The notes below the pieces were generated by a model, which saw only the letters and a program-made list of their open reading frames with translations, had not been told where the DNA came from and did no database searches. A stretch of DNA of 64,000 bases from an uncultured virus (IMG/VR IMGVR_UViG_3300042343_001542) (lineage: Duplodnaviria; Heunggongvirae; Uroviricota; Caudoviricetes), in the IMG/VR virus record IMGVR_UViG_3300042343_001542; one strand, 5' to 3'. Shown piece by piece: positions 1 to 64,000 of the stretch (the stretch's first letter is position 1; the number at the start of each line of letters is the position of its first letter). A program made the position numbers and the translations under genes.

Positions 1-17
1 TACCTTACGGTGTACCA
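1..17 (+). tRNA. 3' end of a tRNA cut by the window edge
   Basis: Ends ...GGTGT-A-CCA immediately before the next tRNA; identity not visible. Confidence 0.5.
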
Positions 18-21
18 AATT

Positions 22-96
22 AGCGGGTTAGTTCAGTGGTAGAATGCCAGTCTCATAAGCTGGAGGTCGTTGGTTCGAATCCTTCACCCGCTACCA
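22..96 (+). tRNA. tRNA with CAT anticodon (Met)
   Basis: Acceptor AGCGGGT/ACCCGCT, anticodon arm CCAGT-CTCATAA-GCTGG, TTCGAAT T-loop, encoded CCA. Confidence 0.9.
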
Positions 97-101
97 AACA
101 T

Positions 102-213
102 AATGATAGGAAATATCATTTGACTGATGGAAAGACATCTAGGTGTTGCCCCGAAATTGGTAAACAATGTGTTGAACCGAGCATTGCTCCTACTTGTATA
201 AGTATCGGTTCAA
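102..213 (+). ncRNA. Candidate structured non-coding element (multi-hairpin)
   Basis: AATGATA/TATCATT, GATG/CATC and TTGAACCGA/TCGGTTCAA stems between tRNAs; no credible ORF. Confidence 0.35.
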
Positions 214-312
214 TTATATAAAAACACACTGCTTGCCCGACCGAAAAAGTCGAGGTAAACTATAAGAGAAACGGGTTCGAATCCTGGGGACTGGTAGTGT
301 GTTTCTGTATAA
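214..312 (+). ncRNA. Candidate tRNA-like ncRNA with T-arm but no anticodon arm or CCA
   Basis: Long closing stem 222-233/293-304, internal hairpin CGAC/GTCG, T-arm CGGG-TTCGAAT-CCTG. Confidence 0.5.
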
Positions 313-320
313 TTTATAAG

Positions 321-382
321 ATAGGATATTCAACGGGACCGTAACTCCCGGTTATCTGACAATAGCGAGTATCTTGTGTCAG
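321..382 (+). ncRNA. Candidate three-way-junction RNA with loop pseudoknot
   Basis: P1 323-331/367-375, P2 CGGGA/TCCCG, P3 GTTAT/ATAGC; loop CTGACA complementary to TGTCAG at 377-382. Confidence 0.5.
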
Positions 383-421
383 CAAGTTTAGGATTGAATT
401 TTCTATCTTATAAAAAGTTTT

Positions 422-515
422 GGGTTCCTTTCCTTCCAGCGGATTGTAAATCCGTCGTCTAAAAAACGGAGGGGTAGTATTAGGACAGGGTGTGCAAGTC
501 GCCGGGAACCCACCA
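422..515 (+). tRNA. Non-canonical tRNA-Tyr(GTA)-like RNA
   Basis: Acceptor GGGTTCC/GGAACCC-A-CCA and anticodon arm GCGGA-TTGTAAA-TCCGT, but no D-arm in the normal position. Confidence 0.65.
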
Positions 516-522
516 AGTTTAC

Positions 523-599
523 GGGTCTGTAGTTTAATAGAAAAACACGCCGCTCATAACGGTTGAGAGTCCCAGTGCGAATCATGGGCAGACCCACCA
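523..599 (+). tRNA. tRNA with CAT anticodon (possibly Ile2)
   Basis: Acceptor GGGTCTG/CAGACCC, loop CTCATAA, CCA end; Met versus Ile2 not resolved. Confidence 0.8.
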
Positions 600-624
600 T
601 AAAATAAATTGTTAAGAAATTTTA

Positions 625-1278
625 ATGTTTAAACCAACATACCTTTATATAAAAACACACAATAAAACAGGATTAAAATATTTTGGTAAAACAATATCAA
701 AAGATCCTCATAAATATCAAGGTTCTGGTACTCGTTGGAAAAATCATATAAAAACGCACGGATATGATGTATCTACAGAAATTGTTGGTTATTTTATAGA
801 CGAAGAAGAATGTAGGCAAAAAGCAATAGAATTTGGTAAAGAAAATAATATCGTAGAATCTGCTGAGTGGGCTAATTTAAAAGAAGAATCTTTAGAAGGT
901 GGTTGGGATCATATAACAAATAATAAAGAAAAATATAGACAACAAAATCTAGAAAATGGGATAAAAACAAAAGAATTAAAAATAGGAATTTTTTCTTTAT
1001 CTTACGAAGAACATTGCGAGAATTTAAAAATTGCCAGAGAAAAACAAAAAGAAATTTTTGGAGCGAATTCTGTATTTTCTATTCTCAATACACAGAAAGA
1101 ATTTATTGAAAAGAAGAAAGAAATATTTAAGAAAATAGAACACCAACAAGGTTCAAGAAATAGTCAGTTTGGAACAATGTGGATCTATAACGAAGAATTA
1201 AAACAAAACAAAAAGATATTGAAAAGCGATCTAATTCCAGAAGGTTGGTCTAAAGGTAGAAAAATGAATTTTAAATAA
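625..1278 (+). CDS. GIY-YIG (Seg-like) homing endonuclease
   Basis: N-terminal YLY...YFG, Y.GSG motif, C-terminal NSQFGTMWI...IPEGW.KGR module; inside tRNA array. Confidence 0.8.
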   Translation: MFKPTYLYIKTHNKTGLKYFGKTISKDPHKYQGSGTRWKNHIKTHGYDVSTEIVGYFIDEEECRQKAIEFGKENNIVESAEWANLKEESLEGGWDHITNNKEKYRQQNLENGIKTKELKIGIFSLSYEEHCENLKIAREKQKEIFGANSVFSILNTQKEFIEKKKEIFKKIEHQQGSRNSQFGTMWIYNEELKQNKKILKSDLIPEGWSKGRKMNFK

Positions 1279-1285
1279 AGTTTAT

Positions 1286-1362
1286 GTCGCTATAGCTCAG
1301 TTGGACAGAGCATTCGCCTTCTAAGCGAATGGTCGGGGGTTCGAGTCCCTCTAGCGATGCCA
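1286..1362 (+). tRNA. tRNA-Arg(TCT)
   Basis: Canonical cloverleaf, TTCGC-CTTCTAA-GCGAA, CCA. Confidence 0.95.
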
Positions 1363-1369
1363 ATTTAAT

Positions 1370-1443
1370 GGGATACAAGCTTTAAGGTGAAGCAACGAGC
1401 TTTTAACTCGTAGAACACGGATCGTTACCGTGGTGTCCTACCA
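1370..1443 (+). tRNA. tRNA-Lys(TTT)
   Basis: ACGAG-CTTTTAA-CTCGT, T-loop ATCGTTA, CCA. Confidence 0.9.
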
Positions 1444-1460
1444 AATGTGTTGCAACTAAT

Positions 1461-1569
1461 GTCGGTAACGCCCTTCCTCCGACTTAAAATGACTGATAAG
1501 TATGTTAAATAATTACCTCGACGCAATGAGGTGGATGGTTGACCAATGCTTAAAGGTAATAGGGCACCA
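1461..1569 (+). ncRNA. Candidate CCA-terminated structured ncRNA
   Basis: GTCGG/CCGAC hairpin whose loop GCCCT matches 3' AGGGC-A-CCA; second hairpin ACCTC/GAGGT; lies between two tRNAs. Confidence 0.4.
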
Positions 1570-1574
1570 AATTT

Positions 1575-1648
1575 GCTTCTATAATTCAAAGGTAGAATAC
1601 CGAACTGATAATTCGGAAACGATGGATCGATACCATCTAGGAGCACCA
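1575..1648 (+). tRNA. tRNA-Ile(GAT)
   Basis: CCGAA-CTGATAA-TTCGG, acceptor GCTTCTA/TAGGAGC, CCA. Confidence 0.92.
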
Positions 1649-1678
1649 AATAAAAATCGCCCCGAAGGGCGATGGGTA

Positions 1679-1936
1679 TTAGAAGAAGTCTGGATATAAA
1701 CCGTTGATACAAATTAAGTATCTTGGATTATTTCCCCAATCTGGAATTGTGTTGTTTTTTGGACGTAAATCTGGGAGCTTAAAGTTATGAATACCGTCTC
1801 CCCCATAAACAGATCCGATAATAGAATATAATGCTTGATGATCGTTTATTGATAATGTTTGACCTTCGCAAAACATAAAATTGTTTGGGCAACGATAACC
1901 AGCGAACATTTTAATAACGCCAATAAATTCTTCCAT
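1679..1936 (-). CDS. Phage tail-collar domain protein
   Basis: FIG.IKMFAG...C.GQ.LSI....LYSIIG..YGGDG..NF.LPDLR matches the tail collar domain. Confidence 0.85.
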   Translation of the reverse strand: MEEFIGVIKMFAGYRCPNNFMFCEGQTLSINDHQALYSIIGSVYGGDGIHNFKLPDLRPKNNTIPDWGNNPRYLICINGLYPDFF

Positions 1937-1966
1937 AGTAACCTCAATGTTAAAAAAATGTATTTA

Positions 1967-2040
1967 GGCGATATAGTTTAGTGATAGAACAAGAGATTCA
2001 TATCCTCTGAGCAGAAGTTTGATTCTTCTTATCGCCACCA
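1967..2040 (+). tRNA. tRNA with CAT anticodon (Met)
   Basis: Acceptor GGCGATA/TATCGCC, loop TTCATAT, CCA. Confidence 0.85.
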
Positions 2041-2049
2041 AAGAGTTAT

Positions 2050-2124
2050 GGTTCCATAGTGTAGTGGTCTGCACGATGCCCTGTCAAGGCATAAGTCCGG
2101 GATCGTTCCCCGGTGGAACCGCCA
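2050..2124 (+). tRNA. tRNA-Asp(GTC)
   Basis: ATGCC-CTGTCAA-GGCAT, G discriminator, CCA. Confidence 0.92.
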
Positions 2125-2147
2125 ATTTAGTTTAATATATAATAAAT

Positions 2148-2222
2148 GCCTCTATAGTTTAACGGGAAAAACAAGGGATTTGTAACCCCTAGTTGTCGGG
2201 TCAGTTCCGACTGGAGGCTCCA
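2148..2222 (+). tRNA. tRNA-Thr(TGT)
   Basis: Acceptor GCCTCTA/TGGAGGC, loop TTTGTAA, CCA. Confidence 0.88.
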
Positions 2223-2240
2223 TTTTAAAAACTGTTAATT

Positions 2241-2248
2241 TATAAATA
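2241..2248 (+). promoter_or_regulatory. T4-type late promoter TATAAATA inside a hairpin covering the HNH start region
   Basis: Exact TATAAATA flanked by ACTGTTAAT/ATTAACAGT inverted repeat ending at the ATG. Confidence 0.7.
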
Positions 2249-2275
2249 CTTTATTTCGAGTATTGGATTAACAGT

Positions 2276-2986
2276 ATGAATTATAGAAAAATATACGACA
2301 ACATTATTGAAAATAGGTTAAAAACTCCGTTTGATGGATATACCGAAAAACATCATATAATTCCAAAAAGTATTGGTGGTAGTGATTTAAAAGAAAATTT
2401 AGTTTGTTTGAGTGCTAGAGAACATTTTGTTTGTCATTATCTCTTAACAAAGATGTTCCAACCAAAAACTAAAGAATTTTATTCGATGATTAAAGCGTTT
2501 TTAATAATGAGCGCAAACAGCGAATATCAAGATAGGTATTTTAATTCTAGATTATATGAAAGTTGTAGAACAAAATTTTCGCAAGCACAATCCTTTTGCC
2601 AAAAAGGAAATAAAAATTCCCAATATGGGACTATGTGGATTGTTAATTTAGATTTAAGGTTAAATAAAAAGATAAAAAAAGAACAAGAAATACCAGAAGG
2701 ATGGATAAAAGGATATGTAACAAATTTTGATGCGTATCTTGAAAAAATCAAGAAGGTAAAACGGGTCAAGAAAATAAAAAAAGAGAAAAAAGAAAAAGAG
2801 TTTTTTGATTATGTTGACTATTATACGAGATTATATAAAATATATAATGAATATGGTTTTGAATATTTGGTAGAAAATACAGGGTATGATAAATCCAAAC
2901 AAAATTTTGTTATGAGGTGTGCTAAATATGTAAAAGATTTTGTTCCGCAGAATGGAAAACCTAGAGGAACAAATAAAAAAATTTAA
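2276..2986 (+). CDS. HNH (Mob-like) homing endonuclease
   Basis: YTEKHHIIPKSIGG.D...NLV.LSAREHFVCH.LL. Confidence 0.9.
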   Translation: MNYRKIYDNIIENRLKTPFDGYTEKHHIIPKSIGGSDLKENLVCLSAREHFVCHYLLTKMFQPKTKEFYSMIKAFLIMSANSEYQDRYFNSRLYESCRTKFSQAQSFCQKGNKNSQYGTMWIVNLDLRLNKKIKKEQEIPEGWIKGYVTNFDAYLEKIKKVKRVKKIKKEKKEKEFFDYVDYYTRLYKIYNEYGFEYLVENTGYDKSKQNFVMRCAKYVKDFVPQNGKPRGTNKKI

Positions 2987-2987
2987 T

Positions 2988-3077
2988 TCCCACGTACTCT
3001 AATGGTAAGAGGTTTGACTGTTAATCAAATGTAATCGGTAAAACCGTATGCGTGTTCGAGTCGCGCCGTGGGAGCCA
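2988..3077 (+). tRNA. tRNA-Asn(GTT) with long variable arm
   Basis: Acceptor TCCCACG/CGTGGGA, TTTGA-CTGTTAA-TCAAA, about 20-nt variable region, CCA. Confidence 0.88.
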
Positions 3078-3082
3078 AATAT

Positions 3083-3161
3083 GGGGAATGGGACTGCTAG
3101 TGGTGGTCGCCTCGCTTGCACCGAGGATAACAGATCGGTTAGAATCCGATATTCTCCACCA
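3083..3161 (+). tRNA. tRNA-Ala(TGC)
   Basis: G3:U70 pair, CCTCG-CTTGCAC-CGAGG, CCA. Confidence 0.9.
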
Positions 3162-3167
3162 ATTTAT

Positions 3168-3244
3168 CTCCGAGTAGCTCAATTTGGTAGAGCATTCCGT
3201 TTGGGGCGGAAAGGTTGCACGTTCAATTCGTGTCTCGGAGACCA
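3168..3244 (+). tRNA. tRNA-Pro(TGG)
   Basis: TTCCG-TTTGGGG-CGGAA, acceptor CTCCGAG/CTCGGAG, CCA. Confidence 0.93.
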
Positions 3245-3268
3245 ATTTACTTTATAATAAGATACACT

Positions 3269-3460
3269 ATGGACAAAGAAAAAGCGCAACAAATTCTAAA
3301 TCTGGTAGAAAGAGCACTTAGTGAAGTAAGAAATGCTGCCTATAAAGAAAAATTTATCCTTGGTACTAAAAGAAAAGATATACTTTATTCGCAAGTATTA
3401 AATTTGTTAATTGAAAAGAAAAGAAGAACAGAAGGGTTTTTAGAACAATATAAAGAATAA
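3269..3460 (+). CDS. Hypothetical protein
   Basis: ATG-started ORF filling the gap between tRNA-Pro and tRNA-Trp. Confidence 0.55.
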   Translation: MDKEKAQQILNLVERALSEVRNAAYKEKFILGTKRKDILYSQVLNLLIEKKRRTEGFLEQYKE

Positions 3461-3461
3461 T

Positions 3462-3536
3462 ATCTCACTAAGATAATGGTAGTCGTCGGGTCTCCAAAAC
3501 CTTGAAGTCGGGGTTCGAATCCTCGGTGGGATGCCA
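3462..3536 (+). tRNA. tRNA-Trp(CCA)
   Basis: Acceptor ATCTCAC/GTGGGAT, loop CTCCAAA, TTCGAAT, CCA. Confidence 0.88.
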
Positions 3537-3570
3537 ATTTATAATAGAGGAAAAACAATGTAGGTGAATT

Positions 3571-4044
3571 ATGAAACATACCATAAACATAAAAGAAGTT
3601 CAAACGTATATAGAATCGTTAAGTCCCCAAACTAAAATTTATATTGGTGGCGATTCTGAACGATTCAAAATTAATGGTGTATGGTATGCGGATTATGCGA
3701 CTGTAATTGTAGTCCATATTGATGGTAAACACGGTTGTAAAGTGTTTGGCGAAATCACCAGAGAAAGAGATTTCGACCAAAAGAAAGCAAAACCAAGAAT
3801 GCGATTAATGACAGAAGTATACAAAATTGCAGAACTATATCTTAAATTGAAAGATGTACTTGAAGATAGAGATGTTGAAGTTCATATAGACATAAATCCA
3901 GATGAACATTATGGTTCTTCTTGTGTTATATCTGAAGCAGTAGGTTATATTCGGGGTATGTGTAACGTTGTTCCCCTGGTTAAACCAAACGCCTGGGCAG
4001 CATCAACTTGTGCTGACAGATTAAAGAGTTTAAAAGTAGCATGA
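3571..4044 (+). CDS. RNase H-like YkuK family protein
   Basis: IYIG.DS...YATVIVVH...RLM.EV...EVHIDIN...AAS..AD pattern. Confidence 0.75.
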   Translation: MKHTINIKEVQTYIESLSPQTKIYIGGDSERFKINGVWYADYATVIVVHIDGKHGCKVFGEITRERDFDQKKAKPRMRLMTEVYKIAELYLKLKDVLEDRDVEVHIDINPDEHYGSSCVISEAVGYIRGMCNVVPLVKPNAWAASTCADRLKSLKVA

Positions 4045-4256
4045 TATATCTAGTAGAAGGATATAATAAATCAGATTATATTACTGATATTGTTAATTGG
4101 GAACCTTTACGTTATTTTGAAACTTTACAGCAATCTTTTCTGTATATGGATAATATGAAAGAAAGAAATTATGAAACTAGAGTCCGGTTGACTGATTCTC
4201 CTATTGAAGAGATAACTCAACCGGGCGAACACTGGGAAATTTTCTTTGGAGTGTGA
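4041..4256 (+). CDS. Hypothetical protein
   Basis: ATGA overlap with the upstream gene. Confidence 0.6.
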   Translation: MIYLVEGYNKSDYITDIVNWEPLRYFETLQQSFLYMDNMKERNYETRVRLTDSPIEEITQPGEHWEIFFGV

Positions 4257-4257
4257 C

Positions 4258-4286
4258 TTTACTTTTTAGGTTGATTGGGTTACGAT
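4258..4286 (+). promoter_or_regulatory. Sigma70-like early promoter TTTACT-N17-TACGAT
   Basis: One of about 12 matches to TTTACT-N16/17-TA.AAT in the window. Confidence 0.6.
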
Positions 4287-4319
4287 ATCTTTCGTAAAGT
4301 AAACAACATTGAGAATATT

Positions 4320-4673
4320 ATGAAATCTGTTTTTATCTTGGGCGTTGTTTTGGTTTCTTTTTCTGTTAATGCGGAAAGATATATTGAATATCACGAAAAC
4401 CCTAATGCCCTCTTTGACGCTACAAAGAACTTTACTAATATGTCAAACATTACTTGGCGTACTGTAAAAAATGTAACCAAAGCGTGTAACGAAGAAAAGA
4501 AAAAACGTGGTAAAAAGCCATACGGATACGTTGTAGAAGCATGCGCGTTTTGGGATAAAACTTTGGGGTTTGATACTTGTCTTGTAATAACAGAAAAGAA
4601 AACTTCAATGGCTACAATTGGGCATGAGGTTATGCACTGTTTTTCTGGGGCTTGGCATGAAGACTTTAAATAA
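4320..4673 (+). CDS. Secreted protein with HExxH motif
   Basis: Signal peptide ending VNA, GHEVMHC motif. Confidence 0.6.
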   Translation: MKSVFILGVVLVSFSVNAERYIEYHENPNALFDATKNFTNMSNITWRTVKNVTKACNEEKKKRGKKPYGYVVEACAFWDKTLGFDTCLVITEKKTSMATIGHEVMHCFSGAWHEDFK

Positions 4674-4766
4674 AAGTTTCTAATAAGAATAGAAAAAGTT
4701 AAACAAATTATAGTTTGTATTTGTTTAGTGATGTTGGTTGTGTTTATTATCTAAGGAGAATATATT

Positions 4767-4928
4767 ATGTCTGGAACTGTTATTAAGCGATGTGGTTGTA
4801 AGGGTAATCCTTCTCATGCTTCTGATTTTCAAGATGCCAAGTATGGTCAAGGAAATCGCGTTATGTCTCTAGATCAAAAGAAATCTGAGGCAACATGTTC
4901 TGTATGTGGAAAGACTGTGAAGTTGTAA
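4767..4928 (+). CDS. Small Cys-rich (CxC...CxxC) protein, 53 aa
   Basis: AAGGAG RBS; MSGTVIKRCGCKG...ATCSVCGKTVKL; absent from the ORF track. Confidence 0.65.
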   Translation: MSGTVIKRCGCKGNPSHASDFQDAKYGQGNRVMSLDQKKSEATCSVCGKTVKL

Positions 4929-5007
4929 TCATGCTAAAATATGAACCCTATATAGTAGCAACAGGATTTCTAATAATTGTTTTTATTATGATGTTCTTTT
5001 AATATAT

Positions 5008-5081
5008 GCGGGTATAGTTTAATGGTAAAACCCCTGCCTTCCAAGCAGATGTTGTCAGTTCGATTCTGATTACCCGCTCCA
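5008..5081 (+). tRNA. tRNA-Gly(TCC)
   Basis: GCGGGTA/TACCCGC, loop CTTCCAA, U discriminator, CCA. Confidence 0.93.
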
Positions 5082-5091
5082 AATAATATAA

Positions 5092-5121
5092 TGGCGATAT
5101 TTAACGATATCGCCATTTTTT
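5092..5121 (+). terminator. Intrinsic terminator closing the tRNA array
   Basis: ATGGCGATAT/ATATCGCCAT stem followed by a T-run. Confidence 0.85.
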
Positions 5122-5145
5122 ATGCTCGTTGGAAAATTCATTTTT

Positions 5146-5153
5146 TATAAATA
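5146..5153 (+). promoter_or_regulatory. Late promoter TATAAATA
   Basis: Exact T4 late consensus upstream of the 5330-7584 operon. Confidence 0.65.
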
Positions 5154-5329
5154 CCTATATAATAAAAGAACTCAAAGAAGTTCAAAAGAATTTGGAGTAA
5201 TCCAAATCGTTGGTAGTCGTAACTACAAATCTTGAAGCCCGAAGTTGGTTTTGAGTATAAAAAGAAAACCACAATAACAATAATAGCAATAAAACCTTTA
5301 TACAGGTTGAAGTTGCAGGAGAAAATCAA

Positions 5330-6157
5330 ATGGCAGATGTAGTATATTCTACAGATCCTTTAATGGGTCTTTATCAAGATCATTCAGACATTCGTAGAGA
5401 AGCAGCAAATTATGCGTCTGATATTCGCAGAGAAGGTGCTGAACACACTAATGAAATCGTAAAAGAAACTATTAAATCCGAAGCACATATCCTTCAAGAT
5501 GCTGGTAAAAACACCAATGAAATCGTTCGCGAAGGATTAAAAGAATCTTTCAATATCCGCGGCGACGTTAAAGATTCTCGTCACGATATCAATAGTCGCA
5601 TTAACGAAGCAACATCAGATTTGTCTCGTCAAGTTGATGCAATCGACGATACATTTACTAAGCAAGCGTCTGATTACTTTATTGCCAATCAACAGTATGC
5701 ATTCAATGCTGCTCGCGATCTTGCGTCAATAAAAGCAACCTCAGATATGGCTTTCATGAAACTAGGTCAGGACATTCAAACTCAGGGTGCTCTTGGACAA
5801 GCTGCTTCTGCTCTTGAAAGTGCTAAAGTCGCTGCTGCTATTGCTCTTGGACAATCACAACTTTCTAAAGAAATCTTTGCAGATGGTCAAAAGACACGCG
5901 ACCTAGTTAATGATCTAAAGTATCATGATTTAAATCGTGCGTTAATTGAAAGAAATAGTGAACTTGTTGAAGAACGCGAAGGTCGTCGTCATTGGAGACA
6001 TCACGCTGATCAGAATCAGTGGGCTGGACAGTTTGCGGCACTTCAGAGTCAAATGCAGAATTTCAATAGCCAACTATCTGAAACTCGTCAGGGTATGGTG
6101 AATTTCGGCACTATGGCTGGAGTTGGACAAACCTCCACAAGCAATAACGTTAAGTGA
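5330..6157 (+). CDS. Coiled-coil protein with 11-residue (hendecad) periodicity
   Basis: SDIRRE and TNEIV(K/R)E recur at 11- and 22-aa spacing; AGGAG RBS. Confidence 0.75.
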   Translation: MADVVYSTDPLMGLYQDHSDIRREAANYASDIRREGAEHTNEIVKETIKSEAHILQDAGKNTNEIVREGLKESFNIRGDVKDSRHDINSRINEATSDLSRQVDAIDDTFTKQASDYFIANQQYAFNAARDLASIKATSDMAFMKLGQDIQTQGALGQAASALESAKVAAAIALGQSQLSKEIFADGQKTRDLVNDLKYHDLNRALIERNSELVEEREGRRHWRHHADQNQWAGQFAALQSQMQNFNSQLSETRQGMVNFGTMAGVGQTSTSNNVK

Positions 6158-6976
<819 letters not shown>

Positions 6977-7035
6977 CCATTGACACACAAAAAACTAAGT
7001 TCACAAGAATAATAACAAAAAACGAGGAACAATTT

Positions 7036-7365
7036 ATGGCATATATTAACGTAAAATTACAAGAAAATGTAACCAATTCAGGATGTAATTCTTACTGTAC
7101 TACAGTAGTTACTAATAATTACAGTGCTTCCGATATGGACAACTACATTGGAGTAGTTTCTGAAGAACCTGTAATCATAATTCTCCCACCTTCCCCAGAC
7201 GGAAAACCCTATACGGTTAAAAACGAATGGGGCGAAAAGTCTGGTAAAATTACTGTGACGGGTTCTGAGGGAGAATTAATCGACAGAGCAGAAATTTACG
7301 AACTAACATCACCTTTTGAAAGTGCAACTTTCGTTTCTAGAGGTGGTAACTGGTATATAATCTAG
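7036..7365 (+). CDS. Stand-alone paralogue of the collagen protein C-terminal domain
   Basis: Shared NY.A...D.YIGV.S..PV.I.LP ... SRGG.WYII. Confidence 0.8.
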   Translation: MAYINVKLQENVTNSGCNSYCTTVVTNNYSASDMDNYIGVVSEEPVIIILPPSPDGKPYTVKNEWGEKSGKITVTGSEGELIDRAEIYELTSPFESATFVSRGGNWYII

Positions 7366-7374
7366 GAGGAAATC

Positions 7375-7584
7375 ATGCACTTTAGAATACCAAGAAATTT
7401 CAGATTAAGAACAAGAGTATATCCAAGAGTTTATGGCGATGGTTATAGATATTATATGTGGGATAGCAACAATATTGGCAGCAACATCTCTTCTGTGGAT
7501 CAGAATATAACCAATTTTGGCACACAGACAGATGTTACGCAAAGTTCCATAGTGAATCAGTCTATCATAGACAGGAACAGATAA
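7375..7584 (+). CDS. Small protein, Arg/Tyr-rich N-half and Asn/Gln/Ser-rich C-half
   Basis: AGGAGG RBS; last gene of the operon. Confidence 0.65.
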   Translation: MHFRIPRNFRLRTRVYPRVYGDGYRYYMWDSNNIGSNISSVDQNITNFGTQTDVTQSSIVNQSIIDRNR

Positions 7585-7825
7585 TTTTTTTAAAATAAGT
7601 AGCAAATGTACGTAGATCTACGTATTTACTTTCAAGAGGTATGGGGTAGAATTTGTTCTTATAGAGACAAATAAGAAATTAAATGATCTCTATAACTACT
7701 AACTCTCCTTTACTTTTTGGAGACATAAAAAAGTAGTAGAATTAGAATAACAAAAATGGAGAGAAGACCGAATATGGAAGTTCAAAGAAATAAAGTTATT
7801 AACAATTAATTTGGACGTAAAACAT

Positions 7826-8002
7826 ATGATAAATTTCACTTTTGAAAATGACTATTTTGAACTAAACGAAGAAAACTTAATGGAAATGGCAGACGATATG
7901 GCAGCTGCTGCAACAACCTTTAATAATCTAGGATATGAAAATTTCATTGAATCTAGGGAAAAATTTAAAGAGGCGTTGCACAAATTTGCAACGAAAAGAT
8001 AA
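7826..8002 (+). CDS. Hypothetical protein
   Basis: Acidic ORF followed by a terminator hairpin. Confidence 0.6.
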   Translation: MINFTFENDYFELNEENLMEMADDMAAAATTFNNLGYENFIESREKFKEALHKFATKR

Positions 8003-8010
8003 TAAAAATA

Positions 8011-8035
8011 AAAAGGGGTCTAAACGGACCCCTTT
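8011..8035 (+). terminator. Intrinsic terminator
   Basis: AAAGGGGTC/GACCCCTTT stem. Confidence 0.7.
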
Positions 8036-8061
8036 ACTTTTTCTTGGCATAGGCTTAGAAT
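8033..8061 (+). promoter_or_regulatory. Early promoter TTTACT-N17-TAGAAT
   Basis: Exact spacing, upstream of the hydrolase gene. Confidence 0.7.
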
Positions 8062-8094
8062 TTACCTTCCTTAAAAATAAAAACGTTTTTCGTT

Positions 8095-8790
8095 ATGAAG
8101 ATTGTAATTGATACTGAAAACTTTACAACACCGTTCAAAAAATTGAACAATTCGATGAAAGAAACATCAAAACTCGTATGGAAGAATTCTGATGCGGGAC
8201 ATGTAGCTTTGTTTGGAGTTTCTTTAGTTTTGTGCGGGTATATTATTTCTAGTAAAATTGATAATTACCTCAATAGAAATAGTAATAGAGGTACTGTGGA
8301 CGTTACTCTAGAAAAGCCCGATACGGAGTACAAATTAAACGTTAAACCGCCAAAAACCAAATACTCTCAATTATATAATACCGGGGAGAAAATTTCTTTA
8401 TCAAATAAAGAATTTGATTGTCTCGCAAAAAATATTTATTGGGAAACTTCATTTGAACCGCTATTGGGACAAATGGCAGTCGCTAATGTAACTTATAATA
8501 GGGTTTTGTCTGGTAAATGGGGTGATACGTTTTGTGATGTAGTATATGCCCCAAAACAATTTTCTTGGACGAACCGCAAAAAACTTAGAAACGCAAACCC
8601 CAAAAATAAAGCTCAATGGGAAAGAGCAAAACATTCAGCAAACCTTTTTACAAAGGGAGTTAGAGTAACAACTTTGGATAAATCGCAATTTTATTTTGCG
8701 CAATATATTAAAGCGCCAAAATGGAGTAAAAGTATGTCAAAACAAGCGCACATTGGACAACACATCTTTTTTGCACAAAACGGAGACTAA
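8095..8790 (+). CDS. SleB-like cell wall hydrolase with N-terminal membrane anchor
   Basis: CLA.NIY.E...GQ.AVANV..NRV...C.VVY...QFSW...IG.HIF. Confidence 0.9.
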   Translation: MKIVIDTENFTTPFKKLNNSMKETSKLVWKNSDAGHVALFGVSLVLCGYIISSKIDNYLNRNSNRGTVDVTLEKPDTEYKLNVKPPKTKYSQLYNTGEKISLSNKEFDCLAKNIYWETSFEPLLGQMAVANVTYNRVLSGKWGDTFCDVVYAPKQFSWTNRKKLRNANPKNKAQWERAKHSANLFTKGVRVTTLDKSQFYFAQYIKAPKWSKSMSKQAHIGQHIFFAQNGD

Positions 8791-8791
8791 T

Positions 8792-8980
8792 ATGAAAGGC
8801 GGAAAGGTAGCAAACCTTGTTGATTGGGATAATGAGGAAAATTACGATGAACTTCTCGAAAGAGAAAGAGAATACAGAGAACAAATCAAAGTTCGGAAAG
8901 CATTTAAGAGATTTGCTGAACCAACAAATCCTAAGAAAGGAAAGGTACAATATTCCAGAACAACTACAAGAGGAATTTAA
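8792..8980 (+). CDS. Hypothetical protein
   Basis: GGAG RBS, ATG directly after the hydrolase stop. Confidence 0.5.
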   Translation: MKGGKVANLVDWDNEENYDELLEREREYREQIKVRKAFKRFAEPTNPKKGKVQYSRTTTRGI

Positions 8981-9094
8981 TTTTCTTCTTAAAAAAATAG
9001 AAAAAGCAAAAGATGCACCAAATTTCGAACTATATGATGGTTGTATTGTGGTTCTGAAAACCAACTACGGAAAATATTACAAAAAATGAGACGC

Positions 9095-9123
9095 TTTACT
9101 TCCTGTTGCGATAAGGGTAAAAT
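9095..9123 (+). promoter_or_regulatory. Early promoter TTTACT-N17-TAAAAT
   Basis: Consensus match upstream of ORF 9173. Confidence 0.65.
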
Positions 9124-9172
9124 TATCTTGAAGTTGGGAATTTTAACCTTATTTTTTCACTCGGAGACTGCA

Positions 9173-9346
9173 ATGAGCGACAAATATTTTTCAAAGGTGT
9201 ACCGTGGCTTTCTGATTCAACAAACCAGCAAAGGTTACGTTGTCCCTATGCTTCCTAATTGGAGCAAGGGACCAGTACCACAAGGTCCGTTTTCAACGTT
9301 CGGGATTGCAGAACACATTATTGATAGGGTATTAAACAATGGATGA
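9173..9346 (+). CDS. Hypothetical protein
   Basis: GGAG RBS then MSDKYFSKVYRG. Confidence 0.6.
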   Translation: MSDKYFSKVYRGFLIQQTSKGYVVPMLPNWSKGPVPQGPFSTFGIAEHIIDRVLNNG

Positions 9347-9578
9347 ACTATATACAGCATTAAAGAACGATTTGGTAGAAATAGTATTTACTAAATCTGA
9401 TGGTAGCACTAGGGTAATGACTGCCACTTTACAAGAATCCCTATTACCAGAAAGGTCAGAAACAACCGCCACCAGCAAAAAGGTAAATCAAAACGTTACT
9501 GCTGTATGGTCTATAGAAGATGAAGGTTGGCGGGCGTTTAAAAACGATTCAATCATTTCTTGGAAAACAATTAGTTGA
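9339..9578 (+). CDS. WYL_2/SH3-like beta-barrel protein
   Basis: V.I.FTK.DGS.R.M.ATL...VW......WR.F pattern common in T4-like phages. Confidence 0.75.
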   Translation: MDELYTALKNDLVEIVFTKSDGSTRVMTATLQESLLPERSETTATSKKVNQNVTAVWSIEDEGWRAFKNDSIISWKTIS

Positions 9579-9579
9579 T

Positions 9580-9756
9580 ATGAAGTTTGGGATCTTTTTC
9601 GGTTTAATTCTTGGAGTTTGGTTTGGTTGGTTTTTCGCGATCAATTATACAATTTCTGTAATAGAAAGGAAACAAGGAGTTATGACCGTCGAAGATTGGT
9701 CAAGAATGAGAGAACTAACCCTACAACTAAGAAAAGATAAAATGTTATTTTTCTGA
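9580..9756 (+). CDS. Small membrane protein
   Basis: N-terminal hydrophobic helix. Confidence 0.55.
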   Translation: MKFGIFFGLILGVWFGWFFAINYTISVIERKQGVMTVEDWSRMRELTLQLRKDKMLFF

Positions 9757-9999
9757 CTTTGTAGAATTAATGATCGTTTCTAATTCAGAGATGTAGTTTT
9801 TTATGGCTACATCTCTTTTTAGTAAAGCCCATTTAGTTTCATCATCAACACAAACCAAACTATCCGATCTAACTTTTTGTAATTCTGGTTTAGGGGGTAA
9901 ATTAAGAGGAGTAGTCACATAAACAACCCGTTCGGAAGGTTTTGGGGCGCACCCGGTTAATAACAATACAAGTATAATATATTTACCAATTCTCATCAT
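9745..9999 (-). CDS. Lipoprotein, o-spanin-like
   Basis: Lipobox LLTGC, Pro-rich segment, helical C-terminus; overlaps the upstream gene. Confidence 0.6.
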   Translation of the reverse strand: MMRIGKYIILVLLLTGCAPKPSERVVYVTTPLNLPPKPELQKVRSDSLVCVDDETKWALLKRDVAIKNYISELETIINSTKSEK

Positions 10000-10180
10000 T
10001 GAAAAAATCTTCCTTTTTTGGTTTTTTAACGGTTTGTTTCTTACGTTCTTTTAGGTTTTTTTCAACCTTTTCTTTTTGTTCTATTTGAACCTTTTCTACT
10101 TCTTGTTTTTCTACTTTAGACGTTTTTCTTTGTTCTAGAAATTCGTAGATAATTTCAAGAAGCTTCCTTAGAATTTCCAT
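9983..10180 (-). CDS. Charged coiled-coil protein in the putative lysis cassette
   Basis: Overlaps both neighbours. Confidence 0.55.
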   Translation of the reverse strand: MEILRKLLEIIYEFLEQRKTSKVEKQEVEKVQIEQKEKVEKNLKERKKQTVKKPKKEDFFNDENW

Positions 10181-10436
10181 TTTCACCACCCCAGGCAATA
10201 GGTTCTTTAGTGACAAATCTGAGACATATATTAATCAGAGATAATATTTGTAACTGTAAATCTGGGTCAATAAGAAATCCATACCGCTTTTCTAAAGCAA
10301 AACACAAAAATGCAATTAAATTAACCCAGATAGTTTTAGAAAAAATTATTCTTTTAACCACAACTTCGGGAGATTCTTCAACAATAACGGTTTCTTCTAC
10401 TTTTATAGATTTTTTATTTGAGGGTTTGTTTGCCAT
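10155..10436 (-). CDS. Holin-like membrane protein
   Basis: SKTIWVN motif, two hydrophobic segments, IN..LR.VT..P ending. Confidence 0.55.
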   Translation of the reverse strand: MANKPSNKKSIKVEETVIVEESPEVVVKRIIFSKTIWVNLIAFLCFALEKRYGFLIDPDLQLQILSLINICLRFVTKEPIAWGGENGNSKEAS

Positions 10437-10447
10437 TATAGTTTCCC

Positions 10448-10696
10448 TTATTTTTTGTCTGCTTGTGTTCGTAACCATGCAACAGCCAGTTCTATTCCAA
10501 GATTAATTAAATAACTCGCGGCGCTAATTCCTATAATTCTTAACTCATTAACAACAGCATCACGTTTTTCCGAACCAGGAATATCGTCTCCATCAACCCT
10601 AAGTACAGTCGCTTTAATGCGGTCAAATAAAGAAGAACCTAAAACGATTTTTGCAAAACTTGATATAATAGTAGATTTTAACGACATATCATTCAC
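10448..10696 (-). CDS. Hypothetical protein
   Basis: First gene after the minus-strand late promoter at 10712-10719. Confidence 0.6.
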   Translation of the reverse strand: MNDMSLKSTIISSFAKIVLGSSLFDRIKATVLRVDGDDIPGSEKRDAVVNELRIIGISAASYLINLGIELAVAWLRTQADKK

Positions 10697-10711
10697 CTCT
10701 CTAAATGAGAG

Positions 10712-10745
10712 TATTTATAATTAAATAGTTCTTAGCGTATAAATA
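10712..10745. promoter_or_regulatory. Back-to-back late promoters
   Basis: TATTTATA 10712-10719 (minus) and TATAAATA 10738-10745 (plus) between divergent genes. Confidence 0.75.
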
Positions 10746-10778
10746 GTAAAAACTCTCCCCAACATTATAGGAATTTAT

Positions 10779-10994
10779 ATGGAAATATTGTCTTGGTTTT
10801 TGGTTATCACTGTTGCAAATTCTGACGAATTGTTGGTTAAAGAAATGAAATCAAAAGAAGAATGTATTAAGGTTCAAAAGCAATTCGCTAAAAAGGCACA
10901 AAAGAAAATAAGGCAAATACAAGACGTTACTTGTGAATATGGTACTATAACAAACCCTATCCCAGCAAACGCTCCAAAAGAAGAATACCTTTAA
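10779..10994 (+). CDS. Hypothetical protein
   Basis: AGGA RBS, downstream of a late promoter. Confidence 0.6.
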   Translation: MEILSWFLVITVANSDELLVKEMKSKEECIKVQKQFAKKAQKKIRQIQDVTCEYGTITNPIPANAPKEEYL

Positions 10995-11201
10995 TAAATA
11001 CATGAAACGTTTGGTAATTGAAGCATTAATTTTTATTGCAATATTACTCAGTTCTGCGATAATATTAAAAATTAAAGGATAATATGGGAAAAACTGCAAC
11101 CAATCCGATTACTGGAGATAAAATCCAGACAAAAACAAGTTCAAAAAAATATTATGATAACTATGACTCAATTTTTAGAAAAGACAAGGAATTAAAAAAT
11201 A

Positions 11202-11615
11202 ATGAAACTCCTACTAGCACTACTAATATTTCTTCCAATCAATAGTTATTCAGAAGAACAAATTAAAATTTTGAGAATTATAGATGCAGATACGATTTTA
11301 GTATCCGCTCCATTCATGCCCGCACCATTAAAAAAACAAATGCCAATGAGATTATCTAATGTAGATACTCCAAACATAAACCGTTGGGCAAATTGTGGTA
11401 GCGAAGCAATACTTGGAGAAGAAGCAAAGAAATACGTTGAAAGTTTAATTAAGAAAAGTAAAAAGCAACAAGTAAAGATTGTTGGTTACGATAAGTATGG
11501 TAGATGGTTGGGGCAAATTTATCTTGATGGTAAAAGTATATCAGATTCCTTAATAGAAAAGAAATTCGCTAGACCTTATTATGGCGGTAAAAAGCAATCT
11601 TGGTGCAATAAATGA
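11202..11615 (+). CDS. Thermonuclease (SNase-like), with signal peptide
   Basis: RIIDADT...RL..VDTP...DKYGR.LG.IY.DG. Confidence 0.88.
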   Translation: MKLLLALLIFLPINSYSEEQIKILRIIDADTILVSAPFMPAPLKKQMPMRLSNVDTPNINRWANCGSEAILGEEAKKYVESLIKKSKKQQVKIVGYDKYGRWLGQIYLDGKSISDSLIEKKFARPYYGGKKQSWCNK

Positions 11616-12154
11616 AACAATTTAAAGAACATTTATCAGAAAATATAATTTCAGAAGCGTTCCAATATCATTTAGAAAATAACATCCCTTTCGACGATTG
11701 CGTTTTTAGGTATGGATCAGAAATGTATTTTGAATTTATTCATACTCTGAGAGAATATTATAATAAGAATTTACTCGAAGGCTATAACTATTCTGAATAC
11801 GAATTAGAGTTAATTAATTCCGATTTGGGCGAATTTGCGATGTATGAAAATGAAATGGTTCCGTTAGATTTAATTATTGAAGAAGAAACTCCAGAATTAA
11901 ATAAACCGAAAAGGGGCGGACCTAAGAAATTTTATGTTCACGTAAGAGACCCAAAGTCAGGGAATATTAAGAAGGTTGCTTTTGGTGATACTACTGGATT
12001 GACTGTCAAGTACGATAACCCAGAAAGGAAAAAGGCATTTGCTGCAAGACATAATTGCTCAGATAAAACAGATAAGACTTCTCCTGGGTATTGGGCGTGT
12101 AGGGTGAATAAGTATATGGCAAAAACGCCAGCAGGTAGAAGTGGATATTGGTGA
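11612..12154 (+). CDS. Conserved T4-like phage protein, putative head-packaged
   Basis: MKQFKEHLSE N-terminus; KKFYV.V...KKV.FG...F.ARH.C...GYW.C domain. Confidence 0.65.
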   Translation: MKQFKEHLSENIISEAFQYHLENNIPFDDCVFRYGSEMYFEFIHTLREYYNKNLLEGYNYSEYELELINSDLGEFAMYENEMVPLDLIIEEETPELNKPKRGGPKKFYVHVRDPKSGNIKKVAFGDTTGLTVKYDNPERKKAFAARHNCSDKTDKTSPGYWACRVNKYMAKTPAGRSGYW

Positions 12155-12155
12155 T

Positions 12156-12419
12156 ATGCTACCATATATTGATGAAGAACAACCAGATCACACTCTAAGA
12201 ATATTTGATTCTACATTTGATTCCAACGATTTCTATTGGCACAAAGATAAAAAAGATAGGTTAATAACAGCTGTTTCTGGAGAAGATTGGGAATTACAAA
12301 TTGATAATCAACTCCCAATAAAATTAGAAATAGATAAAGTATATCCTGTCCAAAAAGAAACTTGGCACAGAATAATTAAAGGCGAAGGAGATTTAATCTT
12401 AAAGATTAAAGAATACTAA
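12156..12419 (+). CDS. Cupin-like protein
   Basis: WH.D..DR ... WHRIIKG.G.L. Confidence 0.6.
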   Translation: MLPYIDEEQPDHTLRIFDSTFDSNDFYWHKDKKDRLITAVSGEDWELQIDNQLPIKLEIDKVYPVQKETWHRIIKGEGDLILKIKEY

Positions 12420-12736
12420 AGGTTTTTATAAAATTCAGATAGTTTTTGTAATTCTTCTTTTGAAGCATTACTTTTAAGTTTATTCGCCTTTAAAGAAATT
12501 ACAATAATATTATCTATTTCATATCCCTTTGTAGAATCTATTCTATCTATAGAAATAGAATTATCTTCTGCTTTATTCCTATTAAATTTAATAGGAATTC
12601 CTAAAATAGGACATGTAATAGGATAGGTTAGATTATTAAGGTCTGTTATGGATAGGTTAAAAGGTATTCCGCGAGATTTAGCAGAACCTTTTAACCTATT
12701 ATAGATAGTTTTTATTTCGGGAGTATATCCAATCAC
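12416..12736 (-). CDS. HNH-like endonuclease
   Basis: CPILG...SIDRIDS.KGY..DNI.VIS..AN..KS. Confidence 0.8.
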   Translation of the reverse strand: MIGYTPEIKTIYNRLKGSAKSRGIPFNLSITDLNNLTYPITCPILGIPIKFNRNKAEDNSISIDRIDSTKGYEIDNIIVISLKANKLKSNASKEELQKLSEFYKNL

Positions 12737-12906
12737 TTTTTATCAGGTTTCTGATAATCTTCCAGTTTCTGATTGCTTCCCTGCCTTTGCGGTTTCTTAT
12801 TAAGAAAAGAAGCTGTTCTGGCTATTTCTTCAGCCATCTTCTTTTTGTCTTCTTCGTTTGGAATGTATCTGTTAGTCATATATTAAAGTCATTAAAATAT
12901 TATATA

Positions 12907-14076
12907 TTAAAATTTCTTATACCCCATTTTCGCAAGAGCATCATCCCTTTCTTTGGTTCCCTGTGGAGGAAGTTTAACGCCAGTTATTTGTTTTGATGAT
13001 GCTTGTTTCCAATCTTGTGGTTTAACATAATCAACATTTTTTGCTTTTTGTAACGGTATGTCTAATCCAGTATTTTTGTGCGGCATTGCAAGGGAATCTA
13101 CCTTACCCCTGGAAACGTTTACTGTTCTTAATTCTCCGCTTGGACCTTTTGAAACTCCAGCGGTAACAAAACCTCCATCTTTATTTGGATCAACATTTGG
13201 ATCAACAGCAGCAAAGGGTTTGGATGCTGCATTTGGTCCTCCTCCCGCAGGAGGACCAGCAAATGGGGGTTTTCCTCCGCCAGGAGGTTTTCCACCAATA
13301 CCACCTTTTGGTGGAGGTGGCGCAACTTGCGCTTTTGTTTTAGTATCAGTTTTTGTTTTAGTATCAGTTTTTGTTTGTGTGTTTTGTTTTAATTCTTGCG
13401 CCCTTTTTTCTCTTTGATCTCTATCAAATTTTAGTTTTTTAATTCTTTCCAAAGAAGTTGATGTTTGTTTTTTTGTTTCTGGTTCAACATCAATTGTTTT
13501 TCCCGTTTTGGGTTTCGTCGAAACCCCAGTTCCTGTTTTTTGTTTTGGAATATAATCCCCTTCTAACGGTTTGTTATTTTGTAAATATCTTGTTCTTTGT
13601 TTTGGTCCCATAGAAGAAGTTGGATTTGCTTCTCTATGTTTTTGCATTTGTTTTTGATATTCTGGATCTTCTTCCGCATTACCCAATTCGCTTGGAGTGA
13701 GCGTTAAAGAAGCGATATTTGCTACTCTTCCTATTTTTGATAATTTATCCAAAACTCCTGACGTTTTTGTTTTTGGAACAACTCTCGTCGAAGAGGAAGT
13801 TGTTGTTTTCGGTTCTGTTACAGAACCGTTTTGTGGTTTCGGAGCAGTTTGGTTTGTTGTTGCTGGAAGATTAGTTGTTTGTGGTGGAGAAACTGTTTGC
13901 GTTGGTAGATTTTGCGGTCTAGAAGAAACAGCAGGCAAGTTTGCAGATGAAGACCCAGCACCAATAGATTGACCCATTTGCTGGGCAAGTCTATCCATTG
14001 AAGCAGAAGAAACCTTTGCCTTTACCTTTCTTGAAGATTCTTCTATTTGTTGCTTAAATTCTTTGTACGATTTCAT
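12907..14076 (-). CDS. Low-complexity K/T/P/G-rich protein, putative internal head protein
   Basis: MKSYKEFKQQIEE N-terminus; disorder-prone composition. Confidence 0.65.
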   Translation of the reverse strand: MKSYKEFKQQIEESSRKVKAKVSSASMDRLAQQMGQSIGAGSSSANLPAVSSRPQNLPTQTVSPPQTTNLPATTNQTAPKPQNGSVTEPKTTTSSSTRVVPKTKTSGVLDKLSKIGRVANIASLTLTPSELGNAEEDPEYQKQMQKHREANPTSSMGPKQRTRYLQNNKPLEGDYIPKQKTGTGVSTKPKTGKTIDVEPETKKQTSTSLERIKKLKFDRDQREKRAQELKQNTQTKTDTKTKTDTKTKAQVAPPPPKGGIGGKPPGGGKPPFAGPPAGGGPNAASKPFAAVDPNVDPNKDGGFVTAGVSKGPSGELRTVNVSRGKVDSLAMPHKNTGLDIPLQKAKNVDYVKPQDWKQASSKQITGVKLPPQGTKERDDALAKMGYKKF

Positions 14077-14088
14077 TTTTTATAACCC

Positions 14089-15015
14089 TTACAGTTGAGG
14101 TCCAGAACCGGAAAACGAACCAGAAAACTTTCCAGCAGCGGATTTCATTTTTCCGGTTTCTTTTGCTGCTGATGCGGTTGCATCTTTCATCTTTGCAGCG
14201 CTTGCTCTTAAATCTGCCATAAAAGCATCATTTGAAGAACTAGAGGTTTTCTGTTTTGGTTGACCGGAAGGTATGGTCTTCTTAACGACAGGTTGTGGTT
14301 TAGTCTGCATTCTTTCTTTTGATGCAGACCCAGAAGAAGGTACTGAATTCTTTCCAATATTTCTTATTTCTGAGGTTTGTTGTTGCTTTTGTTCTGGTCT
14401 TCCCAAAGCGGCGTTTAGTTTATCACCAGAAGTATCAAGTTTTTTATCAAAACTTGTATTTTTATTTAATTGAGATTTTTCTTGTTTTCTCTTCTCTAAT
14501 TCTGCTGGAGTTACCGCTCTATTGACACTTTTTAAATTCTTTTCTGCTTTCTGTTGCGCTAATTGTCCGAATGCATTAGAAACCCCTCCAGAAATACCAC
14601 CTAATATCCCGCTCGCCATTGCATTTTTGGGTTTTCCAGTAAGAGCGCCATAACCCACCCCAGTTGCAGCACCTTTCTCTACGCTCTTTCTAAGGGAAGA
14701 AAACCTATCAGAAAGTTTTGCATTACCAGGAACATTTGTTCCGCTTTTAAATTCGCTAGAACCAGAAACCATTGATGCAACAGGAGCAACTCCTCTTGCA
14801 ACGGTTTGCGCAGACCTTAATGCAGAAGACTTTCCAGCAACAGAAGAAGTTGGTCCAGACAATCTCAATTGAGAATTTCTTGCTTTTGGTAATGCCATTT
14901 TTGCTGATCTTCTTTGACTCAATTTCATTCTAGCAGGAGTATCAACAGAACTACCAATAACAGAAACATTACTTGCTTCTGTAATTTCTTTTCTTAATTC
15001 TTTAAACGTTTTCAT
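14089..15015 (-). CDS. Low-complexity S/K/A/G-rich protein, putative internal head protein
   Basis: MKTFKELRKEITE N-terminus; late promoter at 15046-15053. Confidence 0.65.
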   Translation of the reverse strand: MKTFKELRKEITEASNVSVIGSSVDTPARMKLSQRRSAKMALPKARNSQLRLSGPTSSVAGKSSALRSAQTVARGVAPVASMVSGSSEFKSGTNVPGNAKLSDRFSSLRKSVEKGAATGVGYGALTGKPKNAMASGILGGISGGVSNAFGQLAQQKAEKNLKSVNRAVTPAELEKRKQEKSQLNKNTSFDKKLDTSGDKLNAALGRPEQKQQQTSEIRNIGKNSVPSSGSASKERMQTKPQPVVKKTIPSGQPKQKTSSSSNDAFMADLRASAAKMKDATASAAKETGKMKSAAGKFSGSFSGSGPQL

Positions 15016-15045
15016 TCCAGAAATACCTTATTGTTTTGATTAAAG

Positions 15046-15067
15046 TATTTATAAAAAAATATAAATA
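15046..15067. promoter_or_regulatory. Back-to-back late promoters
   Basis: TATTTATA 15046-15053 and TATAAATA 15060-15067. Confidence 0.75.
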
Positions 15068-15118
15068 AACCAAGAGGAACAAATTCCTTCTTGTTTATTA
15101 TTTTTATTGGAGAAAACT

Positions 15119-15283
15119 ATGATTAATCTAAACCTTGAAATTGCTGAAGTGAATGGCGTATTAACTGCACTAGGACAAATGCCCTACGCACAAGTAACAG
15201 AACTTGTTGAGAAAATTAAACAACAAGCAATCCCACAAGTTCAAGCACAACAACAAGAAGTTTCAGAAAATAACGAAGAGTAA
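15119..15283 (+). CDS. Small protein preceding the adhesin (54 aa)
   Basis: GGAG RBS; MINLNLEIAEVNGVLTALGQMPYAQV...; absent from the ORF track. Confidence 0.7.
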   Translation: MINLNLEIAEVNGVLTALGQMPYAQVTELVEKIKQQAIPQVQAQQQEVSENNEE

Positions 15284-15286
15284 GAA

Positions 15287-16219
15287 ATGACTACAAATTT
15301 AACAGCTATTTTAGGCGGTTCATCTGGTGGATCGTGGAAATCACAGACATTTACTACTTCGGGAACATGGGTAAAACCAGAAGGCGTTGAGGTGGTAAAA
15401 GTCGTCATGGCTGGTGGCGGTGGGGGCGGCGGTTATTGGGATTCTCCCGGTGGAAGTGGAGGAAACTCAATTTTCTATGCTCCAATACCTATTTATGCTT
15501 CTGGCGGTTTTGGTGCTCTAAGAGCAGATTTCTCTGCATGGAACGAAAATATTATAAATGGTTGGGGCGGTAATGGTGGTGGCGTATCTGGGGGAGAAGT
15601 TCTTTTGCTTCACACATCCGGAATTATTCTCGGTAGCCCTCCACAAGTAATAACAAACACAAATTCTGGTAAATCCTATACAACCAATAACGGAACGAGA
15701 GTTAAAACTCATGGAGGCGCAGGTATGCCGTCCGGAAATTCTATCTCTGGTGCTGGTGGAGCCGCTGGTTCAAGACGTGGTGGAGCAATTCCCGGTTTCG
15801 GTAATTCCGGCACATCTGGTATATGGAATATCAATGATGATGATTCTGCGGAATACGGTCCCGGTGGTGGCGGTGGCGCTTCCTTTGGTGATGGAGGAAT
15901 GGGTGTCGGAAGACCAGCACGAAACACAACACCAACACAAGCAACTCCCGGCATTTTTGGTGGTGGTGGCGGCGGTGGCGCTTATATAAGAGCTAACAGA
16001 ACCACATTTAATTTCATCGGCGGTCCAGGTGGCGGTGGCGGAGAAATCGTAATTCGTGATGTTCCCGTAAAAGACGTGGCTTCCGTTTTTGTGGCTATAG
16101 GTGCCGGTGGTGCTCCTGCCACTCAATCAGGAACGTCAAATAATACGTGGAGAGGTGGAATAACTACAGTTGCTCCTTCTGCTGGTGGTGCTGGTATTTG
16201 TCAAATTTTTTGGAGTTAA
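15287..16219 (+). CDS. Glycine-rich tail fibre/adhesin-like protein
   Basis: FTTSGTW..P.GV....V...GGGGGGG with multiple poly-Gly loops. Confidence 0.75.
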   Translation: MTTNLTAILGGSSGGSWKSQTFTTSGTWVKPEGVEVVKVVMAGGGGGGGYWDSPGGSGGNSIFYAPIPIYASGGFGALRADFSAWNENIINGWGGNGGGVSGGEVLLLHTSGIILGSPPQVITNTNSGKSYTTNNGTRVKTHGGAGMPSGNSISGAGGAAGSRRGGAIPGFGNSGTSGIWNINDDDSAEYGPGGGGGASFGDGGMGVGRPARNTTPTQATPGIFGGGGGGGAYIRANRTTFNFIGGPGGGGGEIVIRDVPVKDVASVFVAIGAGGAPATQSGTSNNTWRGGITTVAPSAGGAGICQIFWS

Positions 16220-16221
16220 TT

Positions 16222-16545
16222 ATGTATAAATTTGCAACAATTTCTAATGGAATCGTTACCAATATTATTGAATCTAATGATTATGAATCCATTAATATGC
16301 TAAAACAATATAATGAAGAAGTTATTATGGCAAACAATAGAGATGTAGAAATTGGATTTATTTGGGATGGTGATACCTTTTATAAAGACCCCCTTTTAGT
16401 AGAAAAGGAAAATAAAATCGTTGAAAAAAATTCAAATAAAATGCTTGAGGAAAAACAAACTTTATACGATCAATTGTCAGTTAAAGAAAGTTTATCTGAT
16501 GAAGAACAAGAAACTCTCGATCTATTAAAATTAGATTTGGAATAA
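16222..16545 (+). CDS. Putative tail fibre assembly protein
   Basis: A.I.NG.V.NII...IG..WDG..F; follows the adhesin. Confidence 0.55.
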   Translation: MYKFATISNGIVTNIIESNDYESINMLKQYNEEVIMANNRDVEIGFIWDGDTFYKDPLLVEKENKIVEKNSNKMLEEKQTLYDQLSVKESLSDEEQETLDLLKLDLE

Positions 16546-16546
16546 G

Positions 16547-16575
16547 AAAAAGGGGAGTTAACTCCCCTTTCTTTT
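16547..16575. terminator. Bidirectional intrinsic terminator
   Basis: AAAAGGGGAG/CTCCCCTTTT between convergent genes. Confidence 0.8.
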
Positions 16576-16668
16576 CCCTACGAATTCTCTACCGTCAATA
16601 GTTTTGGATTCCATTTCTGGAATAATTGACACATCACAGTGAATAAACATAATTACTTTTTTTTGTTT

Positions 16669-17466
16669 CTACAAAAAATTCGTATTAAAGACTTCAGAAT
16701 TTATATCGATCCTGTCTAGGTTTGGAAGTTTTCCTGTTACAATTTTCCAACTTTTATTAGGGAAATCTTTCTTCACGATTAATTGATTATCCATTTTATC
16801 GAAATTTTCATCTGACATTACAGTATTCATTTTAATCAAATTGTATCTTTCTTCAGGATCTTTTCCTCTAAATCTTATATATTGTAGAGGATCGCCTTCA
16901 TTTATTTCAATATTAAAGTCTAATATCTCAAACGTTGGTACAATAGGTCTTTGCCAATTATAGATATTAAATGATCCAGGAATCAATCGCAAGGATGGAT
17001 TATTGTGAAAATATGCCGGAAACGTTTCTATCCAAACATCTTCTACAGAGGAGAAGAATATCACATTAAGATTTTTATATTCTAATATAGGAATTCCATC
17101 ATTACTCTTTGTTATTTTTTCAGCAACCTCTTCTGAATTTCGAAGTTCTTCAACGGAATTGATACGAATGGAATGTGGGGCATTAATACTCCACATTTGG
17201 TTTACATAAGAAGTAAATGCTGGACACTTTTTTATATCAGAATTAGAATCTTGACAAACGCCTACATTTGACACATCAACATTAACAAAATCCCTTTTGC
17301 TTCTTCTATCTAAATCTTTAATATCGTCTATATTTACAACATCACCCAATTCTCTACCACTAAGAAAATTGGATATATTCTTTAATACATTAGCGGGGAT
17401 ATCCTTCCCAACAAAAACGTCTTGTTTATTTGAGGCACAATACCCAAAATAATATATATTAATCAC
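16669..17466 (-). CDS. Hypothetical protein
   Basis: 265-aa ORF with CPAF and PG..NI..W.RP...GDPL motifs. Confidence 0.7.
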   Translation of the reverse strand: MINIYYFGYCASNKQDVFVGKDIPANVLKNISNFLSGRELGDVVNIDDIKDLDRRSKRDFVNVDVSNVGVCQDSNSDIKKCPAFTSYVNQMWSINAPHSIRINSVEELRNSEEVAEKITKSNDGIPILEYKNLNVIFFSSVEDVWIETFPAYFHNNPSLRLIPGSFNIYNWQRPIVPTFEILDFNIEINEGDPLQYIRFRGKDPEERYNLIKMNTVMSDENFDKMDNQLIVKKDFPNKSWKIVTGKLPNLDRIDINSEVFNTNFL

Positions 17467-17482
17467 AATAAAAAACCAAATA

Positions 17483-17707
17483 TTAAATTACAGAAGCAGT
17501 TGCTGTATTACTCGTTAACTCTTCTATTACTGGTGGATTTGGATTATCTATAAATTCTTTTCCTGTCCAAAGTTTTCCAATAAATGACAAATTGTATGAT
17601 GGAATAGAAATCATATCATCATACTGAACGTTTGCTGTCAATTCTGAGATAGCGATAACAATGTTTTCGTTCGAAATTGTTGCGTAATAAAACATAATAT
17701 TCTCCAT
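17483..17707 (-). CDS. Putative tail fibre assembly-like small protein
   Basis: YYA.I...NIV...IGK.W.G..F resembles ORF 16222. Confidence 0.5.
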   Translation of the reverse strand: MENIMFYYATISNENIVIAISELTANVQYDDMISIPSYNLSFIGKLWTGKEFIDNPNPPVIEELTSNTATASVI

Positions 17708-18072
17708 TAATAAAATTCAATAACTTGCCAAGAAAATGGAATAAACTGGGCGAAGCTATTTCCCGTATAATAAAAAATTAAATTTCCTACCGTGAATTGA
17801 GTAGAAGAGTTTACGGAGATTAAAACTGGCACACAAACAGCACCACCTGTAGAGGAAAAATAGCCGCCTGTATCGACGCGACCATACCCACCGTCAATCA
17901 AAATCATAATCTTACTTGTAGTCACAGAAGCCATAGTCACATTATATGTAGCTGCTGCGGGATTTGATACATACCCTCTTTGTATACTCTTTACCACACT
18001 TGTTAACCCCGCTGTTGTTTGTACTGTTCCATCTGGATATTGAACTCCTGTGACAATTAGTGATGTTGCCAT
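17707..18072 (-). CDS. Putative virion fibre/structural protein
   Basis: YPDGTVQTTA...VKSIQRG...WQVIEFY; late promoters upstream. Confidence 0.6.
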   Translation of the reverse strand: MATSLIVTGVQYPDGTVQTTAGLTSVVKSIQRGYVSNPAAATYNVTMASVTTSKIMILIDGGYGRVDTGGYFSSTGGAVCVPVLISVNSSTQFTVGNLIFYYTGNSFAQFIPFSWQVIEFY

Positions 18073-18106
18073 ATTTTATTTCTCTCCATATTCCAACAAA
18101 TATATC

Positions 18107-18148
18107 TATATTATCTTATATTTATATATTATCTTATATTTATATATT
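18107..18148 (-). repeat. 18-bp tandem duplication carrying two late promoters
   Basis: TATTTATA at 18119-18126 and 18137-18144. Confidence 0.75.
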
Positions 18149-18220
18149 CGCGGTGCTTTCGCAAAACAGTGGTGTTTCCCGAAGGGAAATATAGAAATGG
18201 CGAACAATAACCGAAAAATT

Positions 18221-18415
18221 TTATTCAACAAGAAACTCTAGGAGGGATATACCATTATTCGATACGCGAATCACGGAATTATCTTCGAATATGAAGTCTT
18301 CTTCTGGTAATGAAGAAACAGGTCTTCCTTTATTCTCAAGGATAATGGATACGCTCTCTCCGTATGAAAAGGGTCTCGCTGAAATTGCTTTATATATTTG
18401 CTCTGCTTTACTCAT
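18221..18415 (-). CDS. Hypothetical protein
   Basis: ORF with AGGA RBS. Confidence 0.55.
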   Translation of the reverse strand: MSKAEQIYKAISARPFSYGESVSIILENKGRPVSSLPEEDFIFEDNSVIRVSNNGISLLEFLVE

Positions 18416-18610
18416 TTTTGTCTTCTTCCTAAGGATAAATATCGCGGTCCGCGGGATGTAGCGCGGGATGCTTGGTTACTGGGTTAAATTCCAAGAATCT
18501 TCGCGGGATTCTCTAAAATGTCTGGATATTCTACGGCGATGTATGTAGAACCTACAAGAACGATCGCGGCTATCAATACGAATCTAAAATGTGTCATAAA
18601 TGATTCTCCG

Positions 18611-18847
18611 TTAATAAATGAAGATAACTTCGTCAATAGGTGTTATGTAGAGTTCTCCTTCAACCTTGGTTGCGGCATTCCAATTTAGGAATACTGTATC
18701 TTCTACATTTACTTCTGTAACATCGGGACCAATCGCTAATACTTTGCCTTTGTCTTGGTCTAGAGTTGATTTTAGGATTATGCCTGATTCTGTTTCTTTT
18801 GAACCTGGGATTCTTTCAATTAGAATATTATTTAGAGTTGGTTTCAT
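18611..18847 (-). CDS. groES: GroES/Cpn10 co-chaperonin
   Basis: KP....ILIER......TESGIIL...GKVLAIGP...V.V.D.V. Confidence 0.85.
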   Translation of the reverse strand: MKPTLNNILIERIPGSKETESGIILKSTLDQDKGKVLAIGPDVTEVNVEDTVFLNWNAATKVEGELYITPIDEVIFIY

Positions 18848-18946
18848 ATTGTATTATTTGCTTTTTTACTTATGTTAAATCAAGGGTTTAGAACCTACAT
18901 TTTTCATTTTTTGGTATACCCTGTGGGGTACATTGGGTATTTATAT

Positions 18947-19038
18947 TAAACGTTATTAGAGTTTAATTCTACTCTGTAGTCAATAGAAAGTAAACGTTAT
19001 TAGAGTTTAATTCTACTCTGTAGTCAATAGAAAGTAAA
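18947..19038 (-). repeat. Perfect 44-bp tandem duplication, each unit an early promoter (TTTACT-N17-TAGAAT)
   Basis: Units 18947-18990 and 18991-19034. Confidence 0.9.
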
Positions 19039-19168
19039 GGTTATTTTTCCATATTTATGAAATATTTCTTATTTTTTCTAGAGGGATCATCTTTAGGATT
19101 GAATTTTGGTTTTTTCTTCTTTTTAGATTCAATTGGATCGAAGTCTGAGAATTTAGATAGTTTCTTTT

Positions 19169-19594
19169 TCATGGTAGAAGGTTTGGGAATGTTTCCTTTA
19201 TTAGAGAGTACGTTAGACCTTTAGTTTTAAGATCTTTGTTGAATAGATTAATAAGTGTTTGTGCTTCAGCAGGTTCCAAAGATTCTAGAAGTTGAAGAAG
19301 GAGATTGTTTCGTTTTTCAATTGTGAGAGAATCTGCTGTTTCGTTTCCAATTTGAAATAGATATAGACGTTTCAATTCGCAAGGAAGAGTAGAGAAAGAG
19401 ATACCTGGAAGAGTATCTGGTTCTTTATATCCTTCTGGGAAAGAAGAAGGGTAGAATCTAATATCAGGGTGGAAAGCTAGAGAGAGAAATTGCTTCAGTA
19501 GAGGAGAAGCGTATTGTAGAAGAATAGATTGCTTCTCTTTCTTAGAAGGAGAATTAGAAATTTGGTTGAGGATTTCGTAAAAATTAATGTTCAT
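19169..19594 (-). CDS. Conserved T4-like phage hypothetical protein
   Basis: EIL......SKKEK..IL...QLLESL...EA..L...KDL...GLT. Confidence 0.7.
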   Translation of the reverse strand: MNINFYEILNQISNSPSKKEKQSILLQYASPLLKQFLSLAFHPDIRFYPSSFPEGYKEPDTLPGISFSTLPCELKRLYLFQIGNETADSLTIEKRNNLLLQLLESLEPAEAQTLINLFNKDLKTKGLTYSLIKETFPNLLP

Positions 19595-19719
19595 AATATG
19601 TAGTAGGAAAAAGAGGAGAGTTTGTTCTCTCCTCTAATGTTAAATGGATTTATTGCTATATAACAGGTAACTTCAAAACCTAATCTGATATCATTAAAAT
19701 TCGGTTTTTCCCATTTCAT
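19591..19719 (-). CDS. pqqA: PqqA-like PQQ precursor peptide
   Basis: MKWEKPNFNDIRLGFEVTCY matches the PqqA pattern W.KP.F.D.R.G.EV..Y with E-x-x-x-Y; AAGGA RBS; C-terminus longer than usual. Confidence 0.88.
   Translation of the reverse strand: MKWEKPNFNDIRLGFEVTCYIAINPFNIRGENKLSSFSYYIL
19608..19635 (-). terminator. Intrinsic terminator after the pqqA core
   Basis: AGAGGAGAG/CTCTCCTCT stem plus T-run on the minus strand. Confidence 0.75.
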
Positions 19720-19749
19720 AATTATATCCTTTATTGATTTTAATCTACT

Positions 19750-19774
19750 AAAAGGGAGGGAACGAATCCCCCCC
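19750..19774 (-). terminator. Terminator-like hairpin between pmoC and pqqA
   Basis: G-run-A-TTCG-TTCCCTCCC-TTTT on the minus strand. Confidence 0.7.
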
Positions 19775-19791
19775 AATATTATAAGATACCT

Positions 19792-20571
19792 TTACTTTGC
19801 TACTGCACCAGCATCAACTGCTTCTACAATATCATTGCCGATTAGACCAGCAAAAGATGAGAAGACTTGAAGCAATACACCAGCAATAGCTAAAGCAAGC
19901 CAGCCAAAGAACACAAACCCATAGTGTAAAGGGGCAACGAAAAGTTCCTCCATAAACCAGAATGTGTGACCCCATTCATTTAGACCTACATTTGGTAGAA
20001 TCATGAATGGACCTACAACAGTTACTAGGTAAGGAAGAGATAGACCTTCTGCGAAATAAGGAAGTCTAGTCTTTGCATATAGGAATGATGCAAACCCAGT
20101 GATGATGTAGATTGGGTAAGAAAGGTAGAACTCAATGATATGACTTGGAGTAAAATCAGTATCTCTAACGATAGTCTGATGCCAAGTACCATCTTGTTCA
20201 GTAAAGTAGGAAGCACCCCAATAGATTGCATTTGCATAAGCAAATAACCAAACTAGGTGTGTCATATTACGACGCAATTCTTCACGCGGAGTAATTGCAG
20301 CCATATTACGATCACGAGACTTCCAAATATAACCCCAAAGAATTGAAGCTGTGACAACTTCTAATACAATTTCTGTATATAGAAAGTTCATCCAGTAAGT
20401 TTCAAATTCTGGAGCAAAAGAATCTAGACCAGCACTCCATCCGAATACGCCTTCATACCAACGTACCCAAGCATAGAATACTGCATAAACAGCGAAAGCA
20501 AAACCAAGCCACTTTTTATTCAATAGTGGTTGTTCTGCCGATACATCTACAGTTTTACTAATAGTAGCCAT
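19792..20571 (-). CDS. pmoC: Particulate methane monooxygenase subunit C
   Basis: GLDSFAPEFETYWMN, EQDGTWHQTIVRDTDFTPSH and NEWGHTFWFMEELFVAPLHYGF signatures; full length with GAGG RBS. Confidence 0.98.
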   Translation of the reverse strand: MATISKTVDVSAEQPLLNKKWLGFAFAVYAVFYAWVRWYEGVFGWSAGLDSFAPEFETYWMNFLYTEIVLEVVTASILWGYIWKSRDRNMAAITPREELRRNMTHLVWLFAYANAIYWGASYFTEQDGTWHQTIVRDTDFTPSHIIEFYLSYPIYIITGFASFLYAKTRLPYFAEGLSLPYLVTVVGPFMILPNVGLNEWGHTFWFMEELFVAPLHYGFVFFGWLALAIAGVLLQVFSSFAGLIGNDIVEAVDAGAVAK

Positions 20572-20682
20572 ATATTTACCTCGTTATCATCTTAGTTGTA
20601 AAAATTGCGTCCATGCGGGGTATAGTTTGAATCCATTCAACCCCAATTCAGCAAAAATATAAGTCAACTTCCGAACTATTTA

Positions 20683-20919
20683 TTAAATAAATTCTATTCC
20701 TAGAAAAATTCTTTTAAAAGAAATTTGATTTAATTGATATGAATATCCAAAAGCAAAATTTATCCCAAACAACCTTTTAACCTTTTTGTATTTAACAAAA
20801 TTGCAAGGAAGAATAATATCCACAACTTTAACTGGCGTACCTTTTGGATCATTTCCACACCAACTTTCTGTATGTTTATAATAAACTCGTCCTTTCTTTA
20901 TCATATCAAAATTCTTCAA
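20683..20919 (-). CDS. Hypothetical protein
   Basis: ORF overlapping the rnh stop. Confidence 0.5.
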   Translation of the reverse strand: MKNFDMIKKGRVYYKHTESWCGNDPKGTPVKVVDIILPCNFVKYKKVKRLFGINFAFGYSYQLNQISFKRIFLGIEFI

Positions 20920-21754
20920 TACATTCCAATAAAGAAATCAATTTCTTAGAAACAAAGTATTTGTAGAGGTTTTGTTTAGTTGCGGGTTTAATCCTATCGA
21001 ACTCATTAATAATTTGTTGTCGAATATCTTCTGGAATGTAATCAAAATCAATTAACATTTGGTTACGCTTATAATTACGCAACATTTCTTCATTACAAAA
21101 CTCTTTAGGATCTTGTTCTAACCAATCATTAAGCTTCTTGGAAGAAATAGGTTTTTGTCTAGTTTTTAGAACAAACACTTCATCTTCAGACAAGAAATTG
21201 GGGATACCGTCACCAGCGTCTCCACGAATAATTTTTTCTTTTAAATCTTTAACAGGATTTTTCGATGTAACAAAAACTCCCATCATGGGGTTATATTGTT
21301 TAACATTAGGATATTTCTGTAATTGTACAAAATCTTTATCAGAAGAAATGATCAAAACTTTTTCATGCGGAGAAATTCTTGGGGTTAAAGTACCAATAAT
21401 GTCATCCGCTTCAGTAGAATCAACCTCAATAACCCTATAAGGAAAATGGTTCTTTAAATCTTCCTTCAACTCGTTAAGAACTTTAAAAATCAAATTCCAA
21501 TCAAGAGAAGATTTTTCTCTTGATTCCTTACGATGCGCTTTGTAGTGAGGATAAATTTGTTTGCGCCAATAATGTCTTGAATCTAGACATAGAACTACAT
21601 CACCGTATTCTGATTTGAATTTCTTAATATGAGAGCGTAAAGTGTTTAGTACAATATGTCTAATTAGATCTTCTTCTAATTGTTTAAACTTATTAGAAGA
21701 AATTTGGGACAAAAGTCCAGAGATAAAAACTTGATTTGTGTCTATTAAAATCAT
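20906..21754 (-). CDS. rnh: T4-type RNase H (5'-3' exonuclease)
   Basis: LID.NQ, WRK..YP.YKA.R, EADDII, SSDKDF.QL, GD.GDGIPN. Confidence 0.95.
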   Translation of the reverse strand: MILIDTNQVFISGLLSQISSNKFKQLEEDLIRHIVLNTLRSHIKKFKSEYGDVVLCLDSRHYWRKQIYPHYKAHRKESREKSSLDWNLIFKVLNELKEDLKNHFPYRVIEVDSTEADDIIGTLTPRISPHEKVLIISSDKDFVQLQKYPNVKQYNPMMGVFVTSKNPVKDLKEKIIRGDAGDGIPNFLSEDEVFVLKTRQKPISSKKLNDWLEQDPKEFCNEEMLRNYKRNQMLIDFDYIPEDIRQQIINEFDRIKPATKQNLYKYFVSKKLISLLECIEEF

Positions 21755-21780
21755 TTAAGTTCACCTACTTTTAAAAATAT

Positions 21781-21809
21781 ATTCTAACTCTACTTAGAGA
21801 AAAAGTAAA
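21781..21809 (-). promoter_or_regulatory. Early promoter TTTACT-N17-TAGAAT
   Basis: Exact match upstream of rnh. Confidence 0.7.
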
Positions 21810-21810
21810 G

Positions 21811-22926
21811 TTACGAAACAACTTTCAATAGAACGGTATCGGAATTCAACCTTCCAGTTAGTTCTGATTCTTTACTGTTAATGGTTGCCATTAATTTCCT
21901 TAGTTCTACTTTCTTACCCTTAGTAACAATAGGAAGAAAATCTAAAGGTTTCCTCAAGGTTTTACAGATTGAAGTATTAGCATCAAACCCTTCCAAAGTG
22001 GACCCTCTAACCCCAAATCCAGAATCATCCACAGAATTATAAACTCCCAACTTTTTGTACTTGACATTAAACACCCATAATTGTTTAGCACCAATAATTT
22101 GTGCAGGATCAACGGAAGCGATTTTATATTCTGTGTCTTCTTTCTTATATTGCAGTTTAGAAACCTTTTTATCTGCCGGAACTACTTTCTTTTTTCTGGT
22201 TTTCCGTACAGTTTTGGTGTTTCCTGTATAATTTTCGCAGTCAGTTATAATACCAGAAATAAAAGAAATAAAAGAATTTAATTCTTTTTTGCTCCAGTGA
22301 GAATAAGATTCTACCAACTGATCGTCGGATTTGGATACTGCCAAACTCAATTCCTCCAACAAAGGAGTATAATGGTCTTGGATTTGTTTCATATATGTTG
22401 GTTTAACCGAATTACTCACCAACCAATCGTAACATTTAAATTTAGAAGAACGAGTTTTGATAAATTCGTCCACACGACCTTCAATTTCATTAATATAAAT
22501 TGTAGCTTGTCCCCAAACTCTATCTTGGATAGACTTTTCAACCTTTACAGGTTTATTAACTGTTTGAGCAGCAATAGAGGAAATTATAACAGAATTTACG
22601 TCAAAATTTAAAATTTCAGCAAACCTTTCTTTGATCCAAACGTCTTTATCTAAATCTGCTCCTCTAGATTTCATCCTACAGACAAAACCCAAATTTTTGA
22701 ACAAATCTTCAGAAGAAGAAGACAATTTTTCCAAATCAGATTTTGCGAATTTCTCAGATTTTGCATAATCTATAGCATATTTCTTGGAGTCTTTCCAATC
22801 CTTTTGATTGGCGTACCAAGATAATGCTCTAGGGACAGAGATTTCGTTTTTATCGCCCCAAGTAGGTTCATCACCAATAAACAGGGATTCTACATTTACA
22901 CTAATTCTGGGTTTATCCTTTTTCAT
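21811..22926 (-). CDS. Conserved T4-like phage hypothetical protein
   Basis: 371 aa; IIGA..LWVFN.K..KL..Y, KTLRKP and GR.N.D..LL motifs. Confidence 0.75.
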   Translation of the reverse strand: MKKDKPRISVNVESLFIGDEPTWGDKNEISVPRALSWYANQKDWKDSKKYAIDYAKSEKFAKSDLEKLSSSSEDLFKNLGFVCRMKSRGADLDKDVWIKERFAEILNFDVNSVIISSIAAQTVNKPVKVEKSIQDRVWGQATIYINEIEGRVDEFIKTRSSKFKCYDWLVSNSVKPTYMKQIQDHYTPLLEELSLAVSKSDDQLVESYSHWSKKELNSFISFISGIITDCENYTGNTKTVRKTRKKKVVPADKKVSKLQYKKEDTEYKIASVDPAQIIGAKQLWVFNVKYKKLGVYNSVDDSGFGVRGSTLEGFDANTSICKTLRKPLDFLPIVTKGKKVELRKLMATINSKESELTGRLNSDTVLLKVVS

Positions 22927-23275
22927 TTAAAGATTTCATCACTTTTTTATAAACATCATTAACAAATCTGGTTGAAGATTTAGTTTTCTTTACAACCAAG
23001 CCAAAAAATCCACACTGAACCAAATGACTGACATAAACATATGGATCAGTTAAAACCGCAACAAAATTATCTGGATGATATATGTTTCCATATTTGTCGC
23101 TTTTATATATCATTATATGATATAAATGATGCCCAGCATTACTTATTTCGTATTTTGATTTCTTTTGATAATTAAACCCTGACATTGTCAAGTCAAAATT
23201 TTGTGTTGGAAGGAAGGTTATCCCATCTGGGTCTTCTTCAAAAATTTTCTTTATAACTTCTTTAGGTTTCATCAT
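22913..23275 (-). CDS. Hypothetical protein
   Basis: In-line ORF. Confidence 0.6.
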   Translation of the reverse strand: MMKPKEVIKKIFEEDPDGITFLPTQNFDLTMSGFNYQKKSKYEISNAGHHLYHIMIYKSDKYGNIYHPDNFVAVLTDPYVYVSHLVQCGFFGLVVKKTKSSTRFVNDVYKKVMKSLNEKG

Positions 23276-23299
23276 ATAATATTTTGCTCAAAAAGTAAA

Positions 23300-23698
23300 C
23301 TATTTTTTAATTAAGTGTGATCTTCTCACTCTTGCCATGATCCATTCATTGTAATATTCTTCTGGTTTCAAAAGAACATCGAACTCGAATTGGTATTTGG
23401 TTTCCCAGTAAGTACATTCAGATTTAGATTTACACAATTTCAATATTTCTCTTTTAAAATTGTCTTCTCCACAACCAGAAACTTCTTCTTTTAAAGTTTC
23501 TGAAGAACCGAAATAACATTTCCAATCAGATTCTGCTAGATAACCTTTTCGCTTTCCTTTAACTGTTTTGTATTTTTTAAAGTAAAATTGTTTTTTTCCA
23601 ATATATTTTTTATTATTAGAAATATTGGTTATTATATAAACAAATCCCCAGTAGTCCTGGGGATCTTCGAAAGGTTCTTTATCATACAACCAAGACAT
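23300..23698 (-). CDS. GIY-YIG endonuclease (EndoII/Seg-like, single domain)
   Basis: GFVYIITN...KYIGKK...Y.GSS...F.REIL...YN. Confidence 0.85.
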   Translation of the reverse strand: MSWLYDKEPFEDPQDYWGFVYIITNISNNKKYIGKKQFYFKKYKTVKGKRKGYLAESDWKCYFGSSETLKEEVSGCGEDNFKREILKLCKSKSECTYWETKYQFEFDVLLKPEEYYNEWIMARVRRSHLIKK

Positions 23699-23702
23699 GG
23701 GA

Positions 23703-23888
23703 TTAATCCCACATTTCTTCTTGAGAAATATAATCTTCTTCTTCCGGGATGTCTTCTTCTATCGTTTCTATTATTTCGCCACAAAAGGGGCAAAATACTT
23801 CTTCATGATCTTTTACTAAATTTTCATTAAAAGATAAAGAAAAATCCGAATCACAATTGTCGCATAGGGTTGAAATAACTTTTTTCAT
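23703..23888 (-). CDS. Small zinc-ribbon protein
   Basis: CDNC...CPFCG with acidic tail; late promoter at 23916-23923. Confidence 0.7.
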   Translation of the reverse strand: MKKVISTLCDNCDSDFSLSFNENLVKDHEEVFCPFCGEIIETIEEDIPEEEDYISQEEMWD

Positions 23889-23933
23889 ACAAATAATTCC
23901 TTTTAAAAATGAAATTATTTATATACATTTTAC

Positions 23934-24908
23934 TCAAGCCCATACGTCTTTCCAACCACCGCTTAAAGCACCCTTTGCGTAGGCAGTAGCTCTATTTTCA
24001 AAGAAATTTGTGTGCTGTGGAGCAGAAATCATTTCGTCTACCCAAGGAAGCGGGTTCTTTTTAACTTTAAAAACACCTTTCAGCCCCATAGAAATAAGTC
24101 TACGATCACAAATATATCGGATGTATTTCTTTAAATCTTCAATATTCAACCCTTCGCATTCACCCATATCATAACAAATATCAATGAAAGCGTCTTCTAA
24201 CTCTACCATTTTTTCAGCTATTGAGTATAATTCTGATTTAAGTTCGTCGTTCCAAATGTCCCGATTTTCTTCGATAAAAATACGAAATACTTTTATCATT
24301 GCTTCACAATGAAGTTGTTCGTCAAGGATAGACCAAGAAATAATCTGACCCATTCCTTTCATTTTACCCCTTCTTGGGAAATTCAAAAGCATTACAAAAG
24401 AACTGAATAATTGCATACCTTCAGTAAATGCAGAAAATAAAGCAATTTGTTGAGCAATACGTTTAGTATCTAAACCAACAAAAGATTCAATATAATCATG
24501 CTTATTTTTCATAGCATCATACTTTAAAAATTCTGTATATGTGGATTCCGGCATCCCTAGAGTTTCAATTAAATGAGAATAGGCGGCAATATGAACTGCT
24601 TCCCTAGCAGCAAAACTTAACAACATCATCCTAAGTTCTGGTTGTTGAAGAATAGGTAAATAATTTTTTACATACCCTCCAGCAACATCAATATCGGATT
24701 GAGTAAAAAACCTAAAAATATTAGTTAAAAAACTCTTTTCTTTTTCTGTTACATTATTTTGCCAGTCTTTAATGTCTTGAACTAATTCTACTTCAGTGTG
24801 AATCCAATGCATACGTTCGTGATTTAACCAATACTCATAAAATTCTGGATGAGTAAACGGTTTGAATGTTGTTCTAGTATCTGTTAATTTCAATTTCCTT
24901 TTTACCAT
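23934..24908 (-). CDS. nrdB: Ribonucleotide reductase class Ia beta subunit
   Basis: FFTQ.D, EAVH..AY, EGMQLFSSF, DE.LH, NFFE. Confidence 0.97.
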   Translation of the reverse strand: MVKRKLKLTDTRTTFKPFTHPEFYEYWLNHERMHWIHTEVELVQDIKDWQNNVTEKEKSFLTNIFRFFTQSDIDVAGGYVKNYLPILQQPELRMMLLSFAAREAVHIAAYSHLIETLGMPESTYTEFLKYDAMKNKHDYIESFVGLDTKRIAQQIALFSAFTEGMQLFSSFVMLLNFPRRGKMKGMGQIISWSILDEQLHCEAMIKVFRIFIEENRDIWNDELKSELYSIAEKMVELEDAFIDICYDMGECEGLNIEDLKKYIRYICDRRLISMGLKGVFKVKKNPLPWVDEMISAPQHTNFFENRATAYAKGALSGGWKDVWA

Positions 24909-24914
24909 ATTATT

Positions 24915-25088
24915 TTACCTTATGTTTTTAATCATATTCTTTTTAGTTATTCCTCTTTTAAAATTTTCCGAAGAATCAGTTCCACCTAAACATCTTGGTA
25001 CTATGTGATGTGTCTCAAAAACTTCTACACAAGTTCTTTCCAACTTGCCAACAAAACATAATTTGTCATATATTTTTAAATAATTCAT
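24915..25088 (-). pseudogene. Truncated HNH homing endonuclease between nrdA and nrdB
   Basis: MNYLKIYD...ETHHIVPRCLGGTD..EN, then lacks the L.AREH...H half; 57 aa. Confidence 0.8.
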
Positions 25089-25090
25089 TT

Positions 25091-26905
25091 TTATGAACTA
25101 CAAGCCAAACATTCTTCACCAGAAATAATATCCTGAAGGTTGATTTCTTCAATAATATTTCTTTCAATTTGTTTAGAGACTTTATCAGATTTCTTTAAGC
25201 TATCAGAACGGCAATAATATAACGTTGGTAATTTTTCTTTCCAAGCTTTAAAATGAACCGCATGAAGGTATTTAATATGCGCGTCTGGTCTGAAAAATAA
25301 GTTCAACGACTGAGTTTGGTCAATAAACTTTTGTCTATCCGCAGCAAAATCCACTACCCAACGTTGATCAATTTCCATCGCAGTTTTGAATACTTCTTTT
25401 TCTTCATCAGTAAACATATCCATATGTTGTATAGAACCGTCATTAGAAATAATATCCAACCAAATAGAATCGTAGTCTAGTTTGGAGTTACCCTTTATCT
25501 TTTCTTTAATTAACTCGTCGAGTACGTGATTCTTGTTCAAATGAGAACCGGACATAGTATCTTGACGATAAGCATTTGCTCTAATAGGTTCAATAGAAGG
25601 GGAAATATTACCCATAATAATAGAAGTAGAAGCAGTAGGAGCAATCGCCATTAAATGACTAAACCTTTGATAATATAGTTTTTCTCCAATAACCCCTTCT
25701 TCAAAATCCGGACAATTTCCTCTTTCAAACCCTAATTCTTTATTAGCTTGATCTAAATGAGTTCTAATATTCTTAAATATCTGCATATTCCTGGATTTTG
25801 CCATAGCACATTCAAAAGGAATACTATTTTGTTGCAGATAAGTATGAAATCCTAGCGTTCCAATACCAATTGCTCTTTCTCTCATTGCTGAATATTTTGC
25901 TCTTGAAATTGCTTCTGGAGCATTATCAATAAAAGTTGTTAGTACATTATCCAACATTTCCGCAACATCTCTGAAAAACTGATAATTATCTTTATATTCA
26001 TCATAATATCTTAAATTCATAGAAGATAAACAACAAACAGCAGTTCTTTCCTCATTTACAGGAAGAATGATTTCTGAACAAATATTGCTTTGTTTAATTT
26101 CTAGACCAAGATTCTTTTGAAACTCTGGCATTTGTTCATTAGCAGTATCAAGGAATAGAATATAAGGTTCGCCAGTTTGCATTCTCAATTCAAGAATCTT
26201 TTGCCAAAGTTCTCTTGCAGATACAACTTCTCTAATCTTTCCTGGATTGTGTTGATCATAAAGTTCCCAAGAATCATCAAAATCAGGATCAATCATACAT
26301 TGCTCAATGATGTTCATAAACTTGTCAGTGAGCATAATTCCATGATGAAGATTCAAACATTTAACGTTTTGATCTCCTGTGGGTTTCCTCATTTCAAGGA
26401 ACATCATCACATCAGGGTGGTCAATCCTCAAATACGCTGCATATGAACCTCTACGGGTTTTTCCTTGGCGGTAAGCAAGACAAGAAGCATCATAAATCTT
26501 CAAATGAGGCATAACTCCGACAGATTTATCGTCTGCAGACCTGATGTGAACACCAATACCAACTCCACCACCAAGCATTGAAAGTGTATTTACTTCTGAT
26601 AAAGTATCAATTAATCCAGAAGCAGAGTCTTCCATGCTGGAAAGGAAACATGAAATTGGAAGACCACTTTTAGATTTACCATAAGAAAGGATAGGGGTAG
26701 CAAACGATAACCAATGTTTAGAAGAATAGTCGTATAATCGTTGAGCGTGTTCTAAATTTGTTCCAAACGCTTTAGAAACAAAGGCAAACCTTTGTTGAGG
26801 GGAATCCTCGTCATCTTTCATATACGATTCTTTAAGACGCTTGATTCCTAATGAATCAAATAAATTATCTCTTTCTGGTTGTATTTCTAGCCCTAGATAT
26901 TCCAT
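25091..26905 (-). CDS. nrdA: Ribonucleotide reductase class Ia alpha subunit
   Basis: PISCF, GGGVG, SNICSEI, AIAPTAS, TLYY, C-terminal CxxC. Confidence 0.97.
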   Translation of the reverse strand: MEYLGLEIQPERDNLFDSLGIKRLKESYMKDDEDSPQQRFAFVSKAFGTNLEHAQRLYDYSSKHWLSFATPILSYGKSKSGLPISCFLSSMEDSASGLIDTLSEVNTLSMLGGGVGIGVHIRSADDKSVGVMPHLKIYDASCLAYRQGKTRRGSYAAYLRIDHPDVMMFLEMRKPTGDQNVKCLNLHHGIMLTDKFMNIIEQCMIDPDFDDSWELYDQHNPGKIREVVSARELWQKILELRMQTGEPYILFLDTANEQMPEFQKNLGLEIKQSNICSEIILPVNEERTAVCCLSSMNLRYYDEYKDNYQFFRDVAEMLDNVLTTFIDNAPEAISRAKYSAMRERAIGIGTLGFHTYLQQNSIPFECAMAKSRNMQIFKNIRTHLDQANKELGFERGNCPDFEEGVIGEKLYYQRFSHLMAIAPTASTSIIMGNISPSIEPIRANAYRQDTMSGSHLNKNHVLDELIKEKIKGNSKLDYDSIWLDIISNDGSIQHMDMFTDEEKEVFKTAMEIDQRWVVDFAADRQKFIDQTQSLNLFFRPDAHIKYLHAVHFKAWKEKLPTLYYCRSDSLKKSDKVSKQIERNIIEEINLQDIISGEECLACSS

Positions 26906-27125
26906 ATTTCTTTCCTTATTTTTATTTTTACCATTGATCGACATCTACAATTGAAACTTTTAATTCCCCTTCCACACCATTTATACTGTGAGGTAAAATT
27001 AGATCCAAACAATACCCTAATCCAGAAGATTCTGTATATTCTAGTTCATAATTTTTATCTTGCTCGGGGAACTTATTTATAATTTCCAAAATTTTCTCTA
27101 TATCTTTTTTCTTAAACTGTATTTT

Positions 27126-27509
27126 TTACACATTATCACACACCAAAAAATTTTCAAGATTAGAATCAGTCAAGTATTTTATATATACAGGCTTTTTATG
27201 TTTCTTCATATAATCAATCATATGTCTAGTGCCTTTAGAATAACCATTCCAAACGGCAACTAAACAATCGGAATAATTACCCATTTGTTCGTTTCTAATT
27301 GGTCCTGCTGCCCTTCCTTGCCCTTTCCAATCAGCATAAAAATATGACAATTTGATGTTGTTTTCTTTAGCGAAACGTTCGCCCAAGGAATCAACCCCTT
27401 GGGCACCGCCGCAAACAATTTCGGTAACATCAAATCCAGATTCTTGTACAGATTTAACTACTAAATCGTAATTAGTAATACTTCTAGATCCTGCTATGAT
27501 AACTCTCAT
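27126..27509 (-). CDS. YspA/SLOG (DUF2493-like) protein
   Basis: RVIIAGSR, GGA.GVD, AGPIRN..M, W.G.SKGT.HM. Confidence 0.85.
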   Translation of the reverse strand: MRVIIAGSRSITNYDLVVKSVQESGFDVTEIVCGGAQGVDSLGERFAKENNIKLSYFYADWKGQGRAAGPIRNEQMGNYSDCLVAVWNGYSKGTRHMIDYMKKHKKPVYIKYLTDSNLENFLVCDNV

Positions 27510-27709
27510 AGAAAACCAAAAAGTCTATACAAATTTTGTGCGGATATAAAATCAATTTCTTCCTCGCCTTCTTCTATAATATATTTTACAAATAATTCTA
27601 GATCTTTAGGATCAAAACAAATAGTATCAGAATCGCAACATTCTTGATAATATCCGTTGGATTTAAATACCAATTCTTTAATAAGAGGATTTATTTCTTT
27701 AGTTTCCAT
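27506..27709 (-). CDS. Hypothetical protein
   Basis: In-line ORF. Confidence 0.55.
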   Translation of the reverse strand: METKEINPLIKELVFKSNGYYQECCDSDTICFDPKDLELFVKYIIEEGEEEIDFISAQNLYRLFGFL

Positions 27710-27876
27710 TCTTCAACCTTAATCTCGTATGCATAATCATTACAAGGTATATAACGGCTATATCTATCATATTCTTTCATTGCTGCTTCTGGATTATCAA
27801 AAATAGCAATAATAGAAAATCTTCTTGGAATAATATATCTATGTTGTTCTATTAAGATATAAACCGTATCCTCCAT
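27691..27876 (-). CDS. Hypothetical protein
   Basis: In-line ORF. Confidence 0.55.
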   Translation of the reverse strand: MEDTVYILIEQHRYIIPRRFSIIAIFDNPEAAMKEYDRYSRYIPCNDYAYEIKVEEWKLKK

Positions 27877-28296
27877 TTACAGATCACCTTCCTTACGATT
27901 TTCTGAATAATGAACATCGAATTGTCCAGCAGGATACCTATTAATCAACTTATTAACGTTTTCTCTGATAACGTCATTTGGATCTAAATCCAATGCACGA
28001 CAAGCATTAATCCAATACCAAGCAATATCCCCAAGTTCTCTATATAGATGATACTTGGTATCTTCATCCAAAGGTTTTCCTTGAAACAAAACCTTTTTAA
28101 CAATTTCGTCGAACTCACCACCTTCAGAAGCAAGTCCAATACCAGCAGTCAATAGTAGCGGAATATTAGCAACTTTTTGGTGTTGTAATTCCTTTACCCT
28201 ATTGATAAAGAATTCTACGTCATTAGATTCATTAGATGTTACCGAAGCAACAAACTCTTTATAACGATTTAAATCAACTTTACTTGCCTTATTCAT
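27877..28296 (-). CDS. MazG-like NTP pyrophosphohydrolase
   Basis: GL.SE.GE..EIVKK...ELGDI.WY...N..KL..RYP. Confidence 0.9.
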   Translation of the reverse strand: MNKASKVDLNRYKEFVASVTSNESNDVEFFINRVKELQHQKVANIPLLLTAGIGLASEGGEFDEIVKKVLFQGKPLDEDTKYHLYRELGDIAWYWINACRALDLDPNDVIRENVNKLINRYPAGQFDVHYSENRKEGDL

Positions 28297-28299
28297 ATT

Positions 28300-29142
28300 T
28301 TATTCACCTTTATTAAATTTATACTCAATATCTGCCCTATGTTGTTTCCAACCCCTAAAGTTTTTATGATATTCTTTATCTTTTGTTGGAGTTGCTTGAT
28401 GTTCTGTTGGAGAAGCATGAATTGGTACAGAACCAACCAAATCGTCATACAATTTAAAATCCTTTTCTTTTGATGGTTTTTTTCCATCATGAGTTAGATA
28501 ACTCACCCTAGCACATCTTGCTCCCGACATTTTAATACAATCAATCATAAGATTATTACAAATTTCATTATCTGTAACGTAAGGTAAATGCCAATCCCCA
28601 TAATTCAATTTTGTAGGGACTGAATTAAGATATTCTCCATACATTTCACAAGTAAGGGCATAAATTTCTGGTTGAGCATCGCTATGCATTCTTAATTCAA
28701 AGAAATTATCCCATTCAGTAGATGTTACAATAGTCTTAGTCCACATCCAAGGTTCAATAATTCTATTAGAAATTTGCTTATGCAATCCAATTTTATTTAA
28801 AGCATAAGCAACTAAACAAGCAGGGTATCTAGCAAAACTCCAAAGAAATTTAGCGATTGACAGTTCCCCGCCAGATAGTTCTTCTTTTGCTTGCATCCCG
28901 GGTTGATTCTTACCCCAAAAAACTGGAATAACTGGGTCAGAAATAACATCAGCAATCATTTTCTTAACTGGGATTGCTCTGGATGAAGCGGAATTTCTAG
29001 AAAATACTCTATGTGTGTTGAACTCAGATAAAATGAACCTACAATAACGAAGCTCGAAAGTTGTTAACCTAACCCCTAAAGGAGAGATACTATCGCAAAT
29101 AATTTTAGCACTAATTCCGCCATTATCATTCTTTTTAGACAT
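28300..29142 (-). CDS. thyX: FAD-dependent thymidylate synthase
   Basis: EFNTHRVFSRNSASSRA, HKQ..NR, CARVSY, HASP.EH. Confidence 0.93.
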   Translation of the reverse strand: MSKKNDNGGISAKIICDSISPLGVRLTTFELRYCRFILSEFNTHRVFSRNSASSRAIPVKKMIADVISDPVIPVFWGKNQPGMQAKEELSGGELSIAKFLWSFARYPACLVAYALNKIGLHKQISNRIIEPWMWTKTIVTSTEWDNFFELRMHSDAQPEIYALTCEMYGEYLNSVPTKLNYGDWHLPYVTDNEICNNLMIDCIKMSGARCARVSYLTHDGKKPSKEKDFKLYDDLVGSVPIHASPTEHQATPTKDKEYHKNFRGWKQHRADIEYKFNKGE

Positions 29143-30157
29143 ATTTAAACCCATTCTCTTTTTTTGTTTTATTAAAATTATACCCAATCATTTCTAATTC
29201 TGAAACTAAAAAATATAATGATTTTCTATTTTTTCTTATTTTCGTATTTAAATTATCAAAAAAACTAATATCACAGTTATATTTTTCACAAAATCTTCTC
29301 GGACTATTAAAAATACCTAGAGGAGTTTCTATCATTTTATCAGTTTTGTTTAAAATTGTCAATGAAGTTTTTAGGTTTAATCTACCAAACTTCCACCCAT
29401 CTGGTAAACAATCAGTTATTTTGTTTATCATTTTTGAATCTACTCCATTATTGATCCAAACAAAAGGTGTTCCTATAGTATAATTCTCAGGAATATTATT
29501 TTTATCAATTTTTAAAACAATACCAGTTATATTACAATAACAACTAATTTTACCTACATTCTTATCATTTCCTTTATTAGCATTTGGGTTTCCTTTAACA
29601 TATCCCACCGGAGGGGTATCAAAATTTTTTATGGAGATAACTTTTCCAGTTTTTGGGTTATGGTAATAAACATTATTTTTATGCATACCAGAAAACTTTT
29701 TCTTAGTTTCTGGAGAAGAACCTTTAATCCAATTATCGGGTTGAGCACCCTTTTCATAAAATTTTGAAATTCCCGTCAAGGGATCATAATATTTTTCTTT
29801 ATTTTCGTTTGGACAAACTCTACCAGTAAATTTTTCTTTACATAATTGGGAATTGTACTCTTTTAATAAACTATATACCCAAGAATTTATTTTATAATTT
29901 CTATCTTGATTTCCATTAGAAACTCGCATACATATAAAAGCGTATTTTAATTTATCATCGTCAGACATTTTAGTTAAAAGAAGATGGCAAATGAAATGCT
30001 CTCTAGCAGAGAGTTTTATCAGGTTTTCTTTATCATCTGAACCCCCTAAACATTTTGGTATTATATGATGATTTTCAGTATATCCATCATAAGTTTTATT
30101 CTTTGAATTTTCTACAATTGAAAAATAGATTTTTTTATATTTGTTTTCTTTAAACAT
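29135..30157 (-). CDS. HNH homing endonuclease with repeated C-terminal modules
   Basis: YTENHHIIPKCLGG.D...NL..LSAREHFICHLLL; repeated Y....TG...P..W/Y..G units. Confidence 0.9.
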   Translation of the reverse strand: MFKENKYKKIYFSIVENSKNKTYDGYTENHHIIPKCLGGSDDKENLIKLSAREHFICHLLLTKMSDDDKLKYAFICMRVSNGNQDRNYKINSWVYSLLKEYNSQLCKEKFTGRVCPNENKEKYYDPLTGISKFYEKGAQPDNWIKGSSPETKKKFSGMHKNNVYYHNPKTGKVISIKNFDTPPVGYVKGNPNANKGNDKNVGKISCYCNITGIVLKIDKNNIPENYTIGTPFVWINNGVDSKMINKITDCLPDGWKFGRLNLKTSLTILNKTDKMIETPLGIFNSPRRFCEKYNCDISFFDNLNTKIRKNRKSLYFLVSELEMIGYNFNKTKKENGFKYV

Positions 30158-30176
30158 AACGGACCTCCTTATCCAT

Positions 30177-30184
30177 TATTTATA
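30177..30184 (-). promoter_or_regulatory. Late promoter at the apex of an RBS-sequestering hairpin
   Basis: Minus strand CTTCTGTCATTA-TAAA-TAATGGATAAGGAG before the HNH ATG. Confidence 0.7.
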
Positions 30185-30196
30185 ATGACAGAAGTT

Positions 30197-30301
30197 TTAA
30201 GTAAACTCTGCTAAAATAAACCTTGGATATTTCAGTTCGAAAGTCGTAACCCTAACACCTTCTGGTGAAATACTATCTTTAATAATTTTTGCTTCAATCA
30301 T
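30197..30301 (-). pseudogene. thyX: Orphan 5' fragment of thyX (34 aa)
   Basis: MIEAKIIKDSISPEGVRVTTFELKYPRFILAEFT* aligns with ISAKIICDSISPLGVRLTTFELRYCRFILSEFN of the intact copy. Confidence 0.9.
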
Positions 30302-30767
30302 TAATTTTCTCCACATCTACTCCTATTTTTTTCAAATATTTTTTTTCCAAGAATTTATAATATCCAGTTTTCATCAATTTCTCTCTAGAGAAATTTAGTA
30401 TATCGTTTCTTTGACCTATTATTATGAGATATTTACTATTGCTAGTATTAACGCCATTCATAAATTGAGGATTGTTAACGTCATCTACAAAATATTGATA
30501 ATCTCTAGAAATGCTATTATAAAAATCAATTAAATAATTTGCTATCGTATAAGTTAATACATTATTAATATCAATAAACATAAACAGTTGTTTTGAACTT
30601 CTTTCTCTTTTCAAAACTTGTATCAGTAACATTTCTTCTGATTCAATTATATCAAACAGAATTTCCGCATTTTTAGCAAACGGACAAATAGGAAAACCAT
30701 TTAACTCTTTTCTTGGAGTAGAAACAAATTCTTTCCAAGAATTAAGATGTTCTAGCACTTTTTCCAA
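30294..30767 (-). CDS. Hypothetical protein
   Basis: ORF with P.CPFAK motif. Confidence 0.65.
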   Translation of the reverse strand: MEKVLEHLNSWKEFVSTPRKELNGFPICPFAKNAEILFDIIESEEMLLIQVLKRERSSKQLFMFIDINNVLTYTIANYLIDFYNSISRDYQYFVDDVNNPQFMNGVNTSNSKYLIIIGQRNDILNFSREKLMKTGYYKFLEKKYLKKIGVDVEKIND

Positions 30768-31762
30768 TTATTAAACTCCAATTCTGCGCGCAACCCCTCA
30801 AACGTATTTTCTTCTATTATACGTTGAATTTGAGGTTTAGTAAATCCATTCAATACCGCTTCATTTATATCTTTACCATGAAAACTAGAAGGAAATAAAC
30901 AAACCATAAACCCTTTATCTATCGCTTTCTTTATTTGTTTCACAATACTCGTATTTCTGGGTTCGTTATCAAACACCAAAACCAATTTTTCTTTTCCCAA
31001 ATATTCAGCAACGGTCAAATTAGAATCTGCAGTAGCAATAGCGTTTTTGAGAAACATAGAATCTACTGGACCTTCTGTCACATATATTGTTTCTTTTTTA
31101 TTTAACCTATCTAAACCAAATATTTTCGGTTTATCTTCATCCAATTTTATTGTAATATACCTCAAAGGGTTTTTATTCAAAGCTCTCCCCTGAAGAGCGA
31201 AAATATCACCATTCTCGTTCCTAAACGGAATAACAATTCTGGGATCGTTATCAACCAATTCTTTTTCATAATCTGGTTTAATACTTATTACGAAACTTTT
31301 AAAGTCTTCAGCAAAATAAAGGTCTTTATGTTGACCTTTTGGTATTTTTCTTCCTAGGATATAACGTTTTGCGGGATTATCTTCAGACAAAGAACTAATA
31401 GCAGGAATATTTAGCGTGGGGGTTTTGTTAAAAACTGGTTTTTTGAATTCTACCGTTTTTGGTTTTGAATAATTTCCGTGTTTACTTGATCCAGCAGAAA
31501 ATCTTTCCAAAGAATATTCTTTAGCTAGGAAAGGGTCAAGATATTCTAATACTTTATAGAAAGTTGTAGAAATTTCACAATTAAAACAGCGGAAGAAAAG
31601 GTTGTCTGCCTTTTTATAAAAGAATCCTCTTTTTTTGGATTTCTTTTTAGCAGAATCTCCACAATATGGACACCTGCAATTCCAAAGTTCTTGTTTCTTT
31701 TGAACGAAACCGTCCAATTTTACAGAAAGCAGTTTCAGATATTTTGTGTCAAGATAGAACAT
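30752..31762 (-). CDS. DNA primase (gp61-like)
   Basis: CPYCGDS...CFNC zinc finger; TOPRIM EGP.D, FDNEPRN, KDINE. Confidence 0.95.
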   Translation of the reverse strand: MFYLDTKYLKLLSVKLDGFVQKKQELWNCRCPYCGDSAKKKSKKRGFFYKKADNLFFRCFNCEISTTFYKVLEYLDPFLAKEYSLERFSAGSSKHGNYSKPKTVEFKKPVFNKTPTLNIPAISSLSEDNPAKRYILGRKIPKGQHKDLYFAEDFKSFVISIKPDYEKELVDNDPRIVIPFRNENGDIFALQGRALNKNPLRYITIKLDEDKPKIFGLDRLNKKETIYVTEGPVDSMFLKNAIATADSNLTVAEYLGKEKLVLVFDNEPRNTSIVKQIKKAIDKGFMVCLFPSSFHGKDINEAVLNGFTKPQIQRIIEENTFEGLRAELEFNNWKKC

Positions 31763-31790
31763 AACGAAAATGAAAGGTTGTAAAAGTTCT

Positions 31791-31860
31791 ATTCTACCCC
31801 TATTACGAGAAAAGTAAAATTAAAAAAAAGCTTTACTTTTTATAAAAATGAAAATAAGAT
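31791..31860. promoter_or_regulatory. Divergent pair of early-type promoters
   Basis: Minus TTTACT-N16-TAGAAT (31791-31818) and plus TTTACT-N17-TAAGAT (31832-31860). Confidence 0.6.
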
Positions 31861-31889
31861 AAGTATGTACCCCGGTTGATCTATAGATA

Positions 31890-32444
31890 TTAGAATTCTT
31901 CTACTTCTTTAAAAGCTCTAGTACAGTCTACTCCGTTTATACAATAAGAAAACCTTCTATCGTAAGAAATAGTTATAGTATTTTTAATTCCAAAAACTTT
32001 ATTAATTTGAATAGGTATTCTATTTTCGTCATTACAAGCGCCATTTTCGCTGCATAACGTCAATTCGATTATACCAAATAAACCGTCTACTTTATCAATA
32101 GATATTACTTTAAATTTTTCTGCCTTTTTAGGCTGTATTGTAGTATTTTCTATAACTAAAAAACTACCGTTTATATCAGTGTCGTGTATATTAACTATTA
32201 AATCTCCAATCGAAGATCTCCATTTTCCTTCTACATACCTTAATAATTTTTCTCTTGTTTCTGATTGTAAAAGGTGCAATTCTTCTTCTGTTATTGCGTG
32301 CCTTCCGATAATGTTTGCTGGGGATAATATTTCTTGCCAGAATAAACTTCCAAAAGCTCCAATTAAAATGCCAATACAAAAAAATGCTATTTTTATTCTA
32401 AGATTGAGGCAGTTATTTGACAAACTTTTATCCTTTAAAATCAT
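31890..32444 (-). CDS. Membrane-anchored Cys-containing protein
   Basis: N-terminal transmembrane helix, two C-terminal Cys pairs. Confidence 0.6.
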   Translation of the reverse strand: MILKDKSLSNNCLNLRIKIAFFCIGILIGAFGSLFWQEILSPANIIGRHAITEEELHLLQSETREKLLRYVEGKWRSSIGDLIVNIHDTDINGSFLVIENTTIQPKKAEKFKVISIDKVDGLFGIIELTLCSENGACNDENRIPIQINKVFGIKNTITISYDRRFSYCINGVDCTRAFKEVEEF

Positions 32445-32851
32445 TTTAACCCCTTATTATTATATTCTTCTAATATTTTTTTAACTACTTCTTGAGAATT
32501 CTCTATTCTCATAGTATTCGATTTTTGTTGATTTATAATAACAGTATTCCACAATACACCCAAAAAGGCTGTAAGTATGAAAGCAACCAGAGCAAAAACG
32601 ATTTTTCTAATTAATCTCATTTCAGGCATCTCCTGTCTGAGAGAATCAACCATTTCTTCAAGGTCTTTTAGTCTGTCTTCGAAATCGTCAACAGATTTTT
32701 TACTTCTTATTTCTTCTTTTAATTTTTCGAGTTTATTTAAAACTTCGTTATATGAAGAATCCATTCTATTCAAAGATTTTTGATTCTCCAATAAGTCTCT
32801 TTCTAACACGAAAACCTTTGACCAAAGTTCTTGAGGATTGTTCTGATCCAA
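32441..32851 (-). CDS. Coiled-coil protein with a single transmembrane helix (lysis-associated?)
   Basis: Heptad N-half plus IVFALVAFILTAFLGVLW; near the endolysin. Confidence 0.55.
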   Translation of the reverse strand: MDQNNPQELWSKVFVLERDLLENQKSLNRMDSSYNEVLNKLEKLKEEIRSKKSVDDFEDRLKDLEEMVDSLRQEMPEMRLIRKIVFALVAFILTAFLGVLWNTVIINQQKSNTMRIENSQEVVKKILEEYNNKGLK

Positions 32852-32982
32852 AGTAATATTCCTTTATTTTAGGCGTTTTTATAGTCAATAAAGGGAATAC
32901 TCCCCGAAAACATTAATTTTATATAATTATTTATTATTCTTTAAAATTGAAAGATATTTATTATATCTAACTTTTCGGTCAG

Positions 32983-33609
32983 CTAATTATTCTTATTTTT
33001 ACAATTATCGCCATGCCATCTTGAATAATTCCTAATATCAATATGTTTTCCGCAAAATTCGCAGGTTTTCTTTGGCGCGTTTAATGTATTGATTCTCATA
33101 ATTTCTATATGAGAATCACTTTTTTTCTTTCCTGATAAAGCTCTTGATATCGCTGCTCTACTATCATTTCTTTTAGAAGGATTATTTTCTCCCTCCATCA
33201 ATTTAGAATGATCTGGTCTTGAAATTCCTTTTAATTTTGAAGGCTTTCCTCTGTTTGGTGAAGGTTTATTCCACATATGGTTCAAACAGCCAGTTTGAGA
33301 TTCTGAAAAGGCTTTTCTGGCAATTTCAAATTGTTTTGAATTGAAATTTCTTTCTTGACTTTTATTTTTGCTTTTGGTCATTTTGTGGAAAGCTAAAGCA
33401 CTCGGTCTGGTTTTATAGTGTTTCCATAATAACCAATGAGCAACAAAATGTTCTCTTGCTGTCAATAATACCAAATTATCTTTTGAATTATTTCCACCCA
33501 ACCATTTTGGAATAATATGATGCTTTTCAAAATATTCTGTTCCGCCCTTTTTCCTACCAATTAATTTTTTGGAAGAAATTAATTTTTCGTAATGTTTCAA
33601 ATAATTCAT
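32983..33609 (-). CDS. HNH homing endonuclease
   Basis: EKHHIIPKWLGG.N..DNLV.LTAREHFVAHWLL; C-terminal CxxC...H...C. Confidence 0.9.
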   Translation of the reverse strand: MNYLKHYEKLISSKKLIGRKKGGTEYFEKHHIIPKWLGGNNSKDNLVLLTAREHFVAHWLLWKHYKTRPSALAFHKMTKSKNKSQERNFNSKQFEIARKAFSESQTGCLNHMWNKPSPNRGKPSKLKGISRPDHSKLMEGENNPSKRNDSRAAISRALSGKKKSDSHIEIMRINTLNAPKKTCEFCGKHIDIRNYSRWHGDNCKNKNN

Positions 33610-33612
33610 ATA

Positions 33613-34428
33613 TCAAGGTTTTAATATTTTTAGATATTTTTCAAATTTAATTTTTCTACTTTGAAGTCCATTTGTGCCGCCATTAATTTTTTTAGTCATA
33701 CCAGTAACATCGTTTTTATCGCAATAACGATTTAGATTATTTGTTGACCAGTACCAACAGGCAGACATAATTGCAATTTTTTTATCCTTTAATATTAAGT
33801 CTGGATCACTAACTAATCTTAAATCGTTATATAAAAATTTAGAACAAGCAGTATAATTAGTTTTCCCGGTACATTGAATTGGTCCTCTCCCTCTGAATTT
33901 ATATCCATCTCCTGAAGCAGAAGAACCGTTTCCCATTCTATTAGCATATACTCTATTTGCTATTTTTTGGGGGTTTTTTGCATAAGAACTCGCCGCAGCA
34001 ACAGAAGCAAAATATTTAGGAAAGGTCTTTCTCAATCCTGCCGCAGAATAATAAAGATTTTCTTCCATAACGGTATAATCTAAACATTCATGGCAAGTTT
34101 GTGCCAAAAATCCAGCAACTCTTTCTGGAGTATTAATTCCATATTTTGGTAAAACGTCATATATTGCGTCGTACCATTCTTTTTCTTGTGGGTTTATTAA
34201 TATTTTCGAAAACTTTTCAAAAGTGAAATCGAAAGTATAAAGATTTTTATTTAAATCTTTTATATCTTCCCTAGTTACTATTATGTTATCAGCTTTGAGC
34301 TTATCTGAATTTTCTTTTTGTATCGGTTTTAACTCTGGAACCTTTCCATCCAATGCATTTTGAAATACCTTTTCTTCGTATGTAGTAGGAGATTTGAAAA
34401 TAGATATTATTTTTGAAAAAATGCTCAT
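33613..34428 (-). CDS. GH19 family endolysin
   Basis: FLAQ..HE, ENL.YSA, IANRVYANRMGNG, GDG.KFRGRG.IQ.TG, INGG.NG. Confidence 0.93.
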   Translation of the reverse strand: MSIFSKIISIFKSPTTYEEKVFQNALDGKVPELKPIQKENSDKLKADNIIVTREDIKDLNKNLYTFDFTFEKFSKILINPQEKEWYDAIYDVLPKYGINTPERVAGFLAQTCHECLDYTVMEENLYYSAAGLRKTFPKYFASVAAASSYAKNPQKIANRVYANRMGNGSSASGDGYKFRGRGPIQCTGKTNYTACSKFLYNDLRLVSDPDLILKDKKIAIMSACWYWSTNNLNRYCDKNDVTGMTKKINGGTNGLQSRKIKFEKYLKILKP

Positions 34429-34511
34429 ATTCTAACCCTCTGTTTTACCATAAAAATAAAGGGTTAGAAATACGTCTAACCCTTACGTTGATATCTAATT
34501 CATATTTTGGT

Positions 34512-34934
34512 TTATTTTAGTTCTCTTAACTTATAAGCAGTAGAATTACAAAGAGAAAGGATTTCGTCGATAATGTTTTGAATTTCAGAAACGTCAGAAA
34601 TCATTTGTCTATTTGAATCTATCCATTTGGTTAGATTTCCAACAACGCTTAGACCATCAGGAGAAGATTCTTTAACGTTCGGAAACATTTGGAACTTTCC
34701 GTACCTTCCAATATAAGATTCAGCAAAAGAATCAACCAAAGGAATAATACCGTCGTAAAAATCGTTTAATGCTATATGAGCCGCATAACTCGGGGTCATA
34801 AGGTGAGCGAAATGTGCGGCATTTCTAGCTGCAAACGCTCTGGCAATCAATTCTGCGGCTTTTGCTGATGGGTCTTGTCCATCAATAGCTTCTTCTAGGT
34901 CTAGTTCTTCTGTAATTTCTCTAAAAGTGATCAT
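34512..34934 (-). CDS. Ferritin/Dps-like four-helix protein
   Basis: H..HL....YA.H.AL..FYD......D..AE...G; NI.DEI......T.Y.L. Confidence 0.65.
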   Translation of the reverse strand: MITFREITEELDLEEAIDGQDPSAKAAELIARAFAARNAAHFAHLMTPSYAAHIALNDFYDGIIPLVDSFAESYIGRYGKFQMFPNVKESSPDGLSVVGNLTKWIDSNRQMISDVSEIQNIIDEILSLCNSTAYKLRELK

Positions 34935-35107
34935 ACCTTTCTCCTATTATTTAATCTTTTTCTTTTGAAGATTCCTACCATAACGTTTTTAGGTCCAGGA
35001 GGTTCTTCTCCAGGAGCAACCCCGGCAATACCAGCAACTCCAGTAAATTCGTTAATTATTTCTTCAAACTCTTTGATAAGTTTCTTTTTGTAGTTATTCT
35101 TTTTCAT
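34931..35107 (-). CDS. Small hypothetical protein (58 aa)
   Basis: ATGA overlaps on both sides; GVAGIAG...EPPG; absent from the ORF track. Confidence 0.6.
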   Translation of the reverse strand: MKKNNYKKKLIKEFEEIINEFTGVAGIAGVAPGEEPPGPKNVMVGIFKRKRLNNRRKV

Positions 35108-35493
35108 AAAGTTCTTAGTTTATTTGCTATATTGAAATCTATTGTTATATCAGAAGATATAATATTTTTACCTTCAACATTAAAAACAACTTCTGGCATA
35201 CAATTTAAATATACCAAAAAAGTTTTTAATGGAGAATAATTTTTTTGACCCAATTTCAAAAACAACATTTTTGTACATGGTTCTGTATCGAAAACATTAT
35301 ATGTTGATATAATATGATTTAATATCAGCCTTTCTTTTAAATCCCCATATATAATATACTTTTGAATCAACCTTTTAGTATATTTTATGCGCTTTAAATC
35401 GGAAAAAAATTCTTGTTCAATATAATGCGGCGAAATGTAGTGTCTCGCCGCATACAACAAAAAATTATCATGAGTCAAATTATCATCAAGCAT
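35104..35493 (-). CDS. Conserved T4-like phage hypothetical protein
   Basis: NFLLYA..HY...EF..DLKR.KY.KRL...LKERLILNHII. Confidence 0.75.
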   Translation of the reverse strand: MLDDNLTHDNFLLYAARHYISPHYIEQEFFSDLKRIKYTKRLIQKYIIYGDLKERLILNHIISTYNVFDTEPCTKMLFLKLGQKNYSPLKTFLVYLNCMPEVVFNVEGKNIISSDITIDFNIANKLRTL

Positions 35494-35508
35494 TATAAAG
35501 GCGTTTCC

Positions 35509-35742
35509 TTATTTTTCTCCCTTTTCGAGAGAATATTTTCCTTTTTTTGCTTTTAATACAAAATTTCCTTCAGAACCTTTAAATTCATCGTGAACGTTTA
35601 CTGACCTATTTACGCCCAATAACTCTTTTCCGACGGATTGTTCGTTTTCTTCAGATTTATCTTTAACTGGATGATTTAACCCCAATTTTTTGGTCTGAAC
35701 CTTAGTATGAATTTCGTCGTGAAATTGTTTAAAAGATTTCAT
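35509..35742 (-). CDS. Hypothetical protein
   Basis: MKSFKQF N-terminus. Confidence 0.6.
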   Translation of the reverse strand: MKSFKQFHDEIHTKVQTKKLGLNHPVKDKSEENEQSVGKELLGVNRSVNVHDEFKGSEGNFVLKAKKGKYSLEKGEK

Positions 35743-35744
35743 TA

Positions 35745-36263
35745 TTATACGCCAGTAAAGTAGGGTAGACCAGAATTTGTGTCTAATGCGGTTTCTTCAG
35801 AAAGTGCAACTAAAGTCTCTGCTTGAACTCTATTCGCTCTACCACCCATAACAACAGAGAATACTAGATTAGCGTTATTTGAACCGGCTGGAGCAGCGAT
35901 GGTTGGTGTACTTTCGTAATTTGATCCGCCAGAATTTAGAATAATAGAAACGTTATTGGTGCCTAGAACCAATAACCTAGCGTTTGCAGTAGTATTAGCG
36001 GTACCACCACCAGTAATCGTTAAAAACCCGTTTGCAAAAGTGTCTGTTGTTACAGTACCTTTAGAAACAGTGATTTCTTTGATAAACCCAGTTCCTTGAG
36101 TAATATTAACCCAACCGCTATGAGCAACACCCTTTCCGCTACCGAAAGTTGCGTTTGCTAATCTGGTGTCTGTTGCCATATATAAATTGGTATTACCAGG
36201 AGTATTTGTTTGTAGAACTTTTGGTTCGTTATTTGCAAAATCTTTATTTCCCCATGCTGACAT
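35745..36263 (-). CDS. Putative virion structural protein
   Basis: MS.WG..D, H.GWV, GRA.RV..ETLVA; T/N/G-rich. Confidence 0.65.
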   Translation of the reverse strand: MSAWGNKDFANNEPKVLQTNTPGNTNLYMATDTRLANATFGSGKGVAHSGWVNITQGTGFIKEITVSKGTVTTDTFANGFLTITGGGTANTTANARLLVLGTNNVSIILNSGGSNYESTPTIAAPAGSNNANLVFSVVMGGRANRVQAETLVALSEETALDTNSGLPYFTGV

Positions 36264-36318
36264 AATCGTATTCCTATGAAAGTTAATGAATTTATTATTA
36301 TTTATTATTTTCTAATTT

Positions 36319-37014
36319 TCAATCATCATCTTCTTCGTCACCAACTTTAGGGTTAATGACTATAGAATCTTGTTTATTCAATTTTATTTCTTTATTTTTG
36401 AATTTATCGTAAACTTTTTGGGTTTTTGGAGAAAGTTCGACAACGCCTTTATTTTTTACGTTTTTACTTACCGTTTCTTGTCTTACGTCCATTTCTATTA
36501 CCAATTCTTCTCTATATGTTGTTGTTTGCTGTTTGCCCGTTTTTGGAGATACTACTGACATACCTTTTGGTATTGCCAAAAACCCCCTTTTACCTAAAGA
36601 TTTATGAAATGTTGCTCCAGCAAATTGGTGAACATCCCTACCAGAACCCAATGCTCTGATTAATTGACGTTTAATTGCTTCCCTTTTCTTACCTCTTCCG
36701 ACGTGGTATTGGGATTTGTGCCACTGACCGACGTCTAAACGGGTAGAACGTTTTTTATCACCACCCTTTATCAAACCCCTTTTATATTCTAAAATCATAT
36801 CTTCTGAAACGTTCCTTTTTGCTTCTTCGGCTTGACGTTTCATCCTTCTAAATAATTTCCATTGTTTATATGCAGAACTATTAGATATTTTCTCAAGTTG
36901 TTTTGCAGATAGTTTGTATGGATCCCTTCCAGTAAAAGAGATATATGTTCTTAGAGGTGATACTCTTTCTTGTAGAAGGAAATAGTTTTCTAACAACTTT
37001 TCTTTTAGGTTCAT
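36319..37014 (-). CDS. Hypothetical basic protein
   Basis: 231-aa in-line ORF. Confidence 0.65.
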   Translation of the reverse strand: MNLKEKLLENYFLLQERVSPLRTYISFTGRDPYKLSAKQLEKISNSSAYKQWKLFRRMKRQAEEAKRNVSEDMILEYKRGLIKGGDKKRSTRLDVGQWHKSQYHVGRGKKREAIKRQLIRALGSGRDVHQFAGATFHKSLGKRGFLAIPKGMSVVSPKTGKQQTTTYREELVIEMDVRQETVSKNVKNKGVVELSPKTQKVYDKFKNKEIKLNKQDSIVINPKVGDEEDDD

Positions 37015-37859
37015 TTCTTATTCCCGAAAATTATTCGTTTTGTGGATTTCCAAACAATTTCGTCTGGGTTTTTCTTTGCTGGAGAATTAAACTTCTTATT
37101 GTATTTTTGTTTATCTTTTGAAGGAGAGAATTCAACTTTATCTAATTTATCAATATCGTCTTTATTAGAAAAACTCATTCCAGTTAAAGAATTTAAAGTT
37201 TCTGGGGAACCGATATCTTCAAAATTATGGACAACATTACTTTGCCCAGACGCTCTAATATCATATTCATTATATCCATCTGGTTTTAACGTGCTATGAG
37301 AATAAAAACTTTTAAATTTCTTTTTATCGTCTTTTATTTTATCTTTATCTAACATGAACTTATTATAAACGTAATCTTTCGCTTTATTAATATGTTTTTC
37401 TGTTATATAATTTATAGGATTAATTAATCTCTCTACGAATGATTCTAATTCTTCTACATTTATCGCGTTATATTCGGAGTTATTATCAAAAACGTAAAAA
37501 CTATCAAATAACCCTTCGAAAACCCAAAGGTTTTCTTTAGAAGATTTGAACCTTTCATTTCTTAAATCTTCAGAAATATGTCTTATTGATAATCTACCCC
37601 TTGAAACAGCATTTTCTACGTCAACAAATATCATTGATGTTATATGGGTATTTTCTAATATTGACTTAATTTCTAATATTTTCGATTCTTCGTAAGCATT
37701 CCCTTTCACTATAAAATTATTTTCAACATTATGTTTTTTGATGTTTTTAATAAGCTGTTCTATAGTATATTCTTTAATAGAATACCTTTCAGAAATATAT
37801 TTTATGGCGACGTCTTTACCAGAACCAGGACCACCAATAATAAAAATAGCATTATTCAT
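37011..37859 (-). CDS. P-loop kinase-like protein
   Basis: AIFIIGGPGSGKD Walker A; MIFVDV...S..R...R lid-like motif. Confidence 0.75.
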   Translation of the reverse strand: MNNAIFIIGGPGSGKDVAIKYISERYSIKEYTIEQLIKNIKKHNVENNFIVKGNAYEESKILEIKSILENTHITSMIFVDVENAVSRGRLSIRHISEDLRNERFKSSKENLWVFEGLFDSFYVFDNNSEYNAINVEELESFVERLINPINYITEKHINKAKDYVYNKFMLDKDKIKDDKKKFKSFYSHSTLKPDGYNEYDIRASGQSNVVHNFEDIGSPETLNSLTGMSFSNKDDIDKLDKVEFSPSKDKQKYNKKFNSPAKKNPDEIVWKSTKRIIFGNKK

Positions 37860-37860
37860 A

Positions 37861-39762
37861 TTAACCTAATATCCACTTAACCTTTTCAAACGTAGTAGAA
37901 CATTCTTTTAACGGTTTGCTTCTTTCTTTAATTTTTTGCATCAAACCTTTCGCGTCTTCGTGAGAAAAGTTTGGATGTAATAATTTTTTGAATTGTGCAA
38001 CGTGTTCTGGATTATTATGATCTAAAGATCTTGCGGTTTGTCTCATTACGGAACCAGAAGTTTTCCCTCTTGGGTTTCCAATAAATTTGGCAGACTCGTA
38101 ATCCATTCGGAGATCACCACCTCTTTTATTCCCTTGTTCGTCCACCGATTCTGGAAAAGAAGATTTATTATATTTATCAACTAATCCCTTATAACTATCT
38201 ATAGAACCACCAGCAGAAGATTTAGATTTAACGCCTTCTTCCCCTTCTCCCGCATGAACTGTTATATGAACTTTTCTACCTGGTTTCTTTAAAGAATGCC
38301 AAGTATGGACTAACGCCTTTAATGGGTTCTTTGTGTGTCTATCAGTCCCAGCAACAAAAGAATCAGCCTTTTCTGGATATAATTTCTTTAATTGAGATAT
38401 TTTTTCTTCAACCGTTAATGGATCTTTGTCTGTAGTTTTTTCTTTTGACTCCGGACCCATAACGTAAACTCTATGAGAATGTGCTGGAGTATCAAAAACT
38501 CTATTCAAAAGTTTATGATGTTCCTCTGTAGGTCCAGTAAACCTCCCAGCAGCAAATACCACATGATGGTGTTCTTCTTCCGATTCTTTTAGTCCAGAAT
38601 CTTCGTCTGTTGGAGCGGTGTTCTTTTTAAATTTGGATTTTGCATTATTTGGGTCATAATATTCTTTTCTCTTTTGATTTACTTCTGATTCTATAGCAGA
38701 AGATTCTCCAGGAAAATGTAATTTTAAATGATTCCAAGCAGCGTCTTTTGCCGTTTTATCCATTTCTGGATCATTACCCAAAGACTGAGAAGAATGGTGC
38801 CACAATTTATTAGCAAAAGTCTTTATAATTTTTCCGTGATGTTCTTGAGGAAGATGTTTTTTTATGTGATCTATAACCCCACCAAAAGAACCAATATCTT
38901 CATGATCCTGTTCGGAACCTTCTCTATTAAACATTGATTTATAAATTGTTGGAATGTCTTTAGTGTAAGAAGCTCCTTTTGAGGGTATTTCCCTCACTAT
39001 TGGCTTTCCACTTTCATGGGTTCCAATATTTTCCCATTTTTGGCGTAACCCTTTATCCACGGAAAACGTGTGTGGCGGCACTTCTGCTTCTTCTTGGGTT
39101 TCAGTTTTCGCTTTACCTCGCCCTTTCATTGAAGAAATAATTGAAGGTTTAGAATGGGCGTGAAATGCTGATTGGATTAATTCTTTATGAAAGCGACCTT
39201 TTATACCATGCTCCATATCTCCAATATGACTAGAATGAGCCAATTGTTCGAATTTAGTTGGCTCTTGAGATTTTTCGTCATATTCTACGGGTTCAAAATC
39301 TATTTGGTGGTGTTTACCCGTATCTAAATGTTGTACCACTGCATGAGTTTGGTTCCCTGTAGTTCTTGTGTGTAAAACCTTAAATCTCCCATGAGTATCT
39401 CCGGGTTTTAAAAACTGGTTCAATTTTTCTCTATGTTGTTCTGGAATTTGAACGTCAAAATCGCCGAGTTTTGGTTTAATTTTTGTAAACTTTTCTGTTG
39501 GAATATTCTTATCCATATAAGGTCTAGCAGAACCGGAATAAGCAGACCCGGTTTTTAAAGAATTTCCAAATAAAGAATGACCGTGTTGCTTTTGTACGCC
39601 TTGGTCTATAGAACTAAAAAAATCATGAAAGTGCCCAGAATGGGTATCCCTATTATTAGTATCTACACTATCAGAAGTTCTTGTACCTTTAGAAGCGTCA
39701 TTTGCGTCTACTGGATATGGTAGATTTCCACCTTCAGAAATGAATTTTTTAAATCTAATCAT
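37861..39762 (-). CDS. Two-domain protein: Pol-beta-like nucleotidyltransferase plus cytidylyltransferase-like domain
   Basis: YSGS...GDFDVQI...QIDF; VFAAGRFTGPT..H.KL, DPL...EK, SGS.MR. Confidence 0.65.
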   Translation of the reverse strand: MIRFKKFISEGGNLPYPVDANDASKGTRTSDSVDTNNRDTHSGHFHDFFSSIDQGVQKQHGHSLFGNSLKTGSAYSGSARPYMDKNIPTEKFTKIKPKLGDFDVQIPEQHREKLNQFLKPGDTHGRFKVLHTRTTGNQTHAVVQHLDTGKHHQIDFEPVEYDEKSQEPTKFEQLAHSSHIGDMEHGIKGRFHKELIQSAFHAHSKPSIISSMKGRGKAKTETQEEAEVPPHTFSVDKGLRQKWENIGTHESGKPIVREIPSKGASYTKDIPTIYKSMFNREGSEQDHEDIGSFGGVIDHIKKHLPQEHHGKIIKTFANKLWHHSSQSLGNDPEMDKTAKDAAWNHLKLHFPGESSAIESEVNQKRKEYYDPNNAKSKFKKNTAPTDEDSGLKESEEEHHHVVFAAGRFTGPTEEHHKLLNRVFDTPAHSHRVYVMGPESKEKTTDKDPLTVEEKISQLKKLYPEKADSFVAGTDRHTKNPLKALVHTWHSLKKPGRKVHITVHAGEGEEGVKSKSSAGGSIDSYKGLVDKYNKSSFPESVDEQGNKRGGDLRMDYESAKFIGNPRGKTSGSVMRQTARSLDHNNPEHVAQFKKLLHPNFSHEDAKGLMQKIKERSKPLKECSTTFEKVKWILG

Positions 39763-39763
39763 T

Positions 39764-40648
39764 TTATTGATTCCTTTGATTTTTTTGATCTTGTTTGAAA
39801 CTTTTAAAAGCAGAAGATTGAATTTTTATTCTTCCGTTTGGTGTGTGAAATACGTCCCCTTCCGATTCTCCTTCTACTTCCCAATGTCTGGGTTTTACGC
39901 CAGAAGCGTGTTGCGATAGTTTACTTTCCAAAGAAGATTTGATAGAGTTCAGCTTTATCTTTTCTTGTTCTTTTGCTTCTTTATCTGCAGATTTTCTTGA
40001 CTTTAATAATTCTGGATTAATTTCAGAATGAGCTTTCTTTTCATCAGAAACGTCTATATCAAAAGAATTTCCTTCTGATTTATCGTGATCGAACGTCACG
40101 TGGTGATCGCCCAACTTTTCAATATCTTCTGGTTTATGTGTGGAATTTTCTGGGAGTTGGTGATGAAGAATAAACATCCCAGATTTACCCATAGAATTTG
40201 GGTTATAAGAAGTATTTACGAATTTGATACCCTTATCGGTTTTTTGTCCAATTCCCCTAAGGAAAAACTCCCCTTTAATAGAAGAAGAAAGTCCTGATTC
40301 ATGTCTGGACTTCAAATAAGACATTAATTTTGGGTTATTGACTAACCTGTGATGTAGGTCGTCATATTGAGAAGAAACAGAAGTATCTGCGTCTGCCCCC
40401 CTTTTGTTTCTAGTATATGCAGAATAATCTCCAGCATTTCTTATTTTATCTGAATTTGCCGAGCGCGTATATGGACCTTCTTCGTCATACCCAACTTCAC
40501 CGGCAGCACCATCAGTTTTTCTGGTAGAAACACCAGACAAAACTTTACCTTTAAGGAGATTTCCCAATTTTTCGTGGTTTAAATCTCTTAAATTATCCAA
40601 TCCTTGTCGAAGTTTTTGTTCTAAAATAAATTGCTTAAAAGATAACAT
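39764..40648 (-). CDS. Ligase-superfamily (KxDG) protein
   Basis: KTDG, KGEFF, ESEGDVF, RIKIQS in ligase motif order. Confidence 0.55.
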   Translation of the reverse strand: MLSFKQFILEQKLRQGLDNLRDLNHEKLGNLLKGKVLSGVSTRKTDGAAGEVGYDEEGPYTRSANSDKIRNAGDYSAYTRNKRGADADTSVSSQYDDLHHRLVNNPKLMSYLKSRHESGLSSSIKGEFFLRGIGQKTDKGIKFVNTSYNPNSMGKSGMFILHHQLPENSTHKPEDIEKLGDHHVTFDHDKSEGNSFDIDVSDEKKAHSEINPELLKSRKSADKEAKEQEKIKLNSIKSSLESKLSQHASGVKPRHWEVEGESEGDVFHTPNGRIKIQSSAFKSFKQDQKNQRNQ

Positions 40649-40678
40649 TTTAAAATACTTGGATTAATTACAATAAAG

Positions 40679-40686
40679 TATTTATA
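40679..40686 (-). promoter_or_regulatory. Late promoter TATAAATA
   Basis: Exact match about 30 bp upstream of ORF 40648. Confidence 0.7.
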
Positions 40687-40692
40687 ATTATT

Positions 40693-41385
40693 TTAATCTA
40701 TATGTAATTCTCCCGTTGAAGCTACATACCCCTCGCAATGAATTTTGTCGAATTCGATAAGATGTCCTTTATTGATATTAACAAAATGTGCGTGCTCAGT
40801 ATCAATTCCTTTATTTAACAATTCAAAATTTTTTTGTAATGTGATTAAATAGTCATCTAATAAAGAAGGACAAAACGAAAATAATCTTGTTATTAACAAG
40901 TCTGTTGCTCCAGAAGCGTTCTGAATTTCTTTTGGTAACCAAGAGGGAATTCTTTTTCTAAAAACATATTTACCAAACAATCCTTCGTAATCATTAATAT
41001 CAAACGTTTTTTGAAGGTTATACCTTCCGCTTAATTTGAAAATTCGCTTGACAGAATGGAACAACTTCATTAATTCAATATTTTGCTTGAATTGGTATAA
41101 AGTATTTAATAGCAACACCGTTTCCGCTTGACTTTTTAACCCTTTATCTCCAAATTCTGTCGGACCGATATTTAAGAATATATCAATATATCCCTCAAAA
41201 GGTTTTAAATCTTCTTGGGTAATTGAATCTGAAGAAGAATCTGCAAAAAGGATTATAGAATTTGGAACCCTTTTTATACTCTTAAATGTTTCTAGCGTTT
41301 GGTTTATCCTAGTTGAATTATCAAAAATTCCAATTTTGGGTTTTAATGAAGAACTTACTATAAACAAATTTTTATCTGGGATCAT
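40693..41385 (-). CDS. Hypothetical protein, possibly glycosyltransferase-like
   Basis: R..QTL.T..SI, FKLSGRY motifs; in the sugar cluster. Confidence 0.55.
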   Translation of the reverse strand: MIPDKNLFIVSSSLKPKIGIFDNSTRINQTLETFKSIKRVPNSIILFADSSSDSITQEDLKPFEGYIDIFLNIGPTEFGDKGLKSQAETVLLLNTLYQFKQNIELMKLFHSVKRIFKLSGRYNLQKTFDINDYEGLFGKYVFRKRIPSWLPKEIQNASGATDLLITRLFSFCPSLLDDYLITLQKNFELLNKGIDTEHAHFVNINKGHLIEFDKIHCEGYVASTGELHID

Positions 41386-42404
41386 TATAAGTAGTCTCCC
41401 AAATTATCGGCATCTCTGAAAACGTTAATCGCCTCTGCTCTTGGATATGGATTCGCATGGTTATAATCATTAATCAATAATCTTCTAGCGTTTTGCAACC
41501 CGTAGATACATTGAAATTCATTAAACCCCAAACTCTTCAACATTTTTTCCGTGTCTTGTTTGGCAATTTCTGGTCTTGCTGTTGTGAATATAAACTGTGA
41601 TCCCTTATTATAAAATTCTAACAACAGTTTAACATTATTTTCGATTATTGTTGGTTGTAAATGCCAATCTCCATGAGATTGAGCTTTTACTATAGTCCCG
41701 TCAATGTCGCAAAATATAACTGGTCTATCGTTATATTCAAACCAATCTTTGGAAGTCCCTACGTCAATATAATTGGAAATGGACTTTTCGGAAAATACTT
41801 CTCCTTCTTGAATACAATTTTGTATCACATGAGAAACGAAGAATTCTGAATTTATCTGAATCTTTTCAAAAGAATCGCAAAAGAGTTTTGCAGACTTAAA
41901 GGCATATCCTCCAACACAAAACGTGTCAGAAACAACTTTCTTTTCAATGATGTTTTGAATAATACCTTGATCATTGGATATGGTAAAACTTTTAGAATAT
42001 AATTTCTTTAATACTTCATGTTCTGATATTCTAGAAACACAAACGTAATTATCAAAAGTGAGTTCGTGATCGAAAAAACTATCACAATCTTTTATAAGAA
42101 TGGGAGAATTTAAATCAATATTAGACTTTTTAATAATTTGATAGACAGTATCTGCTGGACCTCTTGTTAATTCATCTAATATAACAATATTAACTTTATC
42201 TCCAAGATAAGCCTTAATATGTTTCGTAGAGTTATACGTTTCTTCGTGCTCTTTCAATATACCAATAGTTATATTACAAGTATTCAAATAAGGGTTTATT
42301 GCCGATTGTAACATTATTTTCTTCTTGTAATCAGCAAGAAGATATTTTGGGCGCATATTAGGGAATCTTGAAGATAAACCTGCTGCCGGTACGATTATTT
42401 CCAT
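41385..42404 (-). CDS. Sugar NTP-transferase fused to a HAD-like phosphatase
   Basis: IVPAAG.SSRF...PK, T.GPA.T, DCD; C-terminal FCDIDGT, TTAR. Confidence 0.85.
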   Translation of the reverse strand: MEIIVPAAGLSSRFPNMRPKYLLADYKKKIMLQSAINPYLNTCNITIGILKEHEETYNSTKHIKAYLGDKVNIVILDELTRGPADTVYQIIKKSNIDLNSPILIKDCDSFFDHELTFDNYVCVSRISEHEVLKKLYSKSFTISNDQGIIQNIIEKKVVSDTFCVGGYAFKSAKLFCDSFEKIQINSEFFVSHVIQNCIQEGEVFSEKSISNYIDVGTSKDWFEYNDRPVIFCDIDGTIVKAQSHGDWHLQPTIIENNVKLLLEFYNKGSQFIFTTARPEIAKQDTEKMLKSLGFNEFQCIYGLQNARRLLINDYNHANPYPRAEAINVFRDADNLGDYL

Positions 42405-43135
42405 AATTTATTGATCTCTCTTTTCAAGAATAATTTTTCGAAACTATTAGGTTTAGCGTGTTTATAAACTCTTAATAGCATTAATATTAGCAAATAATCA
42501 TTATTCGCTTCTGGAAACTTGTTTAGTATTTCTTTTTCTATTTTGTTTAATTTTACATCTAAAGAAACTTTACTGTTTCGTAGAAACCATTTACATTTTA
42601 AATCTTGCCTAAGTTTAGCGATATCAAAAATGTAAGAATCATATTCTATAGAAACGGCATCTATTAAATAGAATTTTTTATCAGAACCATATAGAATATT
42701 TTCTAAAGTCAAATCTCCAAAATAATCACTTTGATGTAATTCTTTTGGTAGTTTTTCTATTAGGTCTTTCTTAGTAAAAGGTAGTTCGTCGAAGTCTATT
42801 TGTTCCAGCTTTTCTTTATATATGTTTTCGTAATTTACTAAATTTTTTTGGGAAGATAATTTAGTTAAAGTTTCTATTAAAAAGGAAATTAAGGTATTGA
42901 TAGAATTATTTTCAAGGTACGTTTTCATATCCAAAGAAGGAATGTATTCAATATCTAGAACATTCCCTTCTTTATTATAAATTTTTGGTATATTAAATCC
43001 GCAAGAAATTAAATGAGATATTCTTTCGTAATTTCTTTCTACATTTTCTATTTTTCGGACAAAAGTTTTAGAATTTTCTTCTATTAACAAAACCGTACTA
43101 CCAGAAAACCCGTTTAATGCCTTTATTACAGTCAT
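42395..43135 (-). CDS. APH/choline-kinase-like phosphotransferase
   Basis: GFSGS, GDLTLENIL, LID, DIAKL.QD. Confidence 0.8.
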   Translation of the reverse strand: MTVIKALNGFSGSTVLLIEENSKTFVRKIENVERNYERISHLISCGFNIPKIYNKEGNVLDIEYIPSLDMKTYLENNSINTLISFLIETLTKLSSQKNLVNYENIYKEKLEQIDFDELPFTKKDLIEKLPKELHQSDYFGDLTLENILYGSDKKFYLIDAVSIEYDSYIFDIAKLRQDLKCKWFLRNSKVSLDVKLNKIEKEILNKFPEANNDYLLILMLLRVYKHAKPNSFEKLFLKREINKLWK

Positions 43136-43818
43136 TTAGCCCATTTCTCGTAGTCTTCTCTAATCAAAGAATGCCAAGTGCCGTTATGAGGTCCAGGAGG
43201 AAAAGGGTTATTCATATCAACATATACAAGGTTTTCTCCAACCAAATTGTGATGTATAAGGTTTGCTTTTAACATTTCTTCTCCAATCATTTGAGTTCCT
43301 TGAGAATAATATTGATCAATATTTTCGTATGTGGACATGTATTTAATCATATTTTCCGCAGAAGAAAAGGCAAATTGGTCGTTTCCAAAATTTCTTTCTG
43401 GAACCATTCTACAATTAGGAATGTAAAGTTTATTGGTATGCATTTTCTCAAAGGCTATTTTTACATTAAGAGCATAATCGTATCTGGTCCTTATTACGAA
43501 ATCGTAATTAACCCCAAATTCTTGAAACAATTTTTTAGATTCATTTATTGAATAAAACGCCGAAAGAGTAAATCTTGGTGGCCATTTAGAAGCGTCAGGA
43601 GTATTTGTATACTTTTTATCTTCTTGTTCTGAGAACTTGGGGTCTTCAAATATATAAGATTTTGGTTTGTAAAGGTTTAGTATTTTATGGTTAAGTTCAG
43701 AATTCCAAGAATGACAAAATACGTCAACGTCATAAAAATCCAACAAATTGGTTTTGTAATAATGAAACGCCTTGGACAACCCTCTAGGTTGTCCCGACAA
43801 ACATAAAGCAATTTTCAT
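43132..43818 (-). CDS. Putative glycosyltransferase-like protein
   Basis: KIALCLSGQPR, DVF.HSW, YD.VIR.RYD, NDQFA. Confidence 0.6.
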   Translation of the reverse strand: MKIALCLSGQPRGLSKAFHYYKTNLLDFYDVDVFCHSWNSELNHKILNLYKPKSYIFEDPKFSEQEDKKYTNTPDASKWPPRFTLSAFYSINESKKLFQEFGVNYDFVIRTRYDYALNVKIAFEKMHTNKLYIPNCRMVPERNFGNDQFAFSSAENMIKYMSTYENIDQYYSQGTQMIGEEMLKANLIHHNLVGENLVYVDMNNPFPPGPHNGTWHSLIREDYEKWAK

Positions 43819-44504
43819 TTATAAAGCCTCACTGGAAAATTATATAAGTTAAACGGAACTCCGTTATTATATAGATTTCTTAATAACAACATGTGCGGGC
43901 AGTACCTTTCTTCTCTATGTATCCTTATATTTTCCGATCCGTATTGTTTAATTTTATCGAGGTAATACAAAAACCCTTCTTCAAAATCTGAAGAATGAAT
44001 TTTCTGAAAATGGTCAAACAAAAAATAATGTTTTGCGTACTTAAATGGAGATATGCAAAAAATATCAGAAATTAAATTGTAAGACTCTTCAAATGGAACA
44101 GATATAACATCAGACAAAGATATTATTTTGAATACATTAAAAAAATCTATATCGTATCTACAATATATGAAATTATCGTATTCTTCTTCAATAAGGTCTA
44201 AGGCTTGTTTTCTTCCAAAATTCATTGATGCGTGATTGGATAAAATATCCATAGTAGAAGGTTTTGGGTTTGTAAACCTTATACTGGACTCTATAGATTC
44301 AAAATATGGCTTATAACAATCAAAATCTTCAACTAATATTTTTTTGGGTTGAAGATTTTCAATAATATCATTAATTTCGCTTTCGTCAACAGACCATAAA
44401 TGACAATATACGTCTAAATCATTTAAAGCGATAAATTGTTTAATATTTTCTTTTGTTTTACCAAAAGTTCTATATTGTCCAGAGAAAATTATACAGTTTT
44501 TCAT
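43815..44504 (-). CDS. Paralogue of 43132-43818
   Basis: SGQ.R, DVY.H.W, YD..I..RYD, SD.F. Confidence 0.6.
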   Translation of the reverse strand: MKNCIIFSGQYRTFGKTKENIKQFIALNDLDVYCHLWSVDESEINDIIENLQPKKILVEDFDCYKPYFESIESSIRFTNPKPSTMDILSNHASMNFGRKQALDLIEEEYDNFIYCRYDIDFFNVFKIISLSDVISVPFEESYNLISDIFCISPFKYAKHYFLFDHFQKIHSSDFEEGFLYYLDKIKQYGSENIRIHREERYCPHMLLLRNLYNNGVPFNLYNFPVRLYK

Positions 44505-44509
44505 TTGGT

Positions 44510-45085
44510 CTACTTATACCAATACCATACATCACATTCCGTAAGTAGAATACCTTTTTTACATTTTTCAGCAAATTCTGTCGCAGCCTTATTAACTCCA
44601 GAAATGGTTTGGAAATCGTGTCCAGAAAAAATGCCGTTATCTTTAACTTTAGAATAATAATTTAAACAATCTTTAGATAATTGTTCGTATGTGTGCAACC
44701 CGTCAATGAAAACGAAATCGAACGTTTTATCGCCAAAGTCTACAAACTTTTCATCAGAAGTTGTTCTGTGTAAAATAAACCTTTCGCCGAACTTTTCCAT
44801 TCTATTTAAAACAGAGTAATACATTTCGTCTCTAGATTTTAGAGAATTTCCATTCCAATCAACATAATCAATATATGGGTCAATAGAATGCAATACTAAA
44901 TTTGGATTATTTTCTAAAAGGAAGAATGCGGTATCTCCAACATCACAACCTATTTCTAAACCAACAATTTCCCCTTTATTTTCTAGAAGCTCTAATAACC
45001 CAAATCCAGAACATTTGAATTGGTGTGTTGGTTTATTTTGTCCATAGGAGACAACTCCTGTATTGAATACAATTTCATCACTCAT
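44510..45085 (-). CDS. Class I SAM-dependent methyltransferase
   Basis: LEIG...G, IDPY, DFVFIDG.HTYE, G.FSGHD. Confidence 0.9.
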   Translation of the reverse strand: MSDEIVFNTGVVSYGQNKPTHQFKCSGFGLLELLENKGEIVGLEIGCDVGDTAFFLLENNPNLVLHSIDPYIDYVDWNGNSLKSRDEMYYSVLNRMEKFGERFILHRTTSDEKFVDFGDKTFDFVFIDGLHTYEQLSKDCLNYYSKVKDNGIFSGHDFQTISGVNKAATEFAEKCKKGILLTECDVWYWYK

Positions 45086-45936
45086 TATGCTTCTCCTCTA
45101 TATTTAGCATCTAAAACTTCATTCCATTCAGGAACCCTATCATATTGGTGAACAATTACAAACGGAACGTTATCAGAATTAGAAACGATTTCTCCATCAA
45201 ATTTCGCCGATTCTTCTAACAATTTTGGCTTAAAAGAGTCGATTTTTGAAGGGTCGTTGGTTGTTCCGGCGTTTACGGCAAAACCGTCAGATAACCTACA
45301 GAACTTGAAAATGTCTGAATACGGTTTAGTGTTTACAGTTACGTTAAAAACCGCTTGATCTACAATAGGGATTGGTCTATTAACGCAATTTAAAAATAAA
45401 TTTAAACAAAGGTCTTTAATATATTCTGACTCACCACCAAGAATACCAACATTAAAGATTTCTTTATCTTTGAACTTATCGTGTACAAACGCCCCATACG
45501 TTTGCATTAGATTTTCATTTCCCCAAGGTTCGTCAACATACTTTAATGCTTCAGAAGTACAAAGCACCTTTTTATCCCCAAGATTGTTTTCCATCCATTC
45601 GAATGGGTCATTTTGAAAAATAACGTCTCTTACGTCCGTGGTGAAAACGTATTTATAATTTTGATGAACTTCTTTTAGGTAATTATAAAGGTGAACAAAA
45701 CGTTCTATATGGGGGGCGAAATTTGAAGTGTTATATACTATCCGTTTTTCTTCATCTGCGTTGCAAATAATGACATTTACTTCATGTTCAGTAATCTTAT
45801 CAATAGTATCAAAATCCGAATTTAATACAATCAAAACAATATCTGCGTTTTTAATATTTCTCTTTGCAGAAACGACCCAAGGTTCAATAATTTTCCAATT
45901 ATAATTTGAAAATACCCCAATCAATAAATTTTTCAT
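45085..45936 (-). CDS. GT-A fold glycosyltransferase-like protein
   Basis: TDVRDVIFQ.DPF, N.G...G, DQA.FN, HQYDR. Confidence 0.7.
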   Translation of the reverse strand: MKNLLIGVFSNYNWKIIEPWVVSAKRNIKNADIVLIVLNSDFDTIDKITEHEVNVIICNADEEKRIVYNTSNFAPHIERFVHLYNYLKEVHQNYKYVFTTDVRDVIFQNDPFEWMENNLGDKKVLCTSEALKYVDEPWGNENLMQTYGAFVHDKFKDKEIFNVGILGGESEYIKDLCLNLFLNCVNRPIPIVDQAVFNVTVNTKPYSDIFKFCRLSDGFAVNAGTTNDPSKIDSFKPKLLEESAKFDGEIVSNSDNVPFVIVHQYDRVPEWNEVLDAKYRGEA

Positions 45937-45945
45937 AATACAACC

Positions 45946-46332
45946 CTATAATGTAATAACATAATTATTCAAACGTCTAATCACTTCTTCGCTCGTATGC
46001 CCGTCCCAAGGAGGGGATTTTTCTAGCGTATTTATATTTTCTAACATACCCCAAAATTTATCGGATACATGATATGTGATATCTCCTGAAGGTAAATGCA
46101 TACCAGCAATAAACCAACCGTCATAAGATGTTCCGTCGTTATGGAGCCTAGATTTCCAAGATAATTCTGGACTACCTTTCATCAAGGCGATAAAAAGTAA
46201 AATTCTATGAGCGTATAATTCTTCAAAAGAATGATAAGAATCAGTCGCATTGAAATTTCCTTCTATAGTCATACCCTTGTCTAGACCTTTACAAACAAAA
46301 TGGTCTATTTTTCCATCAATAACAACTTTCAT
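45946..46332 (-). CDS. WDGH-motif protein
   Basis: YH.F.ELY.HR..LF, WKS..H.DG, G.ITYH, WDGH. Confidence 0.75.
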   Translation of the reverse strand: MKVVIDGKIDHFVCKGLDKGMTIEGNFNATDSYHSFEELYAHRILLFIALMKGSPELSWKSRLHNDGTSYDGWFIAGMHLPSGDITYHVSDKFWGMLENINTLEKSPPWDGHTSEEVIRRLNNYVITL

Positions 46333-47051
46333 TCTTTACTCCATGGCAATTCTTTATTAAATTGATCTAATACCACATTATTCCACTGTTTAAAGAAATC
46401 TCCTCGCACAGACCCCTCATTTCCCCCCGTTCTGTAGTTAACTGTATATTTACCAGAACAACCAAATTCTGGAAAATGTTGGGATAGCGCAGAATAAAAA
46501 ACTCTATCTGTTCCCCACCCACCGTGCCAAACCTGACATATCCTAGTTAATATATTAGTTTTTATACAATAACAATTCGTATCAACATGATTATATTGCA
46601 TCACCGGGTTCCATTTACCCAAACTTTCACAATCATCTCTACATAAAAAGTTTCCTTCTTTATCAGTAATATTTCTTAAACTATAACACCAATCGTAATT
46701 ATTTTGCTCTATGGTTTTAACCATATTTTCTACATGGTCACTCCTATACCAACAATCTTGGTCTAGGAATAAAACGTATTCTGCGTTTACCAAATGTGGA
46801 ATTGAGGCGTATACCCTATGACCATAGAACCCATTTGCCCCCACATTTTCTGGTATATTAAGAACAACCACCCTTTTATTTTCTGTATTAATGTTATATA
46901 GTACGTCACCCACCTTTTCTTTATAGTTAAATCCATCAACTACAATATATGCTTGTGTGGGGTACGTTTGATCCAATACAGATTCAATACATTGCTTTAA
47001 TGTGTCCGAACCTGTTGTTGGAATAATTGTTGTAACTTTTTTTTGAATCAT
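46329..47051 (-). CDS. Glycosyltransferase family 2
   Basis: IIPT, L..CIESVL.QTY, VVDG, FLD.D. Confidence 0.88.
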   Translation of the reverse strand: MIQKKVTTIIPTTGSDTLKQCIESVLDQTYPTQAYIVVDGFNYKEKVGDVLYNINTENKRVVVLNIPENVGANGFYGHRVYASIPHLVNAEYVLFLDQDCWYRSDHVENMVKTIEQNNYDWCYSLRNITDKEGNFLCRDDCESLGKWNPVMQYNHVDTNCYCIKTNILTRICQVWHGGWGTDRVFYSALSQHFPEFGCSGKYTVNYRTGGNEGSVRGDFFKQWNNVVLDQFNKELPWSKE

Positions 47052-47491
47052 AATGTTATTATCCCAAAATTTTCGCTGGCATCAGTTTTATCTAAGGTAT
47101 AAATTACATTTTTTATACCATAATCGTTTATACATCTCATACAACCATCGCAAGGCTTTGCTATACCAGAAACTAAATTTTCTTTATCTGGAGAATCGTA
47201 TTTCAACCTAGAAATATATAGGGTAGAATTTTTGAATTTTGCGAAACCCAACCTAACCGAAGCAATATATATAGCAGAAGTTTCTGCGTGCCAATAAATC
47301 GCTTCACTATTCCTACCATATTTTCTTTGGTATGGGTGGGTTTTCATTTGATTTACACCATAAGAAATAATTTTATTTCTATGGACGAGAGCGGCGGCGA
47401 TCCAAACTTTTGGGTGCGTCCCAGATAAAGAAAGAGTTTTCAACTCTTCAAGAATATTCAAATTTACAATCATAAAACGAAAAAGGTTCAA
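47048..47491 (-). CDS. Zinc-dependent cytidine/dCMP deaminase-like protein
   Basis: HAE...KPCxxC. Confidence 0.8.
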   Translation of the reverse strand: MNLFRFMIVNLNILEELKTLSLSGTHPKVWIAAALVHRNKIISYGVNQMKTHPYQRKYGRNSEAIYWHAETSAIYIASVRLGFAKFKNSTLYISRLKYDSPDKENLVSGIAKPCDGCMRCINDYGIKNVIYTLDKTDASENFGIITL

Positions 47492-47522
47492 AGTAATATT
47501 TTACCTTGAACCTTGCAAAAAG

Positions 47523-48893
47523 TCAAATCTTGAAACCTTCAAACGACTTCTTGGGACTAGAAAAGTTTTGAGGTGGTTGTCCTGAATCTACAATCCCCAT
47601 TTGAGCAGATTGTTCTGCGTCAAAGAGTTTCATTTTACCACGATCAATACCCACAACAAACCGTTTGTTTTTTGTTGGGTCATAATATCTGTTCTTTATT
47701 TGCTTAACCATAATTTGCCCCAAAGCTTCTAATTCTTCAGTAGAAATTAAGGCGAACATCATATCGGCAGTTGCTGCAGTACCAAAACTCTCAGAAACGT
47801 CTTCCATGTTAGGATCAGAACTAGAAGCGCCAAATCTTGTTAACTGAGAAGCAGTTAAAATAGGAACGTTAAATTCCACAGCCAAACCGCGAATTTCTTC
47901 TGCTATACTTTTAACCAAGGTATAGGAATTTACATTTGAACTAACTTTGATTCTAGAAGAAGTACAAATATTCATATAATCAATGAATATGATATCTGGT
48001 TTAAAATTCTTTTTTAAGTTTAATTCGTTCAACAAAGTCCTAAAATGTACGACAGAAGCGGAAGCTGTTGGATATTCTTTAATGATTAGTTTACCAACAA
48101 CTTTATTTTTCAATTTTCCAATTTTTCTTTCATATTCTTCTCGAGACAACTTTTCTAAGTCGTCAACAGTAACATTTAATAGGTTGGCGTCAATCCTTTC
48201 TGCTATTCTTTCTTCTGCCATTTCAAGGGTAATGTACAAAACATTCTTACCCTGAACCAAACAACTAGAAGCGTGGTGACACATAAATAGAGATTTACCA
48301 GCGCCAGGACCAGCAAGAATAATAGAAATACTCTTTTTTGGCAAACCACCTTTAGTTATTTTATTAAAATATTCCAAATCGAATGGTATTCTTTCTTCTA
48401 CTTTATGGTAAAAGTCATACCTACTGTTATAATCGTCTATATAATCGTGACCAACACTATTATCGAAACTTACTGCTAACGCTTTTGACAAAATGTCTGG
48501 TATTGCACCTTTATCGTGAGTTTTATTTTTCCCATCCAATATTTGAATTGATTCTTTTACTCCATTATAAATCGCTTGATCCTGACAAAACTTTTCAGTC
48601 TTGTCAGTTAACCAATCCAACTTAGACAATTCATCTTTCGATTTTTGAATTTCTGTTAATACCTCAACGCTACTTTTATATTCTTCTTCAGAAATACTCT
48701 TTTCATTTAATTGAATTATTAAAGATTCATATGTAGGGTTCGTATTATATTTTGCAATATAACTACCGATTTCATTGAATATTAATTTTTCTATTCTGTC
48801 TCCAAAATAATCTTCTTTTAGAAAAGGTAAAACCTTACGAGTATATTCTTCGTCATATATCAAATGTTTAAGTATCGAGGTTTCCAGGTTCAT
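47523..48893 (-). CDS. Replicative helicase (gp41-like)
   Basis: GPGAGKS, YITLEMAEE, IKEYPT, SESFG. Confidence 0.97.
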   Translation of the reverse strand: MNLETSILKHLIYDEEYTRKVLPFLKEDYFGDRIEKLIFNEIGSYIAKYNTNPTYESLIIQLNEKSISEEEYKSSVEVLTEIQKSKDELSKLDWLTDKTEKFCQDQAIYNGVKESIQILDGKNKTHDKGAIPDILSKALAVSFDNSVGHDYIDDYNSRYDFYHKVEERIPFDLEYFNKITKGGLPKKSISIILAGPGAGKSLFMCHHASSCLVQGKNVLYITLEMAEERIAERIDANLLNVTVDDLEKLSREEYERKIGKLKNKVVGKLIIKEYPTASASVVHFRTLLNELNLKKNFKPDIIFIDYMNICTSSRIKVSSNVNSYTLVKSIAEEIRGLAVEFNVPILTASQLTRFGASSSDPNMEDVSESFGTAATADMMFALISTEELEALGQIMVKQIKNRYYDPTKNKRFVVGIDRGKMKLFDAEQSAQMGIVDSGQPPQNFSSPKKSFEGFKI

Positions 48894-49191
48894 TAAATAT
48901 AGCTCCTTCACTTTTAACGGCTTGCGATAATACAATAGAAGTTAGTACGTCTCCGATATGATTTTTAAAATCTATATTTTTTTCTATACCTTCTATATCA
49001 TTATTATCTTCTATATCAAAATCGAAATTTAAATACGCTTTATCGTTCTCTTCATCTTCTTCAACAGAAACTTTCCCATAAGAATAAACTACACCGGAAA
49101 AATCGCCTTTTAATAATGTAATTTTTACATTATTTCCCAAACCTTCAGAGAGATCGAACGCAAAATCAACACCTTCTTCCAACTCATTCAT
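48868..49191 (-). CDS. Acidic protein in the T4 gp40 position
   Basis: Synteny between uvsX and the helicase; function inferred only. Confidence 0.5.
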   Translation of the reverse strand: MNELEEGVDFAFDLSEGLGNNVKITLLKGDFSGVVYSYGKVSVEEDEENDKAYLNFDFDIEDNNDIEGIEKNIDFKNHIGDVLTSIVLSQAVKSEGAIFNEPGNLDT

Positions 49192-50269
49192 TTTCTACAT
49201 CCTCCATTTCTTCAACTTTATTAAATTCTTCTTGTATTTCTTCATCACCCAAAATGGAATTAGAGGAAATAGAATAATTATCATATACAGCATCTTTAAA
49301 CCTTTGAGAAACCAAAATAGGCTCCCAAAACTCTTTTGTGTTTGTGTCTTTTAACCTATATTTTTTATCTTCGACTTCGCCTGTTTCTACGTTTACCTTA
49401 GAATACCAACCATTAGAAGGTTTCATAACAAACCCTAATTCTAATGCAAGATCAAGCAAACCGGACCATTTACTAACGCCACTATCAAAAGAAACGCTGA
49501 TAGGGATTCTTGACTTTTCTTTAACGTATCTAGATTTTTCTACATTAATAATAAAATTGTACCCAGAAATTTCCGTACCATCCTTTTCTTGTTGGCGACC
49601 CAAGATATAGATATTATCCGCAGAAAGGTATACTCCAGTTCCGCCAGAAACAATCGCTTTAGGATACAAACCTTGTTCCATATAGATATGGTTGACAGCA
49701 ACCATAGGAATATCCAAGCGATTTAGGTATGGTGTGATCATCCTAAAAATAGACTTCATCTGTTTTGCCCGGCTCATATCTTGCACAGATTTACCCTCAA
49801 TAGCGTCATCAAGTTCTTTTTTGCTAGACATATTACCCAAAGAGTCAATAACAAAAATCGCCTTCTCACCCCTTTCTAAGTTTTCCAACTGTTTAATTAC
49901 ATCAAACTTAAACTCTTCCATATCCATAATAGGAACGTGGAGGATTCTGTTAGTATCCATATTAAGGGAAGAAAAATATTTTGCGGGAGTACCGAACTCA
50001 CAGTCATAAAAAACCATTACAGCATCAGGATACTTATCCATGTAAGATTTTGCCATAATTAAAGAAAACATACTCTTAAAATGCTTTGACGGTCCACACC
50101 AAAGCGTCAAACCTGGAACAAACCCACCATCAATTTTACCAGACAAAGCAATGTTCAATGCTGGAATTTGCGTTTGAATCACGTCCTTTTCGTTGAAATA
50201 CTTAGATTTCGAAAGAACAGAAATATCTTTAATAGTGCTGTTCTTTTTAATTTTGTCCATTAAGCTCAT
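49184..50269 (-). CDS. uvsX: RecA-like recombinase
   Basis: LNIALSG, GPSKHFKS, IDSLGN, SGGTG..SAD. Confidence 0.95.
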   Translation of the reverse strand: MSLMDKIKKNSTIKDISVLSKSKYFNEKDVIQTQIPALNIALSGKIDGGFVPGLTLWCGPSKHFKSMFSLIMAKSYMDKYPDAVMVFYDCEFGTPAKYFSSLNMDTNRILHVPIMDMEEFKFDVIKQLENLERGEKAIFVIDSLGNMSSKKELDDAIEGKSVQDMSRAKQMKSIFRMITPYLNRLDIPMVAVNHIYMEQGLYPKAIVSGGTGVYLSADNIYILGRQQEKDGTEISGYNFIINVEKSRYVKEKSRIPISVSFDSGVSKWSGLLDLALELGFVMKPSNGWYSKVNVETGEVEDKKYRLKDTNTKEFWEPILVSQRFKDAVYDNYSISSNSILGDEEIQEEFNKVEEMEDVENE

Positions 50270-50279
50270 ACTATACCTC

Positions 50280-52871
50280 TCAACCAAAAAAATCTTCTAA
50301 ACTATTTTGCTTTTCCAAAGACCAACCTATTGTATTTACAATAGCTCCCAACGGCTCCAAAAAAACTTTTTCAAACATAAAATTATAGTCTATAAATCGA
50401 TGTAAGTCAAGTTCTTTAGGTAATTTTTCCGGATATGCTATGACGTTCTCTTTCAAATGGTTTGGAGTCTTCAAATAACAAAATTTAATTTTGTCGCCGT
50501 CTTTTATATATTCATATTCAGAGTCTAGGTTTTTATCCCCCAAGAGTTTATTGAATAATATAGAACCTCTTACGTGTATTGGAGTACCTTTTTTATAAAT
50601 GGTAGTAGAGTCTGTATATTTGTGCAGACCATTAACTCCTCTAGGAAAAGAAATGTCTTCAACAAGCAACCTATTAAAATCAGATCGAAATAGTTCTATT
50701 CGTTTTTGTAATGTTTCTTCATCATTATCTAGAATTATCTTTACGCATTCTTTTAGGACGGACCTTACTATAGAAGGAGTAGAAGATTTGACTATTTCCA
50801 ACCCAGTAACTTTAATTTTTGGCTCAGAATACACCACACCTTCGTTAGAATATACGTTCAGCGCATATCGCTTTTTGGCGACAAACACCCCAGAAGAACA
50901 AATTTTCTCTAGTTTATAAGAAATGGAATTTCTAAAAGAATTGACATATTCTCCCAAATTCGAGCAAAAAAGGTCCACTTCTGGTTGAATCTTTTTTGTA
51001 ATCGACTTATTAAGGAATTCTACTATTTCTTTATTAGAATAATTACTCGGACAAACCTTTTCAACTAACTTCTCAAGAGAAATTAAGATAGAATCAGTAT
51101 CCATGTATATACAATAATCCTTATTTGATTTCAACAAAGAATTAAGGTATAGATTTGTACGATTTGCAACCCAACGGTTAGATAACTGACCCTCAAGGGT
51201 GATACCCTCAGCCATCCTTACATCAAACAACCTGAAATACTTAGTCCCCAAACATCCATATAAACTATTCAAACAAAGTTTTTTTGAATTTTGGAGATTA
51301 TCATATCTAGAAGATTCGTAAGAAAGTTGTTCAAGTTTCCGTTTTAATTCTTCTGTAGGGGTTTTCTTATACAAAGAAGAAACTTCCTCATATTCTTTTT
51401 GAGCAGACAACATTTTCTTTTTATAACTTTGCCTAGCAGCAAACATTTTTTCAACCATCTCAGGAAGAAAACCTTTCTGGTCTGTCCTAAAGAACTGACC
51501 GTTAGGGGTTATAGTTACATTATCTTCTTTTAATTTTTCCAAATTGATAGATTCAGAAAGGATAGAATCAACATTTACACCTTTTGAAATAATATTCCTC
51601 ATATTTTCAGTGTAATCTTGTGGTTCTACTAGAGTTTCTGGAGAAACGTTCTTACCCATAATAATTGAAGGATATAGAGAAGTAGCATCCAAAGAAACCA
51701 CCCATTTATGTATACCTGTAAGGGGAGGTTTTACATAAGCTCCTTCATACGGTTCATAGTCTTTCGCTTCCATTTGAGGGACTTGAATACCCTTTTTCTT
51801 TAGATAATCGTAAACTAGAGCATCCCACATTCTAGTTTGAGTGAAAATGTCTTCTGGATTCGTCTTAGAATCGTAAGATAAAGTTAATCCCATTTCAAAT
51901 AACTTACACTTTTTATCAAGGAGTTCTATAAGGTTTACGTCTTGTATATTGTACTCGTAAAACTTTTGTTTGTCTTCAACATAAAGTTTATGAAGCGAAC
52001 CATCATATTCCAACTTGTTTTCGCCAATTTCGGTTTCTGCTATAAAATCCAAACGATAAGATTCCCTTGAATTTCCGCCTGGTTGGAACTTTTTATACAA
52101 TTCTAAATAATCTATAGAAGAAACCCCAGCAATAGTGTATGTTACTTCTTCTTCATAACCATTAAATTTAGTATTGAACTTTTTGGACCGCTTTTCGTTA
52201 ATAAACCCCCAAGGCGATAATTTTCTTGTTTCTGGTTCTCCAAGAATTTTATACATTCTGTTAATCATGTAAGGAATGTCAAATCCATTACTATTCCAAC
52301 CAGAAACTAAGTTTGGATGGTTTATTGTCCAAATTTCAATAAACTTCTTTAACAAGGTCCATTCGTCTTTACATTTGATATATACAACATTATCAGGAGC
52401 ATTAAATTCGTCGTAACCCAATAGATAAAACTTTTCTTCGCCAAAGAACTTAAAAGCAATAGAAATTATAGGTTGAAACGGATCTTGAGGAGAAGCAAAA
52501 CCGCCAGCATCTGGATCAGAATTAACTTCAATATCGAACATTGCTATCCTTACTTTCGAGAAGTCCCATTCAACGTCGTTTGGGAATAAGTCAGATATCA
52601 AACAATATTCATATTTGGTATTACCATAAACCTTAAAATTCTCGACATTTTCGTATTCTTTAATGAATTCTTTAGACTTTTTTATAGAAGGAAAATTGAT
52701 TTTCTTTAAGTTTTCTCCATACAAAGTATGGTATGGAGAATTTTCAGAAGTTGGTACATATAACGAAGGTTTGTAAGGAATCTTCATTTGGATTGGTTTA
52801 CCATTCTTTATTCCTCTATAAAGAATATTATCACCAAATACCTTTGCGTTTAAATAGAAATCCATAATCAA
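50280..52871 (-). CDS. Family B DNA polymerase (gp43-like)
   Basis: FDIE, FDIPY, D.TSLYPS, K...NSLYG, Y.DTDS, KKRY. Confidence 0.98.
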   Translation of the reverse strand: MIMDFYLNAKVFGDNILYRGIKNGKPIQMKIPYKPSLYVPTSENSPYHTLYGENLKKINFPSIKKSKEFIKEYENVENFKVYGNTKYEYCLISDLFPNDVEWDFSKVRIAMFDIEVNSDPDAGGFASPQDPFQPIISIAFKFFGEEKFYLLGYDEFNAPDNVVYIKCKDEWTLLKKFIEIWTINHPNLVSGWNSNGFDIPYMINRMYKILGEPETRKLSPWGFINEKRSKKFNTKFNGYEEEVTYTIAGVSSIDYLELYKKFQPGGNSRESYRLDFIAETEIGENKLEYDGSLHKLYVEDKQKFYEYNIQDVNLIELLDKKCKLFEMGLTLSYDSKTNPEDIFTQTRMWDALVYDYLKKKGIQVPQMEAKDYEPYEGAYVKPPLTGIHKWVVSLDATSLYPSIIMGKNVSPETLVEPQDYTENMRNIISKGVNVDSILSESINLEKLKEDNVTITPNGQFFRTDQKGFLPEMVEKMFAARQSYKKKMLSAQKEYEEVSSLYKKTPTEELKRKLEQLSYESSRYDNLQNSKKLCLNSLYGCLGTKYFRLFDVRMAEGITLEGQLSNRWVANRTNLYLNSLLKSNKDYCIYMDTDSILISLEKLVEKVCPSNYSNKEIVEFLNKSITKKIQPEVDLFCSNLGEYVNSFRNSISYKLEKICSSGVFVAKKRYALNVYSNEGVVYSEPKIKVTGLEIVKSSTPSIVRSVLKECVKIILDNDEETLQKRIELFRSDFNRLLVEDISFPRGVNGLHKYTDSTTIYKKGTPIHVRGSILFNKLLGDKNLDSEYEYIKDGDKIKFCYLKTPNHLKENVIAYPEKLPKELDLHRFIDYNFMFEKVFLEPLGAIVNTIGWSLEKQNSLEDFFG

Positions 52872-53170
52872 TTTAAAATAATATCTTTTGGTGGAACAAC
52901 AATACCAGAACCAAAAACTGAATTATATTGATTTAAAAAGTCTTCTGCTATATCGCAAGTAAAAACTACATGAGAAAGTTTCACAGAAACCTCTTTATCG
53001 TTGCTCATCAATGGGAATGGCATAAACCCGAAACTAGGTTGTCCTCCGCTCCTTGAAGGTATCGCCATCAATTGTACTGGATTTTTTAGTAGAGCAGTTT
53101 CACCATTAACGATAAAATCGCAAACAATATCTTCTCCAGTAACCAACCTTACAGACCGTATATTACTCAT
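52868..53170 (-). CDS. Conserved small beta-barrel protein
   Basis: RL.TGED.., L.NP, Y...FGSGIV.P. Confidence 0.65.
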   Translation of the reverse strand: MSNIRSVRLVTGEDIVCDFIVNGETALLKNPVQLMAIPSRSGGQPSFGFMPFPLMSNDKEVSVKLSHVVFTCDIAEDFLNQYNSVFGSGIVVPPKDIILN

Positions 53171-53173
53171 AAT

Positions 53174-53560
53174 TTACTCCTTAGAAATTTTTACGGACAA
53201 AGGGACTTCTTTTTTTGTTGGTATTACTACTACCTTATCCCCCAAATCTCCTTTTAATTTAAACTTAATGTAATCCAAATACTTTTCAGATTCTTCTGAT
53301 ACATCAGCAATTTCAGCATATACTAATACTTTATCATTTTCTGATTTTCTCAGAACTTCAAAATTCAAACCGCTATAAGCAACCAATACAGCATTACCTT
53401 TATCCTGTATATATTTAACAAACCCATCGTTTCGGACTGATGACAATCTACTCAAAGACTCTTCTTCACTCAAACCAATAGTATCAACCTTAATAATAAG
53501 GATATCTTCCGGTTTAAGGTTCAATTTTTCAAAACCAACACTATATTTTTCTTCCATCAT
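53174..53560 (-). CDS. Hypothetical protein
   Basis: In-line ORF. Confidence 0.6.
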   Translation of the reverse strand: MMEEKYSVGFEKLNLKPEDILIIKVDTIGLSEEESLSRLSSVRNDGFVKYIQDKGNAVLVAYSGLNFEVLRKSENDKVLVYAEIADVSEESEKYLDYIKFKLKGDLGDKVVVIPTKKEVPLSVKISKE

Positions 53561-53976
53561 AACACCCGTTCTACTTTAATTCCACATTTTTCTAAAAACT
53601 TTAGACCGGAAGGATCTCTATATTCTTGAGAATAATATACTTCTTTTATGCCAGAAGAATATATACCCTTTGAACATTGAATACAAGGAGAATGTGTTAT
53701 AAACATAACAGCACCAAACCCAGATTCAGAACTTTTTGCCAATTTAGATATGGCATTCATCTCAGCATGAATTGTTTCGTCTTTTGTTTTTAAAGAACCG
53801 TCTTCTAGTACATATTCCGCAACATTATCAAACCCAGAAGGAGTTCCATTATATCCAATAGAAATAATTCTGTCTTCTTTAACTATTATGGAACCAACTT
53901 TTAATTTTTCAGCATAAGACAATAAAGCGGTTCTTTTAGCTACATCCATATAATATTTAATAAACTTATCTTTCAT
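53557..53976 (-). CDS. dCMP deaminase
   Basis: KVG..IVK..RIISIGYNG.P, HAE.NAI, SPCxxC. Confidence 0.93.
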   Translation of the reverse strand: MKDKFIKYYMDVAKRTALLSYAEKLKVGSIIVKEDRIISIGYNGTPSGFDNVAEYVLEDGSLKTKDETIHAEMNAISKLAKSSESGFGAVMFITHSPCIQCSKGIYSSGIKEVYYSQEYRDPSGLKFLEKCGIKVERVL

Positions 53977-54376
53977 CAAAGAAGTTATCCCACCTATTCT
54001 TAGGGTTAAGACCGTTAGCGCAATGAATAAAATATTGCAAATCTTCCGCAATATCTTGGATATACTTTTTTGGTGTTGATTCTTTATTTGCAATAATTGA
54101 AAGAACTTCAGAAGCGATTTTATAGAAAGCAATATCGTCTTTTGCTATTTCAAATTCTGCGCTATAATCAGAGTCTAAACATTCCATCCTATCATAAGCA
54201 ATTTTTCTTCCTTCGCTCTTGATGAATTTATCGTGATTACACCTAAATGCCCAACCGCACCTAACGAAAGTTTTATCTTCTTTATCAACCAAATCGGAAA
54301 CAATAGTTATATCCCTCTTTTTCCAATCGTTGCGTACATACAAATACTTACATTTTGACATTTTAACCTCACTCAT
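53966..54376 (-). CDS. Hypothetical protein
   Basis: A..C..D.F.K..GR..A motif. Confidence 0.6.
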   Translation of the reverse strand: MSEVKMSKCKYLYVRNDWKKRDITIVSDLVDKEDKTFVRCGWAFRCNHDKFIKSEGRKIAYDRMECLDSDYSAEFEIAKDDIAFYKIASEVLSIIANKESTPKKYIQDIAEDLQYFIHCANGLNPKNRWDNFFDER

Positions 54377-54578
54377 TTGAAATTTTAGACATCATTTCTT
54401 TCAGCATATAATGCAAAGTTTTATCCGAAGGTAATTTTTTCACCCCAATAAAAACCTTTCCATCAATAACCTTTTCTGGAAAATCTTTAGAAGTATAATA
54501 CAAGTCGGAATTTATCTTACTTTTCACCTTTACCAAAGGCGCTGGATTTCTTTTCATTTTCGACATAAAACCCTCCAA
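54369..54578 (-). CDS. Hypothetical protein
   Basis: Downstream of the early promoter at 54586-54614. Confidence 0.6.
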   Translation of the reverse strand: MEGFMSKMKRNPAPLVKVKSKINSDLYYTSKDFPEKVIDGKVFIGVKKLPSDKTLHYMLKEMMSKISNE

Positions 54579-54585
54579 AAAATAT

Positions 54586-54614
54586 ATTATAATAAAAATA
54601 TCAGAAAAAGTAAA
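54586..54614 (-). promoter_or_regulatory. Early promoter TTTACT-N17-TATAAT
   Basis: Exact match, overlapping the terminator hairpin after hsp20. Confidence 0.7.
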
Positions 54615-54638
54615 GGGGGTTAAAAACCCCCTTTAATA

Positions 54639-55097
54639 TCATTTAGATTTTTCTATCAAAAGGGTTTTGTCACATCCAATTGGAATTTTTTTTGGTTTCT
54701 TTTCTTCTGGAATTACATTTTCAATTTGAATCTTCAAAATTCCATTAACAATATCTGCCGAACGAACAACAGACAAATCGCTTAATGTATAAACGTGCTT
54801 GAAGTCTCTATTTGCTAGACCATGATGTAAATATACTGGTTCTACTTCTGGTTTTTTAGCGACACCAAAAACAATAAGTTTATTTTGAGAAGTTTCCACC
54901 CCAATATCATCAGCAGAAAAACCAGCTACAGCAATTTGTATTTCGTAGTTGTATTCGTCTAGTTTTAGGATAGAATAAGGGGGATAAGAGGGCGCTTTTG
55001 TGTTACCAAAAAGCTTGTCCATTTCTTCCATTGTTGAAAATAACCGATCAAATCCAACGGTCATCGGAAGAATATTTTTACCATATGCGTAAGTCAT
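54639..55097 (-). CDS. Small heat shock protein (Hsp20/IbpA-like)
   Basis: GFDRLF, YPPY.I, AVAGF, YLH.G.A.R.F, NG.L.I, IPE.KKP.KI. Confidence 0.95.
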   Translation of the reverse strand: MTYAYGKNILPMTVGFDRLFSTMEEMDKLFGNTKAPSYPPYSILKLDEYNYEIQIAVAGFSADDIGVETSQNKLIVFGVAKKPEVEPVYLHHGLANRDFKHVYTLSDLSVVRSADIVNGILKIQIENVIPEEKKPKKIPIGCDKTLLIEKSK

Positions 55098-55160
55098 AGT
55101 TTTCTCCTTTTAAAAAAGCAAGAGTTAATAAAATTTGCTTCCCCGAAGGCAAAGCAATTG
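55098..55160 (-). promoter_or_regulatory. ROSE-like RNA thermometer in the hsp20 leader
   Basis: UCUUGCUUU pairs with AAAGGAGA (SD) leaving a bulged G; upstream hairpin present. Confidence 0.65.
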
Positions 55161-55251
55161 CTGGTTCCGCCGCCAGCATCCCTTTTTCGTATGGATCGGT
55201 TACATTATACGCTTTCTTTTATTTTAATTCGCTTTAAGCCCCGAACATTTT

Positions 55252-55259
55252 TATTTATA
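55252..55259 (-). promoter_or_regulatory. Late promoter TATAAATA upstream of the hsp20 leader
   Basis: Exact match just after the regA stop. Confidence 0.6.
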
Positions 55260-55263
55260 TAAC

Positions 55264-55689
55264 CTAATTAACTTTTCTAGAACCTATAGAATATTTATGT
55301 TCTAACTTCCAATCAAATTTCTCTTTATGCGACAAAACTTTTATTTGGCTCATATCTAAAACTTTATCGCCTATAATGCTGTTACCAATAACTTTTACTA
55401 AATCCCAATCTTGGAGTAATAAAGTTATAGTATTCCTTCTAGCTATATCCGTTTCAGAAATGTCTGAAGTTCTTCCATCCAACATAAAAAGTTCTTTAAA
55501 ATGGAGAATATGATAAAACCCCTGTTTATGTAAAATGTGACAACTTTGCCACAAAGTTTTTTCTTTTCTTGATGCAATACCTATTCTAGTTAGAGTTTCT
55601 CGAACTTTTAGAAAAGATTCTTCATCAGATAACTTTACAGGAACTCCATACCCTTTAAATAATTCCATAGACATAAAATAATTCTCCAA
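55264..55689 (-). CDS. regA: Translational repressor RegA
   Basis: FLKVRETLTRIGIA...L.QSCHILHKQG.Y.I.HFKELF.LDG. Confidence 0.96.
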   Translation of the reverse strand: MENYFMSMELFKGYGVPVKLSDEESFLKVRETLTRIGIASRKEKTLWQSCHILHKQGFYHILHFKELFMLDGRTSDISETDIARRNTITLLLQDWDLVKVIGNSIIGDKVLDMSQIKVLSHKEKFDWKLEHKYSIGSRKVN

Positions 55690-55706
55690 AATTGATATAT
55701 GTAGAA

Positions 55707-56111
55707 TTATTTATTATTTTTGAACCTTCCGCCTTTATCCAACTTTTCTGTAATATACTCCAAATCAGATTTAGATAATAGCGGAAAAACTTGTTCTGCT
55801 TGTTTGGTAGAATAAGAATAATACTCTTTAATTAATTGTATATCTTTGGACTCGTTATACTTCATCCATTTCTGATATTTCCTCTTATATTTTCTTATAG
55901 AATGAAATAGATAATCGTATTGCAACTTTTTATCTAAAAAATGTCTCCTATTCATTTCGTTAGCATAAAGAATTGTGTCTATATGCGCCGAAAGGGATTT
56001 ATTCACCATAAATCCCGAATAAACCTTTTCGTCTTCTTCATTTGTCAATTGGTATTCTTTACTTTCAAGAATTGAAGGAATTATTTCTTTGAATAGATCT
56101 TTATTTTGCAT
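55707..56111 (-). CDS. Clamp loader small subunit (gp62-like)
   Basis: F.VN..LS...D....ANEMN, QYD....SI; synteny with gp44 and regA. Confidence 0.9.
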   Translation of the reverse strand: MQNKDLFKEIIPSILESKEYQLTNEEDEKVYSGFMVNKSLSAHIDTILYANEMNRRHFLDKKLQYDYLFHSIRKYKRKYQKWMKYNESKDIQLIKEYYSYSTKQAEQVFPLLSKSDLEYITEKLDKGGRFKNNK

Positions 56112-56258
56112 TTTATTTTCTCATTATATATAAATAAATAAATAAATGTAGGTCGCGATATAACCAGTATCCACCTACTCTAAATCTTAAACTTTAACAT
56201 AGGAGACTCAGCATGAGTATTTATATTCCATCTTCTAAGTTCATAAGAAATAAAAATC

Positions 56259-57200
56259 TCAGATGAACTCGCATTCCATCATAACTTCTACCATAAACGC
56301 AAGAAGGTTAATTTCTTGATCGCTACAAAAACCGGATTGATATTGATATTTCGCAATAACCAAAACCATTTGGGGGATGGATTGAGGCTTTAGAAAATCA
56401 TACATACCATCATATATTTTTCTATAGATTGAAACTGGATCGTTATGTACGTTATTGACTACCCATTCTCTAACTTTACCGAAATCCTTTTCTTTAAGAC
56501 TTTTAATTAGGTCTTTTAGTTGAATTTCTCCGACTTGAGATAATATCCCCGCGTCGATTTGTCCATTTACGGAATATCTTTGTAGTTCGTTTAATACCCT
56601 TCTGTTATCAGGATACCATTTTGTGATAAAAGAAGCAACAGATTCTTTATCGTATGCAACATTTTCGTTATCTAAAATTTCACAAACACGTTTAAAGAAT
56701 TGTGTAATTAACTTTTTCTTTTCTGTTTTATTGATTACAAAATTAACAACAGCACATCTTGAGTGGATGGGTTGGATAATCTTATTTGCGTAATTACAAG
56801 TTAAAATAAAAGTACAATTCTTAGAAAAAGTCTCTAAAAAATTTCTAAATGCAGATTGAAAGTTATTTGTTGCAGCATCAAACTCGTCTAAGATTACTAC
56901 CTTACGCCCACCAGAAAGAGAAACTGAAGAAGCGTAATTGGATATCTTATTTCTAAGAGTGTCAATACCATTTTCATCAGAAGCGTTAATGAACAAATAA
57001 TCACAACCAACTTCATTGCACAACGCTTTTGCTACTGTAGTTTTACCCGTCCCAGCACCCCCAACCAACAATAGGTTGGGGATTTCTTTACGATCCACAT
57101 AAGTTTGGAAAGTTTTCTTAATACCATCAGGAAGAATACAATCGTCAATGTTAGTTGGGCGATACTTTTCTACAAACAAAAACTGTTCGTTACTCATCAT
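56259..57200 (-). CDS. Clamp loader large subunit (gp44-like)
   Basis: EKYRP, G.GKTT, INASDE, DEFD, SRC. Confidence 0.96.
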   Translation of the reverse strand: MMSNEQFLFVEKYRPTNIDDCILPDGIKKTFQTYVDRKEIPNLLLVGGAGTGKTTVAKALCNEVGCDYLFINASDENGIDTLRNKISNYASSVSLSGGRKVVILDEFDAATNNFQSAFRNFLETFSKNCTFILTCNYANKIIQPIHSRCAVVNFVINKTEKKKLITQFFKRVCEILDNENVAYDKESVASFITKWYPDNRRVLNELQRYSVNGQIDAGILSQVGEIQLKDLIKSLKEKDFGKVREWVVNNVHNDPVSIYRKIYDGMYDFLKPQSIPQMVLVIAKYQYQSGFCSDQEINLLAFMVEVMMECEFI

Positions 57201-57223
57201 ATAAATTTCACTCTCAAAAAAGA

Positions 57224-57514
57224 TTAAACCAAATCTTCTACTTTCTTCACAATACCTTCGTATAACGCTTCAAATTCTTCTTGTTCTGCGATAACTTCGC
57301 TGTAATTTCTCTTATGATACGTTGTTGCCATTTTGCGGATCAACTTCTTTGGAATCTTCAATTCTTCATAAAGATGATTAATCAATTCCTTCATAGTATC
57401 TCTTTGTGCTTCTTGCATCGTCATCACGTCGCTCATTTCGCGCAAACCTTTCTTTAAAGTATCTAATTCGGATTCAGTAAATGTCCCAAAAGCAGAAACA
57501 ATAGTTGTACTCAT
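57224..57514 (-). CDS. T4 DsbA-like dsDNA-binding protein
   Basis: EL.IPKK...KM...YHK.N......E.EE...LY..I. Confidence 0.7.
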   Translation of the reverse strand: MSTTIVSAFGTFTESELDTLKKGLREMSDVMTMQEAQRDTMKELINHLYEELKIPKKLIRKMATTYHKRNYSEVIAEQEEFEALYEGIVKKVEDLV

Positions 57515-57531
57515 AATATAATACCCTCGAA

Positions 57532-58212
57532 TTAATTGTAAGAAGAAGAAGTTTCCAAAGTTACAAAATATACCAAACCCTTATTAGGATCGTTAAATTT
57601 CGCAATACCCTTTGATGAAATTTCTACGTTGTAGTTTCCAGGCATCATTTTAAGGTTTTCAGTCTTAAAAATCAGCTTAAAACTTTTGCCGCCAGAATCA
57701 ACGCCATTAAGTTCTAAGTTTTGTGTTGATGCAGAATCGTCGTTTGCATCAAAAGTAAGCAAACTCACTACAGTTCCATCGCTAACCACAGCGACATGAG
57801 GGGAACCAAGGACGTTAGCAGAACGAAGAATCCAATTAAAATCCTCTTCCGAAAACGAAAACTCAACGTCCACCGAAGGCAAGTTGGGTCTTTTGTCTGG
57901 AGCTACAACAATCATAGAAGGATCAGTAAAGCGATACTTGACCTTAGAACGACCACCAACACCCTTTACAACAACATGTTTATCATCAAATTCTAATTCC
58001 GCTCCATCTTTGAAAAGAGAAATAACCGAAAGAAAGTTATTCAAATCGTAAATTCCAAAATCTTGAGGAATGGTTTCTGATATTTGAGCATCAGCTAGAA
58101 TATTTTTCTGCGGGGATACCGTAGAAAGTATACTTCCTTGTTTAAAGAAAATACCAGTATTGATAGACGAAAAGTTCTTCAATACAGTTAAAGTTTCATT
58201 AGATAATTTCAT
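57532..58212 (-). CDS. Sliding clamp (gp45-like)
   Basis: MKLS..T...LKNFS.IN, IYDL..FL, NLK...G.Y.V. Confidence 0.95.
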   Translation of the reverse strand: MKLSNETLTVLKNFSSINTGIFFKQGSILSTVSPQKNILADAQISETIPQDFGIYDLNNFLSVISLFKDGAELEFDDKHVVVKGVGGRSKVKYRFTDPSMIVVAPDKRPNLPSVDVEFSFSEEDFNWILRSANVLGSPHVAVVSDGTVVSLLTFDANDDSASTQNLELNGVDSGGKSFKLIFKTENLKMMPGNYNVEISSKGIAKFNDPNKGLVYFVTLETSSSYN

Positions 58213-58239
58213 TTTTTACCTCTATACATAATTTAAATT

Positions 58240-58509
58240 TCAACGACCAACGCTTTTGTAAGCACTTGTAGATACTACTGACGAAATTTCTGTTTCTTCC
58301 TCCCACATTTCTATTCTTCTGTTTAAAGAAACAATTGCTTCTTTAACATCTTTTTGGAGATCTTTATGACCTCGATTTCCAGCAACCAACAATTTCTTTA
58401 CAGCATGCTGAATTGCTGGATCGACGACTTCAAAAAGTTCCAAAACCCTATAAACGTCAATATATTCGTATGGAACTTTTTTATAATAATGATTGTATTC
58501 TTTATCCAT
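58240..58509 (-). CDS. Conserved phage hypothetical protein
   Basis: IDVY.VL..F.V..PA.QHA.KKLL..G.RG.KD. Confidence 0.7.
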   Translation of the reverse strand: MDKEYNHYYKKVPYEYIDVYRVLELFEVVDPAIQHAVKKLLVAGNRGHKDLQKDVKEAIVSLNRRIEMWEEETEISSVVSTSAYKSVGR

Positions 58510-58536
58510 TATACCACTAATATCAAATAAAGTAAA

Positions 58537-59334
58537 TTACAATTCGCCCAAATTTTGAGCAATGGCTGGGAGATTGCCAGTGAAGATGTAACTTCCAACA
58601 TGAGACAAACTCATCCAAGGACATAACCAAACTTCAATACCAATTTTCCGACATTGCTGACAGAAATAATAATCTTCGGACAAATATCTCTTAGTATCTT
58701 CGTCGATATGACAATCGAAAAATGCAGTAATTTCTCTAGAACCATCAAAATTTGCTTGACCCACATGATCCGGACGATACTTTTGCTGCGGATAAGCGTC
58801 TTCAAATTTCTTTAAAGCTTCTCTAGAAATCATCATAAAGCCTGTTCCAGTTTCTAAAACCGATAAAGGTTCTGTAATAGAAAATTTATTAGTACCTTTT
58901 GCTGGATTAAATACCATTGAACCCGTCAACTTAGAATATTCTTCTACAGGAAGGTTTGGATTCTTTTTAATCGCTTTGTGTAGTTGACCCCATTCAATAC
59001 TCTTTTTTGGATACGGACCACCAATAATTTCCTTATCTAAAGCAAGCATTGCTACAATATCTTGAGGGTTAAACGCAACATCAGCATCGATGAACATGAG
59101 GTGCGTACAATCAGAACGATTATAAAATTCGTCTGTTAGATAATTTCTTGCCCTTTGAATAAGGGATTCATTAAATAGAAAACTGAATTTGACTTCTACC
59201 CCATAATTACCCATTAACGCTTGCAAATCGAGCATAGATTTTGCTGTCATACCACAACACATACCGCCATACATTGGCATAGCAACGAACAATTTCTTTT
59301 TTGATAATTCTTCTCTAGAAATTTTAATTTCCAT
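58537..59334 (-). CDS. Glycosyltransferase-like protein
   Basis: NESLI.RARN, H.MFIDAD, YPKK, TGFM, LSEDY.FC, L.H.G. Confidence 0.7.
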   Translation of the reverse strand: MEIKISREELSKKKLFVAMPMYGGMCCGMTAKSMLDLQALMGNYGVEVKFSFLFNESLIQRARNYLTDEFYNRSDCTHLMFIDADVAFNPQDIVAMLALDKEIIGGPYPKKSIEWGQLHKAIKKNPNLPVEEYSKLTGSMVFNPAKGTNKFSITEPLSVLETGTGFMMISREALKKFEDAYPQQKYRPDHVGQANFDGSREITAFFDCHIDEDTKRYLSEDYYFCQQCRKIGIEVWLCPWMSLSHVGSYIFTGNLPAIAQNLGEL

Positions 59335-59351
59335 AATTTACCTCATTATTA

Positions 59352-60680
59352 TTAAATTTTTTCACCAACCAAAAACCCACGCAACCTTACAAACCTAGGA
59401 AACCTTAAAGAATAAGTTCCTTCTTGATTTTGAGTTATTGCATCACATTTAATTTCTGCAATTTTGCCGATGATTTGAGTTTTATTGCTCCAATATTGGA
59501 TTCTTTCTTCGTCTGTCAACCCAGACCCAACATTCACAAATATCTCTTTATTTCCGTCAAACCCTCTACAGATTAATGCTCCCAACATTCCTTCATATTT
59601 ATCTTTCCCTTCTTCCAACCCTATAACTTCTAAGTCTACTGTCATTACAGGTTTAAGTTTTAACCAAGCGGTAGACCTCTTACATTCATACGGAGCTTGG
59701 GGGTCTTTGATCATTATACCCTCATAACCTTCTTCAATCGCCTTCCTATTGATTTCTTCAAAATGGGTCTTTCCAATTTCTGTATCTAAGTCTACAATTT
59801 CATATTGTAATACCTTTACGTTAGAAAGTAAAGTTCTGTTAGTATCATACCATTTATGTAAATTTTCCGTTCTGTATATTTGTTTCTCCAAACGAACGCC
59901 AAATATAAAATCAGATAACGGGATCATATCGAAAATATAAAGATTGGCGTCAGAAGTATTTACGTTTTCTTTTCTATAGAATTGCGTCATCAAATCTTGA
60001 AAAGAAGAAGACATAATTTCTCCATCAAAAACCATAGGTTCACTAACAGTTTTTGCAACCAAAGAAAATTGATCTTTTATCAAATTAAAATTTAATATTT
60101 CTTTTCCGTTCCTTGAAAATTGTTGTACCCTTCCGTCAGGATAGACTAGAGTTAATACTCTAGAACCGTCCAATTTACATTCTATGATTTTTTTACCGAA
60201 AAGTTTTGAATCGTGCTGTTTTGAATCAAACGCTAGTTGACAAGAAAATACAGGAACTTTATACTTTTCGACCTTAACCTTTTTCGCACAATTATTGATA
60301 GTGGTTTCCGAAACGCCACATTTCAAATCTTTCAACAAGATCCTACGATACCAATTATTCCAAGTATGATGAGAAGTTTTATTACAAATCTCTAATAAAA
60401 GATCTTTTGCAGCATTTCCAGTAATTTCTCTTTTAATTAGTTTTTCTATATAAAGTTCAAATTCTGAAAACTTTATATGATCTACATCTACCTCTGATTC
60501 ATCTTTATATGGAATAGTTTTTTCATTTACTCCAAATGTGATTAACCTATCGCAAGCGTATTTAACGCCGTTAAAAAATTCAACGTTATCAGCAGCCATT
60601 TCTCTAATAATAACAGACTCTTTAAATAATCTGCTATTGTCAGATTCCAATTCAATAATAATATCTGCAGGGGTTTTCAA
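59352..60680 (-). CDS. ATP-dependent DNA ligase
   Basis: KLDG.R, FDGE, EGIMIK, WLKLK, SLRFPRF. Confidence 0.95.
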   Translation of the reverse strand: MKTPADIIIELESDNSRLFKESVIIREMAADNVEFFNGVKYACDRLITFGVNEKTIPYKDESEVDVDHIKFSEFELYIEKLIKREITGNAAKDLLLEICNKTSHHTWNNWYRRILLKDLKCGVSETTINNCAKKVKVEKYKVPVFSCQLAFDSKQHDSKLFGKKIIECKLDGSRVLTLVYPDGRVQQFSRNGKEILNFNLIKDQFSLVAKTVSEPMVFDGEIMSSSFQDLMTQFYRKENVNTSDANLYIFDMIPLSDFIFGVRLEKQIYRTENLHKWYDTNRTLLSNVKVLQYEIVDLDTEIGKTHFEEINRKAIEEGYEGIMIKDPQAPYECKRSTAWLKLKPVMTVDLEVIGLEEGKDKYEGMLGALICRGFDGNKEIFVNVGSGLTDEERIQYWSNKTQIIGKIAEIKCDAITQNQEGTYSLRFPRFVRLRGFLVGEKI

Positions 60681-61262
60681 TTAAAATCTCCTAGACCCAA
60701 CTAACTCTTTCGCAAAACTTTTGATTTTCTTTTCTCTACCCCTTTTCGCCATCTTTAGCGCAAGAGGTTTTGCGACCATATCAAAAGTTACACCGTTTAA
60801 ATGATCCAATTCATGCAAGACTACCCTTGCAGAAATGCCGTCCAATTTCAAATTTACATAATCTCCAACCTCATTTTGGAATTTAACAACCAAACTCTTA
60901 GGTCTGGTTATACTCAAAAACAAAAAGGGAAATGACAAACAACCCTCTTCCAAATGAACCTTTTCTTCAGAAACTTCAACCAGTTCTGGGTTATACATTG
61001 CGAAATAATTATCACCAGCCCCCATAACTAATACCCTATGGGGTAAACCGCATTGAGGTGCTGCTAGACCGAATGCCCTATTAACCTTTAAAGTTTCAAT
61101 AAGACGACCAGTCAATTCTTTCGTATCAATCCCAGAAGAAAAATCAAACTTCGGAGTTTTTTGTTTTAAAACGGGGTTGTCTTCAACAACCAACTCAAAC
61201 CTCTCGTAAACGATCTTTTCTGCTGTTGGCAACGAAGTGTTTATTGTAATCATTTCGCTCAT
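60681..61262 (-). CDS. def: Peptide deformylase
   Basis: GLAAPQ.G, EGCLS, HELDHL.G. Confidence 0.95.
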   Translation of the reverse strand: MSEMITINTSLPTAEKIVYERFELVVEDNPVLKQKTPKFDFSSGIDTKELTGRLIETLKVNRAFGLAAPQCGLPHRVLVMGAGDNYFAMYNPELVEVSEEKVHLEEGCLSFPFLFLSITRPKSLVVKFQNEVGDYVNLKLDGISARVVLHELDHLNGVTFDMVAKPLALKMAKRGREKKIKSFAKELVGSRRF

Positions 61263-61270
61263 AGAGTATT

Positions 61271-62995
61271 TTACCTCATTTCTTGCATTCTAGTAAAGTT
61301 TTTCTTTTTTTCAAATTTTAACGTTCTATCGAACTTGTCTCCTAATTGATCTCCCCTATGAGAAATAACAACTATATTTGTATTATTATCCAAAGAATCT
61401 ATTAGATCAAAAAATTGATCTGCCCCTTCCAAATCCAAAGAACCATCTAATATTTCATCCATGATTAAAAGATTGGTATTAACAGAATTTTTCATTTTGG
61501 CTATTTGGCGAAAAGAAAATAATATTGAAAGATCTATTCTTAGTTTTTCTCCTTCAGAAAAGTTCTCATATTTAAATTCGTCCCTATATCTACTTTTGAT
61601 AACCTCTTCAAAATTTTCATTAATGTTAAAATTAACAAAAAAGTTGAGTTTTGATAGATAAGTGTTTATCAGTTTATTCATTATAGGAAGGTATTGTTTA
61701 ATGATCCTAGTCTTAATACCTCCATCTTTAAGCAAAACCGAAGAAAAATCGTAGTATCTTTTAGTTTCTGTTAATTCTTCTTTAACAACCTCATATTTAG
61801 ATAGTTCTCCAAACAAAGAATTTAACCTTTCATTATTTTCTTCGAAATTATCAAAAGTTTCTGAAATTTGATTTATTTGTACTAATTCTTTTTTGATGTA
61901 ATTTTGAATGGCTATAATAGAAGCATTTATCCTAACAATTTCAGATTGATGCTCTTGTATATGGTTATTAATATTTTTAATTTCCAATAACCTTTGTTCT
62001 AACGAAACGACATCAGAAGAAAGTTTCTCCAAACCAGTATTAAATTCTTCAAGCTTAATTCTATTACCAGTTAGTTGTTTTTCTTTATGTTCTTGATCTA
62101 TTGATTGTTTACAAGTCGGGCAACTATCGTTAATTTCATAAAATTCAGAATCTTTCTTCAACTTCTTTAAATTTGTTTCTATTTTAGATTCTATAGAAAT
62201 CAATTTATTTCTTTTAGTTTCCACGGAAGTTTTGTCTTTGATTTTATTCTCAAGAACTGATATATGTTTCTGAATAAGTTCTATATCTTTTTGAGATTTT
62301 TCTATTTGTATGTTCGATTTATCTATCTCTTCTAATTTTTGTTTTATTTGCTCTTTTGTTTTATCTTTATGTTCTTGTATATTCTGTTTCTGTAAATCTA
62401 TTTTTTCTTTTGTTAGGTCAATATTATAGTTTTGTGTCGCTAGGTCTTCTTTCAACTTTGAAGCTTTGTCCTTTAGGAGAACGTTCATAGTAGAGAAAAT
62501 CTGAATATCCAACAATTCTTCAATAATCGCCCTACGATCAGAAGCAGACATACTCATAAACGGAGTATATCTAGCGGAACCCAATATTACAACATTAATA
62601 AAGGATTTGTAATTAGTTTTCAAAATATACTTTTCAAGGTATTCTTGATAGTCTTTTGTTTTGGCATCTTGGTTTATCAGAACACCATTTTGGTATATTT
62701 CAAAAATTCCAGGTTTTATACCACGGACAACTTTATAATTCCTACTTCCTATAGAAAATTCTAATTCTACCAACAGACCGGATTTATTAATACTGTTTAC
62801 AATATTGGGTTTATTAGTCTTACGAAAAGGTTTTCCGTAGAGAGCAAATACAATAGAATCGAGCATACAAGAACTCTTGGACGCTCCATTCTTACCAATA
62901 ACTAAAGTCTTTTTGTGTGTGTCCAAGTTTATCTCTACTGGGCTATTACCAACAGAGAAAAAGTTGCGCATTGTTACTTTTTTAAAAATTATCAT
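61271..62995 (-). CDS. Recombination endonuclease subunit (gp46/Rad50-like)
   Basis: GKNGASKS, CPTC hook, FSEGE, DEILD. Confidence 0.95.
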   Translation of the reverse strand: MIIFKKVTMRNFFSVGNSPVEINLDTHKKTLVIGKNGASKSSCMLDSIVFALYGKPFRKTNKPNIVNSINKSGLLVELEFSIGSRNYKVVRGIKPGIFEIYQNGVLINQDAKTKDYQEYLEKYILKTNYKSFINVVILGSARYTPFMSMSASDRRAIIEELLDIQIFSTMNVLLKDKASKLKEDLATQNYNIDLTKEKIDLQKQNIQEHKDKTKEQIKQKLEEIDKSNIQIEKSQKDIELIQKHISVLENKIKDKTSVETKRNKLISIESKIETNLKKLKKDSEFYEINDSCPTCKQSIDQEHKEKQLTGNRIKLEEFNTGLEKLSSDVVSLEQRLLEIKNINNHIQEHQSEIVRINASIIAIQNYIKKELVQINQISETFDNFEENNERLNSLFGELSKYEVVKEELTETKRYYDFSSVLLKDGGIKTRIIKQYLPIMNKLINTYLSKLNFFVNFNINENFEEVIKSRYRDEFKYENFSEGEKLRIDLSILFSFRQIAKMKNSVNTNLLIMDEILDGSLDLEGADQFFDLIDSLDNNTNIVVISHRGDQLGDKFDRTLKFEKKKNFTRMQEMR

Positions 62996-64000
62996 ATTGT
63001 ATCTAGGGATAACGCTTCATTATATAGAGAACTTAGAATACCTTTAAGTTTGTTGGATTCTAAATCTTTTGTTTTAATATTGTCAACAAACTTCGCCAAT
63101 ATCGTCATAGTGTCTTCGGTTTCATCAATATCGTTTAATTCTTCATTCAATACCTCTGAAATTTCTTCTATTATAACTAAATCTATGGGGTTGATTTTAT
63201 ATAAGCTATCTACATATAAATCAAACAAGTATGGGTTTTCTTTATTTTTTACTACAACCTTAATATAAGAATTAGTATATCTTTCTAATTCAAAATTCTC
63301 TATATTAGATTTAATTTCTTCTTCTTTCAATAAATCGTCATAATACAATTTATTAAACATTTTATAAGGATTTTGGATGAATTCTAATTCTCTAGAATTT
63401 AAATCAAAAATATGGAACCCTTTGGGGTCAGAATCATCGTGCCAAGTTAATTCATATGGAGTGCCGACATAATATATATTTCCTCTATTAGACCTATGAT
63501 GGTAATGCCCAGTCATTACAAATTCAAATTTATCAAACAGTTCCGGAGACATACCATCATCGCAAAGAATACCTTTATGCATAGCAAAATCTCTGAGTTC
63601 TAAATGTCCAAAACAAATATCAGACTTACTATCTCTAATTACATTAAAACATTCGTCGTAATTATCTTTACATATCCAAGGAATAATAGTTATTGGAACG
63701 TCGTTTAGTTCTATTTGTTTAGGTTTGTCTACAATAGTAACGTTTCCGTATTCTTTAATGAGAAGGTTTTGAGAATTTACCTCTATATTATCGCGATAAA
63801 ATGAATCGTGATTACCAACTAAGGTTATTAACCTAATGTCTAATTCTTCAAATTTATCAAAGAAATATTTTTTACATTCTGACAACCCCTGCAAATGTGC
63901 GTTTTTTCTATTGTCGAAAAGGTCTCCGCTTTGTATTACCGTTTTAATATTATTGTTAATTAAATATGGAAAAAATACGTTTTCGTAAAACCGTTCAAAA
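62992..64000 (-). CDS. Recombination endonuclease subunit (gp47/Mre11-like); 5' end outside the window
   Basis: GDLFD (upstream of the track start), GNHD, GHLE, GHYH. Confidence 0.93.
   Translation of the reverse strand, partial: FERFYENVFFPYLINNNIKTVIQSGDLFDNRKNAHLQGLSECKKYFFDKFEELDIRLITLVGNHDSFYRDNIEVNSQNLLIKEYGNVTIVDKPKQIELNDVPITIIPWICKDNYDECFNVIRDSKSDICFGHLELRDFAMHKGILCDDGMSPELFDKFEFVMTGHYHHRSNRGNIYYVGTPYELTWHDDSDPKGFHIFDLNSRELEFIQNPYKMFNKLYYDDLLKEEEIKSNIENFELERYTNSYIKVVVKNKENPYLFDLYVDSLYKINPIDLVIIEEISEVLNEELNDIDETEDTMTILAKFVDNIKTKDLESNKLKGILSSLYNEALSLDTI

Follow-up and report, generated by a model that had tools for sequence, protein, structure and literature searches.

An orphan pqqA gene with a lost stop codon directly downstream of pmoC in a T4-like phage

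Phage-encoded pqqA genes have been in print since 2020, when Coutinho et al. (Microbiome 8:163, PMC7678222) reported pqqA in T4-like phages of Lake Baikal predicted to infect Methylophilaceae and interpreted it as auxiliary, promoting methanol oxidation via PQQ; the suggestion in the original prediction that phage pqqA was undescribed is not supported. Viral pqqA is also listed in a 2026 paper (PMC13188868), whereas in PMC12801897 and PMC11118758 PQQ or PqqA comes up solely in unrelated contexts. A second closely related system is that of the freshwater-lake pmoC-phages (Chen et al. 2020, Nat Microbiol 5:1504, PMC7674155). Like the phage described here, these are large and T4-like, have a GC content of ~33% and numerous tRNAs, and carry a gamma-type pmoC that stands alone. 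Supplementary Table S7 of that paper holds two single-member families with a Pfam PqqA match (lengths 36 and 43) from two curated genomes, filed under 'general function prediction only', and the terms PQQ, pqqA and methanol dehydrogenase have 0 occurrences in its main text. Adjacency to pmoC, loss of the stop codon and a wider distribution of pqqA are likewise not described in that main text and table.

Orphan pqqA genes are also carried by cultured phages of the methanol-oxidising OM43 bacteria, namely Melnitz (MZ577097), Venkman (MT375522) and MEP301 (MW452941), with TIGR02107 scores of 34.0, 39.8 and 35.2 bits, respectively, all above the cut-off. These genes have 23-24 codons, as does the core of the gene described here, but the phages have marine Methylophilales hosts and no pmoC. 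In all three GenBank records the pqqA gene is unannotated, and by term counts in the corresponding papers PQQ appears only in a medium recipe.

The window analysed here is the whole 64,000-nucleotide stretch of DNA from an uncultured virus, and the features of interest are as follows.

20691-20718, minus strand: weak sigma-70-like promoter match (TTTAAA, 16 nt, TAGAAT), 9/12 matches in a consensus scan, ~120 nt upstream of pmoC
19792-20571, minus strand: pmoC, an intact, stand-alone gene for pMMO subunit C, 259 residues plus stop (stop codon at 19792-19794)
19754-19774, minus strand: terminator-like hairpin and U-run between pmoC and pqqA (-15.9 kcal/mol, z -2.7)
19727-19731, minus strand: ribosome-binding site AAGGA, read from the sequence, 7 nt before the pqqA ATG
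19648-19719, minus strand: pqqA core of 24 codons, MKWEKPNFNDIRLGFEVTCYIAIN, matching PF08042 and TIGR02107 (GC3 0.21)
19674-19672 and 19662-19660, minus strand: codons for Glu16 and Tyr20, inside the pqqA core
19591-19647, minus strand: read-through tail of 18 extra codons (PFNIRGENKLSSFSYYIL) plus TGA, the native stop being lost, from translation and comparison with relatives
19605-19635, minus strand: terminator-like hairpin (AGAGGAGAG / CTCTCCTCT) and U-run, inside the read-through tail
19169-19594, minus strand: downstream gene of 141 residues (DUF6433 / phrog_461) resembling a DNA-ligase N-terminal domain, with an ATG that overlaps the pqqA stop (ATGA)

As in the Lake Baikal phages (PMC7678222), the pqqA of the window is an orphan carried by a low-GC, T4-like freshwater phage with a probable C1-oxidising host. 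The Lake Baikal phages differ in that the predicted host is a methylotroph, not a methanotroph, and in that a viral methanol dehydrogenase is reported for them, whereas the window pairs pqqA with pmoC and has lost the pqqA stop codon. The gene and the underlying idea are thus already in print, and what is gained here is breadth and detail, with no new principle.

The T4-like setting that had been proposed from rnh and groES is borne out, with rnh at 20906-21754 (5_3_exonuc_N, 81.7 bits, and T4 RNaseH_C, 65.3 bits) and groES at 18611-18847 (Cpn10, 29.4 bits), in company with gp43, gp45, gp44/62, regA, uvsX, gp41, gp61, gp46/47, nrdAB and td. The window is filled with such T4-like replication and nucleotide-metabolism genes, as in a large tailed phage, and the neighbours of pmoC are rnh, a 78-aa ORF and pqqA. 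No member of the AmoA or AmoB families was found among the window ORFs scanned, leaving pmoC without pmoA or pmoB. A search of GenBank phages with the 1.6-kb DNA region gave no match.

PmoC of the window matches its family over the full length and above the cut-off of all three models used, with 408.7 bits against Pfam AmoC (PF04896; cut-off 26.7), 404.1 bits against NCBIfam AmoC_BACT (NF041641; cut-off 319) and 384.5 bits against TIGR03078 (cut-off 280.6). Phages carrying amoC exist (preprint 10.64898/2026.06.18.733297), and an amoC identity is suggested by the name of the top NCBIfam model, AmoC_BACT, but was rejected on account of the nearest genomes and structures, which are those of methanotroph PmoC. 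For instance, residues 10-260 of PDB 7ev9_C align with residues 10-259 of the window protein at 486 bits, with the central block identical, and pMMO chains in general score 348-487 bits as against 238-249 bits for AMO chains. The closest cellular relatives are from Methylococcaceae (82-91% identity), and the top 80 cellular loci (71-91% identity) belong, by title, nearly all to Methylococcales methanotrophs or to unclassified (gamma)proteobacterial MAGs, with no ammonia oxidiser among the titles of these 80. By sequence, therefore, the window pmoC is a methanotroph-type gene rather than amoC.

In the case of pqqA, the layout originally proposed, an RBS-led ORF on the same strand 72 nt after the pmoC stop, is correct; the ATG lies at 19719-19717 on the minus strand, and the translation starts MKWEKPNFNDIRLGFEVTCY, as had been given. 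The peptide also matches the PqqA models against which it was to be checked, scoring 35.0 bits against Pfam PF08042 (cut-off 21.1, E 1.3e-8, 19/19 model positions) and 38.5 bits against NCBIfam TIGR02107 (cut-off 20, E 7.1e-10), and by both curated models the ORF is a genuine PqqA. A profile built from relatives picked out this ORF alone from the entire window (64.8 bits, as against 4.3 bits for the runner-up), so that the match is far beyond chance. Ten residues (W3, P6, D10, R12, G14, F15, E16, V17, T18 and Y20) are invariant in four phage and five host copies of PqqA, and the window peptide has the Glu-x3-Tyr pair preceded by the W-x2-P ... R-x-G-F leader. The numbering of Glu16 and Tyr20 matches that of the cross-linked PqqA residues described in PMC10906245, where the flanks of PqqA are also described as being removed during maturation.

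Each of the five Methylococcaceae genomes matched by PmoC has exactly one PqqA, of 24 aa, which agrees with the window peptide at 12-15 of 22 core positions; the window core shares the 24-residue design and the Glu16 and Tyr20 of the chromosomal gene. The PqqA of another pmoC phage is identical to that of Ca. Methylumidiphilus at 20 of 22 residues. From the similarity of PmoC and PqqA, the host of the window phage is probably a Methylococcaceae methanotroph. Unlike the orphan phage gene, however, the Methylococcaceae copy is the first gene of pqqABCDE, directly before pqqB and never near pmoC (within 2.5 kb at 0/80 cellular pmoC loci). One candidate-host Methylococcaceae genome has pqqBCDE beside pqqA and two PQQ dehydrogenases of the methanol/ethanol family above cut-off; when these host PqqB-E proteins and the two dehydrogenases served as tblastn queries, the 64-kb window and 160 viral loci yielded 0 matches, and the pqqABCDE arrangement is absent from the window. 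The proposed reliance on host PqqB-E is in agreement with these results, and since the phage has no pqqB-E and the candidate hosts have pqqABCDE as well as PQQ dehydrogenases, the host enzymes would be the sole route from peptide to PQQ. An orphan pqqA in a phage whose probable host has PQQ dehydrogenases is the arrangement of a viral PqqA auxiliary gene. A virus-encoded methanol dehydrogenase was found alongside pqqA neither in the 80 best of at least 167 pqqA viral contigs (0/80) nor in the 160 loci searched by tblastn (0/160), and any link to methanol dehydrogenase (MDH) would thus rest on host biology.

Rather than closing shortly after the Tyr codon, at ~24 codons, the pqqA ORF comprises 42 codons, with its TGA at 19593-19591, a point missed in the original prediction. 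The sister contig L001 has a normal 24-codon pqqA ending in TAA, to which the window core is 96% identical with one residue different, and the window differs from its relatives by 4 nt at the pqqA stop codon. In two further sister contigs, L004 and L005, DNA identical to the pqqA tail of the window stands as an intergenic spacer. These comparisons indicate that the 42-codon length is the result of the loss of the native stop. Among the best 80 of at least 167 viral contigs with pqqA, 79 have a gene of 23-25 codons, the exception being L166, where the 42-codon allele of the window recurs, and host pqqA has 24 codons in all five Methylococcaceae genomes. The long allele is also present in L002 and L251, which are identical to the window over the stretches read and are possibly not independent samples. 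The PqqA family models are not defined by peptide length.

The hairpin inside the read-through tail folds at -14.6 kcal/mol (z -4.8), and 0/200 shuffles fold as well; the corresponding hairpin in L001 sits 3' of the pqqA stop codon. Because the pqqA stop of the window lies beyond this terminator-like hairpin, terminated transcripts of the allele would have no stop codon. A hairpin with U-run likewise follows pqqA in Venkman. In bacteria, too, a hairpin is said to follow pqqA. The downstream gene, the ATG of which overlaps the pqqA TGA, scores 53.0 bits against Pfam DUF6433 and 78 bits against phrog_461. The other hairpin, between pmoC and pqqA, has a stronger analogue at the same place in L014 (stretch -27.1 kcal/mol, z -5.4), and with such a structure between the two genes their co-expression is not assured. 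A motif scan found no exact TATAAATA T4 late-promoter motif before pmoC or pqqA, and the 18 occurrences in the window compare with 11.7 expected by chance. Small sequence shares of four RNA or possibly-RNA runs yielded short contig pieces on conserved parts of pmoC and none on pqqA, which speak neither for nor against expression; the pieces are nearly all 90-95% alike, often continue into unlike sequence, and most likely represent host or other pmoC transcripts.

A relative is encoded on at least 167 viral contigs, and the pqqA frame is open in all of the best 80. In these 80 loci the core is represented by 52 different DNA sequences and 41 different peptides, the pooled pN/pS is 0.29, and the invariant residues are specified by varied codons (three for Pro, six for Arg and four for Gly), both of which point to selection on the PqqA peptide. 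The gene lies ~80 bp or less from pmoC in two lineages and ~2 kb or less in two more. The originally proposed module of pmoC and pqqA is, as a fixed pair of genes, weakened by the presence of pqqA, at any position, in only 8 of 80 pmoC viral contigs, and by the strong hairpin between the two genes. In addition, pqqA is absent from 4 of 5 pmoC viral records that are >=90% complete and from 7 of 11 pmoC viral contigs of >=100 kb, while in L004 and L005, with PmoC 98% identical to that of the window, the slot holds a different 26-codon ORF. Given its absence from most pmoC viral contigs, pqqA is dispensable for pmoC phages.

The reading that we favour, with a probability of roughly 65%, is that the window carries a variant allele of a genuine phage-borne pqqA of Methylococcaceae origin, the product of which would feed host PQQ synthesis. 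The gene would have been captured from a Methylococcaceae methanotroph and kept long enough to acquire phage base composition. If the phage transcribes pqqA during infection, the host chaperone PqqD may bind the N-terminal leader of the phage peptide, host PqqE may cross-link Glu16 to Tyr20, and PQQ may then be completed by a host protease, PqqB and PqqC. Each PQQ molecule would use up one PqqA peptide, and after host transcription has faded the phage would in this way go on providing the single component of the pathway that is consumed. The PQQ so made would sustain the PQQ-dependent methanol dehydrogenase, the step after pMMO, itself supported by phage PmoC. For the window allele, translation would add 18 residues, cross the terminator hairpin and stop at the TGA overlapping the next ATG, and the resulting 42-residue form might still be active. 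Against this reading, PQQ is a stable, reusable cofactor, and a need for new PQQ synthesis in a short infection is assumed. A parallel, by analogy only, is provided by cyanophage psbA, encoding photosystem II D1, with which the phage supplies a fast-consumed part of a host energy system and takes the rest from the host; D1 is a subunit turned over through damage, and PqqA a substrate peptide consumed for a cofactor.

Other explanations of the locus have to be set against this one. The host-phage chimera considered in the original prediction is excluded by base composition and by the occurrence of the same junctions in other contigs. GC3 is 0.265 for the window pmoC and 0.21 for pqqA, which fits phage core genes (0.24-0.33) and not the hosts (0.60-0.94 for pmoC, 0.54-0.75 for pqqA); the phage junctions around pmoC-pqqA recur in L001, L002 and L251; and host pqqA, as noted above, adjoins pqqB and not pmoC. 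No evidence was found in favour of an assembly artefact joining a host piece with pmoC and pqqA to phage DNA, and this explanation is, for practical purposes, already refuted. A weightier alternative, unlikely on balance but deserving serious consideration, is that the window holds a damaged allele in the process of being lost, the 42-residue product being poorly processed, or the product of stop-less transcripts being tagged and degraded, so that little or no PQQ precursor would be made while the pqqA genes of relatives would still work. The near uniformity of pqqA length in other phages and in hosts is what this explanation would lead one to expect, as are the origin of the tail in former intergenic DNA, the position of the stop 3' of a stable hairpin with U-run, and the instability of a slot that lacks pqqA in sisters with nearly identical PmoC. 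The 24-codon core is nevertheless untouched but for the single-residue difference from L001, the allele is found again in L002 and L251, though perhaps not independently, and the flanks of PqqA are, according to the maturation described in PMC10906245, cut off in any event. The hairpin need not be a barrier either. Many intergenic hairpins of T4-like phages permit read-through.

The phage peptide might alternatively serve not as a precursor supply but as a decoy that ties up host PqqD and PqqE, or provide PQQ for another quinoprotein or for redox protection. Phage copies do differ consistently from those of hosts at two core positions, a Leu taking the place of Phe ahead of GFEV and the Met before the Tyr being replaced by Cys, Thr or Leu, in 7 of the 9 copies on pmoC contigs, and the lack of a viral methanol dehydrogenase beside pqqA in the best 80 contigs is compatible with such roles; yet every family-invariant residue is kept, including Glu16 and Tyr20, and both the known OM43 hosts and the probable Methylococcaceae host oxidise C1 compounds and rely on PQQ methanol dehydrogenase. 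Moreover, a phage carrying pmoC gains nothing obvious by blocking the next step, and we regard these alternatives as very improbable.

A broader, speculative extension, which we consider rather doubtful, is that PqqA supply is a general and largely overlooked strategy of phages of C1 oxidisers, methanotrophs and methylotrophs alike, since in PQQ synthesis nothing but PqqA is consumed stoichiometrically. The pairing with pmoC might then keep the chain from pMMO to MDH, and the return of electrons, running, and the stop loss might be a rewiring in which ribosomes translating the tail melt the hairpin and end on ATGA, coupling pqqA to read-through into, and translation of, the downstream gene. 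Owing to its shortness, pqqA escapes gene callers and is missing from GenBank records; it goes unannotated in three cultured OM43 phages, at least 167 viral contigs encode it, and viral auxiliary-gene surveys undercount it accordingly. Phages with pmoC are considered to increase lake methane oxidation, and should some of them supply the cofactor of the following enzyme as well, the viral contribution to methane turnover would exceed the provision of one enzyme subunit.

The window carries a real pqqA gene beside pmoC, as was recognised in the original prediction. pmoC, pqqA, a hairpin and the gene of a DUF6433 protein all lie on the minus strand, and are listed here with two nearby T4-like phage genes.

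20906-21754, rnh
19792-20571, minus strand, pmoC (259 aa)
19719, minus strand, ATG of pqqA, 72 nt past the pmoC stop and 7 nt past AAGGA; the frame opens MKWEKPNFNDIRLGFEVTCY...
19635-19612, minus strand, terminator-like hairpin inside the pqqA tail (-14.6 kcal/mol, z -4.8; 0 of 200 shuffles fold equally well)
directly downstream of pqqA, minus strand, DUF6433 protein gene, its ATG overlapping the TGA of pqqA
18611-18847, groES

The product of pmoC scores 408.7 bits with Pfam AmoC, and 404.1 and 384.5 bits with NCBIfam models, all well over cut-offs. The coordinates and the AAGGA confirm the predicted RBS-led ORF adjoining pmoC on the same strand, and its peptide is over cut-off in both PqqA models (Pfam PqqA, 35.0 bits against 21.1; TIGR02107, 38.5 bits against 20). 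A profile made from relatives finds a single match in the window, the pqqA ORF, at 64.8 bits (runner-up, 4.3). The core is intact, with retention of Glu16 and Tyr20, the residues that PqqE, aided by PqqD, cross-links in PqqA before a protease, PqqB and PqqC complete PQQ (PMC10906245). The predicted T4-like neighbourhood is likewise evident, with T4-like genes across the window (gp43, gp45, gp44/62, regA, uvsX, gp41, gp61, gp46/47, nrdAB, td and mazG, with 12 tRNA genes and a GC of 0.33).

The reading of this region as a host-phage chimera is rejected on GC at third codon positions (GC3), which for pmoC (0.265) and pqqA (0.21) is within or near the range of five phage core genes (0.24-0.33) and does not resemble that of host-type pmoC (0.60-0.94, n=6) or host pqqA (0.54-0.75, n=5), bearing out the attribution of both genes to the phage. 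The top NCBIfam model is named for AmoC, and amoC-carrying phages have been reported (preprint 10.64898/2026.06.18.733297), but the amoC reading is rejected since the closest genomes and structures are of methanotroph PmoC. Nearly all of the best 80 genome loci for PmoC are titled Methylococcales methanotrophs or unclassified proteobacterial MAGs, and the top cellular relatives, at 79-91% identity, are Methylococcaceae (a Methylococcus sp. MAG, Ca. Methylumidiphilus, Methylotetracoccus and Methylocaldum). Against solved structures, pMMO chains score 348-487 bits versus 238-249 bits for AMO chains, the call between PmoC and AmoC resting on similarity scores and best matches.

The phage gene is an orphan. 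Searches by tblastn with host PqqB, PqqC, PqqD, PqqE and the two dehydrogenases described below gave no match in the window or in 160 viral loci (154 distinct contigs, six being in both locus sets), in keeping with the predicted reliance on host genes. The candidate host Methylotetracoccus has the full pqqBCDE set downstream of its pqqA, in a genome with two methanol/ethanol-family PQQ dehydrogenases over cut-off. All five candidate host genomes encode exactly one PqqA over cut-off, each of 24 residues and identical to the window peptide at 12-15 of 22 core residues; the PqqA of G030 and G031, two other pmoC contigs, is identical to that of Ca. Methylumidiphilus at 20 of 22. The adjacency of pmoC and pqqA is a phage arrangement, because a pqqA within 2.5 kb of pmoC was seen at none of 80 cellular loci.

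The pairing recurs, and is neither fixed nor required. Among the best 80 of 122 viral PmoC relatives, pqqA is within 4 kb of pmoC on four contigs and anywhere on the contig in eight, all eight being among the 40 with closer PmoC and none among the 40 with ~60-72% identity. It is present in one of five pmoC records at least 90% complete, and in 4 of 11 contigs of at least 100 kb. The distance from pmoC is 72-80 nt downstream in the window and the related viral contigs L001, L002 and L014, ~1.9 kb in L168, ~2 kb in L013 (beyond metallophosphoesterase and glycosyltransferase genes), and ~70 kb in G030 and G031. Where the two genes adjoin, a hairpin stands between them.

In some related viral contigs, pmoC is itself split by inserts of ~240-260 nt; the loci concerned are listed here.

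L015, 4113-4332
L018, 4606-4812 and 4906-5120
L048, 4599-4808
L168, 3485-3702

The inserts occur at no fewer than four different PmoC residue positions (after ~44, 128, 204, 207-209 and 223), and the PmoC coordinates run on across them without loss. The Rfam group I intron model matches five inserts at 69-94 bits (gathering score, 50) and has no match in loci L034 and L042; the split genes are probably intact, with the inserts spliced out, rather than broken. A literature search found no paper combining 'pmoC' and 'group I intron'. The homing-endonuclease family phrog_655 is represented by three ORFs in the window (2276-2986, plus strand; 29135-30157 and 32983-33609, minus strand), one of which is inside the tRNA cluster, while the 3' end of one overlaps the start of the thymidylate synthase gene (28300-29187) by ~50 nt. 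Elsewhere, a run of ~11 genes (37861-47051, minus strand) encoding cytidylyltransferase-like, family 2 glycosyltransferase, methyltransferase and HAD-like hydrolase proteins, with several family-less ORFs, may serve to modify glycans or DNA, and three ORFs of 308-389 aa at 12907-16219, the highest-GC stretch (0.41), are almost without family match, the sole match being a glycine-rich domain in one.

Phage pqqA extends well beyond pmoC contigs. A pattern search of viral contigs, based on a PqqA alignment, gave 258 stretches and 167 relatives, and the best 80 of the 167 loci each have one open pqqA copy, with 46 distinct peptides and a DNA GC of 0.29-0.46. The gene has long resided in phage genomes. 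The peptide is under selection: the 52 distinct core DNA sequences of these loci have a pooled pN/pS of 0.29, and the invariant core Pro, Arg and Gly are encoded by 3, 6 and 4 different codons, the search pattern having included D, R, G, F and E, so that invariance there is partly built in, with W, P and Y absent from the DNA pattern. Of 330 neighbour clusters around the 80 loci, the 45 largest were annotated through representatives, and include gp23, T4 scaffold, prohead protease, gp33 coactivator, gp59, gp32, UvsY, UvsW and RNase H. Judged by these annotated clusters, a T4-type hallmark is present within 3.5 kb at 35 loci, a different capsid or tail gene at 8 others, and neither at the remaining 37. 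Methanol dehydrogenase was found on none of the 80 contigs. In one group of these pqqA loci (L170, L177, L178 and neighbouring ones), the 3.5 kb around pqqA include genes for CsgG (curli secretion), a CHASE2-adenylate/guanylate cyclase and a FecR-domain protein, and each of these clusters occurs in six loci.

A 24-residue query of GenBank phages gave 10 records at a loose threshold, the Microviridae and MW202481 matches being outside the scored set. Three phages cultured on OM43 methylotrophs carry 23-24-codon ORFs over the TIGR02107 cut-off.

L252 (Melnitz locus), 2501-2572, plus strand, pqqA, 34.0 bits (score from one of four Melnitz records)
L253 (Venkman locus), 2501-2569, plus strand, pqqA, 39.8 bits
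L254 (MEP301 locus), 2501-2569, plus strand, pqqA, 35.2 bits

The records of all three phages lack an annotation of the gene, and in Melnitz an opposite-strand 'hypothetical protein' is annotated over it. A match labelled 'Acinetobacter phage MD-2021a' (L255; CAKLQF020000010.1, 105704-110775) was rejected as phage pqqA: ppk, an unannotated pqqA and pqqBCDE lie in a row, which looks bacterial, and the 144-kb contig resembles a bacterial chromosome, not a phage.

The original prediction knew of no described phage pqqA; one is in fact reported by Coutinho et al. 2020 (PMC7678222), in which T4-like Lake Baikal phages of Methylophilaceae carry methanol dehydrogenase, plus PqqA in one population, with the same purpose proposed as here. 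Viral pqqA is also listed with phosphate-related auxiliary genes (PMC13188868). The pmoC-phage paper PMC7674155 contains no pqq, pyrroloquinoline or methanol dehydrogenase in its main text, and its Supplementary Table S7 has two single-member families with a Pfam PqqA match, from two curated genomes, filed under 'general function prediction only'. Term counts in OM43-phage papers found PQQ terms absent apart from a medium recipe, and full-text literature searches gave no further account of phage pqqA and none of its pairing with pmoC. The window gene is a further member of an already described kind, and its novelty is modest.

In the case of the window gene, the predicted identity stands but the length does not, the ORF having 42 codons (TGA at 19593-19591) rather than ~24. 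In the sister contig L001, the same pqqA, one residue different, ends ...IAIN then TAA, with the same hairpin and downstream gene 3' of it. In L004 and L005, related contigs with 98% identical PmoC, the DNA matching the window's pqqA tail is plain intergenic spacer, standing behind a different 26-codon ORF without family match. When the three versions are aligned, a 4-nt gap in the window falls precisely on the stop codon, and therefore 18 added codons run through the terminator-like hairpin. Two further contigs, L002 (viral) and L251 (metagenome), also have the 42-codon allele, identical over the compared stretches, in samples that are possibly not independent. Among the best 80 of 167 viral loci, 79 copies have 23-25 codons; the one exception, L166, taken from the same contig as L002, has the 42-codon allele of the window. 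The stop loss may leave a PqqA product that is not fully usable. The 26-codon ORF fills the pqqA slot at 4833-4913 of L004 (same place in L005) and is unmatched in Pfam. These two contigs also differ from the window in the 3' end of pmoC and in the terminator hairpin, which marks the position after pmoC as a swap point.

pqqA recurs in phages of bacteria that make their living from PQQ-dependent methanol oxidation. For the window phage, supply of PqqA is the most likely mechanism, and the predicted support of two consecutive steps is sound as an inference. The phage would express pqqA and provide the consumable precursor, which host PqqD, PqqE, protease, PqqB and PqqC would process to PQQ; this PQQ would serve periplasmic methanol dehydrogenase, while phage PmoC would support pMMO, to the presumed benefit of the phage.
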